DNA of 64,000 nt from Klebsormidium nitens. Its lineage: Eukaryota > Plantae > Klebsormidiophyceae. The DNA is taken from NCBI GenBank assembly GCA_000708835.1, contig DF237238.1, positions 47,570 to 111,569 on the forward strand. The letters run 5' to 3'. Under the pieces are notes generated by a model. It saw only the letters and a list, made by a program, of their open reading frames with translations. It was not told the DNA's origin and ran no database searches. This document shows, in pieces, positions 1 to 64,000 of this stretch. Numbering within the stretch: the first letter of the stretch is position 1; each line of letters opens with the position of its first letter. Position numbers and translations under genes: made by a program.

Positions 1-3000
1 CGAGCGGGCATGGAAGAAGGGGCGAGGGAGGGCGAGCCGTTGAAGAAGCGGAAAGAGAGGGAAGAGGAGAGGGAGGAGCCCGAGAGCAGCAAGCGGCCGC
101 GGGAGGACAGCGACGCGGAGAGCAATCGGGCTCGCGGGAAACGGCCGCGGGAAGACGAGGAGTCGGAGGATTACCGGGGGCTCGAGCGGCGAAGGACGGA
201 CTCTGCAAAGCGGCTGGAGGCCGAGGGGAAGCGGCCGGTGAGTGCGCCGCTGCAGTGGGAGCGGGACCAAAAAGGGAAGCGCACGGGGATCAAAGTCCCC
301 CGCGTGGACTCGCGCGGGGTGTGGTCGCAGGCGCTGGTCGAGACGGAGCCGATCAGGCGGGCGGCTGCGCAGCGGGCGCGGCAGAGGTGGAGAGATGAGG
401 AGAGCGAGAGCGAGGCCGAGGAGTGGGAGTCGGAGAGCACGGACGAGGAGCAGGACGTGGAGGCGGAGGAAGAGAGCGAGGCGGAGAGCGAAGTGGGGGA
501 GAGCGACGCGGTGAGGGGCTGGCTCAAGGAAGCACTGAGTTGGAAGCAAGAGCTACGGATCCGTTACAGGGCTGTTAAAGTTTTCGAAACTCGTTAGCTA
601 AAGCCTGTGGCTCCGGAGCTTTACTGGTGACGTTTCCTTTTGTTTGACTTTGCTGGAAGAATTCAGGGGTTTTCAGTCGTTGTTAGCATGAGAGCAAGCA
701 CGCTGATGAAGGGTGAGCGGAAAGCGAGTGATTTAACGCAGAAGTCCTCCCTCTCTGTTTTCTTAACTCCGGCTTCCAGATCTAGTCCAGGCTCAAGGTA
801 ACGTGCCACTCGCTCTTCAACAGATGCACCGGTTTTGTCGAACCCACTTCTTCTTCGAAGCGATTAACTGGAAGGAGCCTCACTTGCGCACTGAGCATTG
901 TCAGTGCGCACCGCATCGGCCGTTGCGCTGACCAGCTTCTGATCTTCCAGGAGGATGCGCTGAGCGACGAGGAGCCGGAGGACCACACGGCGTGGGTGAT
1001 GGAGGACGACCTGGCGGACCGCACCAACTGGGGCGCCAAGATGACGAAAGCCACCATGGTCCCGCCGGTGTCGCGCAAGTACGAGCTGATCGACGAGTAC
1101 CGCATCGTGTCCGACGAGGCCATGGTGCGCGACAAGATGCGCGCGCAGTTCCCGGACTTCATCCTGAACAAGCTGACGCTGCGCGCGGAGACGGGGCACA
1201 CCGCGGAGATCATCGTGCACCCGCGCAAGGCGCGCAAGATACTCGGGGAGGAGGTGCTGGAGCAAGAAGTGTACGGGATCGACCCGTACACGCACAACCT
1301 GCTGCTCGCCACCATGTGCAGCCTGCCCAAGGTCAAGGCGCCCAAGGTCATCGTGTCAGACGAGGAGCGCCGCACCTTCATCGAGCAGGTACGGCCAAGG
1401 GGAAGCCAAATTCCGTTACTCAAAAGTGTTGAGGGGATGTCGTGCTTGGGTCTGAAAAGGCAATAGTTTGACGTTGTGATGCAATGCCGGGTTCCATTGT
1501 TCCCGTTGCGCTTACAAGGTTCTCTTGTTCAATGAGTTAGCTAGTCAGCGAGACATGGCGTGACACGGTCTGCGGCCTGCTCTTCCCCGCTGCTTCAACT
1601 TTCGCATCTTGGATCGATGTTTGAACCCACTCCCGTTGCTTCGGTAGACTCACGCGCTGTCTTCAGTCGCTGACGGTGCCACGTAATTTTCGCTACAGCC
1701 GCTGCTGATGGCGCTGAACCGTGCTGCGGCCGCGTACACGGGTTACACCAAGGTGCCCGAGTCGCTGGACCTGAAAGTCATCGTCCAGGTGGTGGCCAAG
1801 GAGGCGCACGAGGCGCAGAACCAGCCGCTGAAAGAGTACGCGCTGGCGCTGCTCGAGGCAATGGAGAAACGGCCGCTCGACAAGTACCTCGCATACCGAA
1901 AGGTGCGAGACGGCCCCGCAGATGCGCTGTGGATGGAAGTCTTGTGTGGAGCTTGAGTGATCTTGAAGGAGACATTCCTGCAAAAGCCGTTGCTTCTCGT
2001 AAACGTACCAAGCTCAGATCGCTGCGTCCGCCGAGCATTGCTCCAGTAATCGCTCCCTGGTCGAAGAATATTGGGTTGGGAAAGCGGGCGCGTCTGAGAC
2101 TCCTTTACCAAAACGAAGTAAGCGAGTGCTTTTACCAGCAAGACCGCCTGTACAACGGTTTGTTGGGGGAGCCCGTCTGACTCCTGTTTGCGCGCAGGGG
2201 CTGGGCGTGGTGTGCAACCGCACGGGCATCTGCAAGGACGACTTCGTGGTGGAGTTCCACGGGGAGGTGTACCCGCCGTACCGCTGGTTCGAGAAGGAGG
2301 ATGAGATCCGGCGGCTGCAGAAGAAAGAGGTCGCGCCCGAGTTTTACAACATCATGCTCGAGCGGCCCAAGGTGAGACCACGCCCCAGCAGCGCGGGGGA
2401 CTCTGTCGTGCTAACAGAGTGACGTACTGGGAATCGGTTTTGCTGCTTCAACCGCTGCAACTTTCGTTGCACACAAACAGTCACATCCTTCTATCGTTCT
2501 GAGGGCAAGTGCTACTTTAAGGTAGTTGTGGATCAACCATCCTTCCGAAGGCTGGTTGCGGGATCCGGCAGGTCGAACGGGTATGCAATTACCGCTGCTG
2601 TAGATTTTTTAATATGGTAGGCCACTGTGGTCTCCCTGTGTTCTAGCAGCCCTTGCGCTGCCGGAAGAGTGGAGGGAGAAGTCAAGGGCTGCCTATCGTA
2701 AAAGCGGGTTGTTGACTTGTCGCTCCACTGGTGCGTTGCTGTACGCAGAAGGACCTGGGCGGGTATGACTTGCTGGTGATTGACGCGATGCACAAGGCCA
2801 ACTTTGCGAGCCGGCTGTGCCACTCGTGCACTCCGAACTGCGCCACCAAGGTGACGGCCGTGGACGGACACTACATGATCGGGCTATACGCCATCGAGGA
2901 CATTCAGCCCGGGGAAGAACTCACATTCAACTACCACTCCGTCACCGAGGTGAGCCAATGAAAAGTTCTAGCTCCGTAGGTAGGATAAACTGTTTTCTTT

Positions 3001-6000
3001 GAGATTATCTTTCAAGAGCTTCCTTTGGAGGTGTGGTTTTGCCAGGTACGTGATCGGCTGCTTGTGACGGGTTCGTGAGGCATCACTCCGTTTCTGCCGC
3101 AAAGTGTGGAAGCAAAAATCCGTTGCTTGTGGAAGCGGTTTGCCAAGTTCCCGTCGCTTTCTAGACAGTTGAGGCCCTAACCCCATTTTGAACAAGCTTG
3201 TCAGAAGTTCGAAATACTGGCCGGCTGGGGGCTGCTCTCACGCTCTGTGCGAAAGCATTCGTTGTCCGGAGATCCTCCAATACCAATCTCTAGAGTTTAG
3301 GGTTTTAGGGTTTCAGGATTATAGGCTTTTATGCTGACAGCGCACTCGTCGCGCCCCTGGTGCAGAGCAAGGAGGAGCACGAGCACGCGGTGTGTTTGTG
3401 CGGCAGCCGGCAGTGCCAGGGCAGCTACCTCAACTTCGCGGGCAGCACCAGCTTCCAGCAGGTGATGAACAAGAGCCACGGCGTGCTCAACCGGCACCAC
3501 CTGCTACTCGCCGCCTGCCAAGACCCCACCCTCACTTCCACCGACATCGAGGACCTCGAGAAAGCCGGCTTCAAGAGCTCGCTCCTCGACGGGCTGCCGC
3601 CCTGGGCCGTCAAGTATGCTGCGCAAGTGGTGAGGCTGTGTGTTTCTTTTTTTTTTTAACTCGTCGTTTTCTAAGCTCTGGGTCAGGCAAGCGTAGGAGA
3701 CACACATCAAATGGAGCTTCTCTGGAAAGGCTGTCAACGGGTCACCGGCAGTCTGCACACATCTTTTCGCGACACCCAAGAATTGATCTTGGAGCTGATG
3801 GAAAGCGTCCGATTGTGATTACTGCTGTCTTTCATTTGCAAGCGACACGGTAAGCGTACTCTGGCGTCATTAGTTGAGTGTTTTCTTCAAAGCGCTGTCC
3901 ACACCTTAGACACCGCAAATCATCGCGCTGCCGCAAGCATTTGACTGGCCGGTCTCCTGTCTTGCCAGGCGCACTTCATCTTCTACGAGCGGAAGGCGCT
4001 GCCGGGGGAGCTGCTGGCGCATAACAAGCGGCACAAGCGGCGGCGCGGCGGGGACAGCGATCCAGAGAAGCAGGCCGCGCAAGACGAGGCGGAGGGCGTC
4101 GAGAGCCAGCGCTTGCAGAACCTGGCCATCACTCTCGACAAGGTCCGGCGCTTTCACCGTTGTTGCGCGAGGTCCAGCTGCTTTATGCATCCAAGCATAG
4201 CCCCGCTCGCTACCTCTTATGGAAATGTTCATTCCGTGCGCTCCTGATTTCGCTCTGTTCTGTCCGGTTTCTTGGCATTTAGCAAGCGCCTTAGAAGCTC
4301 GCTATCACGCCCGACAAGGTCCCTGAGCTGGAGCCCTTCCTTCTCATTCCTAGCTTTGTGACGAAATTTGGATATCATTGTTCACTGTCAAGTACAAGTT
4401 CCTTACTTGGTATGCAATGCGTAGCAATAACTTTTTGGAAGGCGTAACTATCAACCTGCTAGGGCTCTGCCTCGACAGCACGAAATAATGTTCCCCATCC
4501 CTCTTGGTATCCATCCCTTCTTAGGTGCGCCACTGTCTGACTGCCCTCTGCGGTTGCCCCGCCACGGAGGCGCCTGCCCCCTTACGGCTGCTGTCCCCCG
4601 GAGAGGTGGTGCAGCGGCTATGGACGGCCGACGATTCGCTGGTGCAGCAGATCCGACGGTACCTGGAGCTCCACGTGGACGATATGGGGCGGCTGGCGCC
4701 CATCCTGGAGGAGCTGCACGTGCAGCGACCACAGGAGACGGAAGAGGGGCTCTCAGCCATGCGGGCAAGCCTCCTCTGGTGAGAATTTTCAAGCGGTCAA
4801 AGTGACTCATGTGAAAGTCTGAGTCAAACCCTGGATGCATAAAAGAATCACAGGCGTCTAATACTAAGAGTCTCAACGGCGCGTTGGACAGCCACAGTGG
4901 GGGTTTTGGGGTTGGTCTGATGTTGCTAGTAAGCACAGGGGTATTTGTTACTCGCAGTTTGCTGCTCATATTTGTGGCCTAGGCTGCCACTCTGCACATA
5001 AAGAAACCTGCACGACACATCACTAGCTGGACGTTGCGATGAAACAGGCTGGCTGGCCCGCTCTTAGAGGGATTCTCAGAGAAGCAACGGGACACGTGCT
5101 CAAGCAAGATTGGTCTGGGCTGTTCCTATTGATTGCTGCTGCCTTATCCTGGGCACAGCAAAGTGTGCGCTACTTACGACACCGTTTTGAATGACAATTG
5201 CCCGGCCTATCGTGCAGGTTGCGCGACGCGCTCATTGCACTGGACATCAAGCCCACTGCGCGGCACGACGCTGCGGCGGACCTGCTCACCATGTACGCCG
5301 CCACCAAGGACTTCTTCACACATGCGGTGAGGCCCGCACCACTCCCGTTTCGCCGCACTCTGCGTGTGGGCACCTAATCCTTGCTTGCGCAGTTGCCTCC
5401 TATGCAGTGTTCCGCACATTCGCATCCGTCAGCACGGACTATCAAGTCCATGTAAGTAAGATTGGAGTGTCCAGCGCTAGTGGTAGGCCTCCAGCTTATG
5501 TAGTACGCCAAAGACCGCAGTACTGCTGAGGAGCTGACATGGCCCCTCCTGTCCGGCCTCATTTGCAGGACTACGTGGCGAGCAGCTTCGAGTCGGAGCC
5601 GGTGACAATCGTGGCCATGGACCTGGGCGTCAAGGAGTCGAGCTTCCCGCCCAAGACGGTGCGCAAGGCGTACAAGCCGTACTTCGTGTGGGGGCAGCTC
5701 ATCAACTGGTACAAGCAGTCGGTGGCCGACCCTGGCGCCACTCTCAACAACGTAAGCCTGTTGCGGTTTCCAAGGGGCTTTTAAGAGCTCCCTAGAATAG
5801 TTTCTGTGGCCCCTGACTTTTGCATCACGCGCCTCTCTGCAATAATTCGTTAGTGGGTCGTCACGCTTTTCTGTACATGGTATTCTCAGCGTTGCTTTTG
5901 GTGCATAGTGCATTCAGCTGTAACTGTGGAGGGCACGAGAGCCAGGATTTGTGCACTTTCGCGGCTTTCTCATTCGAGTGCGATCGGCTCCCATAAGATT

Positions 6001-6675
6001 CGTTTCAGGAGCATACCGGATGATGGGGTTGCGAGAAGGAATGTCACGAGGGTCGTTGTGTTTTGGATTTCCCTTGTTATGACGCAGTTTGCTTTCAGGC
6101 TGATATCAGATTCCCAGGATCCCCTGTGTTCCGCACGCTGACCCAAGCGGCGATTGAGCTGTGCATCTCTGCCCGCAGGTGCGGCGTGGGTGTTTGACGC
6201 TGCCTGACCCCGGGTCCTGCTATTCGGCGACTGCCAAGCAGGCCATCCCCCGCGGTTACGGCCGCAAGCAGAGGGCGCGCATGCTCGACAAGTACATCGT
6301 GAGTACATTCCGGTGATCGAAAGCCATCTTCTGGTCAACAAGGCCTTTTCGCTCGAAGTGCTATCTTGTGGGCGCCTCCTTCTCACCAGCTGTGCTGAAA
6401 AGTTGCTGTCATTCGATCTTGATCTGCTTACTGCTGCTTTGAGGCGTTTTGAACGCGGAGTCTCTGACGCATCTTCCTGACTGGTGCAGACGAACAAGGT
6501 CCAAGGTCCGTGGCCGAAGCAGGAGCAGCACTGGCTGTGGAGCCACAACATCCGAGGGTTGTACGGCACCCCCTGGTTCGACGCTATTCGGGCAGGGCGA
6601 GCCGTGGATTCCGACCTGGTGCATTGGCTGCGCACAAGGCCCGTCTTCGAAGGCCCTTATGATCATGGCCACTGA
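1..6675 (+). CDS. ATXR3: SET-domain histone H3K4 methyltransferase, ATXR3/SDG2 family (5' end outside window, about 12 exons visible)
   Basis: GT-AG exons approx <1-510, 951-1388, 1699-1902, 2198-2371, 2749-2949, 3366-3629, 3969-4142, 4525-4778, 5218-5326, 5569-5751, 6179-6298, 6490-6675. Motifs VYGIDPYTHNLL, GLGVVCN..DDFVVEFHGEVYP, DAMHKANFASRLCHSCTPNC (SET NHS-equivalent), GEELTFNY and post-SET CLCGSRQCQGSYL match plant ATXR3/SDG2. Confidence 0.93.
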
Positions 6676-7548
6676 GGGAGGGAGCTGCCATACATGCATA
6701 GGAACTGTAGAAGAGGAGCGGTTGCCTTTGAGCACGTTGGTAGATAGACATGCAAGAAGTGGATATAGCAGGGACAGATTGAAGCCTGAAAAAAGTCATA
6801 GAATAGTCATTTAGTAATCGTGGATCAAAAAGGGATCGACTTTGGTGCATAGAATCTTCACAACTATTGGGAATCTTCGAGTCCTATTTCGAATCGTTAA
6901 AAGCAATGGTCATGTGAACTGTCGCAGACCACAGCGTCGTTTGCAGCGCTCCGTGAATCAAAGGTTTCATACGTGGAACCATTGCAAGCTCAAATTATTT
7001 CATTCATGAGTAGCAATATAGGGGCATGATATCTATCTGGCATGAGCACTTCGAGCAGCAGCCATTCGAGACCGGGCTGCATGCTAATCAGTCGCCATCA
7101 CGTATGCACCATTCCTATATTATCCCTGATCCGTCATGTGCAGCGCAAAGCTATAGCTTTAGTAAGAGCTGAATCTATTATGTGCATGAAGCTGTACTAC
7201 GAGCTCACGAAGTGTTCAACAAGTATCATGGATTTGTCAATTGCTGTAGCGACTTCGATAACAAATCCCAAAATCGGTAGTAACACACTTTGCGTCCCGG
7301 CCATCATGGATCAAAGGAAACGAACATGCACTCATGGACTTTCTTGCTGATATTGATGAAGCGTCTGGATTCTGGTTTGAGTGCTAGTTGAAGAGACGCA
7401 ACTGCATGTTGCAGAAGACTGACTTACTTGCATCCTAACTTGATCTTACGAACGGTTAGTCGAGAAGAATGGGTCAACGCGCGCACTGTACCGTCCGGTC
7501 CTACCTTTCAGTACTGTACATGTGATAATGTAGACAAGGTGCTCCAGC

Positions 7549-10500
7549 TTACACAAGCTCCTCCCCGGATGCCCTTTTGTGACCTTTGTGCGGACTGCCG
7601 GACCCCCGTCGAGGAGAACTGTTATCAGACCTTTCCCTATGGTCTTCCGCATAAATTACGCCTCGATCTCTGATATTTAAGCCCGGGGTAAGCACCTCCG
7701 CAGGATCAAACCTGGAAGCCCCCGACTCATGATTTCTCCGAGAGCCAACTATCAGTGGCGAAACGTGCCCATTTTCCCTCAACTTTGTGATCATCGAAGC
7801 CCGCTGTGGCTCCTCTGCTCTAGCTGCCTCAAACAGAGGCAACAAACTCCCGCTGGCCGTCGGCAGCAGATCCTGAGCACTTTTCGAACTTCTGTCAGAA
7901 ATGGCCGCAGTGGGCAATGGACTTTCTTTGCATTTGGCACGCCGTTGCTGATACTTGGCTGCGGTGTACCAGAAACCCCCCGCCGTATTGATGGTTATGC
8001 CCAGGATATTCAATGGACTGAAGTCGCCCTGCCGAAAGATGAAGAAGCCGACAAGCTGCAAGCACACAAACGAAGCTTAGAAACAATCACAAAAGATTTG
8101 ACAAGATGCCGAGAAATAGATTCAACCCTAAAGGCTACAAGGATCATGCCAAAAGGCCTTCTCCTTCATATGTCAGAACGAATGTTCTTGATGCGCAGCT
8201 TACATACAAGTCGCACGAACCTCCCTTAGAATGCATAGGGTTGTTCTTCCCCATCATTGCCGCGTGACCACTCAATGCGATTGAACCAACTTATGGCTTC
8301 GCTGTAAATCACTCACGGTAGCCACAACGCCTTTGAGAGCCCCCACGACCGTGGTGGTTAGCGCAGAATTGACGAGCGTGCACAGGAAGAGGCTGTAGTT
8401 GAGCAGGACGCCGATGAAGAGCGACACAATAAGGTTGAGGAGGAAGTAGGAGCCATGCGTGGCTGCGGTGGTGAAAACTGCTGGAACTGAGTCGTACACC
8501 TCGCCCGTGACACAGATGAGCACCACCAGCACGGGAAGCGAGAGAATGCTGTTGTACAGTAACAACTCGAGAGACGTCATGCCCTTCTCGCCGCCGCTGC
8601 GCTCCACCAGCAGCAGATATGTCGCCTGTGCACAGAGACATGGCGCCTTGTTGCCGCTCAGATGTTCAAAGGTGCATGGGATGAGGCATTACCTAAGGGT
8701 TGCGCTACCGGAACCGATCGGTGCACAGATAGCGCACTCAAGGGACTGTGATGGCAATGAGGCAGTTTGCCGAGGCTTCAGCCCTGATGTAAGTCCTTGG
8801 TGCAGGGTTGATGCAGTGATGGCTCCGTCAATTGAATCATCCTGTCAACGACAAATCTTTTCAAAGAGGCTACTGGAGGCATGGTGCGGTACTACACTGC
8901 AGAAAGTGGTCCACCAGCTCCACACAGCAGGAGCAGCCATGTGCATGGACTGCAACGCAAGCAGCCAAGCTGAATGCCTTAACAAGAGAGGAAGCTGTGC
9001 CTGTCTCTGTGCGCACTGACCTGGAGCACGCAGCTCATGAATGCAAGGCCGTAGGCCGTCATGTCAAAGCGGATGTCGCCCACCCCCGCAATGAATGTTC
9101 CCCCCACGATGGTCAGGACCGACGCAGAAACCTGCAAGAGCGAGAAGGCAGATGCCAAACCATGAGGAACGGAGCCTAGCTAACTTCCATCGAACAATCT
9201 TGTCACCGGTGACTAGCACATGGACATGCTGTAGCTTGCCACAGTCTCTGATGCAAGGATCTTATAAGCTACGAGGGAGATCTGGCAATACAACCAGGTG
9301 GCAGTGAGTTGCACGTATGATGCAACAGCTGAGGTTTCCAAAAACGGCACTGCTGGTTCGCTGGCAATTTCGGACCGTAACCTCTCTTCTCACATCCTCT
9401 GACATGACGGTACTGCTTTCATTCGTCTGCTTCTCACCTGCCATGGCGGCTGCACGTTTCCCATGAGGGACTTAACCCCAAGGATGAGCACAGGAGCTGT
9501 AACGAAATCAATGAGAGTCGTTCAGCGCCAGATTAAGGGTCTATGATCGAACACACAACTTGAGAAACCCATGATTTGGCATCGCCGTGCTGGAGTGACC
9601 CACTGTAAAGAGGTACATAATGCAGTTGACTTTTCTGGAAACCTAAGGCTGCTGATTATGCAGACTTGCAATCTCAGCATTCAAGCAGGAAAGCAGCAGT
9701 CCAATCAGACTTTAGCAGCAATAGTCAGTTCCTCCAAACAAGCATTTACGGCGATCAGATTCGTTTGTGATGTCGAGAAGCAGGTGGAACTCACTGATCC
9801 TTTTCAAAACATGGTACATAGGCAAGTTGAGGGTCTTCAAGCTTGCCAGGGCAAAGGCTACGTTTGCATTGTAGAAGAAAACAACGGGCGCCAGTGCATA
9901 TGCCGTCTTCCATTCAAATTTCCGTACCCAAAGAACACCTGTCCATTTCAAGGCATATATAAGCGCAGCAGAGGCTGCCATCTGCAAAAGAGGAGCAAAA
10001 TTGCCTGGTGACCATACGAATTGCAAACAGGGCTTTGCAACATCTGAGAACCGCACGAATATTCCTGAACACTCTTGGGGTGCATTGGCAGCTGAAGTCA
10101 AATCTGAGTCGAAGATCATAGCTTTAGCACTCGGTGTTCATGAAGGTCAGCTAACAACCACTCCAAACTGCATATGCTTTAAATTGTCCGGAATGTTTGA
10201 TTTCAAATGGGTCCATTTTTGAGCATGTAAATGCAGTTCTGCGGCACCTTATTGAATGTTCTACACATGCAGCAAAGGGTGAAGCCGCCAAAATTACTTA
10301 TGTGTGCAAGAGTTTGATAACCTACCTGGAGGGTCAAGAATGTGTTTGGGTACTGAAAATCAATAATAACTGCCTTGTTTATGACTCCCATAGCCACAGC
10401 AACCGCAGCGTAGAATATGCTGGCCAGAAAACTGATCCACTGCAGAGATGAAGGGACATGTAACGATAAGCAATATTTACGTATGCCAACTCCATGAAAA

Positions 10501-10590
10501 CCTTGCCGCTTAAGACGCTGCTCCCAAAGCGCTCCATCAGCAGCTGCATTGCCAGCCGTAGCCTGATAGATCTGCCAAACAACCTGCGTC
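7549..10590 (-). CDS. UTR7: Nucleotide-sugar transporter, SLC35D/UTr7-like (start uncertain)
   Basis: Exons approx 10590-10326, 9981-9795, 9496-9439, 9134-9017, 8625-8317, 8055-7549. They encode AMGVINKAVI, PVVFFYNANVAFALASLKTLNLPMY, LLYNSILSLP, FLCTLVNSALTTTVVGALKGV and LNILGITINTAGGFWYTAAKY, close to Arabidopsis UTr7 as I recall it. Confidence 0.88.
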
Positions 10591-11738
10591 ATTAGGACCA
10601 CCTGCTTGTGACCAGGCTGCTATGCTCCAGTGTTAAACGGCTACAAGTACCTGCCAAGCTGCTCACTCAGATCCAATTATGGAGGAAAAGGTCACAAACA
10701 AGGCTCACGTCAACACAATGGAACAAGACTTTGGACACGCAAAGAGTGCCTTTTCTGAAGACAGATCGTCAAGGCTGGCTTACTTGCTTCCGATCCAACT
10801 CATTGTGTTTTCCTTGATGGTCTCCTTTCTCCTGACCCGCTTTTCCTCTTCGCCAGCCCCCTACTGGCCCTAGTAAGGAACTCAGCAAGTGTGCCATCCC
10901 AAACCCTTTCTTCATCACTCCTGACTGACGGAGATCTGACAAAGTCTCCAGAAACGCTATGCTGATCATCTTGTGCAGTTCTCCAACAAGCGGTACAGAT
11001 TTAGGGCTTCTCAAACAAGAGATGGGCCAAGGGCAGCGCGTTGTTGCCCCCCCCCATTATCAACTCGAACTACACGGGATTTGAAAGATCCAGGCGCTAA
11101 AGTGCTGAAGATTACAGCGTTGAAGCTAATTTGCCAAGAAGCCAACTGCAACCCTCCAGCCTCCAGGTGGCCGCCATCATGGCGCAGCTAGAAACTTTTG
11201 GAGAATGCACTTGAACTTGACAAAGAACTTGAAGCACTAGCCTGCCAGTGAGCCTTGAGGTCAGCGACGAGAGTAGGTAGACATTATGTACCTATCTGTT
11301 GGCAACATAGAAATCTTGGAAATCATGCCTTCGACGACGACTATTATCTTCCATAGGTACAGTAAATTTAACGTCGGGATCGGCTCGTTCTAGCTCGTTC
11401 CCGAATCCTAAGAGGGAAAGTTTGAACGCCCCGTCGAATGTGGCTACCTAATCAATATTTCTTTTACCAAAGAAACCTCGTGTGAGATGACGACTGCAAC
11501 TGCACTGTGCACACTGCAGCTCAGGCACGTTTGCAAAGCGTCTTGACCGGGCGTACCAGGCGTACCTACCTACAACTGGTCATTAATAACAGTCAATCAT
11601 CATATACGGGTCTATCAAATGTAAGTTGTACTGACTTGGCTATACATAGCAATGTTGAGGTTATACCTACGATCCTCTGCCGTTTTATATCTCTGTTCGA
11701 ATATAAAGAAGGGCTCTTCGAGTAATCAAAGATTGACT

Positions 11739-11780
11739 GCCCGGTAGTAAGGCACCTGACTGCCCGGTAGTATGGCACCT
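11739..11780. repeat. Short tandem duplication (~23 bp unit) in intergenic DNA
   Basis: gactgcccggtagtaaggcacct followed by gactgcccggtagtatggcacct. Confidence 0.8.
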
Positions 11781-12680
11781 GGGAGTTTCCATGGCAGAAG
11801 TACACCAATAGAGCTGGGTAGGTAGGTAGCTGGGTAACTACAGTAGGACACGCGTGGTAGTAGTACCGGTAGCTCCCCGGATGACAAGGACGACATTCTT
11901 TTTCCATTTCGGGATAATACCTGGAATTCATCGTCAATCTGCGTCATGCATGGATCTGACCAGACTGATAGATACGCCGAGATGCAGACAGCATCAAACA
12001 CCTGCATGGCGGGTACCACCGTCCACGGTAATCGAGCAATATCCTACCACAAATTTGAAAACTCGAAACTCCGGAAAATTCGTTAAACACCTGATTGAAC
12101 ATTCTCGTTTCCAAATTCCCATCGCAATGTTCCGTACGGTACATACCGAGTTTGTTGGCCGGTGCTGCCAAAAAAAGTAAGTTTGCCCAGGACAGGAATC
12201 CCGAGTACCGGTACCACAAAAAGCACATGTGTGCATGCATGGACTTTCATTTTCTTTTCAGGGGGGAGTTTGATATGTCGTACCAAGCAGCTTCGTAGCC
12301 TGGCCCCCGGCCCCATGTTTCAGTGTCGCGGCATATGAAGCGCGCGCGCATTTCGACTGCAAGGCTGAAGCCATCAGTGCAGGCCCCGGGGCCTAGGCCG
12401 GGCAGGGAGCAATTAGGTAGGTACCTAGCTACGGTACACTGCGTATAATCACGTATCCTGGCACCAGTTGCTGTCTACCGGGCGAATCCAGAGTCAGGAG
12501 TCAGAGAGTAGGCTGTGATGCAGCGACACGTGTGACCGCGTGACTCATGCAATCATGCGAGGTATGGCGCCGCCGGCCGGCCGGCCGCAACAGTCGAATT
12601 CCGTAAGCTATACTCTCGGACTATATGCTATGCGCAGGTCAGGCTGGTAGGTAGGTAGTACTACCTAGGTAGTAGCCTCA

Positions 12681-13630
12681 GGGGCGATTCGCACCCGCCA
12701 ACTTTAAGGCCAACTTTCCGATAACTTTCGCGTAAAGTCCGGGGGACGCGTTCGCACATAAAGTCCGATAAGCTNNNNNNNNNNNNNNNNNNNNNNNNNN
12801 NNNNNNNNNNNNNNNNNNNNNNNNNNNNNNNNNNNNNNNNNNNNNNNNNNNNNNNNNNNNNNNNNNNNNNNNNNNNNNNNNNNNNNNNNNNNNNNNNNNN
12901 NNNNNNNNNNNNNNNNNNNNNNNNNNNNNNNNNNNNNNNNNNNNNNNNNNNNNNNNNNNNNNNNNNNNNNNNNNNNNNNNNNNNNNNNNNNNNNNNNNNN
13001 NNNNNNNNNNNNNNNNNNNNNNNNNNNNNNNNNNNNNNNNNNNNNNNNNNNNNNNNNNNNNNNNNNNNNNNNNNNNNNNNNNNNNNNNNNNNNNNNNNNN
13101 NNNNNNNNNNNNNNNNNNNNNNNNNNNNNNNNNNNNNNNNNNNNNNNNNNNNNNNNNNNNNNNNNNNNNNNNNNNNNNNNNNNNNNNNNNNNNNNNNNNN
13201 NNNNNNNNNNNNNNNNNNNNNNNNNNNNNNNNNNNNNNNNNNNNNNNNNNNNNNNNNNNNNNNNNNNNNNNNNNNNNNNNNNNNNNNNNNNNNNNNNNNN
13301 NNNNNNNNNNNNNNNNNNNNNNNNNNNNNNNNNNNNNNNNNNNNNNNNNNNNNNNNNNNNNNNNNNNNNNNNNNNNNNNNNNNNNNNNNNNNNNNNNNNN
13401 NNNNNNNNNNNNNNNNNNNNNNNNNNNNNNNNNNNNNNNNNNNNNNNNNNNNNNNNNNNNNNNNNNNNNNNNNNNNNNNNNNNNNNNNNNNNNNNNNNNN
13501 NNNNNNNNNNNNNNNNNNTTCCTTTTCGGATCGGCGTGACTTTCCGATAAGCAAAGTACCGATAAGGACTTATCGGAAAGTTAAACTAAGCTTATCGGAA
13601 GGTTAAAATGCTGCGGGTGCGAATCGCCCC
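12681..13630. mobile_element. PIF/Harbinger-like non-autonomous TIR element (MITE) spanning the N gap
   Basis: 18-bp perfect TIR ggggcgattcgcacccgc (12681-12698) / gcgggtgcgaatcgcccc (13613-13630), flanked by a 3-bp direct repeat TCA (12678-12680, 13631-13633). Several subterminal ccgataag/cttatcgg motifs. G-rich ends with a 3-bp TSD are typical of Harbinger/Tourist. Confidence 0.75.
12775..13518. other. Assembly gap (N run)
   Basis: About 745 consecutive n characters. Confidence 1.
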
Positions 13631-13960
13631 TCATTGCTACCTGCTGTACAGTGTGCTGTCCTACGGTACATCTACCGAGCAATGCGGGACTCGGACCTTT
13701 CTGAGTTTCTCCTTCAATCACGGGTGCTCTCTCCCTATGAAGCTATTTCTCCTCCATTGTCAAATCGTGAGATTTTGCACCACTGTTGGCCGGCACTTCA
13801 GAGGGCTTCTGATTAGCAGTGGCGCTGCAGTCGACTTGGTCCACAGTCATCTCTACTGGCATGCTCGTATTGTTGTGGTCCCTGCTGAAGCTGGATCTTT
13901 GACAGCTGCTGCTCTGGAGCGGAGAAGCCTCCGAAGAACGTCAATTTTGATAGAGTCAAA

Positions 13961-16900
13961 ATGTGGCAGGGCTTAACGGGGTTGCGAGAGAATCTTGGGA
14001 AGGGGTTGCAGGAATTTAAGAAGGAGGCTTTACGGGAGAGCTCGACATTGATTCGGGAGGTCAGCAAAGTGGGGCCGGCGCTGATCAAGGAGAACGCCTT
14101 GGGCGACAGTAGCGAGCAAGAAAATGAGAAGGAAGAGGTGGCACACTCTTCCAGCATTCAAAATGTACGTAGCCTCTCTTCTTTGCACACAGACTGCAGA
14201 GCTCGTGCTTGCACACCCTGTAGAGAGGGTGTAATCTTGATGCTCCCTGATTTTCCCTGCAGATACATGTTCTGCTGTGCTTTGCTAAGAGCAATTGTAT
14301 GTGAAGCTTGTGTGGAATGCACTCACAGATTATGGCCGTGGAATCATGTTTGACGCACATCTTTGGACCTGCAGAAAGCTGAAAATGCGGATGGTGAGGC
14401 TCTCGGGCCAGATTCTGAAGGCTGGGACAATGGCTGGGACGAAGGCGAGCACTCGGAGGAGGTGCCCCCAGAGAGGACTACGCACAACCCTCAATCGGAA
14501 GACACCCACAAAGTGGCCAATGAGTTTGCCGAGAACCATGCCGGAGTGAATGGAGTTGCAGAGGAAGGAAGCTTTGTGGAACTGGACATCCATGCCAGTC
14601 ACACGGGTGCCCTGCAAGACAATGAGGACGGCGATGACGGCCAACATTCCCTTGCCGATGCCTCCTCCAGCAGGTCCGCCTCTACAACCCCAAAAGCTTT
14701 TGGAATGTCCGACGAGCGCAGAGATACGGAGCCACAAGAGGACCCTGAACTGGCGGGTGACTCTCCGATGGCTGCGGCGATCACCTCGAAACAGCTGGGA
14801 GAGGTCACGGGGCAGCGCGACCGGTTGGCGGAGCGTCTGGATGTGATGGAGGACGAGCTGGAGGCTGCAAAGGCGCATCAGGCCAGCCTGGAGGCCGCGC
14901 TGCAGGCGGCTCGGAAAGAGGCGGCGGTGGCGGTCGAAGAGAGGAACGCGGCGGAGGCGAAGGCGACGCGGCAGGAGATGGAGGCCGCGGCGGCGAGGAA
15001 GAAGCAAGAGGCACTGGAGGGGAAGGTGAAGGCGCTGGCGGGAGGGCTGGAGCAGCGGATGCAGGGACTGAGGCAGGAGCTCGAGGTGAGTGGCGCAGAT
15101 GCCTCGGCACGGCCAGCGACCATGCAAGATGCTTGCTGGACCAGCCGCCTGCTGCATCTCTGTAGTGTGTTTGCCGCTGTGCCCCTTTTCTGAGGATGCA
15201 AGCACTTCTCGAAGTTGGCAAATCAGCAGCTCAGCTTTCTTTCTGGGCCTAGCAGTCCTTGATTCCGAGGGTTCCAAGCTGCCCTGGCAGAGCTTTTACT
15301 CTGGATCTGGCCAGGCTTGTGTTTGTTCTTGATGGGAAATGCTGTTTCTGCGCTCTCAGACGCGGACTTCGGAGCTGGTGGCCTCGCGAGCGGAGGTGGC
15401 GGAAGCGCGCAGCGCCTTTGACGAGGTGAAGGCCATGTTGGAGGAGAGCAGCTCCGAGCGGGAGCGCCTGGGGGAGGAGCTGGCGCAGCTCAAGGGGCAA
15501 TGGCAGCAGGCCAAAGACGAAGCAGCCAAGTACAAGCACGAGGTAAACAGTTTGTGCATGTGGCAGAGGCTTAGCGCTGATCACCTTCTCGCCAAGTGTG
15601 CTTGGCCTGGCTGTCTGGCGGGAGATTCGACCGTACTAAGTGTCCCTTTCGGATTCATATTATCTTGGATGCTAAGCCACAGCAAGTTGCTTGGGACAAT
15701 CTGTTGCTGTGTTGCCAGGTCAAATCAAAGTGTCCCTAAATTGCGTTCCTCTTCATTTTGCAGGCGGAAGGTGCGAGGCGCGAGATTGCAGAGAGCGTCG
15801 CTGAGCTGTCGGAGGTGCGGGCGGACCTGTGGGCCACGGTGGGTGCGCTGCATGGATGAAAGTCGGATTGCTTGCATAGATCTCTTGTGAGCTCTTTGTC
15901 GAGTGGACATGTAGGAAGTGTATTCCTATGGACCCATAACCGTTTCTTCTGCACTTATGCCGAGTTTGACTTCAGAAGATTGGGTTCTGAGGATAGGAGA
16001 CCTGCAAATGCAACGGCCGATTCGAAACGCCCTCAGTGGGAACCAAGAAAACCGAGAGAGCGACTCGATTTCTCCTCTCTCTGATGGGAATCGGCCCCGC
16101 TTGCTTGCAGAAGGAGGCGGCCAAAGGGAATGCTCTTGGGGAGGACGAGCGCGCCAGCTTGGAGGCCGCCCTCAAGGCTGTCTCCGCCTCTGCTCAGACG
16201 GCCGCCGCCGAAGCCGGGGCTTGGAAAGTGCGAGCAGAGACGGCAGAGGAGCAGGTCAGCGCTTGATCAGAGATCAGCGCATTCCAACTAAATGTGCAAT
16301 AATGGTTGCGTCTGTCTGGGACGATTTTCGCACACGTGCTTCAGGAAAGTCCGGACACTTCCGGCCTTTGGGTTGTACAGGCAGGGACATGGACTCTTTG
16401 GTGGGCGCCAATTGGTCAAGTCCGTCCTGCTGCAGAGCCTTGACCCTGCGGATTTTCGTACAGGTGACCACGTTGCAAGCATCGTTGGGCGCAGCGGAGG
16501 CTGCTGTGGCGGCTGGCGAGCAGCGGGTGCTCGAGGCGGAGATGGCGGCGCAAGAGGCGGCACGCGCGGCCAACCAGGCGCAGCTGTCCAGCGCGGAGCT
16601 TAAGGAGCAGAGCGAACAGCGCTCGCGCATCTTCCGGGCGGCGGTGAAAGCGGCAGTGGGCAAGATACAGACGGTGAGGAAGCCAAGAGGGTGCCCTTGC
16701 TCCGCCTCTGGACTTGCCTCTGACTGTTTGAACTCGATTCGAATCCCTCTTGCAACATGACAGTTTGCCGTCCTGAATCACAGAAGCATGCTTCGATTTG
16801 CACAGTGTGAGGCAGTGAACTCCTTATGTTTTGAGCACGTTTATGCACGTTGTGACGCACCCGATTTTGTGCTGCTCACAAGCCATACTATAACGTAGCC

Positions 16901-19757
16901 CAACAGATTGTAGAAGGGGCGACGGTCGTTCGAAGTCAGCGAGGTATTCGATCATTTGGTGGTGTCACTTTCCGTGCTTTTCGTGAGCGTAGGGGCGAAA
17001 TCTTTCTGGTCAACTGGTAGGCGGCCCCAGGCGAAGCTGACGGCCAAGAGGGTGCTGGTTGCAGGAGTTGGAGCATGAGCGGGATGCAGCACTGGAGCGG
17101 GCCCAGCACCTGGAGCGGGACCTTAAGGACCATGCCGCACGGCTCCAGGAGACGCAGGTGAGGGCCCCAAGAAAGTAGAGGGTTCGTCAGCGGCTGAGAA
17201 GCAAGGTCGTGTTAAGCGGGCTAAAGGTTTATGCAGCGCAAAAGGAGTCTTCGTGAGCTGCATCATTGGAACAGGCATGGGTGATTTCGATTGAAGGCCT
17301 AGCACGGTAGCTCGCTTTGCAGATTGCACCCCGAAGTGATATTGCGGCCAAGTGTGAGGTGCTCGATATCTGGTGCCCGATCTCAAGCAAGTTTGGACTC
17401 AACTTGCCTTCTCTGTACGTCTCTTGTCAGAATTGATGAGGACATCTTCGAAAACAGAACGATCATGCAAAAGACGTTTGCGGAATCCGAATGCACAGAT
17501 CCCGTTCGTGCTCTTGGAAGTGGGAGCGACGAGCCATCTTGTTGCTGATGTGCCGCTAGAAACCTAGCTGGTTCCATTGTCTTCTGCTGCAGCAAGATGC
17601 CACCATAAAACCGGAGTGCTAACTTCCGACAAGTTTGGGCTTCGGGAGGAGCTTGCCGACTTGAACCCTTCATGTTCTTGCCCAACCGTTTACCTTTCTT
17701 CTGACCAACAGGCTTCCTTGGAGGCCGTGTCTACGGAGCTCGCCTCCGAGCAACGCTCCGCAGAAGAGGCACGTGCCGCGGCCGCCAGCCGGGAGGAGCG
17801 GCTAGAGACGGTCCTGCGCAAGCTGAGCGAGGCGGAGGACGAGACGCGCGCGCAGCGAAGGCAGGCCGAAGCGGCCAGGGAGGTGGCCACGCAACTCACA
17901 CATAAGGTGGGTCGCCATGGCTTGGGACTCCAACGTTACCACAAGAGACTTTCGACTGTAACGGTGCTCTTGGCTCGCTGAGTGTCCTTAGGTTCTCGCA
18001 AGGAGCTGAACGTTCGGTGTAAGTAGCTCTGTGTTAAGGACCAGGTTGCGAATCGTTACGCTGCCTGTGTCTTCAGATACCGCTCTTGCTCAGCCCCGTT
18101 GTCCGTACACTTGCCGAGGGGCTAAGCTGGAAGGATGATGAACCTTCTCAAACGCCGTGCTGACTTGCAGTTGTCGTCCGCGGAGGCAGAGTACGCAGAG
18201 AACCGCACAACTGCGCAGATGGCATCGCAGCAGCGCGACTGGGCGGAAGAACGGCTGGCCGCAGAGACAGCGCGGCTGAGCAAGCTGCTGGAGGAGATCG
18301 AGAGGGAGAGGGACAACGTCAAGGTGCGGTGCGCACTAAATATATATTCCCTTGGGACAAGTGTGGGGAGGCGCCATGTCCTGGTAGCAAACTGGGTGTC
18401 GATCCATGCCCACTTGATGTATGCAGGTGGACCCGCATGAGTTGCTTTATAAACAACAGTGGTACATCGTTGGCACAATTTCTACATTGCTAAACCGACC
18501 GATTGTATTGGAAAGTCCGAACAGCTCGTAGGCTGCCAGGATGCAGCGCCTCTTCGCAATGCGTTACTCGCATGCTCAACTGAGGCGGCCTTCGTGCTGC
18601 CAAAGGTCTCAGTGTTTCGCGCTTACAGATTGCGTCCTACAAAGTACACGGTTTGACAACGAAATCCCCTTCCACCTAATCCTCGGCTCATCCCGCATTG
18701 CGCAGGCTGCTGCCGCGGAGGCGTCCTCCCGGTCCGCCGAGGAGGTCGCGTCGTCGCGCGCCCGGGTCGCGGAGCTGGAGGGCAAGCTGGCGGTGCTGGA
18801 GAGCCGCTCCGTCCGCGGCAGCGAGGAAGCGCGCCTGCGCGCCGAGCGGAACCGGAGCCCTGCTGCAACTAGCGCGGGGCGGGGAGGGGACAGCGGCCTG
18901 GAGGACCTGGGGCTGGAAGGGGTGCGCTGGAAGGCAACGGACGATTGGGAGGTGAGGGGCTAAGCAAACGGGCGCAAGTGGGATGGCATCTTCTGGTCAT
19001 TCGCCGTCATCCGTCTCTCTTGAACAATGGCAGGCGGTGCTATGTGAAGTCAGAGGAGTTGTGCTCTTACAATGAACAACCGAACCCCTTCCGAACCCTC
19101 CCAAGCTGACGGGCAGTATTCTACCCGACATGGACTTGCAATTACGTGTTCACTCGGCTCGTTGCCCTTCATCAGCATACCAGGGCTAGTTTGTTGCTCT
19201 GATTGACTATTTCAAACCGCTTTTTCACGTGCAGGCTCCGGGCGAGGCTCGGTCCCGCAAGCCCGGCAAGCGGGGGGCCGTCAAGGCGCCCGTGGATGAC
19301 TCGTGGTGGGGCCGAGAGGAGCACGAGGCAGGGTCGCGGGGCAGGATCTCGAAGCGGACGGCCGTTGTGTTGCTCTACCTCTTCATCCTGCACATCATGG
19401 TGAGCGGTAGTTCTGCGACAGACTAGGGGGCTGTTCCAAGCAGCCGCACAGATCCAGCCTCGATTTTGCTCGACTATAGCCACAGCTCTCCTTGACAGAT
19501 CCAAAGGTAGCCTCGATGGTGCTCGATGATAGGCAATGCTTTCCTTGACGGTTGAAAGTGTTTGCAAGATTGATGTTGCTTTGACCATGATGGAGCTCAC
19601 CGCTGAGCAACTTGACGCCCTCGGCCTTTGCCATTTGTAACGGGCGATGTGACTTGTCGATTATGCTGTACTGCAGGTCATGATCTCGTTTACGAACCGG
19701 GCTTCTCCGTTGTGTATAGACATGGGGGCACAAATTGATAATCAATTGCCTGGATAA
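13961..19757 (+). CDS. Long coiled-coil, C-terminally tail-anchored protein (golgin-84/CASP-like architecture)
   Basis: Exons approx 13961-14164, 14372-15086, 15359-15543, 15765-15838, 16111-16252, 16464-16673, 17066-17158, 17713-17906, 18171-18323, 18706-18954, 19236-19398, 19677-19757. E/A/R/K-rich heptad repeats, then one hydrophobic segment (TAVVLLYLFILHIM|VMISF) near the C-terminus. The golgin assignment rests on architecture only. Confidence 0.75.
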
Positions 19758-21100
19758 TGCATATCAATTAGACAGCCCTGTAAAATACACACTGCCTCCC
19801 TGTTTGAGAGACTGGAGACTTGATTGATTGACTCTAACAAATCCCGTTCCGGTCACAGATAGAACACGTTCGGCACAGGATATGGACGCTGAACCTCGTG
19901 CATTACCTACAAAAGTACCATAATTACATAATTACCTCCAGTTCCTTGGTGTGCTTTTGAGTCTCGCTTTTCTGCAAACATCCGAGCACCTGGGCTCTTT
20001 TCTTCTGCAAGCCACTCAAGCGGTCGGCCGGCTATTGCATGGCCCATGTAAAGTAGACGAATGCTTCGAATGTAGCTATAGCCGCCACGGTTGCATTGCG
20101 ATTCGCACTACGTGGGGGGTCCATATGCATGCAGTGACATGTACGGAAGCTTGACATATGCAACATTTGACAGTGAAGCATGCTGATGCGAAATATCTGT
20201 GGAGTCGATCTGCATATCCTCAGTGCATCAATGATTGCACCGGGTTAAATTGCACTAGTGCAGAACAGGCAGCTATGCATGCAATGAGATAGCGTACTGA
20301 AGCTCTTATTATAGACTATTCAATCACAAATCTGCACATGGGCGGGCAGCAGGCCGACCGTACGTCGCAGCATGATCTCGGCCTGGAGCTAGAAAACTTT
20401 GATCTCAGACGTTGCTCGGTCGGGGTAAAGCTCCAAGTAGCGGTATGAGCCTAGATCCGGATTGCGACGTCTATCCATTTGTACGTCGAGTCATGCACGC
20501 CTTGGTCACTAACATGATGATTTCGCCATGTGCCATTGGAGGATAATTACAGGGCTGCCGGACTTCTCTAAACTGTCCCTGATGGCCTGCGAGTGCTGCC
20601 GGACATGCCAATCCTCTCCGCTGCAAAGGTCTTTGCGTGCAGAATCTGTAACTTAAGCAGCAGATTTGATACCCATCGAACTTCCAGCCTAGCTGGATTG
20701 GGAACACGCCAAACGTGGATCATCTAGCTCGATCCATGTCGCTGAAAACGAATGCCCTGACGGCCAAACGCACAATATGATTGATTCCCTGACATGTTGC
20801 TGCCAGTATAAGGGGATTGGTATCACTCGTTTCGGTCTGTCGTTTCTAGCTGGCACTTTCACTGCCGTTGCAAGACTGCCGCAGAGTCAGGAATGTGCGC
20901 CGAACCGTTGAACCGGCGTGAGTAACTTTAGCAAGCACAGATCTCACAAATCTCAAGTGAACGACAAAATCTTCTTTAGATGTGTTTCATATATTTGTAC
21001 GATTATAGAATGCGAGCACCAGCTGGGATGAGCGCTGGCCCGAATGTCCAAACTTTACCCAATCATGTAGGACTCAGATTGTTGCTCAAAACGCCGCTCG

Positions 21101-24100
21101 TCAACTCGAGGTTAGTGACGTACACAACGCGCAGGCGAGGACGACTGCAGCCATGCCGAAGGACGCGCCTCTGCTGGCGGCGGATCCTGGTGGGGGGGTG
21201 GCGACCACAATCCGGGGGAGGGGGGGGCGGCGGCACAGCCGCTGGAGGGGGGCACGGTTTGGGCGAAGGGCTCGGGGAGGGGAGTGGGCGGCTGACCGGG
21301 GGGGAGGGGGGGGCCGGCGGGGGCGCCGCATACTCTCCGCACGTGGCCGTAGAATTGAGCGCGCATAAAGTTGGGGCGTAAGGGATCCCCTGTAGATACG
21401 GTATGACAACCGATGAATGCCCCTTGAACGCGGAGCCGTTGAGCCTTGAGGGCAGAAGAGCGGAGGTCTGTGCTTAACTGCCTTCATGAAGACGAGAGAA
21501 GTATCTTTCCATCAGCTTGCAGTGGGTGTCCGTTTGGAGTACAGTCATTGATTGCGTTCCAGGAAAGTCTGGACTTATCCAAGTAGGCTGGCAGTCAGAT
21601 GGGCTGCACATGTGGAACTCGGTGATTGCAGCATCAGCTTATCTGCAAAGCTGGAAGCTTCAAAGAGCTTTGCTCGGGTTCACGTTGTTACCTGTTCGAA
21701 GCACTCGGTAACTGCGATGCCGGCCGTGGTGGTGTTGTCGCCCCGCCACAGCGCATACCCGCCGCCAACCACCTGCGGGGAGTCCGTCGGTTTGTGCGGC
21801 CGGTCAATGACGCATAAAAAGCAATCTGGACGATCTGAAAGCCAGATCACCCTCTGCCAAAGCCTGCCTTTGTTGAAACTCCGGTATGAGAACGAGCTTC
21901 AGTTCAACGGAAATCAGCCAGTCCCACAGGAAGATCCTGTTTACCGCCTCAGCGTATCCTTCGTCACTAATACTCCGAAATTCTGGAACCATTCAAGACG
22001 CATCACGAAGCAAGCTACAAGCCGTGCCCTGACGAGCATACTATTATGGTTTAGGTAGGATAAGTTTTAGGATAGCACAGTCCCCGAGGAGAATAAAACT
22101 AAACCCCAAACCGACAGATACACCCGCCTGGCACCCGTACCCACCCTAGCCCCCAAATTAACGCCACCCGTTCGCCGGGCCAAGACCATATCCTACCTAG
22201 GACTATCATGCCTATGCTATAGGTCTATCTGACGAGCCCCGCACCTGAGCGCAGTTGGCCAGCATCTGGTCGCTCCAGACTTGGATCCCGGGGACGTTCA
22301 GCACCGCGGGCATGACGGATGCGCGACACGTGGCGCACCCCCCGGGCTGCTGCAGCGCCTGGGGGCTGCAGGCCAGGTCGAGGTTCTGGAGGAAAGTGAT
22401 GTCGGTGATACCAGAGAAGCCGTTGATCGGGCACAGCGAAGACGCGGGGAGCGGGTTGTTCTGCGCGCGCGCAAGAGGGTGTGCTCGTCAGATGGTTTGG
22501 ACGATGAAAGACTTCGCTCAAAACACGCTCTGCATATCGTATCAGTCATACACCTGTCGCCTAGGGAAACATTCTGGGGGCAAGAAATTCTAGGAGAATC
22601 GTTTATCTGTTGACAGAGTATGATCTACATTTCTAGGCACTTAAGTGTGTCCTTTCAAAAGGGCCTCCGGAAAGCAGGCGACTGGAGAAGCTCTCCCTGC
22701 ACTGTGCGTCACTATCAACCGACGCCTTTCGATACAAAGTCGCGGCTGGCAGGTTTGCGAGAGTTTGCAAGGCCAAGCTTAAAATGTGGGCGTCGTTTTT
22801 GCTGCTGACCATGCAGTTCTGCACGGCGGCCACCAGCTGCGGCACGGCCTGCGTGGCAAATGCCTGGAGGACCGCCATGAAGCAGCCACCCACCGCCTCC
22901 TGCGTGCTCACGTTCACCGGGGGAATCTGCGCGCGCGGCCGAAAAATTTTAGAGTCGAGGCACGAAGCATCAGGCAGGCGGACCGCAAATCCGCGGAATG
23001 GCTGGGCCGACCAGGAATTGCAGCGCTGCCGTTCAGATTTGATAACGGGTCAGATTTATTGTTTGCGCTTGATTAGCTACGGTTTGTCCGAAGCTGTGCA
23101 TTGGAACCTGTCCTGCCAGACATTGCGGCCCCCTGGCAATCGTGGCCAGATTAGTATTTGTAGACTGGAGTCCTTATGATCAGATTGGACGGTAGCGCTG
23201 CGAATTCGTCCATCGGCGAAGTTTTGCAGTGCGTCTGCAGCCACGATGTTGAGTATTCCGCAAGGAACGACTCGACAGTTGATCAGGCGTCGCTGATGGT
23301 TTTCTGCGAGAAGCGAACGGGTTCCCCGTAGCGACTCTTCGCTTGCTCAGTCTCAGGTCGGAGTTACCTGCTTTCAACCTGAGACGTGTTCGACGACGAG
23401 TATCTCCCGTCCCCTGTGAACACGCAGCCCGGAAGAAGCCGTCTAGCTCAAGAAGGAGTCGACGCTTCAAAGCTTGTGGCTTGCTTTCGGGGCAAGGCGG
23501 CGGCGCTTGCGGTGCTAACCAAGGGTTCGGCGGACGCAGGACTTGTGTGACCAAAAACCGTCACTTCTAGTTGTTCTCTCTGCTCCAGCAAAACAGGTTC
23601 AAGAACATGACCCGGTCTAACGATCAATCACCAGTCACCCATCTTCTTAACCCAAAGTCCCAGGCATCCGAAAAGTGTACCCGGGTTAGCAATCAGCCAC
23701 AAACAACCCAACTTCCTGACAGAAGTCCCCGGGCGCTTTCTCCGCATCGCGCCTCACCATGATGGCCGCCCGGTAGATGGCCGCGGCGCAGATGGGGCAG
23801 TGCGGGGAGCCCGCGAAGGTGGGGTCCGACGCCGCGCAGTTGGTCCACACGCCGGCGGCGTCCAAGTACAGCTTGAGGTCCGCGGGGGCGGTCAGGTTGC
23901 ACGACTGCTGGCCCAGGTAGTACGGGCGAACGTACGGAGGGACGCGCCACGGGGTGTACAGCTGGCACACGGGGAATGGGAAAAAGTCAGGAGATTTGTG
24001 TCAAGAAGAGTTGGCGGGGGCTTGGGGCGGTGTCTTTACACCTGTGATCCTTGCGCAGTCGCAGGGGAAAGATGACGTTCGTGAGCTTAGAAACGAGGAA

Positions 24101-26597
24101 AGCGAAGCACAGCGAAGGAGCGCGATCGGCTCCGACAGCTGTTCTTCGCTCTGCAAAGCAGGACTTCGTGGGACGTGGCACGTGAGGAGCCCAAGGCTGT
24201 GACGACTTTGCTCGAAACCGAAAGTAGCACGACAAGCAGAACAAGAAGAAGGTCACGCTCAGATCTGTAAGTATATGCGGAATGAAGGCCCTACAAAAGA
24301 CCGGTGCAGGTCCGATGTTTCCGCGTGACAGCCGTATACCAACCCGTTTACTCGCTTCCGTCTTTGATGTAAAATATACGGTGCCCCCAGTGCGGCTCAC
24401 CGGGCACTGCTGGATTTTGGTGACTGCGGAAATGGTGATGCCGTTCGCCACCAGGATGCTGGCCACGGTGTTTTGGCAGTCGCTGACGTACTCGCTGACG
24501 TACGTCCCCGACGCGCCCGCGGCCGCCATTGCCGTGATGGCCAGGCTCACGTACGTCATGCACGGGCTCACGCAAATCTGGTTCCTGCGACCGGCGGCAT
24601 AGAATGTCAATGTTAAACTCAAGCCCCTTTTCCGGTCGCGATTCCTCGAGCCTGTACGACTGATCAGCTTTTTAAGCGGACAACATTCTTTGGCTGACAA
24701 GCACGTAGCACAATCTCAAGAGGAGTCCTTCCGCATCTCCAGTACGTACCCACAGATGGCAACGCCATCTCCTTCCTTTTCCTTTCCCAGAAAGACTGGC
24801 GTGCACAGGATGTTCTCTGTAGGGACGTCAGATTGACGTGCGACTCAAAAGCTTCAAGACGCAGTCCTAGTTCTCGCTTCGCACTCCTCACGTGGTGAAA
24901 GACGCGAGGCCACACGTCACGAGCAGGTTGGCTGCAATGTCCGGCACGGCCAGGTACAGCTCCGCGTAGCTAGTGACGGGACAGGTCCGGTTGGCCGTCA
25001 CCGGCACAATCGCCGGCACGACGGGGCCGTCCCCCACGCTGCCGCCCTGGCCGCCCCCGCCGCCGATCACCGATGGGTCGCACACTGCGTATGGCACGTT
25101 CTGGCACACCTGGAAGGAGAGGGGGCGAAAGGGGCACTTCAAGATGTGGATCCAGACAAGACACGTGGCAAGAATAAGAGGGATGGTGGCAGTTTGGAGT
25201 CCCGGCGAGCGAGCTAGTTGGTATTCCGTTTCTCTCGGCTTTACGCTGTATTGCTAAAAGGAAACATGCCACCTGGCCTGGCTGGGGTCAATGAGTTGCT
25301 TTTGCTGCTGATCCCATCCGCCCTGTTGTTCTTGAAGAGAATGCGACGGATCTTTACGAGCCCTCTTCTGTTATTTTGCTGCTTCAAAGGCGTTGCTCAC
25401 CGAGTATACGTCGATAGCCTGGGAGGACGAAAGGCGCGCTGCCACGTCGTTAAGGCATGCTCCGCAGGCGTTGCTGTCGGAGGTCACAATCTCCAGGTTG
25501 TTTGCATCGTACAGCTGGTTCTGCACGAGCAACACATGACACACGTCAGCAGCTGCAGAGTAGGTGTGGGGCAACTGTTGGCGCAAAGATCGTATGCCGT
25601 TTGCCAATTGTAGCCCCATGAAGTTTCTAATTCAGACTCTTCGTGTCTTTCCATGCAGAATCCCTGATTGACCTGATAGTCCCCTTTGCCGATTGTAAAA
25701 GCGCTTCAGGAGATCAGGACTTGAAGACTTGTTTTCCTTCAAATTCTTTTATCAACTTCCTTAAGATTTTCTTGTTAACTTAACAACTCCCTTAATTAAG
25801 GCAACGAACTTTTGAACATCTTCTCAGCTCTTGGGTCCAGCTGTCAAGAGATCCAGCTGTCCTAGCCTTGAGACACGGAGAGAGGCGTCAGCAGCCAGTA
25901 ATGATAGCGACTGACCTGCAGGAAGGTTAGGACCTTGGGACAGCACCCCTTTTGGGAGTCAGACTTGAAGGGGTAGTAGATGTTGCACGCAGTAACCACG
26001 GCAGACAGATTGGCGCCCAGCACAGCCCCATGGACGGGGCACTCCGACGACAGCTGACCATTGGCAGCCTCCACTGTGACGTCAGGCAGTGAAGACAGCT
26101 GTCAGGGCTGACATCATGTGCCTTGGGGTAATGATGGCCGGTGGGGTGGGTTAAAGGCTTTCTTGTTTGGCCCTCATTTGCTCTGAGGACGTGTGCATGC
26201 AGCTATAACTGGTCAACTGCTGGCTTGTTCTCAGACTTTGAGGTTCTTTTCTGCGTTTCGATCAGTAAACGGAAACATAGGCTTGAACCCGCATAAGCGG
26301 ACTGGTTGCCTAGAAGTTCCTGTCTAGGGATCGCACAGCTGTCTACACAAGCCTGCCCTATAAAGCCATGCTGACACCTCAAGACGTTAGGCTCGTGCGG
26401 TTGCAAAGCTTTCTTGAAGAGTCTGCAGCGGCCACAACGGGGTTGAAGTGGAAGCCAAAGTGGGGAGACGTCAATGCTGCGGTCCTTTCATACGTGGAAA
26501 GGCTGCCCACGCAATGCTGTGATCGTGGCTCACCTGACTGGGAAAGTGCGCAGAGAGCTGTAATTGCAACGAGTGCCACGCTCCAAATGGCATTCAT
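21101..26597 (-). CDS. Secreted Cys-rich four-module protein with Pro-rich stalk and GPI-signal-like tail (apparent +1 frameshift in last exon)
   Basis: Phase-consistent exons approx 26597-26534 (signal peptide MNAIWSVALVAITALCALSQS), 26075-25917, 25524-25399, 25110-24893, 24587-24402, 23962-23759, 22926-22810, 22460-22248, 21775-21691, 21389-21101. The exons show high GC3. Confidence 0.75.
22054..22197. mobile_element. Possible tiny TA-flanked inverted-repeat element in an intron
   Basis: TA|ggtaggat (22054-22061) ... atcctacc|TA (22190-22197). The IR is only 8 bp, and ggta-type motifs are common in this window. Confidence 0.25.
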
Positions 26598-27230
26598 CTT
26601 GCTTGATACGACGTGACGTCTCCTGTCGGTGCCTTTCATCAGCCTGCGCATCATACAGGATTCATCGCTGGCGGCCAATGCTGCCGGTGCCATCCTTGCC
26701 GAACCCAATTACTCTTGTGCAGACCAGGTCCTGCACATCCTAGACTCAATTCTAAGGAAGGGTTTGCCTCAAAGTCAGGCTCTGTGCTCTTGGAAGATGG
26801 TTCTTGCGTATGAAATTTGTATTGCAGCTTCTAAGCCTGAGTGGACGAGTGCCTCTACTACATCGTCGAATGAGGCATGAGGGCTTTTCTCTGGCTTGCC
26901 GTGTGGGGACTCTGGGGCCAGGACATGAATGGCAACTTCGGCAGAGGAATTGCGCTTTTACTTACCTACAATCAATAAGAGTCAAGACGGGCGCCTGAAC
27001 TTCGAAAGGCACATTAATACCACGGGGTGTCATGAGGAATACGGAGTTTATTTGAGCACAGTGCACTGCTGAGTCGACTTGAGGACCGAGATGTGCGATT
27101 ATTGTACGGTCTTCTCGAATTCCATTGCGCGCGCAACTCACTGAATTGAAAATGGACGGTACTTGAGGGCCTTCCTATTCTTGACAACGGTTACGATCGG
27201 ATCGAGGCGGTAGACCCTACGTACACTGAA

Positions 27231-27732
27231 GAGCACGACCTTCAAAATTGACTCGGACGCGGTCCCCGCGGTCGCGCGATAATTCACTCTACAAATTCTG
27301 TGTCGCACCGCAGATGACTAACGACACTTGGCAAAAATCTGCTTAGGTTTGTTGCGAAATCCAGTTGCCCTGTAAGCAATGGCCGATTCCCCGGGTAAGA
27401 AACAAGACCATACAAGGGCTGTTCTTAGCGTCCAAACTGCCCGGTTCAGACCTTAGGCTTACAATTTAACCGGGCCCTTCACGCGCCTATTTTTGCTCCC
27501 GGTGGATCGCAAGCCCAGCCAGAAAACTGGGCAGGCTGGACGCCAGAAACAGTCCTGCAGTGGTTCCAGATTGCTTGCCCGGGGAATCGACCATTCCTTA
27601 CAGGGCTGAAATGCAGACTGGATTTCCGGCAATCTTCCGAGATTCGCCAGTCTGCGGTGCGACCAAAATTTATAGAGTGATTTTACCGCGGGACCGTCCG
27701 AGTCAAATTTGACTCGGCCCAAGGTCGTGCTC
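27231..27732. mobile_element. Foldback MITE with GAGCAC...GTGCTC ends (copy A)
   Basis: Arm 27231-27314 (gagcacgaccttcaaaattgactcggac...aattcactctacaaattctgtgtcgcaccgcaga) is an imperfect reverse complement of 27651-27732 (tctgcggtgcgaccaaaatttatagagtga...gtccgagtcaaattt...aaggtcgtgctc). No TSD found. Confidence 0.7.
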
Positions 27733-27734
27733 CC

Positions 27735-27903
27735 GCAACCCAGTCTCACCGATATTATGAACAAAACCTCATATTGCCATATGCGGTGTCGGTCATAAGT
27801 CATGACGTTTGGTCCATACTCAGTATGAGTCGGCGGTCTTAGCGGTATGTAACGGCCGTCATAGGCATATGATAAAATGTCCATATGCCGCCATTGCCGG
27901 CCG
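27735..27903 (+). repeat. Left terminal inverted repeat (169 bp)
   Basis: gcaacccagtctcaccgatattatgaac...ccatatgccgccattgccggccg is the exact reverse complement of 40528-40696, read base by base. Confidence 0.95.
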
Positions 27904-28214
27904 GACCTCCTCAAGCCTCTTACCTCACCAAAGCAGGCCTGCAGGGGCTCATGCAGGGCCACCTTGCCACAAGTGCACAAGTTCAGCCTCATCCCAGGTC
28001 AATCTGGACGGATCACACTGCAGGGCGCCACAACCTCAATGCTAGCTTCAAGTAAGCATTTGGGCTTTATTTTGGAGCTTTGAGCTCTGCCTCTCCTTCT
28101 GGCATTTACCTCCTTTCTAGCTTGCAGCAAATTGTAAGTCTGGCACAGCGTTGACACTGAGGCAGATCTGATTGCAAATAGAAGGGAGGGAGAAGGGACC
28201 GGCTCTCTTGCCTC

Positions 28215-31200
28215 ATGGATACATCAGAGAGCTCTGAAGAACAGCTCTCAGAACTTTCTAGCCCGGCCGTGTCGTCTTCCTCCTCAGAGCGAGCGCCCCA
28301 GACACACCTCCCCAGCAAACGAAAGCAGGATGAGGTTCCTATTGACTCTGAAGAGGAGAGTGGGGATGTGCAGAGCAGAGAAAGCTTGGGGCGAACGGCA
28401 AGCAGAAGCCTTTCTGGCTCAGGGGCTGCCTCTTCATCTAGGGAGCGCAGCGTCTCTTGTGATGGCCGGGAGCGTATGTTTGCTGACGGCGTGCCAGTGA
28501 CCAGCGCTGCCCCCAGACCAGAGAGGCGAGGAAAGCCCCAAAACAGAAGTGTGCCTCCGGTGCAAGATCCGGGTGCAAGCTCCCAGGGAGTGGATGCTAA
28601 AGAGAGAACCAGCGGGCGCAATGACGGGGGCAGCGGGGTTGATCATCGTCGAGATAACGCAGATGGTAACCCGCGAAGTGCGGGGGATTCGGGGACTGCT
28701 CCGCGGCCTGTCTGGTTTGAGGAAGAGGTGGAGGAGGCTGAGGGGCAGCCTGATTGGGCAGTGCGAACAGAGAGGGAGTACCGGGCTTACGTTGAAGGAC
28801 GTCAGTCTATTGCGGCCGAGTTACTCCGACAAGAGGCGGTCCCTGGAGACGACGAGTCGGGGTGCAGCTGTCAAGGTTGTCAAGGTGTTGGTATCCTGCG
28901 ATGCCAAGAGTGCACAGGAGGCCGCGCGATATGTGCGGAGTGCGACGAAGGGTTCCACCCCCATGCTCATTTTCACCACCGCTCCATCCTCAAAGCGGAG
29001 GGCTTCTGGTCCCCCCTCAGCCCCACGAAAGCCGTCGTCAATGGCCAGCTCAATGATGTAGCCAAGTGCTTCTCACAGCCGCCTTTGCGCCCCTGTGCGC
29101 ACTGCAAGCAAACGTCGTGGGGTCCTGCGCAAGCAGTCGCCGATAAGTGGGCTGTGATTACCCTTGAGGGGCGCTTCGACTTCCACAAAGCTGCCTTTAA
29201 GTGTCAAACAGAGGGCTGCCCCTGCCTGCAGATTCAGGATGGGGTTGAGGCGCTGCAGCTTGGTTACTGGGTGGGGACAGTGACGAAGGTTGTGACGCTG
29301 TACAGCGTTGCAATGCTCAAGCACTGGGACAAAGTGCAAAAGCACATGCCGGGATCAGGACTATCTGCCTTCGTGAAGATTTTGGAGGAGACTGGGCAGG
29401 AGCTTGGAAGGGTAAGTGATGGAAGCAATCGTTTGAGCTAAGCTGAGAGCGTCGCACCGTCCACATTTGTAGGGGCTTTTTGTGTTTTGTGTGCCCTCTT
29501 GAAAATCTTAAATTTGCTCCTCTCTATGTACAGTCTGCTTGCTTCAAAATTAGCAGAGCCTGGCTCACCGGGCCCTTGTTTGTGCTTCAGTGGTAACAAC
29601 ATAATACCCTCCTGATTCATTTTCTTGCGGTCGTCTTGCCCTCGTCTGTGGATACATCTATCAAACTTCTTGTGGAGATTGGTAAACCGTATTCTGTTCT
29701 GACCATCCATACATCCTAGGGTCATTCATTCTGATAGAGAACTATTCTGAGGGAAGATGTTTACTGATGTTCATTCACGTAGGCACTTGCATATTGAACC
29801 CAATGTCGAATTACTTTGTTCAACAATATTTATTGTGTCTCCCTTTGCTTCGACTTCCAATCAAATTACATCCAGGTTATCATGACTCGGGTTATCTAGC
29901 GTTCTACCCCCATAGAAAGTATCCTCCCTTGTCCCTTCACTAAGTGAACAGATGCTGACGCAATCTTCTCAATTCTGAGCAGGAAGGACCGATCAACCGC
30001 CACACTCTCGGGCTCGCCTGCAGCGAGTTCAAGTTTGCGAAGTACGAGTTCGCCTCCCTGGGTCGGATGCAGACCGGGCTTGAGTGTCCAGCGTGCTACC
30101 TTGATCTCCACTCTATAATCAGTGATGGGAACCGGAAACTCTACCGGTGGGACCGCTCGTATGCCCTGTTCCAAGACTGCTACTACGGGGAGCTGTTGAT
30201 CTTCGAGGATGAGAGTGTGCTGCGCACTCTAGAGGCGCTCGACCTACAGCTCGGGGTATCGCGGCCGGATGCGCAGTGTGGTGGAAAGTGGAAAGCGGCG
30301 CGGGACACACGGAGTGCTATCCGGGGTCAGGCGGAGACGGGAGCGGTGTTTTGCGGCTGCCGCCACCAGGTGGCCATGAAGGCAGTCAATCTTGTGCGCA
30401 GCGGGGAGCGCTTCGGGTACACCTACTTCCTGGACCGCCACTTTATCCAGGGGCGACACCCGCGCTTCTTCTGGCAAGACATCATATGCAAGTACTGGCC
30501 GTGGCGTGAGAAGGCGCTGGACAATATGGGGGAAGACGTGGACGGCGTCACAAAACCCGCGCTCAACATCATGCACGGGAAGCTCCACTCCTGGCCGTGT
30601 CAGGTGAGGCGACAACCAGACTGGATTCTCAGAAGGACAAGGTTTGCGAGGCAGCTCAAGCTTGACGAAATCGGTGCGCAACTCGCACAGTGTTTGTCGC
30701 ATCATTCGGTTCCAAGCGGAAAGCAAATTGTTTTTTGCTCTGCCTGGTAGGGTGGACTCAAATCGGTTGTGATTTTCTTTTGTAACGCTTGAGCGTGAAT
30801 GGGCCTAAGCTGCTCTGTCGTGTCAATAAAAGCTTCTTTCTAATGAATTGCCACACTAGTCTTTCTTGAGCGTACCTGCTTTTTTGCGAGCTCACATTAT
30901 TGTGAGCCAGTTAGACTGGCCAACGGATAGGCTGGATGTGACGTGTTAGATTATCAACAAAAGAGCAGCGCGATCGTTTTGTGGGGACGTTTTCTATTGG
31001 GGTTGAAGGGCTCAAGTTGCAAATCACAGATCTCCAACTCGGAAACAGGTGTGTCCGACCTGGTTCTTACTGGAAACAGAGGAGTTGTCCTCAGTTGTCA
31101 GCAATCCGACCTGATGCTTTACTGGCCATCTAAGCTGACTCTTTGCATGTCACGTCCGATCTTACCTCGCTGTGCTATCATTACTTCAAGCACACAAACA

Positions 31201-33640
31201 ATATGCGGGCGAAAGGAACAATCGGTTTATCTAGTGCCTCTCCTGTAGTCACTGATTGTTCCTTCTCTTTTGGCAGGCCGTGTTCGGAGGCCGGTGGCAA
31301 AAGGGGGCCGGAGCAGGTTCTGGGGAGGACATGGAGTTGTTCTTCTCTTACATGTCGCGGTTCGGGTTGGTGACGAAGAATATGGGAGCAGCCCGTAAGT
31401 AATCACAAACTGTTTGACGGGTTTTAAGGTGGTCAAAGATGTCTGATCTGAGTCTACAGCCATCCTAGTAGAATTCCGGGCGCCAAGGAGCTTTTACGGC
31501 GTCAGTCGACTGGAGTACGAGCCCGTTCCTTACTTCCACGCACCCTTCATCGGGAGCGTACGAATATTGGCCTGGAAGAACTGAACGGCTATCTAGATTA
31601 CAACAACATTTCCGGCATCGTTTGTCTGCACCAAGTCTAATACTGAATCCGAAAAGTCTTGAATCAAGTCGACTGCCACGATCTGCTCGTTGCTGGCTCA
31701 TTCAGTCCCCGTCGTGGTGTCGTGCTGGGTTGTGATACTGTATTGGATTAGCGCTTGCCGTTTCCTAAGGGTGTCTTATCTTGACGTACAGGACGAGGAG
31801 AACGCATCACCGAAGCCACCCTCTACTGGAATGAGGACAAGCGGGCCGCCATGGCGAAGTCGTTGGCTAAACGGTGAGTTGGAGATGCGTACACTTTGAA
31901 GTGGCGCACTCTGAAAACAAGTAACCTCTCGACTGATCTTCTTTCAAGTATTCCATTCAACAAAGGTGCAAAGCTGTGCAGACATACAAGTGCGATCAAA
32001 TTCACGTGCGGACTTCGCTTTCTAAACACTCCACGAAATTCATAAGGTCCCTCAATGGTTTGAGGGCGGCTTCGATGATATGCGCAGCTCGATTACGTCA
32101 TTCTTATTGAATTGCATTGTTACATTTTAGCACGTTTCGAATTCTAAGAGTCCAGTTGTACGTGCGCTGGCTGTCGATCACGCGCTTGCTCCTACGTCAA
32201 CTTGTCGCTCGTCAGAAAAGAGGGAAGTACATCACGTGTGATGCATTTGGTTGCGTTGCATTTACTTGTCCGAGCGCCTTAGAAATGTTAGGAAGGAATA
32301 GTTTCTAGTCATGATCCGGGTCGGGTCAAAGGAGCGGCCGGAATCTGTAACGAACGTGCAAAGCCGAGAGCACCAGGAACAAAGTTGTTTTCAACCAGAT
32401 TTCGGTCGTTTGATGAAGAGACGTTCAGTCTCCTTTTACCTCAGTGCTTCCACACGATCTGTTGTGTAACATCCGTTCCTTTCTTCCACAAAGGTTGGAC
32501 CAGACGAAGTTCCGCGTCGTCGCAGCTGCCCAGGACTTGGATCGACTCTGTCAAGAGACGCTGCAGATTTCCGAATCCGAGGTACCCCTCCAGAAGTTCG
32601 AAGAATGGAAGTCTGAGGTGCAGCAGATCGCCAAAGAGCAGTTGAGCCGTTCGGGCCGGGCTCCAAGTGCGGCTGTAAAGTACTTCAGTCTGGTCACGGA
32701 GGTCGAAGCCGCTCGAGAGCTGGAAGCATTCCGCCAGTCGGGGTCGTTCGAGGACAGTTTACTGTGCTCAGAAACGGTCCAGCAGGTCCGTTCGCTTACT
32801 GCGGAGGTAGTGAGGGACCTGCATCTCAAAGAGAGGAAGCTAAAGGAACTAGAGCGGAGTCTTTTTTCGGGGGAAGTGGGTCCGAGTATTCCAGAGGGAG
32901 CGAAGCAGAAAGTGTTGGAAGCAAGCCGGACGGAACTGGCCGAGCTGACCATCCTCGGTTTGCAAGTCGAGGTTGAGGCTCTTCTGCACAGTCTGGAGAA
33001 GTACAAGTCAAGGATAGCAAGCGAGGCAGACTCCGCAAAGATGCGCGCGTCGATGCGCAAGAAAGAGGGTGAGGTAAAGAAGCACATAGAGGCGGCGATC
33101 GATAGGTACAACGTTGTCGTTCAATAGGGTGACCCGAACAAACGGAGGGATTCAGCGAGCGCGTCCGCCTTGTTGGGCGGTGCAGAGCTGCCCTGGCAAT
33201 ATGAGGGTCGATCAGACGAGTTGCTTACCGTAGGTGCCTTGACAGTACGAACAGTAGCCTTCAAGCGGAAGGTTGAACTGGTCGAAGCATTCAATCTCTT
33301 GCAACGTTTGCAGGAAGAGTCGAGACTGTTAGTTGATGAGCAGCGGAGTCTTCTGACGTATTACTCGGATCTGATTGTGGGTCTAGATAAGAGAATAGAA
33401 CAACTCGACTCCCTCGACAGTAGGGCAGACGCCGAAGCTCCTGCCGAATCGGAGTTGGAAGGCCGACAATCCAGGTATTGGATCTCCGAAAGTCGACTCA
33501 AGAATGATAGGGATGCCCGGAACGGTTGCAGAGCGTTGCACGCACAAGCGAGGGCGGCAGCTGCGATTCGACTTCGAGAAGCTAAGAAGAGCTTTCCTCA
33601 CGCGCTCGAGGAGGCCAGTGCTGAAGGAAGTGGTGCGTAA
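28215..33640 (+). CDS. CxC3-KDZ transposase (5 exons; in-frame TAG at 33125-33127 in the C-terminal helical region)
   Basis: Phase-consistent exons 28215-29411, 29983-30603, 31277-31376, 31792-31873, 32494-33640. Features: Cys/His cluster CSCQGC..CQEC..CAECDEGFHPHAHFHHR; CxC3-like VITLEGRFDF..FKC..C..GYW..T..TLYS..MPG..AFVKIL; CPAC..SDGNRKLYRW (D); CGCRHQ; GERFGY; WQDIICKYWPW (D); MHGKLHSWPCQ; GAGAGSGEDMELFFSYMSR (E). Confidence 0.88.
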
Positions 33641-34808
33641 GAAAGAGTCAGGGAAGCGGCTGCCGGACTCCATCTTGAGGAGGAATTTGCGGAGGCAAAT
33701 AAGGATCTCGAGGGGCTAGAGCTGGCACGCCTCCAGGCTTTGTCTTGTCACCTGGAGGCCGTAGACTGTTCATTGCTGGTTCATAGAGCGTTCAGGTTAG
33801 GCCTAACCGTTCATCAGCTTCCAGAGCTTACGGAAGATCTACTAAGAAGTGTAAAGTATTTTTCGGAGGAGGAGATCTCGAAATTTTTGAGTGCTTTAAG
33901 GAGCACTGGTGCAACCTGATGTAGGCCGGACAGATCCAAATGTGCACATAGGACGGACAAGGTACTAATCCATTGTTAACAACCATCACACTAGGAAACT
34001 CGGGTGATATCAATCATGATCTCTTTTTGGTGACTCATTGTATGTCTTGGCAGCTCTCAGGGTTGTCCGACCAATTGTTGAACTTATTCTTGAATACTGA
34101 TGGCTCGCCGGGCATGAGGATTGGATGCAGTTATGCGCCGCGCATATGCTATATATAGTTAAAATTGTGCATCATATGCCACTGGCTATGGCATCATAAA
34201 TTTCTTTGGTTATAATAGCTTGTGTTGGCATGCAATTCTCGGCTAGTGACTGACAAGCACGCATGCAAATTCTTGCATGAAATCAAATACAACAATATTG
34301 ATCACCGATTCTTAATATTGATACGACTGCCGCGCACCGCGTGTGGCACTATCTTGGTGATTGCTCAATGAGAACGATCGGATAGTCGACAACGTATTAA
34401 TATTTGCGTGATATGCTCCGTGGATCATCGGATTGATAACATAATAAGTTGATTGCCAAAGATCCATGCGCGCGGTTATTAGAATAGCACTAACTTAACC
34501 AATTATGACTTAAGCTAGCTTTGTGCAGAATGATCGGATTCATAATGAGACCGCACTGTTGGTCTACTTCGATTTTGAGACACAGCCTATATATATTTGC
34601 GAATAATCGAATTGATGCTTTGTATATGCAGATTCCAGATTGGCATGCATCATTATGGCAAGGCAAGCGCGGACAAATGTACAATTGCAACTTTATGGGT
34701 ACTGAACCCGGTCAATTTGTAGTGTTTGGAAGGTAAAAGCCTGCTCGCGTGTGCGACTTCAAACACCATGCAACTAACATTGTACTTAAGTACGGATACT
34801 ATGGTCCT

Positions 34809-35560
34809 TCACAAGTCCTTTACACTATTCTTGAATCGGAGACATGGGCCAAGCTTGTCCTTTCCAAACAGATTCTGCAGTGCATCCATGTCCAAAGCTT
34901 TGGCCGTCTCCTCATCGATGTAGTGCTTCCTAAGAGCTGTCAACATTGTCTCAATTACATCTTCGGGATACCGATCCGCCAAACCTTTCACCAGACCTTC
35001 AAGATTCGGCGATAATTTAAACGTGGTCGCCGGCTTGGCATTGGTTGCTTCGGGGGGCGTGTGCTCTTTGGCCCTATCCACATTCGATTTCGAGTCGGCC
35101 ACCCCTTCAACCTTCACGTCAATCTGAGCCTCCGTTTTCATGGCCTTTCTGAAGTACTTCTTGTGCTCGTTCGTAAACGCCTCCCCCTTTGCGCCGGCGG
35201 AGGCGTAGAACCAACGAGTTGCCTGGTTTCCTTCCGTGGGGGTATGGACCATGAGGGAGACCGAACAGCCTAAAACTCGTAGCTTGTCAACCTCCCTTGT
35301 TGCGGCCTTCAACACAACAGGAAGGGCCGGAATTTTTGCCTTCTTCGACTCGTTCTCTGCTTTCTTTCGAGCAGCATTGTGGCTGTGAATGTCGTAGTTA
35401 CAGCCTTGACAATGCGTCCTCCGGATGTGATTCTTGGTTTCGGTAGGGCAGCCGCCAGGGCGGGGGCAGGGGTTGACGGGAGCCTTCTTTTCAGGCTGCC
35501 CGCTCTTGCTTTCGGGAAACGCCTCCTCGTGTGCTCGCTTGCCTCGGGCTCCTGACGAAT
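34809..35560 (-). CDS. Transposon cargo protein: Cys4 zinc-ribbon-like motif plus C-terminal SAM-like domain (5' exon(s) not resolved)
   Basis: Acceptor tttgcag at 35561. The open frame runs to the stop at 34809 and includes CPRPGGC-x12-CQGC (35468-35400) and DVIETMLTALRKHYIDEETAKALDMDALQNLFGKDKLGPCLRFKNSV, similar to the SAM pattern IDGxxLxxLxxxDLxxLG.KLGPRxK. Confidence 0.65.
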
Positions 35561-37399
35561 CTGCAAAGGAAAGGAGTGAGGAAGGTGCTTATGACCAGGG
35601 ACCAAAAATAGAGTAAGCGTCATGACGGTCTGCCGATGTTCCTCAATTTCACCCAAGTTCTTTCGCGTAATCTTTCAAGGAGATTGATCAATGTCGAGTC
35701 TTAAATATACGAGACGCGCTGAGCGGACTTGCTTTAGCTCTCATATGATAGATGCAAAGAGTTATCTCCGTTCCAAGAGCTCATCACACTGAACCTCCTG
35801 TTGTAGTTTGTTTCACGCGCACAGAGGGACTCACGAAGCACGTAAGTTCTGACCCTTGAGATTTGAGATACATGCGGGCTAGACGGTTCGATGTTGAGTG
35901 ATGTCTGACCTCTGTTCAGTCGATAACACCCTATGTCAAGTGCTGGCTATGCACAACAGTAACACGCGAACGTCAATGAAAACGAAGACAAGCGCAGGGA
36001 CGTGGAACGCAAACACGGAATAGTATTACGAGTCACAGACAAGACTACCAGGGCAGACCTTGGTCCCAATTGAAAGACGAACCCAGTTTTGACCATGCAT
36101 TTGTGTACGTATCAAAGTGGTCATTTGGTAAAAGCACTGAACGGCTCTATTGCGCTCCGAACCAAGATTTGCAGAGCCATCTCCGAGCGATAGCAACCGC
36201 AGATCGAAGGTGAGGGTGGGAGAGGATGCGTTGCTGAGAGCAACGCCGACGAGGGGTTTAAAAATTGAGCCCACTTACCATGTTTGCTGGGTGTGGCTTG
36301 AGAGCGCGTGTTTCGGCTCGGGCTGTTCACGAAGTCATCGGAGGCAGCTTTACGGTTGCTGCCTGGGGCTTTTCTAACAGAGCGTGGAGTCGAATGCAGT
36401 GCCGGATGCTCCGCGCGTGTTGCCTTACCGATAGGAGGCCCTTCTTCTGCTGCACAAAAGTAGGGACGCGATTATGGCCACGAAATGAAATCATTTCATG
36501 GAAGACGACATGTCAATTAATAACAATCAGGAGTCAAGTCCTTCCGTTTGTGAAAGATTTGCGTGCGAGGATGCTTCTTAAAGTTAGACATTTAGTGTCT
36601 TCCTTGCGGGACATGCCGTGGGCATTTACGGGCCACAGGATAGTTGGAGGCATCGCACAGCAGGTGCATCGTCACACGATACCTAGCAACAGACAATCAC
36701 TTAGCCCATAATTGCTGCCAAAAAGCTGGCCGACTTTGATCTTGGCGACCAACCTGAGCCCGTTTGCTTTTCGGTGCTCTTTCAATCTCAAATACGAGAA
36801 CCGTTGACTCAAGGCGTATGGGACGCAGCTTGTTGACGGCGCTCAACACTGGAATACATGATGCATCTTAAGCAGAACGACCGACAACTTTACAGAGTGA
36901 CATATTCAAAACCAAGCTCGCCGTCTGATGTGCAGCATCAGCAAGCGCATTGCTAAAGAAAGCGCCTTTTTTGGAAACCACTCAAACGAAAAGCTGGCGA
37001 ACGAAGGGGAGTCCAAAGAGGAAAGCAGAGTCAAAGCAGAGTCAGCCACCACGAGCATGGGTTCAACTCTGGAAAAGCAACCGTGGCAAACGACATGTCA
37101 TACACCAGCCGAGGTTGGGGGTCAGCAGAAAGGGTAGCCTTCTTTACGTCATAAGCTTGAGCACGAAGCCATATTCTAATGTTCGACATTCAACGTGCTG
37201 AACGGACATATCCTCGGCAGCAGGATAGAACCAGTTCAAAGAGTCGCGGTCATGTTTTGCCTAGTGCTGATGACTCACTTAGCTAGTAGGTCTTACATGA
37301 GATCAACAAGGCAACTTGACAAGCCTTCTGCTCGAAGAAGCTAACAACACGCGTAGACAAATCAAATCAGGAAAAGAGGTCATTACAATGCAAGCCTAC

Positions 37400-40335
37400 C
37401 TGCTTCAGGACACATGCCAACATTGTCTGCCGGGCTTTTGACCCAAAGTAGATGAAGGTAAATACAGAGAATCAAAGAAACGGCCAAACACGTTTCGAAA
37501 AGAGAAATCGCTACAACTTTCAAAGTCCACGCCAACCTGACTCACCAGTCTCGATCGGCGAAGCCTGAGTCTCTGATCGGGCTCTATGGACGGGGGTTTC
37601 GGGGAGGTCAGCTGCATGGTCTGGCACATGGCGCCCGGCGGGGGTCCCAATTGGCGACTGCGCAGGCGGTTGGGTACCTGAAAAACAAAGAGCTGCCTCC
37701 GATCAAGACTGTCCTGAGGCTTATTTGAATTCAAGCAGGGCCCATGATTTTCGAAGAGAGAAGTGGACGTAAGGAAGAAAATGGAATATCAATCAAAGCC
37801 AGGCCCTGCTCAAGAGAACCAGATTGAACTAGGCTCGAGATTTGCGAAGGTTGGAAAGCATACAAAAGCACTGCCCGGCGCTTAGTCTTAGGCAAAGGAA
37901 GAATCAGTCCCGAGCACTCATGTAGGCTCTTTGATGTCCAAGCAGTTTCGGTCGGTCCTTGCATCACCAGATTTTGGAGATTCTGCATGCGCTAGGCAGT
38001 CGCAAGTCCCACCTCCAGAGCTGCTGGTCCCTCTCCTATTGCTGTGCGGCGACCGCCTCGTGGATGCACCCTCCGAAGCCACGAACTCAGATCTCGTACG
38101 ACCTGGCAGTAAAGGGTTCTAGAGAATTGGTACAAGAGGGAATGCACTTGAACTCTGACGTGCCTGAGGAATAGTGAGGTATGATATTCCACTTGCCGTC
38201 ACTGAGCACGCGCTGTGCTGACCAGCAATGAGCAATATCTGACGAAAGGAAAAAAACCCTTGAACGGAACAGGTGCACAATATCAGAGGAAAGGCAGATT
38301 CTATGCCGAGAGCTTTGGATTTTGGAGAAACGCTGCACTACGCTGTGCATCCACAATAAACTTCGCAACCGAAGGCAAAGCAATTGTCGAGGCAAGTACA
38401 TAGGCTTCTCTTTTTCCATATGGATAATGCATTTAAGGAGCTCTGGAATATGCCCCACTATGAAAGAGAAAGTTGCTCTGGATAGGATGCGGTGCCTCTC
38501 CAAAGCTTGAGCTTCAGTGGGCTCGAAACAATTGAATCACTAACAAAGACACGTAGACAATACAATCCTGATTGGCCGTCATGCAGGAACGGTGCACCCT
38601 TGGCAGACTTCCTCTGAAAGACCCCACCTTCTCAATGCAATATCTCTTCCTCTAGCTGGACCAGTTCATCAACACCTGCCACAAATAGCATATGCTGCAT
38701 AATGGCGAGCTTACTCCTCAATTGAGCCAACTACTTTCTGGTGTTCCAAAGACCTGATCTTAGGATAGCAAATTGAGCCAATATAACTACGCCCCACCTT
38801 TCGCGCCCTTGTCCTGTCCTGCGGCATTCGAGGGGTTCGAGTCACCTTCTTTGGATCCCTCAGTATCCACTGCACGTCCAAACCAGGTTGTTGAGTCAGA
38901 AGGCCTTTCAATGTTGATTCGAAGAAGAAGCTACTTGGGTGCACAACCCCAATCTTAACCCCAGAATTTGGCATCCTGGCCCAAACGAGAGGAGTTGAGC
39001 ACTCTTGCTTTGCGTGGAGGGAGTATGGATGCGCCAACAGGACCAGCATCAGCGAGTTCAATAACATCCAAGGAATACAAGACGTCCAGCCTCCTTGACC
39101 AGAATCGATCACACAACGTGGTGAATCCGTACACTTTCACCATTCACTACAGCCGGACCACTAGTCAAACAGGACCTGAATGCACATTCAAAAGTTCATT
39201 CAATGCAGACTTGTAAACAGCTGAACGCGCAAGATGCATATGACTTCGTTCGAAACCTCACCATCAACATTAGTCTTGGCTTTTGGGATCCTGGCGTGTT
39301 CTCCAGAACCCCATGCTTGTGCGAAAGGAGCCGGTCTCTCAGTTGACACCGAACGCTGGGCATGACCACTTGGGTGGAGATCGGGAGGATGATTGCTCTT
39401 TGTGGCATCGGGTGATCGATGTTCTGCAAATTGAGCGGGGACAGTCATCGTACCTCAACATAAAGCATCACGTACCAAATCCGCCAGATTCATCACCACT
39501 CGGTCAGCAATCCAAGAGGCAGGGGAATACGAGAGTGGTTGCAGACTGGGGCAAGCGAGTGGGCATTTGTCTGCTCAAATATACCGTAAAGCAGCACTCC
39601 TTTTGAAGATGACAATAAGGGTTTGCAGACTCAAAGCCAAGGCTTCTCTGATCTGGTCTTCCTCTGCAGAACAAGCGAAGAGCAAGTTCTACATTCTGTT
39701 GAATTTCTCAAGGCTCCGACTTCCACGAGGACAGTCAAAAGCAAGAGAGCAGACTGAAGATATGCTGCAAAGGCGCAGCGAGCGGAACAATGTGGAACTA
39801 TTCAGGAAACAATTGTTGCAAGAGAGCATGCCTTTTATGCAAGATTCACAGACTTGGAACCTGAACAAGGGAAGGAAAGCAGATGATTGTACACAGGTTG
39901 GGGCTGCTGTGGCAGACACGCACCTGATCTGGGCACTTCCCGCCGTTCTCGCTTCTGCAACTGCTCATTTAAGAAGGATTCAAAGTGTGCATTGTCAAGG
40001 TGGGCGAGCTTTTTCAAGACAGCTCCATGCTTTGCAGATCTGAAAAGTCTGTCCGACAACTCCGACCATGGGTCAAAGTTGTTAAGCGTGATCAGCTCAG
40101 CCCATGACGCAATCTCCTTCTCCTCAGCATACTGTAGAAGAGCTGTTCCAAACTCTGGGATAGACAGATTCTGCCCTTTTGTGGGTACGTTTCTGCGGAG
40201 AAGGTTTGGGTACTTATTGCTTTTGATCTTGAGCCCTTTCCAATGCTGCTTCAGAGCTGTCTCTGTATGCTGAGTTCCTCCAGGATCCATTCTGAAAGGC
40301 CTGCATGAGATGCTCTGGGCAGCAGACGTGCTCAA
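37400..40335 (-). pseudogene. Degenerate second cargo gene with a UIM-like motif
   Basis: Exon ~40335-39925 (donor tcag|gtgcgt) splices in phase to ttctgcag|ag at 39662, giving EVPRS-EEDQIREALALSLQ. Downstream frames are broken by stops, so the extent is uncertain. Confidence 0.4.
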
Positions 40336-40527
40336 GAGTCAAGAACTTGAAGGACAATGTCAGGCCTCCTGTCCCCTAGCTGCTTGCTACCCCGTAAGCC
40401 CTAAAACGCGACCGAGTGCCAGATTGAAGAGCCTTGCAGTGAAGTTTCAAGTTCCAAGGCCCAGCCTGCGGAAAGGCTGAGGCAGGGCCAATGGCAAGGG
40501 TGCCAGCTGACAGTAACAGCGGGAGGG

Positions 40528-40696
40528 CGGCCGGCAATGGCGGCATATGGACATTTTATCATATGCCTATGACGGCCGTTACATACCGCTAAGACCGCCG
40601 ACTCATACTGAGTATGGACCAAACGTCATGACTTATGACCGACACCGCATATGGCAATATGAGGTTTTGTTCATAATATCGGTGAGACTGGGTTGC
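40528..40696 (-). repeat. Right terminal inverted repeat (169 bp)
   Basis: Reverse complement of 27735-27903. Confidence 0.95.
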
Positions 40697-40699
40697 CAA

Positions 40700-41300
40700 T
40701 GTACTGCAATCCACACGGTCGCGGCGCGCAATTCTTTGTGGGTCAAAACGGTCGCTTCGGGTCGTCCTGCACGGTCGATATTAAGCCCTGCACTGCCGAT
40801 CGGACGGCGCAGATACCTCGCTGTGGATATGTTGCTGAGCCCGGGGCCCGCCGGGCGGCAGCACACCGGGATGCACATATTCGCGCCGGCGGCAGCCAAA
40901 TTCCTTCATAGACTCTATTGAATTTCTCATACCAATATGGAACTTTTGTCATTGACTTATGGCTTCAATACCATTTCCGAGATTTGGGTAATAGGTATGA
41001 GAGATTCCTCATAAAATCTGTGAGGCCATGGGTTGCGATCATGGTCGTCGGAAACAGACGCGGACGCGTGTCCTGCCCGGCGCGGCCGGGACTTTGAGCG
41101 CGGCACATGCAGATCGGGCGAATGGCTGGCGGACAATTGGCAAGCGGCCAGGGCCAGCCGCCAGGCTCCTTGCACGGAGCGTCAGACATACCGTACAATT
41201 GTCTTCAGCGTCCGACACGGAGTTTTGATTTCGCTGGCTCCTAGGCCGACTAGTGCTCCGGTCAGTCGCCTGGAGGCTTGAACCGATCGGCTTCTCCCAC
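40700..41300. mobile_element. Degenerate foldback element right of the KDZ transposon
   Basis: Central arms tctcataccaat (40925-40936) / ataggtatgaga (40991-41002). Outer GC-rich arms gcccggggcccgccgggcggcagcacac versus the reverse complement of tgtcctgcccggcgcggccgggac. Ends not defined. Confidence 0.4.
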
Positions 41301-41753
41301 CCAAATACCCCAGAAAGACCCCGGTTCTGTCGACTTTTTGGCCGATGCCCCTCGGTTCAGGCGGCCGAGAGGCAAATCCGTCGGCTGACTGTGACCGTTG
41401 ACGGCTCGTCTCGAACACTGATTGTCGTCTCTCCACTGTGAATCAGAATCGTGATTGGCAGAGCCTGAGCCTGAGGTTCTCTCTTCGTTCTGTTTGCGCT
41501 CGACTCGGCCAGGCTAGCCCGGCTAGGCCCTAAATTGCCTAATAAAACGGGAATACGGTATAGGTATTATGTACCGTACCCCTGCCATGGCCCTGGGCTG
41601 CCGCGCCTCAGTATACGGTAGGTATCCTGACTGACTGAATCCTTGGACCTTCAATGGGCTCTGGCCTACAGTTTGGCACAGTACCTACCTTTAAACCTAC
41701 AATTGGCGTTCTTGGCGTACCGTACGTTTAGGGGTGGACCATCGTGTATCTTC

Positions 41754-42203
41754 GAGCACCATTACATTATAGGCCGGTTCGGTTGGAAATGCTGACGTTG
41801 TCCAACGGAACCGGTCTTTACATGGCAAAGTTGCGGGCCCTCGCGGTTCGCGGCCCGATCGGCGGTCATTGCCCCCCAAAAGTTCGAACAATCTCCCAAA
41901 ATCGAGGAACCGCGAACAGCGTTGACCAAAGGACCTCGAGGCTCGGGTAGGTCCTTTGGTCAACGCTGTTTTGGTTCCTCGATTCCCGGAGCTTGTTGTG
42001 GTCTGATGTGGTCCGGCAGTGCAGACCGGAACACTTGCATGGCAAGACTCAGACGACGTCACTGTTCTCCGGTAAAACTTCTTTTCGCAAGAGGGGGGTC
42101 GGCACTGCTCCGGACCGAGCCAGCCCAGGCTTTGGAAGGCCCAACCGGCGCCGTTGGCTTGATGACGTTTTTCCAACCGAACCGGTCCAATGTAATGGTG
42201 CTC
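41754..42203. mobile_element. Foldback MITE with GAGCAC...GTGCTC ends (copy B)
   Basis: ~54-bp imperfect TIR gagcaccattacattataggccggttcggttggaaa / tttccaaccgaaccggtccaatgtaatggtgctc. Perfect central 22-bp stem aacagcgttgaccaaaggacct (41915-41936) / aggtcctttggtcaacgctgtt (41949-41970). Confidence 0.8.
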
Positions 42204-42582
42204 TTAGCCCCGTGAATCTGCTTGGCCGCCATTGGCATTGGGTCCTCTGTCCCCTCTCTGTCCTCGATCGGACTTCACCAGGCGATACGCCTCCCTACTT
42301 GAGGTCATTTCGAACTTGAGGCAGCTGTTCTGACGCTTCAGGGGGTGACGTTTTGGTCAAAACGGTATAGCTACAATTTGTGCGCGCTCTCACTGTAGGG
42401 GCACTGTAGGGGGCACATCGGCCCGCACACTTGAATGATGAACCTTGGAACCGCCAGTCCATCCGGATGATCCCGATGCCATTCCAGTGACGTCCTCCCG
42501 GCTTCCTGCTGCAAACAGTTCTGATATGCTTCTTTTCCAGCAGATGCTACGTTAGCTACATACGAAGCAGCTATCAACCACC

Positions 42583-45500
42583 ATGGCTTCCATGCAGCTA
42601 CTTCAATTTGTGCTGTCTGCCGCGCTGCTTTTCTCCTCATCATGTGCACAGCAGCTGAACCCACCTGCCATTTTTTTGGCAAATGCCACAGTCCTTCCTG
42701 CTGCAGACAGCACTAATGCTTCTCTTCCGTCAAATGCTATTTTGACCATTTACAGAGCAGTGCGGTCTCAGAATCTAGGGCTTCTGGGTGCACTATTAAA
42801 TGTTAATATAAGTGGGTTGGCAAACTATCTGGCACTTGATGTTCAGTTGGTGCTTCGCAATACAACAGCCCCGATCACGTGAGTCTTCTACCGAATCGGC
42901 CCAGGGTCTTTTTTGTGCACATCCACTTGTTGAACTTGTTTAGGTGCAAATGAGAGCAAAGTTCAATCCAGCGGCACTTCTTGTCTCAGGAGCCACTGTA
43001 GAGTACACATGTATTGCCATATTGTTTGGTTTGCAAGTTGCATGTCACTTCATAGTGCCAGTTTCTTGCCAGATTGGCCAAGGACCAGCTTTGCTTTTTC
43101 TGGTGGCAGGTTGTCCAATGTCACCACTCTCCTTTCTTTCTTTGCCCTCCTTACACCGCCAGCGGGCTCCAATGTAACTGTGAACAATGTCTCGGAGCTC
43201 TACTTCTACTTCATTGACAGCACAAACGTACTGACTGTCTCGCAAGTAACAGCTGGACAGGTGAGATTCACCACACCTGCTGAAGGTTGCGGGAATGGTG
43301 GGTGGCCAAAGTTGAGGTCTTCAAGCTAGAAATAGCGGCCCGAGCTGAATAAAGCCTGTACCTTCTTGAAGTCCTGGCAAGTTGCCAGAGTGGGGAAAGA
43401 TTACTAGCTCACATTTCGAGACGCAAAGAAGTGTTCTGCGGGTTTGTGGGGAATCAACAGAGGAACAAAAGGTTGGCAACTGAAGGAAAAGGGGATCAAT
43501 GGCTCTGTATGTTTCCTTTGCGTATTTGCATTCAGAGCCATTATTGCTTCAGACGTACCTAGACGACGAGCCTGTACACCCCTGCACACCTCTACGAGGT
43601 CGACATTGGACAGGGCTCATGGCCCAAGATTTTTGTTAGAGGAGGTCAGAGGGGAGGTTTCGGATTGTACAATAATCTCTGATCTTTTTGTTGAGACTTG
43701 CAGGTTTGTACAATCTCATTTAGCTCTTTGTGGAAAGGGTGTGCAGGTCCTACTCCGAGAAGTGCGCAAAGTCGTTGGTTCCTTTAGATCTGCCAAATGC
43801 AGGGTTCTAAGACAACTCATTCTCATGTCCAATACCAGGTTCTGTTTCAAGCTTCACGGGCAACACGCCTCAGATTCTCAAATTCAGATTTAAATGCAGA
43901 TACTGGGGAAAGGCATGTTGAGAGCAGCCAAGGTTATTGTGTGGACTGGGATAATTCTGTGTTCAGTGGGTCTGGTCAGAGTCGCTCCCTTTTAAACCAA
44001 GTTTGTCCGTCACTTGCCAGATTGACGACAAGGTCTTAGAAAGGTGCCTTTCTGACCATACTCTCTGTTATGCAGCTTGGCAACGTCTTCCTCACCAGCT
44101 TCTGGCAACTGCTCAACAGCACCACCTCTCCCAACGGTACCTGGACTGTCGCCTATGTCAGCATCACTCCCGCTCCGAGCGGTCCCTTCATCCCTCAAAC
44201 CACCCCAGTCTTCGCGGCCACCCCTAATGTCACCATTTGGAGCACCATCGGTAGTGGCATGGCCACTTTCGTGAATACCAGCATCCCTGCAAATGTCACT
44301 ATTGAAGCGAATGTCATTGTTGCCTCAATTGGTCTCCAAGCAGCCCTCAGCGATGGCAATCTGAGCCCTGCAAATGTGGCCAACCAGTACTTCGCCCCCT
44401 TCTTCCGAGTGGTGCTGCCAACCCTCCCAAGCCCTACATTGTGAGGAAGAACTGTTGCATCACCCCATCTGCAACTCAAAAAGTTCTGCTTGATTTGTGA
44501 AGTTCCAGAAATGTTGTGGTTATAAGAAGCAACACTCTGAGGCAAGCGAGAGTTCTCAGCACGCTGAAATATTGCATCTTGTGATGGTCATGCTGCTTTT
44601 CCAGGTCTTGACAGAAGTCTTGGTTTTAAAAACTTTTGCAAAGGCAATGATGAAGAGGGGGCTTTTTCTCCGTCTCTGTCAATTAGATGGTGAAAGAGAA
44701 GCCATGATTTCGGTGTTCTGGTCTCAAAGTTCAATGGTTTTTGCATACTGCTGTGTCGCAAAGGCGGTTTTGATGACTTGTCCAGTGCACATCGACTTGT
44801 GTTTTCTGTGGCAGGCTCAATCTGACAGACCCCATCATAATTACTTTCTTCGACTTGCTGCGCGGCCGCAACGCAACCGGCAATGCTTCTCCGCAGACCG
44901 TCGTCTCGTACAAGCAGTTGAACATCCAGTCGGCTATCTTGACAACCCTGGTGCCTGCTCTCCCTTCGGTAAGGGCGCAGACTGCAGGCAAACGTTGGAC
45001 AAACAATCAGAGTTCAAGACGCGACTGCAGACTTTCCTTGTTAGTTCTTTCCTTTATGTGTTTGTATGTCTACAATAATGCTTTCATGACTTGCTCTGAA
45101 GGGGCCCTGGAGGTGCCCATTGTCTGCCACACGTCTGCTCTCAAGGTGGCCTCTATTGAAGTTGGTCCTGATGTCGTTCCTCCGCATACACTTTCTACAG
45201 AGAGACAATAACCCGGCTCGCTTGATAAGCAGTGTACGACGGCAAACATTTGAGATCCAGAGTTACTTTCATCTTACAGGACTGCAATCCAGAGTGCGGC
45301 AATATAAAGTGTGTCTTTCTGCTCCTTTTCACAATCACGGTGACGCTGTGCACAATATCAGAGGAAGGATTGGTGGAGCTAATTCCAAAGGCCCGTTTTG
45401 CGAAGTAGAGGCCACTGACATGTGCGTCATGTCCTGCGCAGATTGGTGACGTATATGTCATACAGCTATGGCAGGTGCTCAATGCCTTTTCCAACAATAC

Positions 45501-48500
45501 CACCGCTCCCCTTGCTCGCTTGCAATTGACCTTCATCTCAATGAATCTTGCACCACCAGTCGAGTGCACCCAGTACAGCAATAGAACCCCTGACGTCTCC
45601 TCCTGCCCTTGTTACAACGGTTGGACCCTTGCCCCAACCCCCAACATCCAGTCCACCTGTTCCAGAGCCTAGTTTGACCACCCAAGCACCTGCTCCAAGT
45701 GCGGTCCCTACTCCTGCTCCAACCGTTACAGCAGTCAATGTTCAGCCTTCTCCACTTTCGGTTCCACCTATTCCAGAGCCTACGATCAGCCTCACGCCTG
45801 CTCCAAGTCGGACTCCTATTTACACTCCAACTCCTACAGCAATTAGTGTCCAGCCTTCTCCACGTTTGGGCAATACGTCTGAAACGTCAGATTCGGGTCT
45901 GGGGTTGGGGACCACTGTTGGCATCTCGTTGGGAGCAACGGCAGTCGTCTTGGGTGGTTTGCTGGTAGGTGCGTGGATATTTCCGTCTAGGAGGAAGAGG
46001 AGGCACGAGCCGCCAGGATTGCCACCGGTCACAGACCACGACACCGAAAAGGACGCCGCTGTCGAAAGGGGTGTTGGCAAGGTCTCTGCAAAACCTAGGC
46101 AGGCCTCCGGTGAGTACAGTGTTGTCACGGGTGCTGGTCAAAGTGACTTCAAGTTTAGTAACTTCCAGTCTTTCTTTTCAAACATCTTCGTTTGTCCTGC
46201 TGGGTCCACTTCAGAACTAGCTCTTGATCCGGTTGTAGAGGATTCGGACCCAAGAGGTTGGAGATGAAGCAAAGAGGAAATTTCTTATATGTGAGATCTC
46301 TGCTGACAAGAGGGATCGCTAGGTTTCTGGACATGTGGGCCATTTGTACCCCTGAGCTCGGTCATCGATGCTAGTGGAGATCAGTTACCTTTAGTACAGC
46401 AGATTTGTGAAGCCAGTGTCTGAACCGTCAAGAGCTGCTGACTGAGGGGGTTGACAGTACCGTTGTTGAACGTTGAAGTGTTGGAGTATCAAAGGAGACC
46501 TTGGCGTCGATGCTACATCATACTTTGTGTTGTTGGAACCTACTCGCGAAATGTTATGGGTTCTTACTAGAAATTACTGAAGGCCGCTTGCATTCATATC
46601 CAGATCCCTTTACTGATGAGGAACCCTTCTGGCTCTGTTCGACGATGTTGAGACGGCCGGAACTATATATTGACGTTTTTCCGAGCTATGCCTGCAGCAA
46701 CTGCCCAAGCACACGAAGCGACTCTGGGGCTCATACGCGTTTTCACCATTCGAGAACTCCGGAAAGCAACCGCAGGCTTCTCGGAAACGACGTTGCTAGG
46801 AGCTGGCGCCTTCGGTCGGGTGTATAGAGGCACCTTCGCTGATGGAAGCTTTTTGGCCGTCAAAGAGTTGAGGAAGGGAAGAGGGGTGAGCCCAGTTTGC
46901 CTCCACGTTTCTCTTGTCTGCATCTATGGACACGTTACTCATTTGTCTTCGGGTTGCTTACGCAGGAATTACACCTTTTCTGCATCCTCAGCTCAAAGAG
47001 ATCAATTACAGGACTTGCAGACCAAGCTCCTTGTTTCCTCCGCTTCCGGCGAGATCTGTAATACAATTGATATTGAAGCTTCACCATGCCAGGTGTTCAT
47101 ACTTGTGCCGTTGCCTTTCAGGGGTTAGGTCAGCAAGAGTTCTTGACAGAGCTAGCAACCATTGCTCGTGTAAGGCACCGGAATTTGGTGGCGCTCCGAG
47201 GTTACTGCATCTCGCCTAAGGCGTTCTACCTCGTCCTGGACTATGCCCCGAACGGGAATCTGTCGTCCGCTCTGAGCAGTGGTGAGGACTCTCCCCTGAT
47301 TGTCACCCTTTTTTAAGACTCCGTCGCTTCAACCCGCCTCGTCTTCTCCCGGGAAGTCCGTCAGGAGGCCATTCTTCGCACCGTAAAGGTGCATGCCTGG
47401 ACAGGCGCTTTCTGCTTTTGAACGCTGTGATCCGGGCTGGACCTGTTTTTGCGTGCAACAGAGGGCGCTTTCCTTCAAGCGCTGTGAGTTGGCCCTCCTT
47501 ATCGAGAGCACATGTTTTGGGTGGATCTCTTAACGACAGATGTTCGCGCTTACAGCCTGCCAAGACAGCCTTGCTGAAGGGCATTGATTCGACCGGTAAA
47601 AAATGTATCCCTACAACAACATAGTCGGCGCATGGATAACTAGCTGCGCTGGATTTCTCTGCTGCTCTGCTCCGGCTGCTTCCAAAGGGTTGGGAGACGT
47701 CTTTGTCTCACCTCTTATAAAGCGTTTGCAGGCTCTAGCACGGCCCTCACCTGGAGTCAACGTCTCGTTATTGCAACGGGTTCAGCACGCGGCCTTTCGT
47801 ACCTCCACAACGATATGGCGCCTTCAATTCTGCACCGTGACATCAAGTCGGCCAACATCCTTCTGGACCAGAATATGGAACCGCTTGTAAGAAAGGGTGT
47901 TCGAGGCCCGATCTTATGCATTTGCTGCCGTTTAATCTGCTTTGAGCTGAACGATTGAGTCTTCTTGCAAAGCTGAGTGTCACTCGAGCATATTTACAGG
48001 GCTTGTCTATCAAACTCTCAAATGTCTGGGGCTCCAAAACAACCAGGCTCCGCCGTCTAGGGGCCAGGACAATGCTCAGCTTTCAGGAAAGGCCTTCCGG
48101 ATTCCTCGCTTCTGGTTCCAAATCATCCCTGTATAAACATCCAGGTTTTACTCCAAACCCGCAAACGGGCATGGGAGCAACGTCTTACGTAAATGCACGT
48201 TCCACCGGGTTACTCTGAAGGATGCTCACGAGCTAGAGAAGCAAGCTAGGTTGTAAGAAGAGCTCTCTAAGTGAGTGGCACCTGACCGTTCCATGACTTG
48301 CGCGCGATGCTTGCAGGGTCGCTGTTGCCTACTAGCGAGTTCTGTAGCAAGCTTGCTTACGGCTTAGCGTGACGATCACACAACTTTGCGTTCTGCACCT
48401 GCAGGTAGCCGACTTCGGGCTAGCGAAGCTTTTGGACGAGGGCAAAACACACCACAGCACAAACGTACGCGGCACGTATGGTCATGTGGCCCCGGAGTAC

Positions 48501-50060
48501 GCTCTTTACGGCCAGGTATGCGAAGCTCTTTTGTTGTCTGCTCGTATGTGATCTCAGCAAGCGTCAAGACAGAACCCTTGCAAGGCTGTAAAGAGCTGTG
48601 ATCCCTTGTAAATGCAGGCTGCTTGACTCTTGCGATGGTTTCAATCATTCAAATGAAGGTCGAAGGAGTGACTTGTGACTTTGCTTCTCAGTCGTCTTGG
48701 AAGGGTTGGTTCGCTCGACTTGATAGCCCCTGACCTTTCAAAGGAAAGGGCGTTGACGCCATAGCACAAATGGTGCCCTGTTTGACTCAGCGTGACCACG
48801 TGCCAATTCTAGGATGCCTTGTCAGGGAAGCACTGAGCGGCCATAGAATACATCCGGAACCAATCATACTTCCTCATACTTTGGATCTTAAGCGGCTCCT
48901 GCCTGGGCTACCGATGGCCTAAGGTCCGTTGAAACCAATTGTGCATGTCACAGGTCACGAAGAAGAGTGACGTGTACAGTTTCGGCGTCGTCTTGTTGGA
49001 GCTGCTCACGGGTCGCCGCGCCGTTGAGACAATGCCAGACGGGGGGCGCTCCAACCTCGTAGATGCGGTAAGTGGTGACTATTAGCTGGACGGTCGCACT
49101 CATCAGAAGACGATTCGTAGCATGACTAGCTTGCTGAAATATTGTCTCCCATGCCCCCTACTGACCATGTAAGGGGTTATGATCTAACCCGAAGTTGCTG
49201 CCTTGCGGAAGCTTCAAGTCAGTGCGTTCCTTGAGAAAATTCGAACGTGATAAAGAGTGATGCTCGAGCGCTTAGAGGGACTACAGAACGGCACATTGTG
49301 CTGTGGGATCAAGGAGAGCAAGAGGACTTTTTAAGAAGAACCCTGCTGTCTATCGGAAAAGTAACAGCAAATTCGGTGCTGCCTCGTTTTCATATTCCTT
49401 AAGGTGCCTCGAGATGGGAGAGGGCCCACGTTTTAAAGTCCATTTTCAAAATCTCTGTAGAATTTGATGGGAATAGTCCTTCGTGGCCGCATAAGCGGGA
49501 TTCATCCCGCCACGCATATGGCTCCCATCAATGGAGCCTTAATGTTCTCAACTAAACCGACAGCAGCCAGTAAAGAGAGCAGAGACAGGTCTCTTAAGTA
49601 GGTGTTGTATCCCGCCCTGATCTTGAGCTTCGCCGGCACATAAACGACGCAAGCGCATCCATTCCTTTTCGTGTATCAGGTGGCCCGCCAGTACCATCGA
49701 CCTCTGGTTGTGTTGGACCCCCGGCTTCGCGGCCAATTTCCAGAGCAAGCGTCAGCGCAATTGGTCGTTTTGGCCGTTGCGTGTACTGCTCGAGAGGAGG
49801 CCCACCGACCGCACATGTCGCACGTGTTGCGGGAGTTGGATGACATTAGCCAGACTCGAGAGTCGAACATCGAAAATTACGAGGAGATAGGAAGGGAGAG
49901 TCGTGAGGATTGGTTCGGGCCTGCAGCGCGGGCGAGCGATGCTCCCGGGTACTCAAGTACCTCGACTGATTCGTGGAACCGGCAGAGCAGGTCAAGCGGG
50001 TCTGGCGGGCAAATGGACAGCATGACGTATCGAATGTCAATGATGAGTCAAGGAAGGTGA
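42583..50060 (+). CDS. Receptor-like Ser/Thr kinase (RLK/Pelle, RD type) with N-glycosylated ectodomain and Pro/Ser/Thr stalk
   Basis: Signal peptide [22 protein letters not shown]. Ectodomain exons approx 42583-42878, 43082-43260, 44077-44440, 44817-44970, then 45475 or 45560 to 46109 with [27 protein letters not shown] followed by SRRKRR. Kinase exons approx 46693-46884 ([18 protein letters not shown]), 47129-47281, 47732-47886 ([12 protein letters not shown]), 48405-48515 ([16 protein letters not shown]), 48954-49067 ([18 protein letters not shown]), 49680-50060. Confidence 0.92.
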
Positions 50061-51371
50061 GTGTTTAGACAGGAACTTTCTTTCTTTCCTTTTTAGGGCA
50101 TGGTAAACTTACATCAGACGAAACGACTAAGGGACGGCCAGGGATCTGAGAATGGCACAGCACCATGCAGATTGGATGCTCAAGAACAGGGCCTCAGTGA
50201 GAGGCAAGCTTCACAAAATCCAGCTCACGAATCCTAGTAATGCGTCCCAGACCTGGCGTATAATGAGCACAACGTGCGAGCACATTCCTTGTCGAGCACG
50301 TTCCTTGACAACGACCGGAACTTGACTTTGGCCAGACGAGTCGAACCCAAACTCTGTGCAAGAAGAATCTAGCATCACGGACTTGTGCCCTATCAGTCAG
50401 ACGTCTTGTGGATGGGCATGCCTACTTAATAATGTTCGATGAAAATTTCGTATTCGCTTGAGAAGCTGCACCCAAGAAGCTCGGTGACTGAGACAGAATA
50501 GAAGCGGCAGGTTCACATACAACGTAGCTTCCATGGAAGTTGGTAACACCGTCGTTAATGCGGATTGATCACACCCGGCCACCACCCAACCTCAAGAAGC
50601 TAAGAAGAGGTAAAACACGAACATGCAGTGCGGAAAGTGTAGAGGTAATTCAGCGACGGGCCATTCTGCTCTCAATCGGAATAGACACGGACTTCAATGC
50701 TGAAATGCTTTCATCTGCATATGTTGGCTTGTCGATCAGACTATACCTATATATGGCGAGGGCGCGCGGCCTGCATGGAACTATGTTCACATGTGTGTAT
50801 GTATAGTCAGCTATCGATACATCATACATGCACTGATATACACAGTACACGCAATCAACTTAATCCGGCCAGAGACTCCGAATATATGCACGTACGCGCT
50901 TGGAGTGACCAACTTAAACGTGCGTACATCAAACGTTTTTTAACGGTACATTTATCTGCAATCGTTAGCATTGATCGATGCAAGATGAGTCAGCCCTAGC
51001 AAATCAATTCTTTCGTGGTTCCTGACCATCGCAACACGCAAAGCAGTAGATTTACTGAAGTCATCTTTGAGCAATGGTCACAAGCTGCCCTGCCGCCGCC
51101 CGCGCAATGAGTAACTACAACTTTTCTGTGTTAGCCACGTCCTCACGAACATACTGTACGGGCGGCAATATTACTTGAGGCTCTGTAGCAAAGATTTACC
51201 GAGGTGGTCAGATACAGGGCCTTCTCTGGATACTACTTCAAGTTTTTCAAATCATTATAAAGTTTGCGAGCAACTTCCGTGTATGCAATACATGTTGAGG
51301 TCAAAGTCTACCTTACACTGTTAGCAACTTTGATCGCGCCCTACTTTACAAAAGAGATGTGCACCTGTACC

Positions 51372-54300
51372 TTACTCCGCCTTTACATAACTAGGGTCTC
51401 GAACGATGTTTCCTGAATCAACCTGCGCAATGATGTTCGTCATGACCTTGAATCCCCCTTCAAAGTCTTCTAGCAGTGCGTACTCGTTCTTGGCATGATA
51501 CGTCGACATCACCCCATACCCCATCGTCTGGACGTCGAACCCTGCGTCCTGCACACACACCCACACGAAGAATGCAGTCAGCTTCAAAGCTCGAAAGCTC
51601 GAGCAGACTGCTGGCCGCTGTGCACAAGCAAGCCTTCTGCAGTACTTCGTGATTGCAAGGGCTCACTTCATCCTGGTGGGCAGACACACTTACTGGATCA
51701 TGGGCGGTTTTAACAGACTGGACCATCGCCGGTTCTGAAATGCGCGCGTCCCTTTACGACTGTTGTGCTAGGTCTTGCCAGCACTTTCGAAGCTCTTTCT
51801 GCCATCAACGAGCACTCAGTATGAGGCCAGAAGATTGCTGCGCTTAAGAATCCGTTACAATCCAGGCGCAGCTGCTTGATTGAGTTTCGAGTCGTTTGAG
51901 GACAAGAGACGTGCCTGAGATTTTGCTGGTTTTTCGCAAAATGCAATCTGAAATATGCGCTCGGGGCTGCATACCTGCAGTTCCCGGATGCAGGGCAGGG
52001 AGCCGGTGATGGAGTACGGCGTTACTTTCCCGAAAACGGCCTTGGTGGCGTTGCACAGCGCGAAGAAGCCGGGCGAGTCCAGCCGGCACGCCACGCCGGA
52101 CATCATCATCTCGTCGAACGACAGCTCCACCCTGCAACGACAGCCCGACGAAGCTCATGTTCTTATCAAAAGTAGCATCGGGGGACCGTACCAGTAGAGT
52201 CAAGGGCTGTCGGTCGCCCACATATAGGACACTCAACCCGAGGTTCCAGAAGGCACGCACTCATTAAGGAATGCTTTTCTCTGACCAGAACGGGACCGAC
52301 AGTGCTTACAAACCCTTCCGGAACCGCCTCCTGATTGAGGCATAATTTCCTGTCGAGCAACCGACCACCCCCGGGTTGTGCAACGCGCGTGATAATCCGG
52401 GGCCTATCAAGCAATGCTCAGACTTTTGACACAATGACAGTGTGTGACAGTGTGACACATTATGTGTGTGTGTGGTGTGTGAGTGCGTGTCTGTGTGACA
52501 CGCCGCGAAAGGAGAACGAGTTGCGGGTGCTGACCTGCCGCGCAGGTTTTCGTCGGGCAGCTCGTACTTGGAGACGGGCCCGTGCGTGGGCAGCTGCCCG
52601 AGGTTGGCGTTGATGTCGTCCACGTACTGCTTGATGCGGGCCACCACCTCCGCCACGCTGCGCACCAAAACGCCGTGTCGTCTTTATAACCAAGATTTGC
52701 GTCAACCCTCTGGGACGTGTGTGCGTTGCCGTCGAGAGCAACGGTCCGGAAAGCAAGGACAGAACAGCAGCGGAATCGAAGCGGCATCTGGGCCTCGTCG
52801 TCTCAAAGCAAACATTGGCGTCAACCCTTTAGGACCTGTGTTGCATTGCCGTCGAGACGAGCAAGCCAGGAAATATGGACGCCAAAGCGATTGCCATAAA
52901 GCGGCATCTGGAGGTCTCTCCGTGGCAGGAAGAATCACAAAATCGTCCTCGATGGGGTGCAAATGACAGACCGTTGTAAAAGACTGCGAATACGGATACT
53001 GCAAACACGGGAGCCGGGCCTGGGGCTGACCGAACGAGCTGACAAAGCCTTTTCGACGTACGTCTTCCTTCGCACGCGGTGCATACCTGTAGAAAGGAGT
53101 CACTCGGATGTCGCCGCAGATGGTCATCTCGCCAGGGATCTGGTTCACGCTGCCGCCAGGGTCTGCGCAACCGCAGCCATGGTCGGTGGTCAGACAAGAA
53201 CTGGTTAACAAGCTTCAAGGAGTGTCGCCTATGTCGGACTCATGCGAAATTCCGAAGCTATTGATCGGCTAACTGGCATTCCAGAGGACATTCGCACAAC
53301 ATTTTTGCGGAATGCTTCGGCGCTGGCAGCGTGTCAAAAGCTCGACAAGGGCTTTTTCGTAGCCACGTGGCACTCACAGGAGACCTGCGTGGGCTTGATG
53401 GTGGAGGGCGTGACAAAGCCGTAGCGCCCCTCCATCGGGTGCACCGGAAAGTCTTGGTAGAAGCGCCGCTGGATCTCCGAAAGCGCCTCGAATCCCAGCT
53501 CGATCGGGTTGATAGCCTGCGCCATAAACGAAGTTATATGAAAACCTCAAAGCAACTCAAATTCCGGACCCACAGCTCGACGTGTTCCAAAACAACCCTG
53601 CTGGTACCTCATTAAGGGACCCTCCTGATAGAGCAGAAACTAGTAAACTTGTGTGCAATAAAGCGTGTCAACGTAATGCTAGCAAATCTTGTTCACCAAC
53701 AAAGGTCTGCAGATTTTCACGACTCTGCTTCGCTGCTCTTCGGACCGTCTACGAGGACCTTGACCAGAAGTATGACACACACACTCCTTTATGGCACTGC
53801 TGACAGCCGGGCCCGCGGCCGGCCAGACGGTGGCTATCACCTTGTGTGCGAGGCCGCTGTGGAAGAGCTTGCCCGTCGCTTTGAGGCGCCAGGCCGCCAT
53901 GCCGCCCGTCCCGATGCACGGCTGCTTGTCAGCCGTATCCACCCAAAACCTGCGCGCAACCCACACAACACAGCAGGGTTGCTCAAACAGGCCACCAGCT
54001 GGAGCCATCTTGAAGTAGAGAAAGCTGGTAAGTGTGAGGCGCAGCTGAGCGCAGACGCCGTCTTCACGGAGCTGCTAATCATGAAAGAAAGATCATGAAA
54101 CAACGAATTTGGTTGGGTAGAAGAAGCCGGAATTCAGCGCAGAGGGCTGTCCCTTGACACTGAGATTCAGGAAAAAGACGGCTTTCAAGGACAGTGCTCG
54201 ATTCCTGGCAAACGGTACAATTCAATCCAAAACCGCCAAGAGATAAGATGCTTGAGATTATCCCAAAACGGAGCAATAAATCAGGCTTCAAATGCGAGAC

Positions 54301-56375
54301 TGCACAGCACTTCAGGGCGCGGCGGCTGCAGGGGCCTCGTTGCTTGGAGGTGGGCGCGCCACTGACGCCCGGCCACAGGAGCCAGGCATCCCTCGCAACC
54401 CCGCACTGCAGCCCCGGACCGTTCAGAGACACGACCCGCTCAACCCTCGGACACAGGCTTTTCAGAGAGGGGAAAAGCCATGAAAAAAGCCCTGGGTGCC
54501 CTTATGAGGGGGCGGGGGGCCCTGTCCCCCCTGGCGGGGGGAGCAAGGCTGGCCAAAACCTGACCACTTTTTAGGGTTTTAGAATGCCAGGCGAGAACGC
54601 CTGCATTGAACCGCGAGGAGGGAAGAGCGCACGGTCGGCCTTTGGCTCACATCATCAGTGCTGGTGGACAACTCGCAGAAAGGGCTGGAAGCAGCACACG
54701 GTTCCAAACCTAGGAGTTTTTACGCGGAGGAGTCTTGGGGCTGACTTGGACACTTTCGAAGGAAAACACGACAGAAACATCCTCACTGGCGATTCTGTAT
54801 AACAGCTTGTTATGTTCGAGTCAAAGGGATCCTGACCTGGGGGGGCATTTGAGCAAAAGTTGCGCAGTCGGGGAAAATCTTCAATCGAAGAGCTGACCTT
54901 TGACTCGCTAGCGTCAATAGCATGATTGCAAGATCGCAGTAAGTGCCGGGTCAATCGTAAAGCAGACTTGAGGCTTTAGATCCTGTCCCGAGCCGTAGGA
55001 TCAGAACCTTTTCGAAGCACTCACAGGGGCCCTCCTTTGAGCTTGTCCAGCAGCCCCTTTGCCACCAAGGCGTCCACACCAATCCCCAGGTCCGTTGCGT
55101 TCTCCTCATTTGCGATGAAGACGCCAACAACAGTTGGCCGCAGCTTCGGCTTCTCAGTACCCAATTGTCTGCAAAAGGAACGATGTTCTGGGGCACAGAA
55201 GGTGGCGGAATTTGGAAGAAAATTGACCGTCAAATGATCTAGAAAAGAGCCATGAGCAACACAGCCTATTATCGGAAATCAAAGAGCACTCACGTCATCA
55301 AGTCTTTCTGGCTGTCTGAGAATTGTGTCAACTTTCAAGCTTTGTTCCGTAGCTCGCCTTTTGTTTGACTCGTCTGTGAGCAAGCAGAAGGTATTCGGCC
55401 ATCTCCCAGCATGATACTGATGAGTGACTTCTAACAAAGAGGGTCATACACACAGGGGCTTTGCAGGGGTGGTGGAGCTCCTGATTGCAAGGGTGGACCA
55501 GAACCTGTAATTGCAGCCCTCCCGATGATTTTACCTTTATTCTGCGGGTACATGTTTCTTATACTTCTCTATGAAGGGGAGTGGCGTTGACATGTCGACT
55601 ATAAACATGTCCCAGCAAAGCCTTAGGAGGAGGAAAAAGCAGCGACTGCCCAGGCAAGCTGTTCGGGCCAGCAAGCAATCCATCCTGACCTGAACAGCTC
55701 CGTCAAGAGCGCCACATGCCCCAGGCAATCAGTGGTGCCCCTCCCTCTGAGCTTGTTGCCCTCAACTGTCAGGGTGAACGGGTCAAAGTCCTGCCACCAC
55801 ATTGAACAAGCTGATCAGCCACTGCAACTTTGCATCACATGTCAGGATCTCCAAACATAATTGGGGACCACTTATCTTGGCCCAGACACTAGCTGTTGAT
55901 GTCAGTGAACCGCTCAGATGAAAGAACAATGGGCAATCTAGGACCAGTGGGCAATTGCCAACACCAATGTACTACAGATGGCGTCCTGCAACGTGAGCAG
56001 ACGCAACAAGCAATTCAACACGTCTCAACTGGCGGCATCAGCGGATGAGCAGTTGTTGCGCACCCAATCTTCCGGGTTCGCAGTCACTACGTCCAGGTGG
56101 CAGCCCACAAACGACATGATTTCGTTCTCGTCTGTCCCCGGGTACTCGACGATGATGTTCCCCCGCCCTTCCGCATAGCTGACATGCTGCACCGACAGCA
56201 CGCCGCCCTCCTCAGTGCTCAGTGGCTGAAGCACGTCCAGCACATGGCGCCCCGCACGGTCCTCCTTAGGAATGTAATCAGGGGGGTTGTTCTGCAGGAA
56301 CTTGACCTCCCCAATCAGCTTCCGCAGCAGCTCCACGAACTTGTCCTGGTCCAGGGACAGCGATTCCAGCGCCAT
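51372..56375 (-). CDS. NAOD: Acetylornithine deacetylase (M20/ArgE family, plant NAOD type)
   Basis: Exons approx 56375-56064, 55793-55691, 55177-55032, 53921-53815, 53517-53386, 53165-53095, 52655-52535, 52131-51978, 51549-51372. They encode GCHLDVV, GRGTTDCLGHVAL, FIANEE, GKLFHSG, PGGSVNQIPG, PYSITGSLPCIRELQ and GYGVMSTYHAKNE. Confidence 0.92.
52699..52911. repeat. Degenerate 119-bp direct duplication in a NAOD intron
   Basis: gcgtcaaccct..ggac.tgtg..ttgccgtcgaga...aagcggcatctgg recurs at 52699/52818 and 52780/52899 (period 119). Confidence 0.75.
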
Positions 56376-56814
56376 GCTTGCAGGGAAGACTCCGAAGAGC
56401 GTTCTTCTCTAACGAAAGCGTCTGTCGATCGAGCAAAATAGATTTTGCACGTAAATAGAGGTAACTTCCACGACGGAAATTGACCAGATTTTAATGTAGG
56501 TATATTTAGATGCCGCCCGGAGAGCTAGCAAACCCATGAGCAAAGAAGCCTACAGGTAGCTCATGGCGGACGGTCAACCGGGCTCATGAGTCAAAACTGC
56601 GCATAATACGAGAGATTTATAGGCATCAAATGCCAACCTTTGCCGTGTGGCAATCCGAAGCCTGAGGAATGATATTAATCACCCTTAAAAATTCGCAGCA
56701 AGAAGACAAGAGAAGTGGTTGCATTGAGCTACCTACTTGCATCAAATTGGCTGAGCAGCGCTCCATTCAAGCCTTTCTCTGCAGTCACAACGTGCTGACC
56801 AGTCTCTTTTTGCA

Positions 56815-58621
56815 ATGGTGGCGGTCGCGTGCACTGCGTCCCGAGGCGTTTGGGCTGCCAACAGCTTACACAACCTGCAATGCTGCGACCACCGGTCTGA
56901 TCAGATCAGGTCTTCAACTGAGGTCGAGCTTAGGAAAGTTGCCAGGTCCCATCAAAGCCCAAATCGCTCAATCTCGTCTCCTTTCAATGGCCTTCCGTTC
57001 CTATCTTCGACGGGCACTCTTTCAGGTTACGGAGACTTGAGAGCCAGCTCACAAAGGTATAAGCTCAGGAAAGGCAGTGTCACCCCAATCAACGCCAGTG
57101 TGGACAGTGGGGCAGAGGCAGACGCTGTATCTGAGAGACCGCACGCGGTGACAAAGCGCTCACTGGCGCTACTAGGATTGGCAGCAGCGGGGCTGCTTGC
57201 CGCAAACGAGCCCTCTGCTCGGGCGGAGGAAGCTGAGGCCGCGAGCGCTGAATCTCCCAAGGTGACGCTTTTGCATTGTTCCTGATCTCCATCTGTTCAA
57301 TGCAGGTACAACGCAGGCTGGCCTTTCTGTCTCCTGGCCCACTTAGAACCCGCAATCCTGCCAACATGAAGTTGCGGAAGTTTGTCAATGGAGAGGTTTC
57401 CAACGGTGCGTCAAAAGATTGAACGCTCTGCTGGTTGACACAGGTGACATCAAGAGTGTTCCTTGACATCAGCGTTGATGGTGAGCCGGCGGGGCGTGTG
57501 GTGCTCGGGCTGTTTGGAGAGGCCGTGCCACGCACAGCAGAGAATTTCCGAGTGCTGGCGACCGGGGAGAAGGGCTTCGGCTACAAGAACAGCACCTTCC
57601 ACCGCATCATCAAGAACTTTGTGGTCCAGGTAGGTGGGGCAGATGGCAGCGGTGGGGGTGGTGGGGTCTGCGCAACCCAGAACTGGCTCTTGGAGCAGGG
57701 CAGTGCAACCGCTCGACTGGTTAGGATGCACAAGTTGCCCCATCAATTCTGGGGATCATGGATTATACTAGAGTCGTTTATAGCCCGTTGATTAGAGACA
57801 GTGAGCCTTCCAGACGTTTCTGCGGGACGCTATTGCATACGTCTGCATCCTGCACGAGGTTGAAAGTCTGCCTTTGAGTAGTTGACTCTGACAGTGCGAC
57901 ACTTGAACAGCAGTGGCCGTGCTTCACAGGCAATCTGTCAATCTGTCGACCAATCGTTTGGACCGATCAGCTCTGATTCAGCAGGAGCGAGACGCAGTGC
58001 ACGGCCTTAGTGCTTAACCAAGCCCATTCCTAAAGCTACCGTAGGACTGTGCTGATTAGTTCCTGCCCACATCCGCAGGGGGGCGACTTCGAGTTTGGCA
58101 ACGGTCTCGGTGGCAAGAGTATCTACGGCTGGAAGTTCAAGGACGAAAACTTCAGCGTGCGGCACAGCTCCCCAGGGATGCTCTCGATGGCCAACTCGGG
58201 ACCAAACACAAACGGCTCGCAAGTAAGCCTGCCACTCTATGCCACACGGTTGTCAGCTCCGACTGGGCTTTGATGTATCATTGTTGGCAGAGGAAGAGTG
58301 TTTGGCCAGTTCACGATTTATGATAAAGTTCGGGCAATTATGTCCAAGAAAGAAAGGGCACGTCGTCACCCAACGGTCTGCTTTTCGCACTGTCAATTGC
58401 TGATCGACCTGCTTGCGATGTACTTATGCTGGACTGAGCTTCGTTTGGTGCAGTTCTTCATCACGTTGAAACCGACTCCCTGGTTGGACGGGCGCCATGT
58501 CGTGTTTGGAAAGGTACTGGAAGGTATGGACATAGTCCGAAAGATGGAAGACGTACCCACCAGTTCGCCGTTCTATGCGCCCCCATACCGAGTAGCCATC
58601 GTCAATTGTGGAGAGCTCTAG
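56815..58621 (+). CDS. CYP20-2: Thylakoid-lumen single-domain cyclophilin (PPIase), CYP20-2/TLP20-like
   Basis: Exons approx 56815-57261, 57445-57630, 58079-58222, 58454-58621. Bipartite transit peptide ([20 protein letters not shown]|E); core motifs [59 protein letters not shown]. The paralog name is the best fit, not certain. Confidence 0.9.
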
Positions 58622-59609
58622 TTGGCTGTTTAAAAAGCTCTAACCTCCACGCCGAAAACGATTGATGTGGCGCTGAGCCTGTTGCCAGAGTACACTCTGT
58701 TTTCCCTCCATGAAATAAGCTTTCTTTGCACAACATCTGGTGCTTCGTGGCTATGTACAACGATTAAATTGGGCACCAAATGCGGCCTTGTCAACCATGC
58801 TCCTGCAGCCGCCCTCGTTGTCGTGTGGGTACTCATGGGCTAGACCTTATCGCGACTGATGCCTGTCCTGCAGTGTAACAAGTCATCCGAAATTAACATG
58901 CAGGCTAAAGATTCTTAGGCGCCCGAAATCAGATCCACGTACTGAGTGTTATTGGAAGATCCTGCATGCATGATCAACTCGACTTGAAATAGCTCAGCAT
59001 ACTTCAGGTATAGGAGCGGCTCGACTTAGTGAAAGCATTCATATGGCGGTTTGCGCATGACTCCCAAATTCTGCGGACAGGTTTGTCAGGGACACATGCA
59101 AGACGGACGTGACTATACCGCGAACCAGCGCGTTTGATTTCGTCAGGTTCGACGCCAAACAATTAATTATATGAAACATCTGCGGATTTCGGCACCCATA
59201 GCGTTACCTGCTAAATAAGACTATTATCGGACCGCCCAAAATGGTTTCCAGCGAAATTCGTCAGGCCAATTAAACAATTATTTAATAGTTGACGAAATTA
59301 AACGCTGGTACGGTATATTGCACCGTTCACATACAACATGTGCGAAGAATATGTACAGAGAACGCTGCGTATGCAGCTGCCATATGATTGATTTGCTCAT
59401 GGCGGGAATGGAAGGTAGGACGAGAAGATGAACTAGCTGCTACAAAGATTGCTGACTCAAAGGTGCAGAACTATATACGTTGAAGTTGACGTTGCAACTC
59501 GAGGCAGAAGTAGCTACAGCTGGTGACTTTTTGGGAATCCGGGAATGGTACAAAAGGGAACATCCTTGTCAAACACGAGAGGAATCACATGAAGCGTCGA
59601 AGATATAAA

Positions 59610-62566
59610 TCACCATCGGCTGTCACTTGTCCTGTTCTGCTTCGCGCCAAAGTTTTCACCCCTGCTCCCATCATTTCTAGCATGAGGAGGGACGTATGTT
59701 CCCCTTCTAGGCCCGGTTGCCCCTTCTTTTATCGACGGCTCTCCAGGCCCCCTATCATTCTGCCCGCGCTCCCCTGCTGGAGGTCTACTCGGCCCTGCTT
59801 CCTGCCTATTCCATCTGTCGGTCGACGCACTGTCTCGGTGCCCATTCTCGTACCCCCTCCGCTCTCCACCACCCCCCGTTGCACCGCCACCGTTCTGGTA
59901 CCGCGAGCTGGACGGGCCCCTCCCCGATTGCTCCCGGAAGCCCCGCCCGTGCTGCCGTGCGGAACTGAGCCCGAAGGTGCCCGGAAAGCGCCGCTTGAGG
60001 GCCTCCAGCTGGACCGCCCACACCGGCTCGTACAAGCGCTGCACGTTGGTGCCAAAGCGGTCTACCATCTCCGCTATGCTGGCAGTTCCGGGCACGTCCA
60101 GGCAGTCCACGCGCGTCTGCGCTTTGAGCGTATCGAGCACCGCGCACAGCTGGTCGAGCACGCCGTGCTGCCGCTCCAGTGCGGGGTCGTAGCCCTGGAA
60201 GACCATGCGGAATGTGCCACGGTGCGCGTGCATGACGCGCACCTTGGCGCTGTGCGCGCGCTGGAAGAGGCAGCGCAGCAGGCAGATGGTGCTGCAGTTG
60301 ATGACGTTGCCGTTGCAGTTGACCGTCAGCATCAGCGTGCCGCCCGGGGCCAGGTTGTTCAGGGCGATGATCATCTGCACGCGGGCAAGGAGGGACCTGG
60401 CGATGGGTCTAGAGGGGCGGCAGATGTCGGGTTTGCTCAACTGTCTGGTTATGAGCCGTCTCTGCGCCTGTTCGTGCTTCGTTACTACAGCCCCTCCTCA
60501 TCTCGTGCTGCCATAATCGAAGAAGAGTTACACTTTGGGCCGTGCCTAGCTTTCTCACCGCCTGAAGTTCAGCACAAACGAAAGGTGATGAGATGGGGAC
60601 AGCCCTTCCGACCTGCTGTTGAAGCTTGAAAGTCGGAAAAGCCATCAATTTTCGACCCCAGTACTCATAGGGCTTGATTCGAAAGGCCTCTCCTCCGAGT
60701 TACCAGAGGCAAGGTTCAAGCTTCATGTGTGGGCTTGTTAAGGCCCGATCAGACAGGCGCTTCGAAGCTGAGCGTCCAGCACAACCAACAATCTCGATGG
60801 TTTCCCCTTGATGTGCTCGACTTGCCTGTGCCACCAAGAGGGCGTCGAACCCGATGCTATGATCGGTGAACTTGGGGGGCTGCTCCACAGGCAGTTCCCG
60901 ACCCTCAGCCCGAGCCAACTGCCGGGCAGCCTCAAGACCCTGCAGACAGGGCATTCCCAGGACGTCAACTTTAGGAGCCTGTTGGACCTCCGATAAATTA
61001 GCGCTATATACAGACTTTTATGACTAACGTTCTGACGGACGTGAATGTAATTGAGAGATGGACGACTTGGGCTGGCAGTCAAGCAAAACAAAATCGAGCC
61101 CCTCAGAATAGGAACTTTGTCTACGAAATCGCAAGGCACCTATCTGACCTGCGATGCCAGCCAGGGTTTGTTGCCCTGGTACATGCCCCCCATGATTACA
61201 AAGTCGGCCCCGTTCTTCGCCAGCAGCTCGCTGTCCTTCCGGAACGCCTTGGGGGGGGAGAACTTGATGTCTAGGGGGGAGTCAATGATGTCCTGGTACA
61301 TGCAATGAAACCTGCCAGGAAATGCACTTTTCTGTGGCCTTCTGACATATGGAGCGGACTGCCAAAAACCTGCAGCTCAGGTGATTACTGATTCGAAATG
61401 GGACATGGACAAAGGCTGCCGGGGTCTACTACCACAAGCAACGCTTGAGTCACCCCGTCTGTCCTTGGAGGTCTTTTGCATTCAAAATCTCCATGATGTC
61501 TGCAATAATTGTCGAGGGGAAGACGCCCGAACCAACATTATCCGAAGGGCAGGGTCCCCGACACTTGATACAAGAAGCATTGAATGTCTGACCTTTTTGT
61601 ATAATGGGGCGACAGGAGTTCTTCAATCATGGGGTGTCCGCCCTGCTCCACAGGCAGCGTGACGCCCATGCCACAAGCAAGCGGCAGAGTCTCCAGAACA
61701 TACTTGGTGAAACCGCCTAGGACAATAGATGAGTACCCTTCAGCTATCAGATATGCGAAGTTGCAAGTGTCTTCATGGGACAAGTCAGATCATTGCATCT
61801 GCAGCGACCAATATTGGTGGCCAATCAAATCTCCTCACATAGGGAGATATAGGTAACTAATCCAGTCACTAAGTTTTATCAAGAATACCAAGCAAAGAGG
61901 CCATGTTACTCTAAGACTGTGCGATTCAAATGATTACACAGGCTATTCCGAGGCAGCTCAATCAGCCGGTCTTAAATCATGGGGCCTAGCCGCGGCAGCT
62001 TTACAACCCACTATCTCAATGTTCAGGTCCACATCACTCACCGGGCGCGCAGCAGATGTCAAAAAACGTTGCAATGGTGCCATCATTGTTCCGGATGAAA
62101 CCACCACAGATGTTGTCAATCTCTGCAAGCACGTCTCTGCGATGACAGAAGGGAACTGATGATAAGGAGATTCCCAATCCTTGTAAGGAAGTAGCGACTG
62201 TGAAAAGACAACATTGGGGCTGCAACGTTAAGCACATGGTGGTGGTGGTGTTGGAAGCTCACATTGAGGCCCCGAGACTGAAAGCATGTGACTGAAAGCC
62301 ATGAAGTGGCTGAAACAAACTGCACTGAATTGATCAGCATCAGAAGGTAGAGACACGTGGTGGCTTCACCTGAACTGTTGTGCGTGCCGATTCATGTTCT
62401 CTGACGAGCAATCTGAGTTTACGGGCCGATTGTTGGAAAAATCCTTGTCATTGTTCTTGTCATTCGCCACCATCTCCTTGGCCTCGCACAACTCCCGGAA
62501 AAGGGGGCTGTTCTCCTTGAAAAAAGTCCAGAAAGGGCCCTTAGCATTCTCCTCATCGTCAGCCAT
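59610..62566 (-). CDS. FtsJ/RrmJ-like SAM-dependent methyltransferase with Arg/Gly-rich tail
   Basis: Phase-consistent exons 62566-62370, 62136-62042, 61716-61593, 61311-61149, 60978-60826 (GC donor), 60467-59610. Spliced motifs FFDICCAPG|GFTKYVL..GMGVTLPVEQGGH (SAM-binding), MYQDII, ADFVIMGG, QRRLITRQ..MIIALNNLAPGGTLM, FGTNVQRLYEPVWAVQLEAL. The 5' end may extend further. Confidence 0.8.
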
Positions 62567-63520
62567 TTGCAATGATGGTGCCCACTGCCGCTCTCAAATC
62601 AAGCTTTTGTTTGGTCGACTGACCTTGAAATTGTCGCAGAAATCTTTCCAAGTTTGAACTTCGCTGGGGCGGCGCGAGGCTACAATCCCACCCAACCCAG
62701 GGTTTTCATCGCGGCCGTCCGTGTCAAGGCCGTCCTTCCGTGCACCGTCGATTCGAGATGTCTTCAAGAGGGATCCCCAGGCATGGCGAGTGCCCGGTTT
62801 GGCCCAAGCTTTGATAAGTTGGTCACCGTCGATGGTCGATGAGGCAAGAATTGACGGTCCCAGACGTTCTGTGCACGGTTATAGCTCGCGGTCGCTTATG
62901 ATCGGTTTGTGAAAGGTTGAGACTGCCAGTCACTGAATCATTCTGGAGCTCACATGGACACATGTGCTGCCACTTCGAAGGAAGAGTCCTCTAGAACTGT
63001 GATATCTCTGCCGCCAGCAGCATTGCGCTAAGGCGTTGCACCAGGGATTGCCAATGTAAGTCTCTATTAGAGCCTGAGAAGTGGACGAAAGTCAAAGTAC
63101 ATGTCAGTGACAGGCTGGAAGGATCATCATTGGCGCCGGGATGGGCAGCGGCATTCTTTGAGTTGCCCGTGATAGTGACTCTAGCACTGCAACTTGTTCA
63201 AGCTAGTCACCGACAGCCAACGATGTTCACTTGTAATGGCCACCATATGGGTGGCCGCCAGCTGTGATGAGCGACGTGTGTTCGGACAAGACAGCTGGTG
63301 AGCTTTTGATTGACCGTCTGCCTTCAGAGCTGCAACTGTCTGGATTCATCATCTGTGCCAGTCAATGCCAAAGTCACGTGTCACAAAGGGCGCGCAGCGG
63401 CAGGTACACGATTTGCCTGTTTCTCTTTTTGAGTAGTATTTGCCAAATCTTGGTACAGCCTGTCAATCACAGGGCGGGGTCGAGAGAAACTCGGTCGGAT
63501 GGCCGTCCATGATGCCCGCC

Positions 63521-63940
63521 CCTGCACATGTGAGGAAGTACCAAGATTTGGGTGTTTCTCTTTTAGACTAGAAATAACCGAATCTTGGTACATCCAATCA
63601 ACTACAAGGGTCCTGGTAGGAAAACCAGTGGGATGGCCGACCCTGCACATGTGAGGAAGTACCAAGATTTGGGGGTTTCTCTTTTAGACTAGTAATAACC
63701 GAATCTTGGTACATCCAATCAACTACAAGGGTCCTGGTAGGAAAACCAGCGGGATGGCCGACCCTGCACATGTGAGGAAGTACTAAGATTTCGGGGTTTC
63801 TCTTTTAGACTAGTAATAACCGAATCTTGGTACATCCAATCAACTACAAGGGTCCTGAGATGGCCGTCCCTGCACATATGAGGAAGTACCCAGGTTTACG
63901 TGTTTCTCTTTTAAGAGAAGTAAGGGTTGAATCTTGGTAC
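63521..63940. repeat. Tandem array, 121-bp unit (~3.6 copies), with internal inverted repeats
   Basis: cctgcacatgtgaggaagtac starts at 63521, 63642, 63763 and 63869 (the third unit is 15 bp shorter and the fourth is diverged). Units contain gtaccaagatt...aatcttggtac and ctggt-aggaaa-accag. Confidence 0.95.
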
Positions 63941-64000
63941 AGTGTGACGTCTGCCCTAAAGCCTCAGCTATAAAGCGGCAATACGACCAGAGAACGAAGC

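Follow-up and report, generated by a model that had tools for sequence, protein, structure and literature searches.

The window, by which we mean the whole 64-kb stretch of DNA analysed, contains two inverted repeats at positions 27735–27903 and 40528–40696, each 169 nt long and 100% complementary to the other, whereas the next-longest inverted pairs in the window are only 25–38 nt. The repeats bracket a spliced transposase gene on the forward strand and a partner gene on the reverse strand. We placed the exact termini by comparison with a sister element (L015), whose transposase core is 51% identical to that of the window and which has the ends CAACCC..GGGTTG, a 99-nt terminal inverted repeat (TIR), and an exact 7-bp target-site duplication (TSD). 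The termini CAACCC..GGGTTG are common to the window element and L015, and the TIR of a further relative (L024), which is 88% identical to the window TIR, starts alike. Because the sister element starts with CAACCC and is surrounded by its 7-bp duplication, the G/C pair at the outer edge of the 169-bp arms probably belongs to the flank. The true ends of the ~13-kb element are thus probably at 27736 and 40695, with 5'-CA..TG-3' termini and TIRs of 168 bp. The left TIR (27736–27903, forward strand) begins with CAACCCAG, and the right TIR (40528–40695, reverse strand), which has the same sequence, ends with CTGGGTTG. The identity of the repeats and their bracketing of the element therefore agree with the preliminary description, and their length is probably one base pair less than the 169 bp given there. 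CATA/TATG motifs are abundant in the TIR (13 observed vs 3.9 expected), and the TIRs contain no CArG box. An Rfam search of positions 26000–42000 gave no match. When metagenome contigs were queried with 18 bases from the TIR terminus, the 12 matches were due to chance, and none of them extended beyond the seed. The preliminary description had considered that the repeat might occur as independent MITE ends not linked to this transposase. In the source run (X1), the TIR was joined to two inner continuations only, at ~1.6 times the interior depth, which does not support a MITE family separate from the transposase. The element looks single-copy.

With terminus offsets of −3 to +11 allowed, the window copy showed no TSD of 3–12 bp, and none was found displaced nearby. 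The left flank (27242–27735) is a palindromic MITE-like repeat, the right arm of which is cut at the transposon end, and the right flank (40696–40800) is unrelated, resembles the end of another repeat by eye, and has no TSD in common with the left flank. As the two flanks stem from different repeats, we propose that the TSD was lost when one of the ends underwent a deletion or rearrangement. If the left flank had instead been wrongly joined to the TIR during assembly, the true site could still carry a 7-bp duplication. Such an artefact would fit the TIR contig in X1, which continues into the right flank only, the fact that no contig listed for X1 is identical to positions 27713–27734 plus the TIR, and the N gaps in the window, which mark it as a draft scaffold. 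However, contigs missing from a run prove nothing about a mis-joined flank, a multicopy palindrome such as the left flank is readily pruned from assembly graphs, and the left junction lies inside a MITE arm, at a position fitting a real truncation. We therefore consider a misassembly unlikely, and prefer the loss of the TSD by deletion or rearrangement.

The transposase gene comprises five forward-strand exons. Exon 1 (28215–29411, 399 aa) encodes a low-complexity N-terminus and a Cys/His zinc cluster matching Pfam CxC3 (E 6e-18). Exon 2 (29983–30603, 207 aa) encodes the KDZ core (PF18758, E 4e-15, above the curated cut-off) with the catalytic residues D30124 and D30478, both invariant in 41/41 aligned homologues. 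Exon 3 (31277–31394), which matches the end of the KDZ model (E 0.01), carries the GEDME (GExxE) motif, whose second E is the catalytic E31334 and which is kept in all algal relatives. Exon 4 lies at 31792–31873, and exon 5 (32494–33919) encodes a helical C-terminus with an ancestral stop codon, TGA, at 33917–33919. All four introns are GT-AG, and RNA-like runs contain every junction in spliced form (three of them in X5 and all four in X6). The Pfam matches were scored exon by exon, and the joined exons were used for the frame check and the stop counts. The five-exon structure, the membership of the KDZ group with a CxC3-type cluster, for which both Pfam matches are strong, the intact D-D-E residues, and the streptophyte-algal host, all proposed in the preliminary description, were borne out. 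These sequence features identify the element as a DNA transposon with TIRs that belongs to the KDZ group (CxC3 type), and its host is most likely Klebsormidium nitens.

The transposase had also been regarded as intact, which does not hold for exon 5. A premature TAG at 33125–33127 (forward strand), where two close relatives (L001 and L002) have Lys (AAA), ends the protein at 883 aa, and a second in-frame stop, TAA, follows at 33638–33640. The TAG is retained in the spliced contigs of X5 and X6, and the TAA is also present in RNA-like contigs; in L001 and L002, the reading frames are open past the TAG position to the C-terminus. Three explanations that would spare the protein were rejected. A non-standard code (TAR = Gln) is incompatible with the Lys of the relatives and with the normal use of CAA/CAG in the coding exons; a small intron excising the TAG is contradicted by the spliced contigs, which cross it without gaps; and programmed readthrough was discarded as the relatives carry Lys at the TAG position, so that this is not a conserved readthrough site. 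The untranslated remnant of the C-terminus (33641–33916, forward strand) is SAM-like by pattern and position alone, and Pfam, BLASTP, and hhalign searches for a SAM domain in the transposase tail of this family were all negative. At the position of the remnant, a canonical SAM domain occurs in one relative (L016) and a PHD domain in L015.

As the nonsense codon takes the last quarter of the transposase, the window copy is most likely non-autonomous. The element would still be autonomous if the 883-aa protein, with its CxC3 cluster and whole D-D-E core, were functional, or if the TAG were read through, and this would account for the perfectly identical TIRs and the continued spliced transcription. 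Autonomy is also favored by the variation of the far C-terminal domain between families (SAM or PHD) and by the distribution of changes unique to the window copy, which are in excess only beyond the second stop (19 vs 9 and 7). On the other hand, the TAG deletes the RLxEExxLL helix, which is conserved across the CxC3-KDZ group as far as fish, echinoderms, and cnidarians, and the Lys of the relatives speaks against readthrough. The apparent single-copy state also argues against autonomy, as does CWG protection in two bisulfite-like contigs, which suggests CWG methylation, a silencing mark, on the element. Continued autonomy is thus very improbable, and we retain the reading of a non-autonomous copy. 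It is awkward that the TIRs are identical while the transposase carries two nonsense codons, unless the TAA arose before the TAG. The youth of the family, as first proposed, is weakly supported: although the two TIRs do not differ, the element seems to exist as one copy, has two stops in its transposase, has lost its TSD, and may be methylated at CWG sites.

The partner gene lies tail-to-tail with the transposase gene and consists of four in-frame reverse-strand exons (38102–34809). The last exon (34809–35560) encodes a Cys4 knuckle, a predicted MADS/SRF/NRF1-like alpha-beta-beta-alpha fold, a linker, and a predicted SAM fold. The other three are an exon of low complexity at 36279–36449, which is conserved in four relatives (L002, L020, L021, and L022), a low-complexity exon at 37546–37677, in frame, and, at 38013–38102, the furthest upstream exon that joins in frame; the latter two have similar exons in L022, as judged by eye. 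Further upstream on the same strand, the region 38628–39663 contains uncertain, inferred exon-like pieces (a UIM-like stretch at 39663 and pieces at 39423–39262, 39143–38798, and 38675–38628), which hold TAA, TAG, or TGA codons in the frame required for joining the partner. A 122-codon open reading frame (ORF) at 39924–40290, also on the reverse strand, has a good donor at its end; no homologue of it was found, and its Myb/SANT-like lead (0.85) is under the reliable level. An RNA-like contig of X6 spans the right TIR to ~630 nt inward. One uninterrupted partner gene spanning 40290–34809 was rejected, because no stop-free splice path was found. The upstream ORF is doubtful as a second gene; it may be a small gene of its own or the 5' exon left over from a longer partner gene that is now broken. 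Of the two opposite-strand genes originally described, one is therefore solid, whereas the upstream ORF and the exon-like pieces that follow it cannot be joined without stops, and no homologue was found for them.

A tail-to-tail partner is also present in L001, L002, L016, and L015, and its position and orientation are constant in all algal relatives whose sequence extends far enough for the comparison. The partner is homologous in three lineages; a profile built from the close family recovered the L016 partner over nearly its full length (E 4e-4), although the transposase core of L016 is only ~60% identical to that of the window. In the partner exon, dN is 0.22–0.28 vs dS of 1.5–3, a ratio from which the gene is judged to be under purifying selection. 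Sequence similarity between the L015 and window partners was not significant by hhalign (E 0.16) or profile search, and searches bounded by length and cluster size found no partner homologues outside Klebsormidium-type sequences.

The C-terminus of the partner is predicted to form a five-helix SAM fold (pLDDT 81–86; Z 7.9 and rmsd 1.8 over 60 residues to the tankyrase SAM), and SAM domains fill the top of its structural match list. The Z of 7.9 is just below the caution level of 8, and the window copy has no Pfam match for this domain; the L015 partner matches Pfam SAM_1 (E 3e-10). For the middle domain (pLDDT 77), SRF, NRF1, SEP3, MEF2A, and MEF2D were among the top 12 structural matches, with Z of 6.4–3.8, values below the level of 8 that separates a MADS-like match from common folds. 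Nearly all top Foldseek rows were also MADS or NRF1, with E of at least 0.2, and the atlas TM was at most 0.44. No Pfam family backs this fold: in seven partner members, neither SRF-TF nor Nrf1_DNA-bind, nor any other Pfam model, gave a match at E up to 10, and a PDB profile search of the partner returned ribosomal eL37 alone, for the knuckle. The structure predictions thus lend modest support to a MADS/SRF/NRF1-like fold. The partner is thus not TET/JBP, HMG, or Ulp1, which the preliminary description named as frequent KDZ cargo, but a predicted combination of a Cys knuckle with MADS/SRF/NRF1-like and SAM folds; among the opposite-strand ORFs, TET/JBP had neither a Pfam nor a fold match.

The partner might nevertheless be ordinary captured cargo, with unrelated genes for SAM-bearing or zinc-knuckle proteins picked up by different families. 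The MADS-like shape would then be a common alpha-beta-beta-alpha layout that plays no part at the TIRs. The modest fold scores and the lack of detectable homology with the L015 partner are compatible with this, and giant KDZ elements elsewhere hold varied accessory genes (PMC12477816). Random capture is, however, difficult to reconcile with the same position and orientation in every testable algal relative, with homology detectable as far as L016, with strong purifying selection, or with the first rank of MADS/NRF1 in two independent structure searches. We judge captured cargo to be unlikely, and favor a standing role for the partner.

We consider it fairly probable that the locus holds a two-gene, Kyakuja-like (CxC3) KDZ cut-and-paste transposon that was inactivated recently and probably exists as a single copy. 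In functional members of the family, a spliced CxC3-KDZ DDE transposase would bind the long TIRs, cut at the 5'-CA..TG-3' ends, and insert with a 7-bp duplication; this step is established for Kyakuja, and sister element L015 shows it here. The convergent second gene would be a standing component of the family rather than random cargo; its predicted folds suggest a dimeric DNA-binding, SAM-polymerising helper acting on the CATA/TATG-rich TIRs, which may help transpososome assembly or regulate the chromatin of the element. In the window copy, the nonsense codon would most likely have abolished autonomy, and the TSD would have been lost through a deletion or rearrangement affecting one of the ends. 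A stronger version, which we put forward tentatively and hold to be somewhat improbable, is that the Klebsormidium CxC3/Kyakuja KDZ elements are obligate two-component systems, in which a MADS/SRF/NRF1-fold and SAM partner binds the TIRs and partners the transposase, making them a mobile reservoir of this transcription-factor fold in the sister lineage of land plants.

The element is probably Kyakuja-like, given its 5'-CA..TG-3' ends and the 7-bp TSD of sister L015; the transposase tree comprised CxC3-type matches only and held no reference Kyakuja, Dileera, or Zisupton proteins. Dileera features are absent, in that the cluster is CxC3 and not CxC1 and the TSD of L015 is 7 bp and not 8, and so are Zisupton features, as no exon matches SWIM or CxC4. 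The 168-bp TIR is unlike the TIR-less fungal TET+ Kyakuja families; however, Chlamydomonas Kyakuja are described as TIR elements, and TIR absence is therefore not Kyakuja-wide.

As an element, this copy adds little, since large TIR-bounded KDZ elements with extra genes are known and the copy is probably dead. It is a delimited streptophyte-algal example that connects long TIRs and ends of the Kyakuja type (CA..TG, with the 7-bp TSD of L015) with the CxC3 clade, and its new part is the predicted fold of the partner gene. The extra ORFs of KDZ elements mostly have "no known domain". If the partner were a MADS/NRF1-fold TIR-binding protein, it would be the first KDZ accessory gene with a mechanism open to testing, and would tie one of the major transcription-factor folds to a family of transposons.

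No publication dealing with Klebsormidium KDZ elements turned up in our literature search. The fungal Kyakuja of Agaricomycotina (Kojima 2025, PMC12730594) share the KDZ DDE core and 5'-CA..TG-3' termini with the window element, and their 7-bp TSD is matched by L015 but not by the window copy; they have no TIRs and carry TET/JBP, whereas the window element has 168-bp TIRs, CxC3, and a knuckle/MADS-like/SAM partner. The Cryptococcus elements KDZ1–KDZ3 (Dileera) are 9–11 kb long with TIRs of 139–241 bp (169 bp in KDZ3) and, like the window element, combine one CxC-KDZ transposase with extra ORFs (PMC11343200; 10.1101/2025.05.19.654958). They differ in their CxC1 cluster, their 8-bp TSD (4–8 bp for KDZ2/3), their proven mobility, and their extra ORFs, which have no recognised domains. 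The description of KDZ transposases as mainly fungal and animal understated their range, since Chlamydomonas has curated, active Kyakuja and Zisupton elements (PMC8226300; 10.1101/2022.06.16.496473) and giant KDZ elements with varied accessory genes are present in Ectocarpus (PMC12477816). Long-TIR KDZ elements of 10–30 kb with extra genes are already known from Cryptococcus, Chlamydomonas, and Ectocarpus. The Chlamydomonas Kyakuja (Tcr1, Kyakuja-3_cRei; 10.1101/2023.03.24.534157) and the Ectocarpus elements are algal, large, and of the TIR type, as in the window, and the latter often combine transcribed accessory genes with a pseudogenised transposase (PMC12477816). Their hosts are chlorophyte and brown-algal, unlike that of the window, and the available portions of these reports mention no MADS-like partner; their proteins were absent among the 20 best labelled matches.

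The nearest labelled non-algal relatives are animal CxC3-KDZ proteins (Nematostella, Dendronephthya, Clytia, Strongylocentrotus, Patiria, Priapulus, crustaceans, and teleosts), which are 30–39% identical in the core and have the CxC3+KDZ architecture and the C-terminal helix in common with the window transposase. At the Clytia locus, the one animal locus examined, no TIR was seen around the gene, nor any gene matching the partner. A functional analogue of the window pair is the PIF/Harbinger transposase with its Myb/SANT protein, although that transposase belongs to an unrelated superfamily. In PIF/Harbinger, the second, Myb/SANT protein is a dedicated DNA-binding helper, whereas the putative helper in the window is predicted to be MADS-like/SAM. 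A tail-to-tail arrangement of the transposase and the second gene, as in the window, is described for Ectocarpus Harbinger (PMC12477816).

A five-exon gene encoding a CxC3-KDZ transposase lay between the two arms of the terminal inverted repeat (TIR), on the plus strand at 28215–33919. When the spliced model was searched against Pfam one exon at a time, exon 1 matched CxC3 (E = 6e-18), exon 2 matched KDZ (E = 4e-15), and exon 3 corresponded to the end of the KDZ model, in agreement with the family assignment in the preliminary description. The D, D, and E residues named there also held up: both aspartates were invariant across 41 aligned homologues, and the catalytic glutamate, the second E of a conserved GEDME motif, was retained by every algal relative. 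All four predicted introns were precisely missing from the contigs of two RNA-like runs, which confirmed the proposed splice junctions. The closest named relatives were the K. nitens scaffolds L001 (DF237773) and L015 (DF237488), followed by metagenome or Logan contigs and then by animal CxC3-KDZ proteins at 30–39% identity; in the phylogenetic tree, the window core clustered with algal-type sequences (support 98/93). Adjoining the L001 element is a gene (L001:1119–6609) with Peptidase_C78 and HNH/I-HmuI-like matches, which overlaps a perfect 26-bp inverted repeat (1072/2445).

The transposase had been described as intact, and this proved incorrect. Exon 5 contained two in-frame stops, TAG at 33125 and TAA at 33638, both before the TGA at 33917, whereas two related sequences (L001 and L002) carried AAA (Lys) in place of the TAG and had a frame open to the end. 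The TAG was kept in the spliced contigs, and the predicted product was 883 amino acids long, compared with approximately 1,147 without the stop. The missing segment includes an RLxEExxLL helix that homologues from fish, echinoderms, cnidarians, and crustaceans possess, so the truncated transposase is probably inactive. Between the two stops, the window copy had 23 private changes versus 18 and 16 in the others, with no clear excess, whereas past the second stop it had 19 versus 9 and 7 (relative-rate chi-square approximately 3.6 and 5.5). As the excess appeared only after the second stop, the tail domain may have been lost first, through the TAA, and the gene knocked out only recently by the TAG, an order of events that would fit the still-identical TIRs.

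The two identical 169-bp inverted repeats reported earlier (27735–27903 and 40528–40696) were found to be 100% complementary and by far the longest such pair when the whole window was compared. Another full-length element was present in L015 (L015:9235–24237, 15 kb), with 99-nt TIRs at 88%; it starts with CAACCCA, stops with TGGGTTG, and is flanked on either side by the 7-bp target-site duplication (TSD) CGCACCC. Based on these termini and this duplication, together with the TIR of another relative (L024), which was 88% identical to that of the window and had an identical start, the window element most likely spans 27736–40695, with 5'-CA..TG-3' ends and a 168-bp TIR. The L001 TIR was 81% identical to it across the 75 available bases. 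Kyakuja elements have 7-bp TSDs and CA..TG ends, whereas the TSDs of Dileera and Zisupton are 8 bp (Kojima, PMC12730594). At the window copy, no TSD was found (flanks GCTCCCG versus CCAATGT). On the left, the element adjoins a palindromic MITE-like repeat of approximately 470 bp (27242–27735), which has paralogues at other genomic sites and arms that are 64% alike; its right arm ends before sequence that continues in a paralogous copy. The right flank is unrelated to the left. The simplest reading is that one end underwent deletion or rearrangement, with loss of the TSD; the left junction was absent among the contigs of the source DNA run, and it may instead reflect a mis-join.

Inserted in the right arm of the MITE-like repeat is a short hairpin-like copy, and the arm itself is truncated where the KDZ element starts. 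The sequence at 40696–40800 has repeated GACCG-like motifs and finishes, on the minus strand, in a terminus of the CAGGGCTT type; it resembles one end of a hAT-like repeat. A G lay immediately outside the CA terminus in four of the five ends seen, hinting at a C..G target preference; one relative (L024:1–196) sits within a 6-bp microsatellite. Elsewhere, the window is a draft scaffold, given its run of N at 12772–13536, and it contains a tandem array (63407–63942; 4–5 copies of an approximately 121-bp unit). On the plus strand at 44000–48000, an ORF rich in Pro and Thr precedes a kinase-like exon, and the two probably belong to a receptor-like kinase; the pieces of it that were scanned gave no Pfam match at E 0.01.

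In the source run, the interior of the element was recovered as one 9.8-kb contig with zero differences. Its word depth, which is not equal to copy number, was 18.4, versus 17.6–18.8 for unrelated KDZ-bearing contigs, and the TIR contig had a depth of 30 and only two inner continuations. This fits a single copy and the absence of a MITE swarm. In a bisulfite-like run (C>T/G>A pattern), 19 of 19 CWG cytosines were unconverted, versus 18 of 37 in CHH context (p = 5e-5), in two contigs picked for their high identity (28377–28505 and 30955–31145); all the CAG/CTG cytosines were unconverted, whereas CCG and half of the CHH were converted. This is only a hint of CWG-specific methylation over the element. 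In K. nitens, methylation in CHG and CHH contexts is a mark of silent transposons (PMC5890265).

One of the two opposite-strand genes described previously was recovered as four exons (38102–38013, 37677–37546, 36449–36279, and 35560–34809) that join in frame over 380 codons. The other was reduced to a 122-codon minus-strand ORF (40290–39924) with a weak Myb/SANT lead; this and an exon-like minus-strand stretch resembling a ubiquitin-interacting motif (39585–39663) are separated from the four-exon partner by pieces carrying stops. The ORF could be a small additional gene, or else the degenerate 5' half of a single long partner, for which the L015 partner, annotated at 944 amino acids, provides a model. 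The last two partner exons were clearly conserved among relatives, and the first two resembled exons of the related sequence L022. The last exon had a dN of 0.22–0.28 versus a dS of 1.5–3 and four database homologues, from K. nitens or assembly proteins; both of those whose contigs suffice to tell were tail-to-tail with a CxC3-KDZ gene. A convergent gene occupied the equivalent position in both the metagenomic relative L016 and L015. The former was homologous to the partner (E = 4e-4, with a profile built without it), and the latter shared its layout alone: Cys knuckle, alpha-beta-beta-alpha, and SAM. At L016:6315–10494, the transposase ends in a canonical SAM domain (Pfam SAM_1) and its partner in a SAM-like one, giving a twin-SAM layout. 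In the L015 element, a PHD finger follows the C-terminus of the transposase, and the SAM-ending partner includes an 84-bp tandem repeat.

The C-terminal 70 residues of the window partner were well modelled and matched SAM domains (Z = 7.9). When modelled by itself (pLDDT 77), the middle domain had SRF (Z = 6.4), NRF1 (5.5), SEP3 (4.6), and MEF2 (4.1 and 3.8) within its top 12 structural matches. The best Foldseek rows were nearly all NRF1 or MADS, none of them significant, and a structure atlas also listed NRF1 and SRF-TF clusters (TM approximately 0.4). Sequence methods gave no support for a MADS link; from the models, we lean towards a MADS-like middle domain.

The analysis establishes that the element is bounded by TIRs and has Kyakuja-type ends, that its DDE transposase gene is transcribed and spliced but carries a nonsense codon, and that the convergent partner is conserved; it also shows a 7-bp TSD in a sister element and none at this copy. 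KDZ elements move by cut-and-paste, as in Cryptococcus KDZ1–3 (PMC11343200). CATA/TATG motifs were frequent in the TIRs of the window (13 versus 3.9 expected) and of L015 (7 versus 3.3), and could be candidate binding sites. The partner might bind them as a MADS-type dimer and oligomerise via its SAM domain, perhaps with that of the transposase tail (canonical in L016, putative in the window family). The window copy would be movable only in trans, for example by the L001 family.

An incomplete, word-based search found no publications on KDZ in Klebsormidium or on a MADS-like KDZ partner. The window element is a KDZ transposon that behaves like Kyakuja; strict membership would follow from its ends and the sister TSD rather than from a tree with references. 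The element is real but probably dead, and belongs to a lineage variant of this known superfamily in which the partner gene is conserved. Cryptococcus KDZ1–3 are comparable in size and likewise have long TIRs and additional, unexplained genes, and accessory genes and broken transposases are described for giant KDZ elements in Ectocarpus and Chlamydomonas (PMC8226300, 10.1101/2022.06.16.496473, 10.1101/2023.03.24.534157, PMC12477816).
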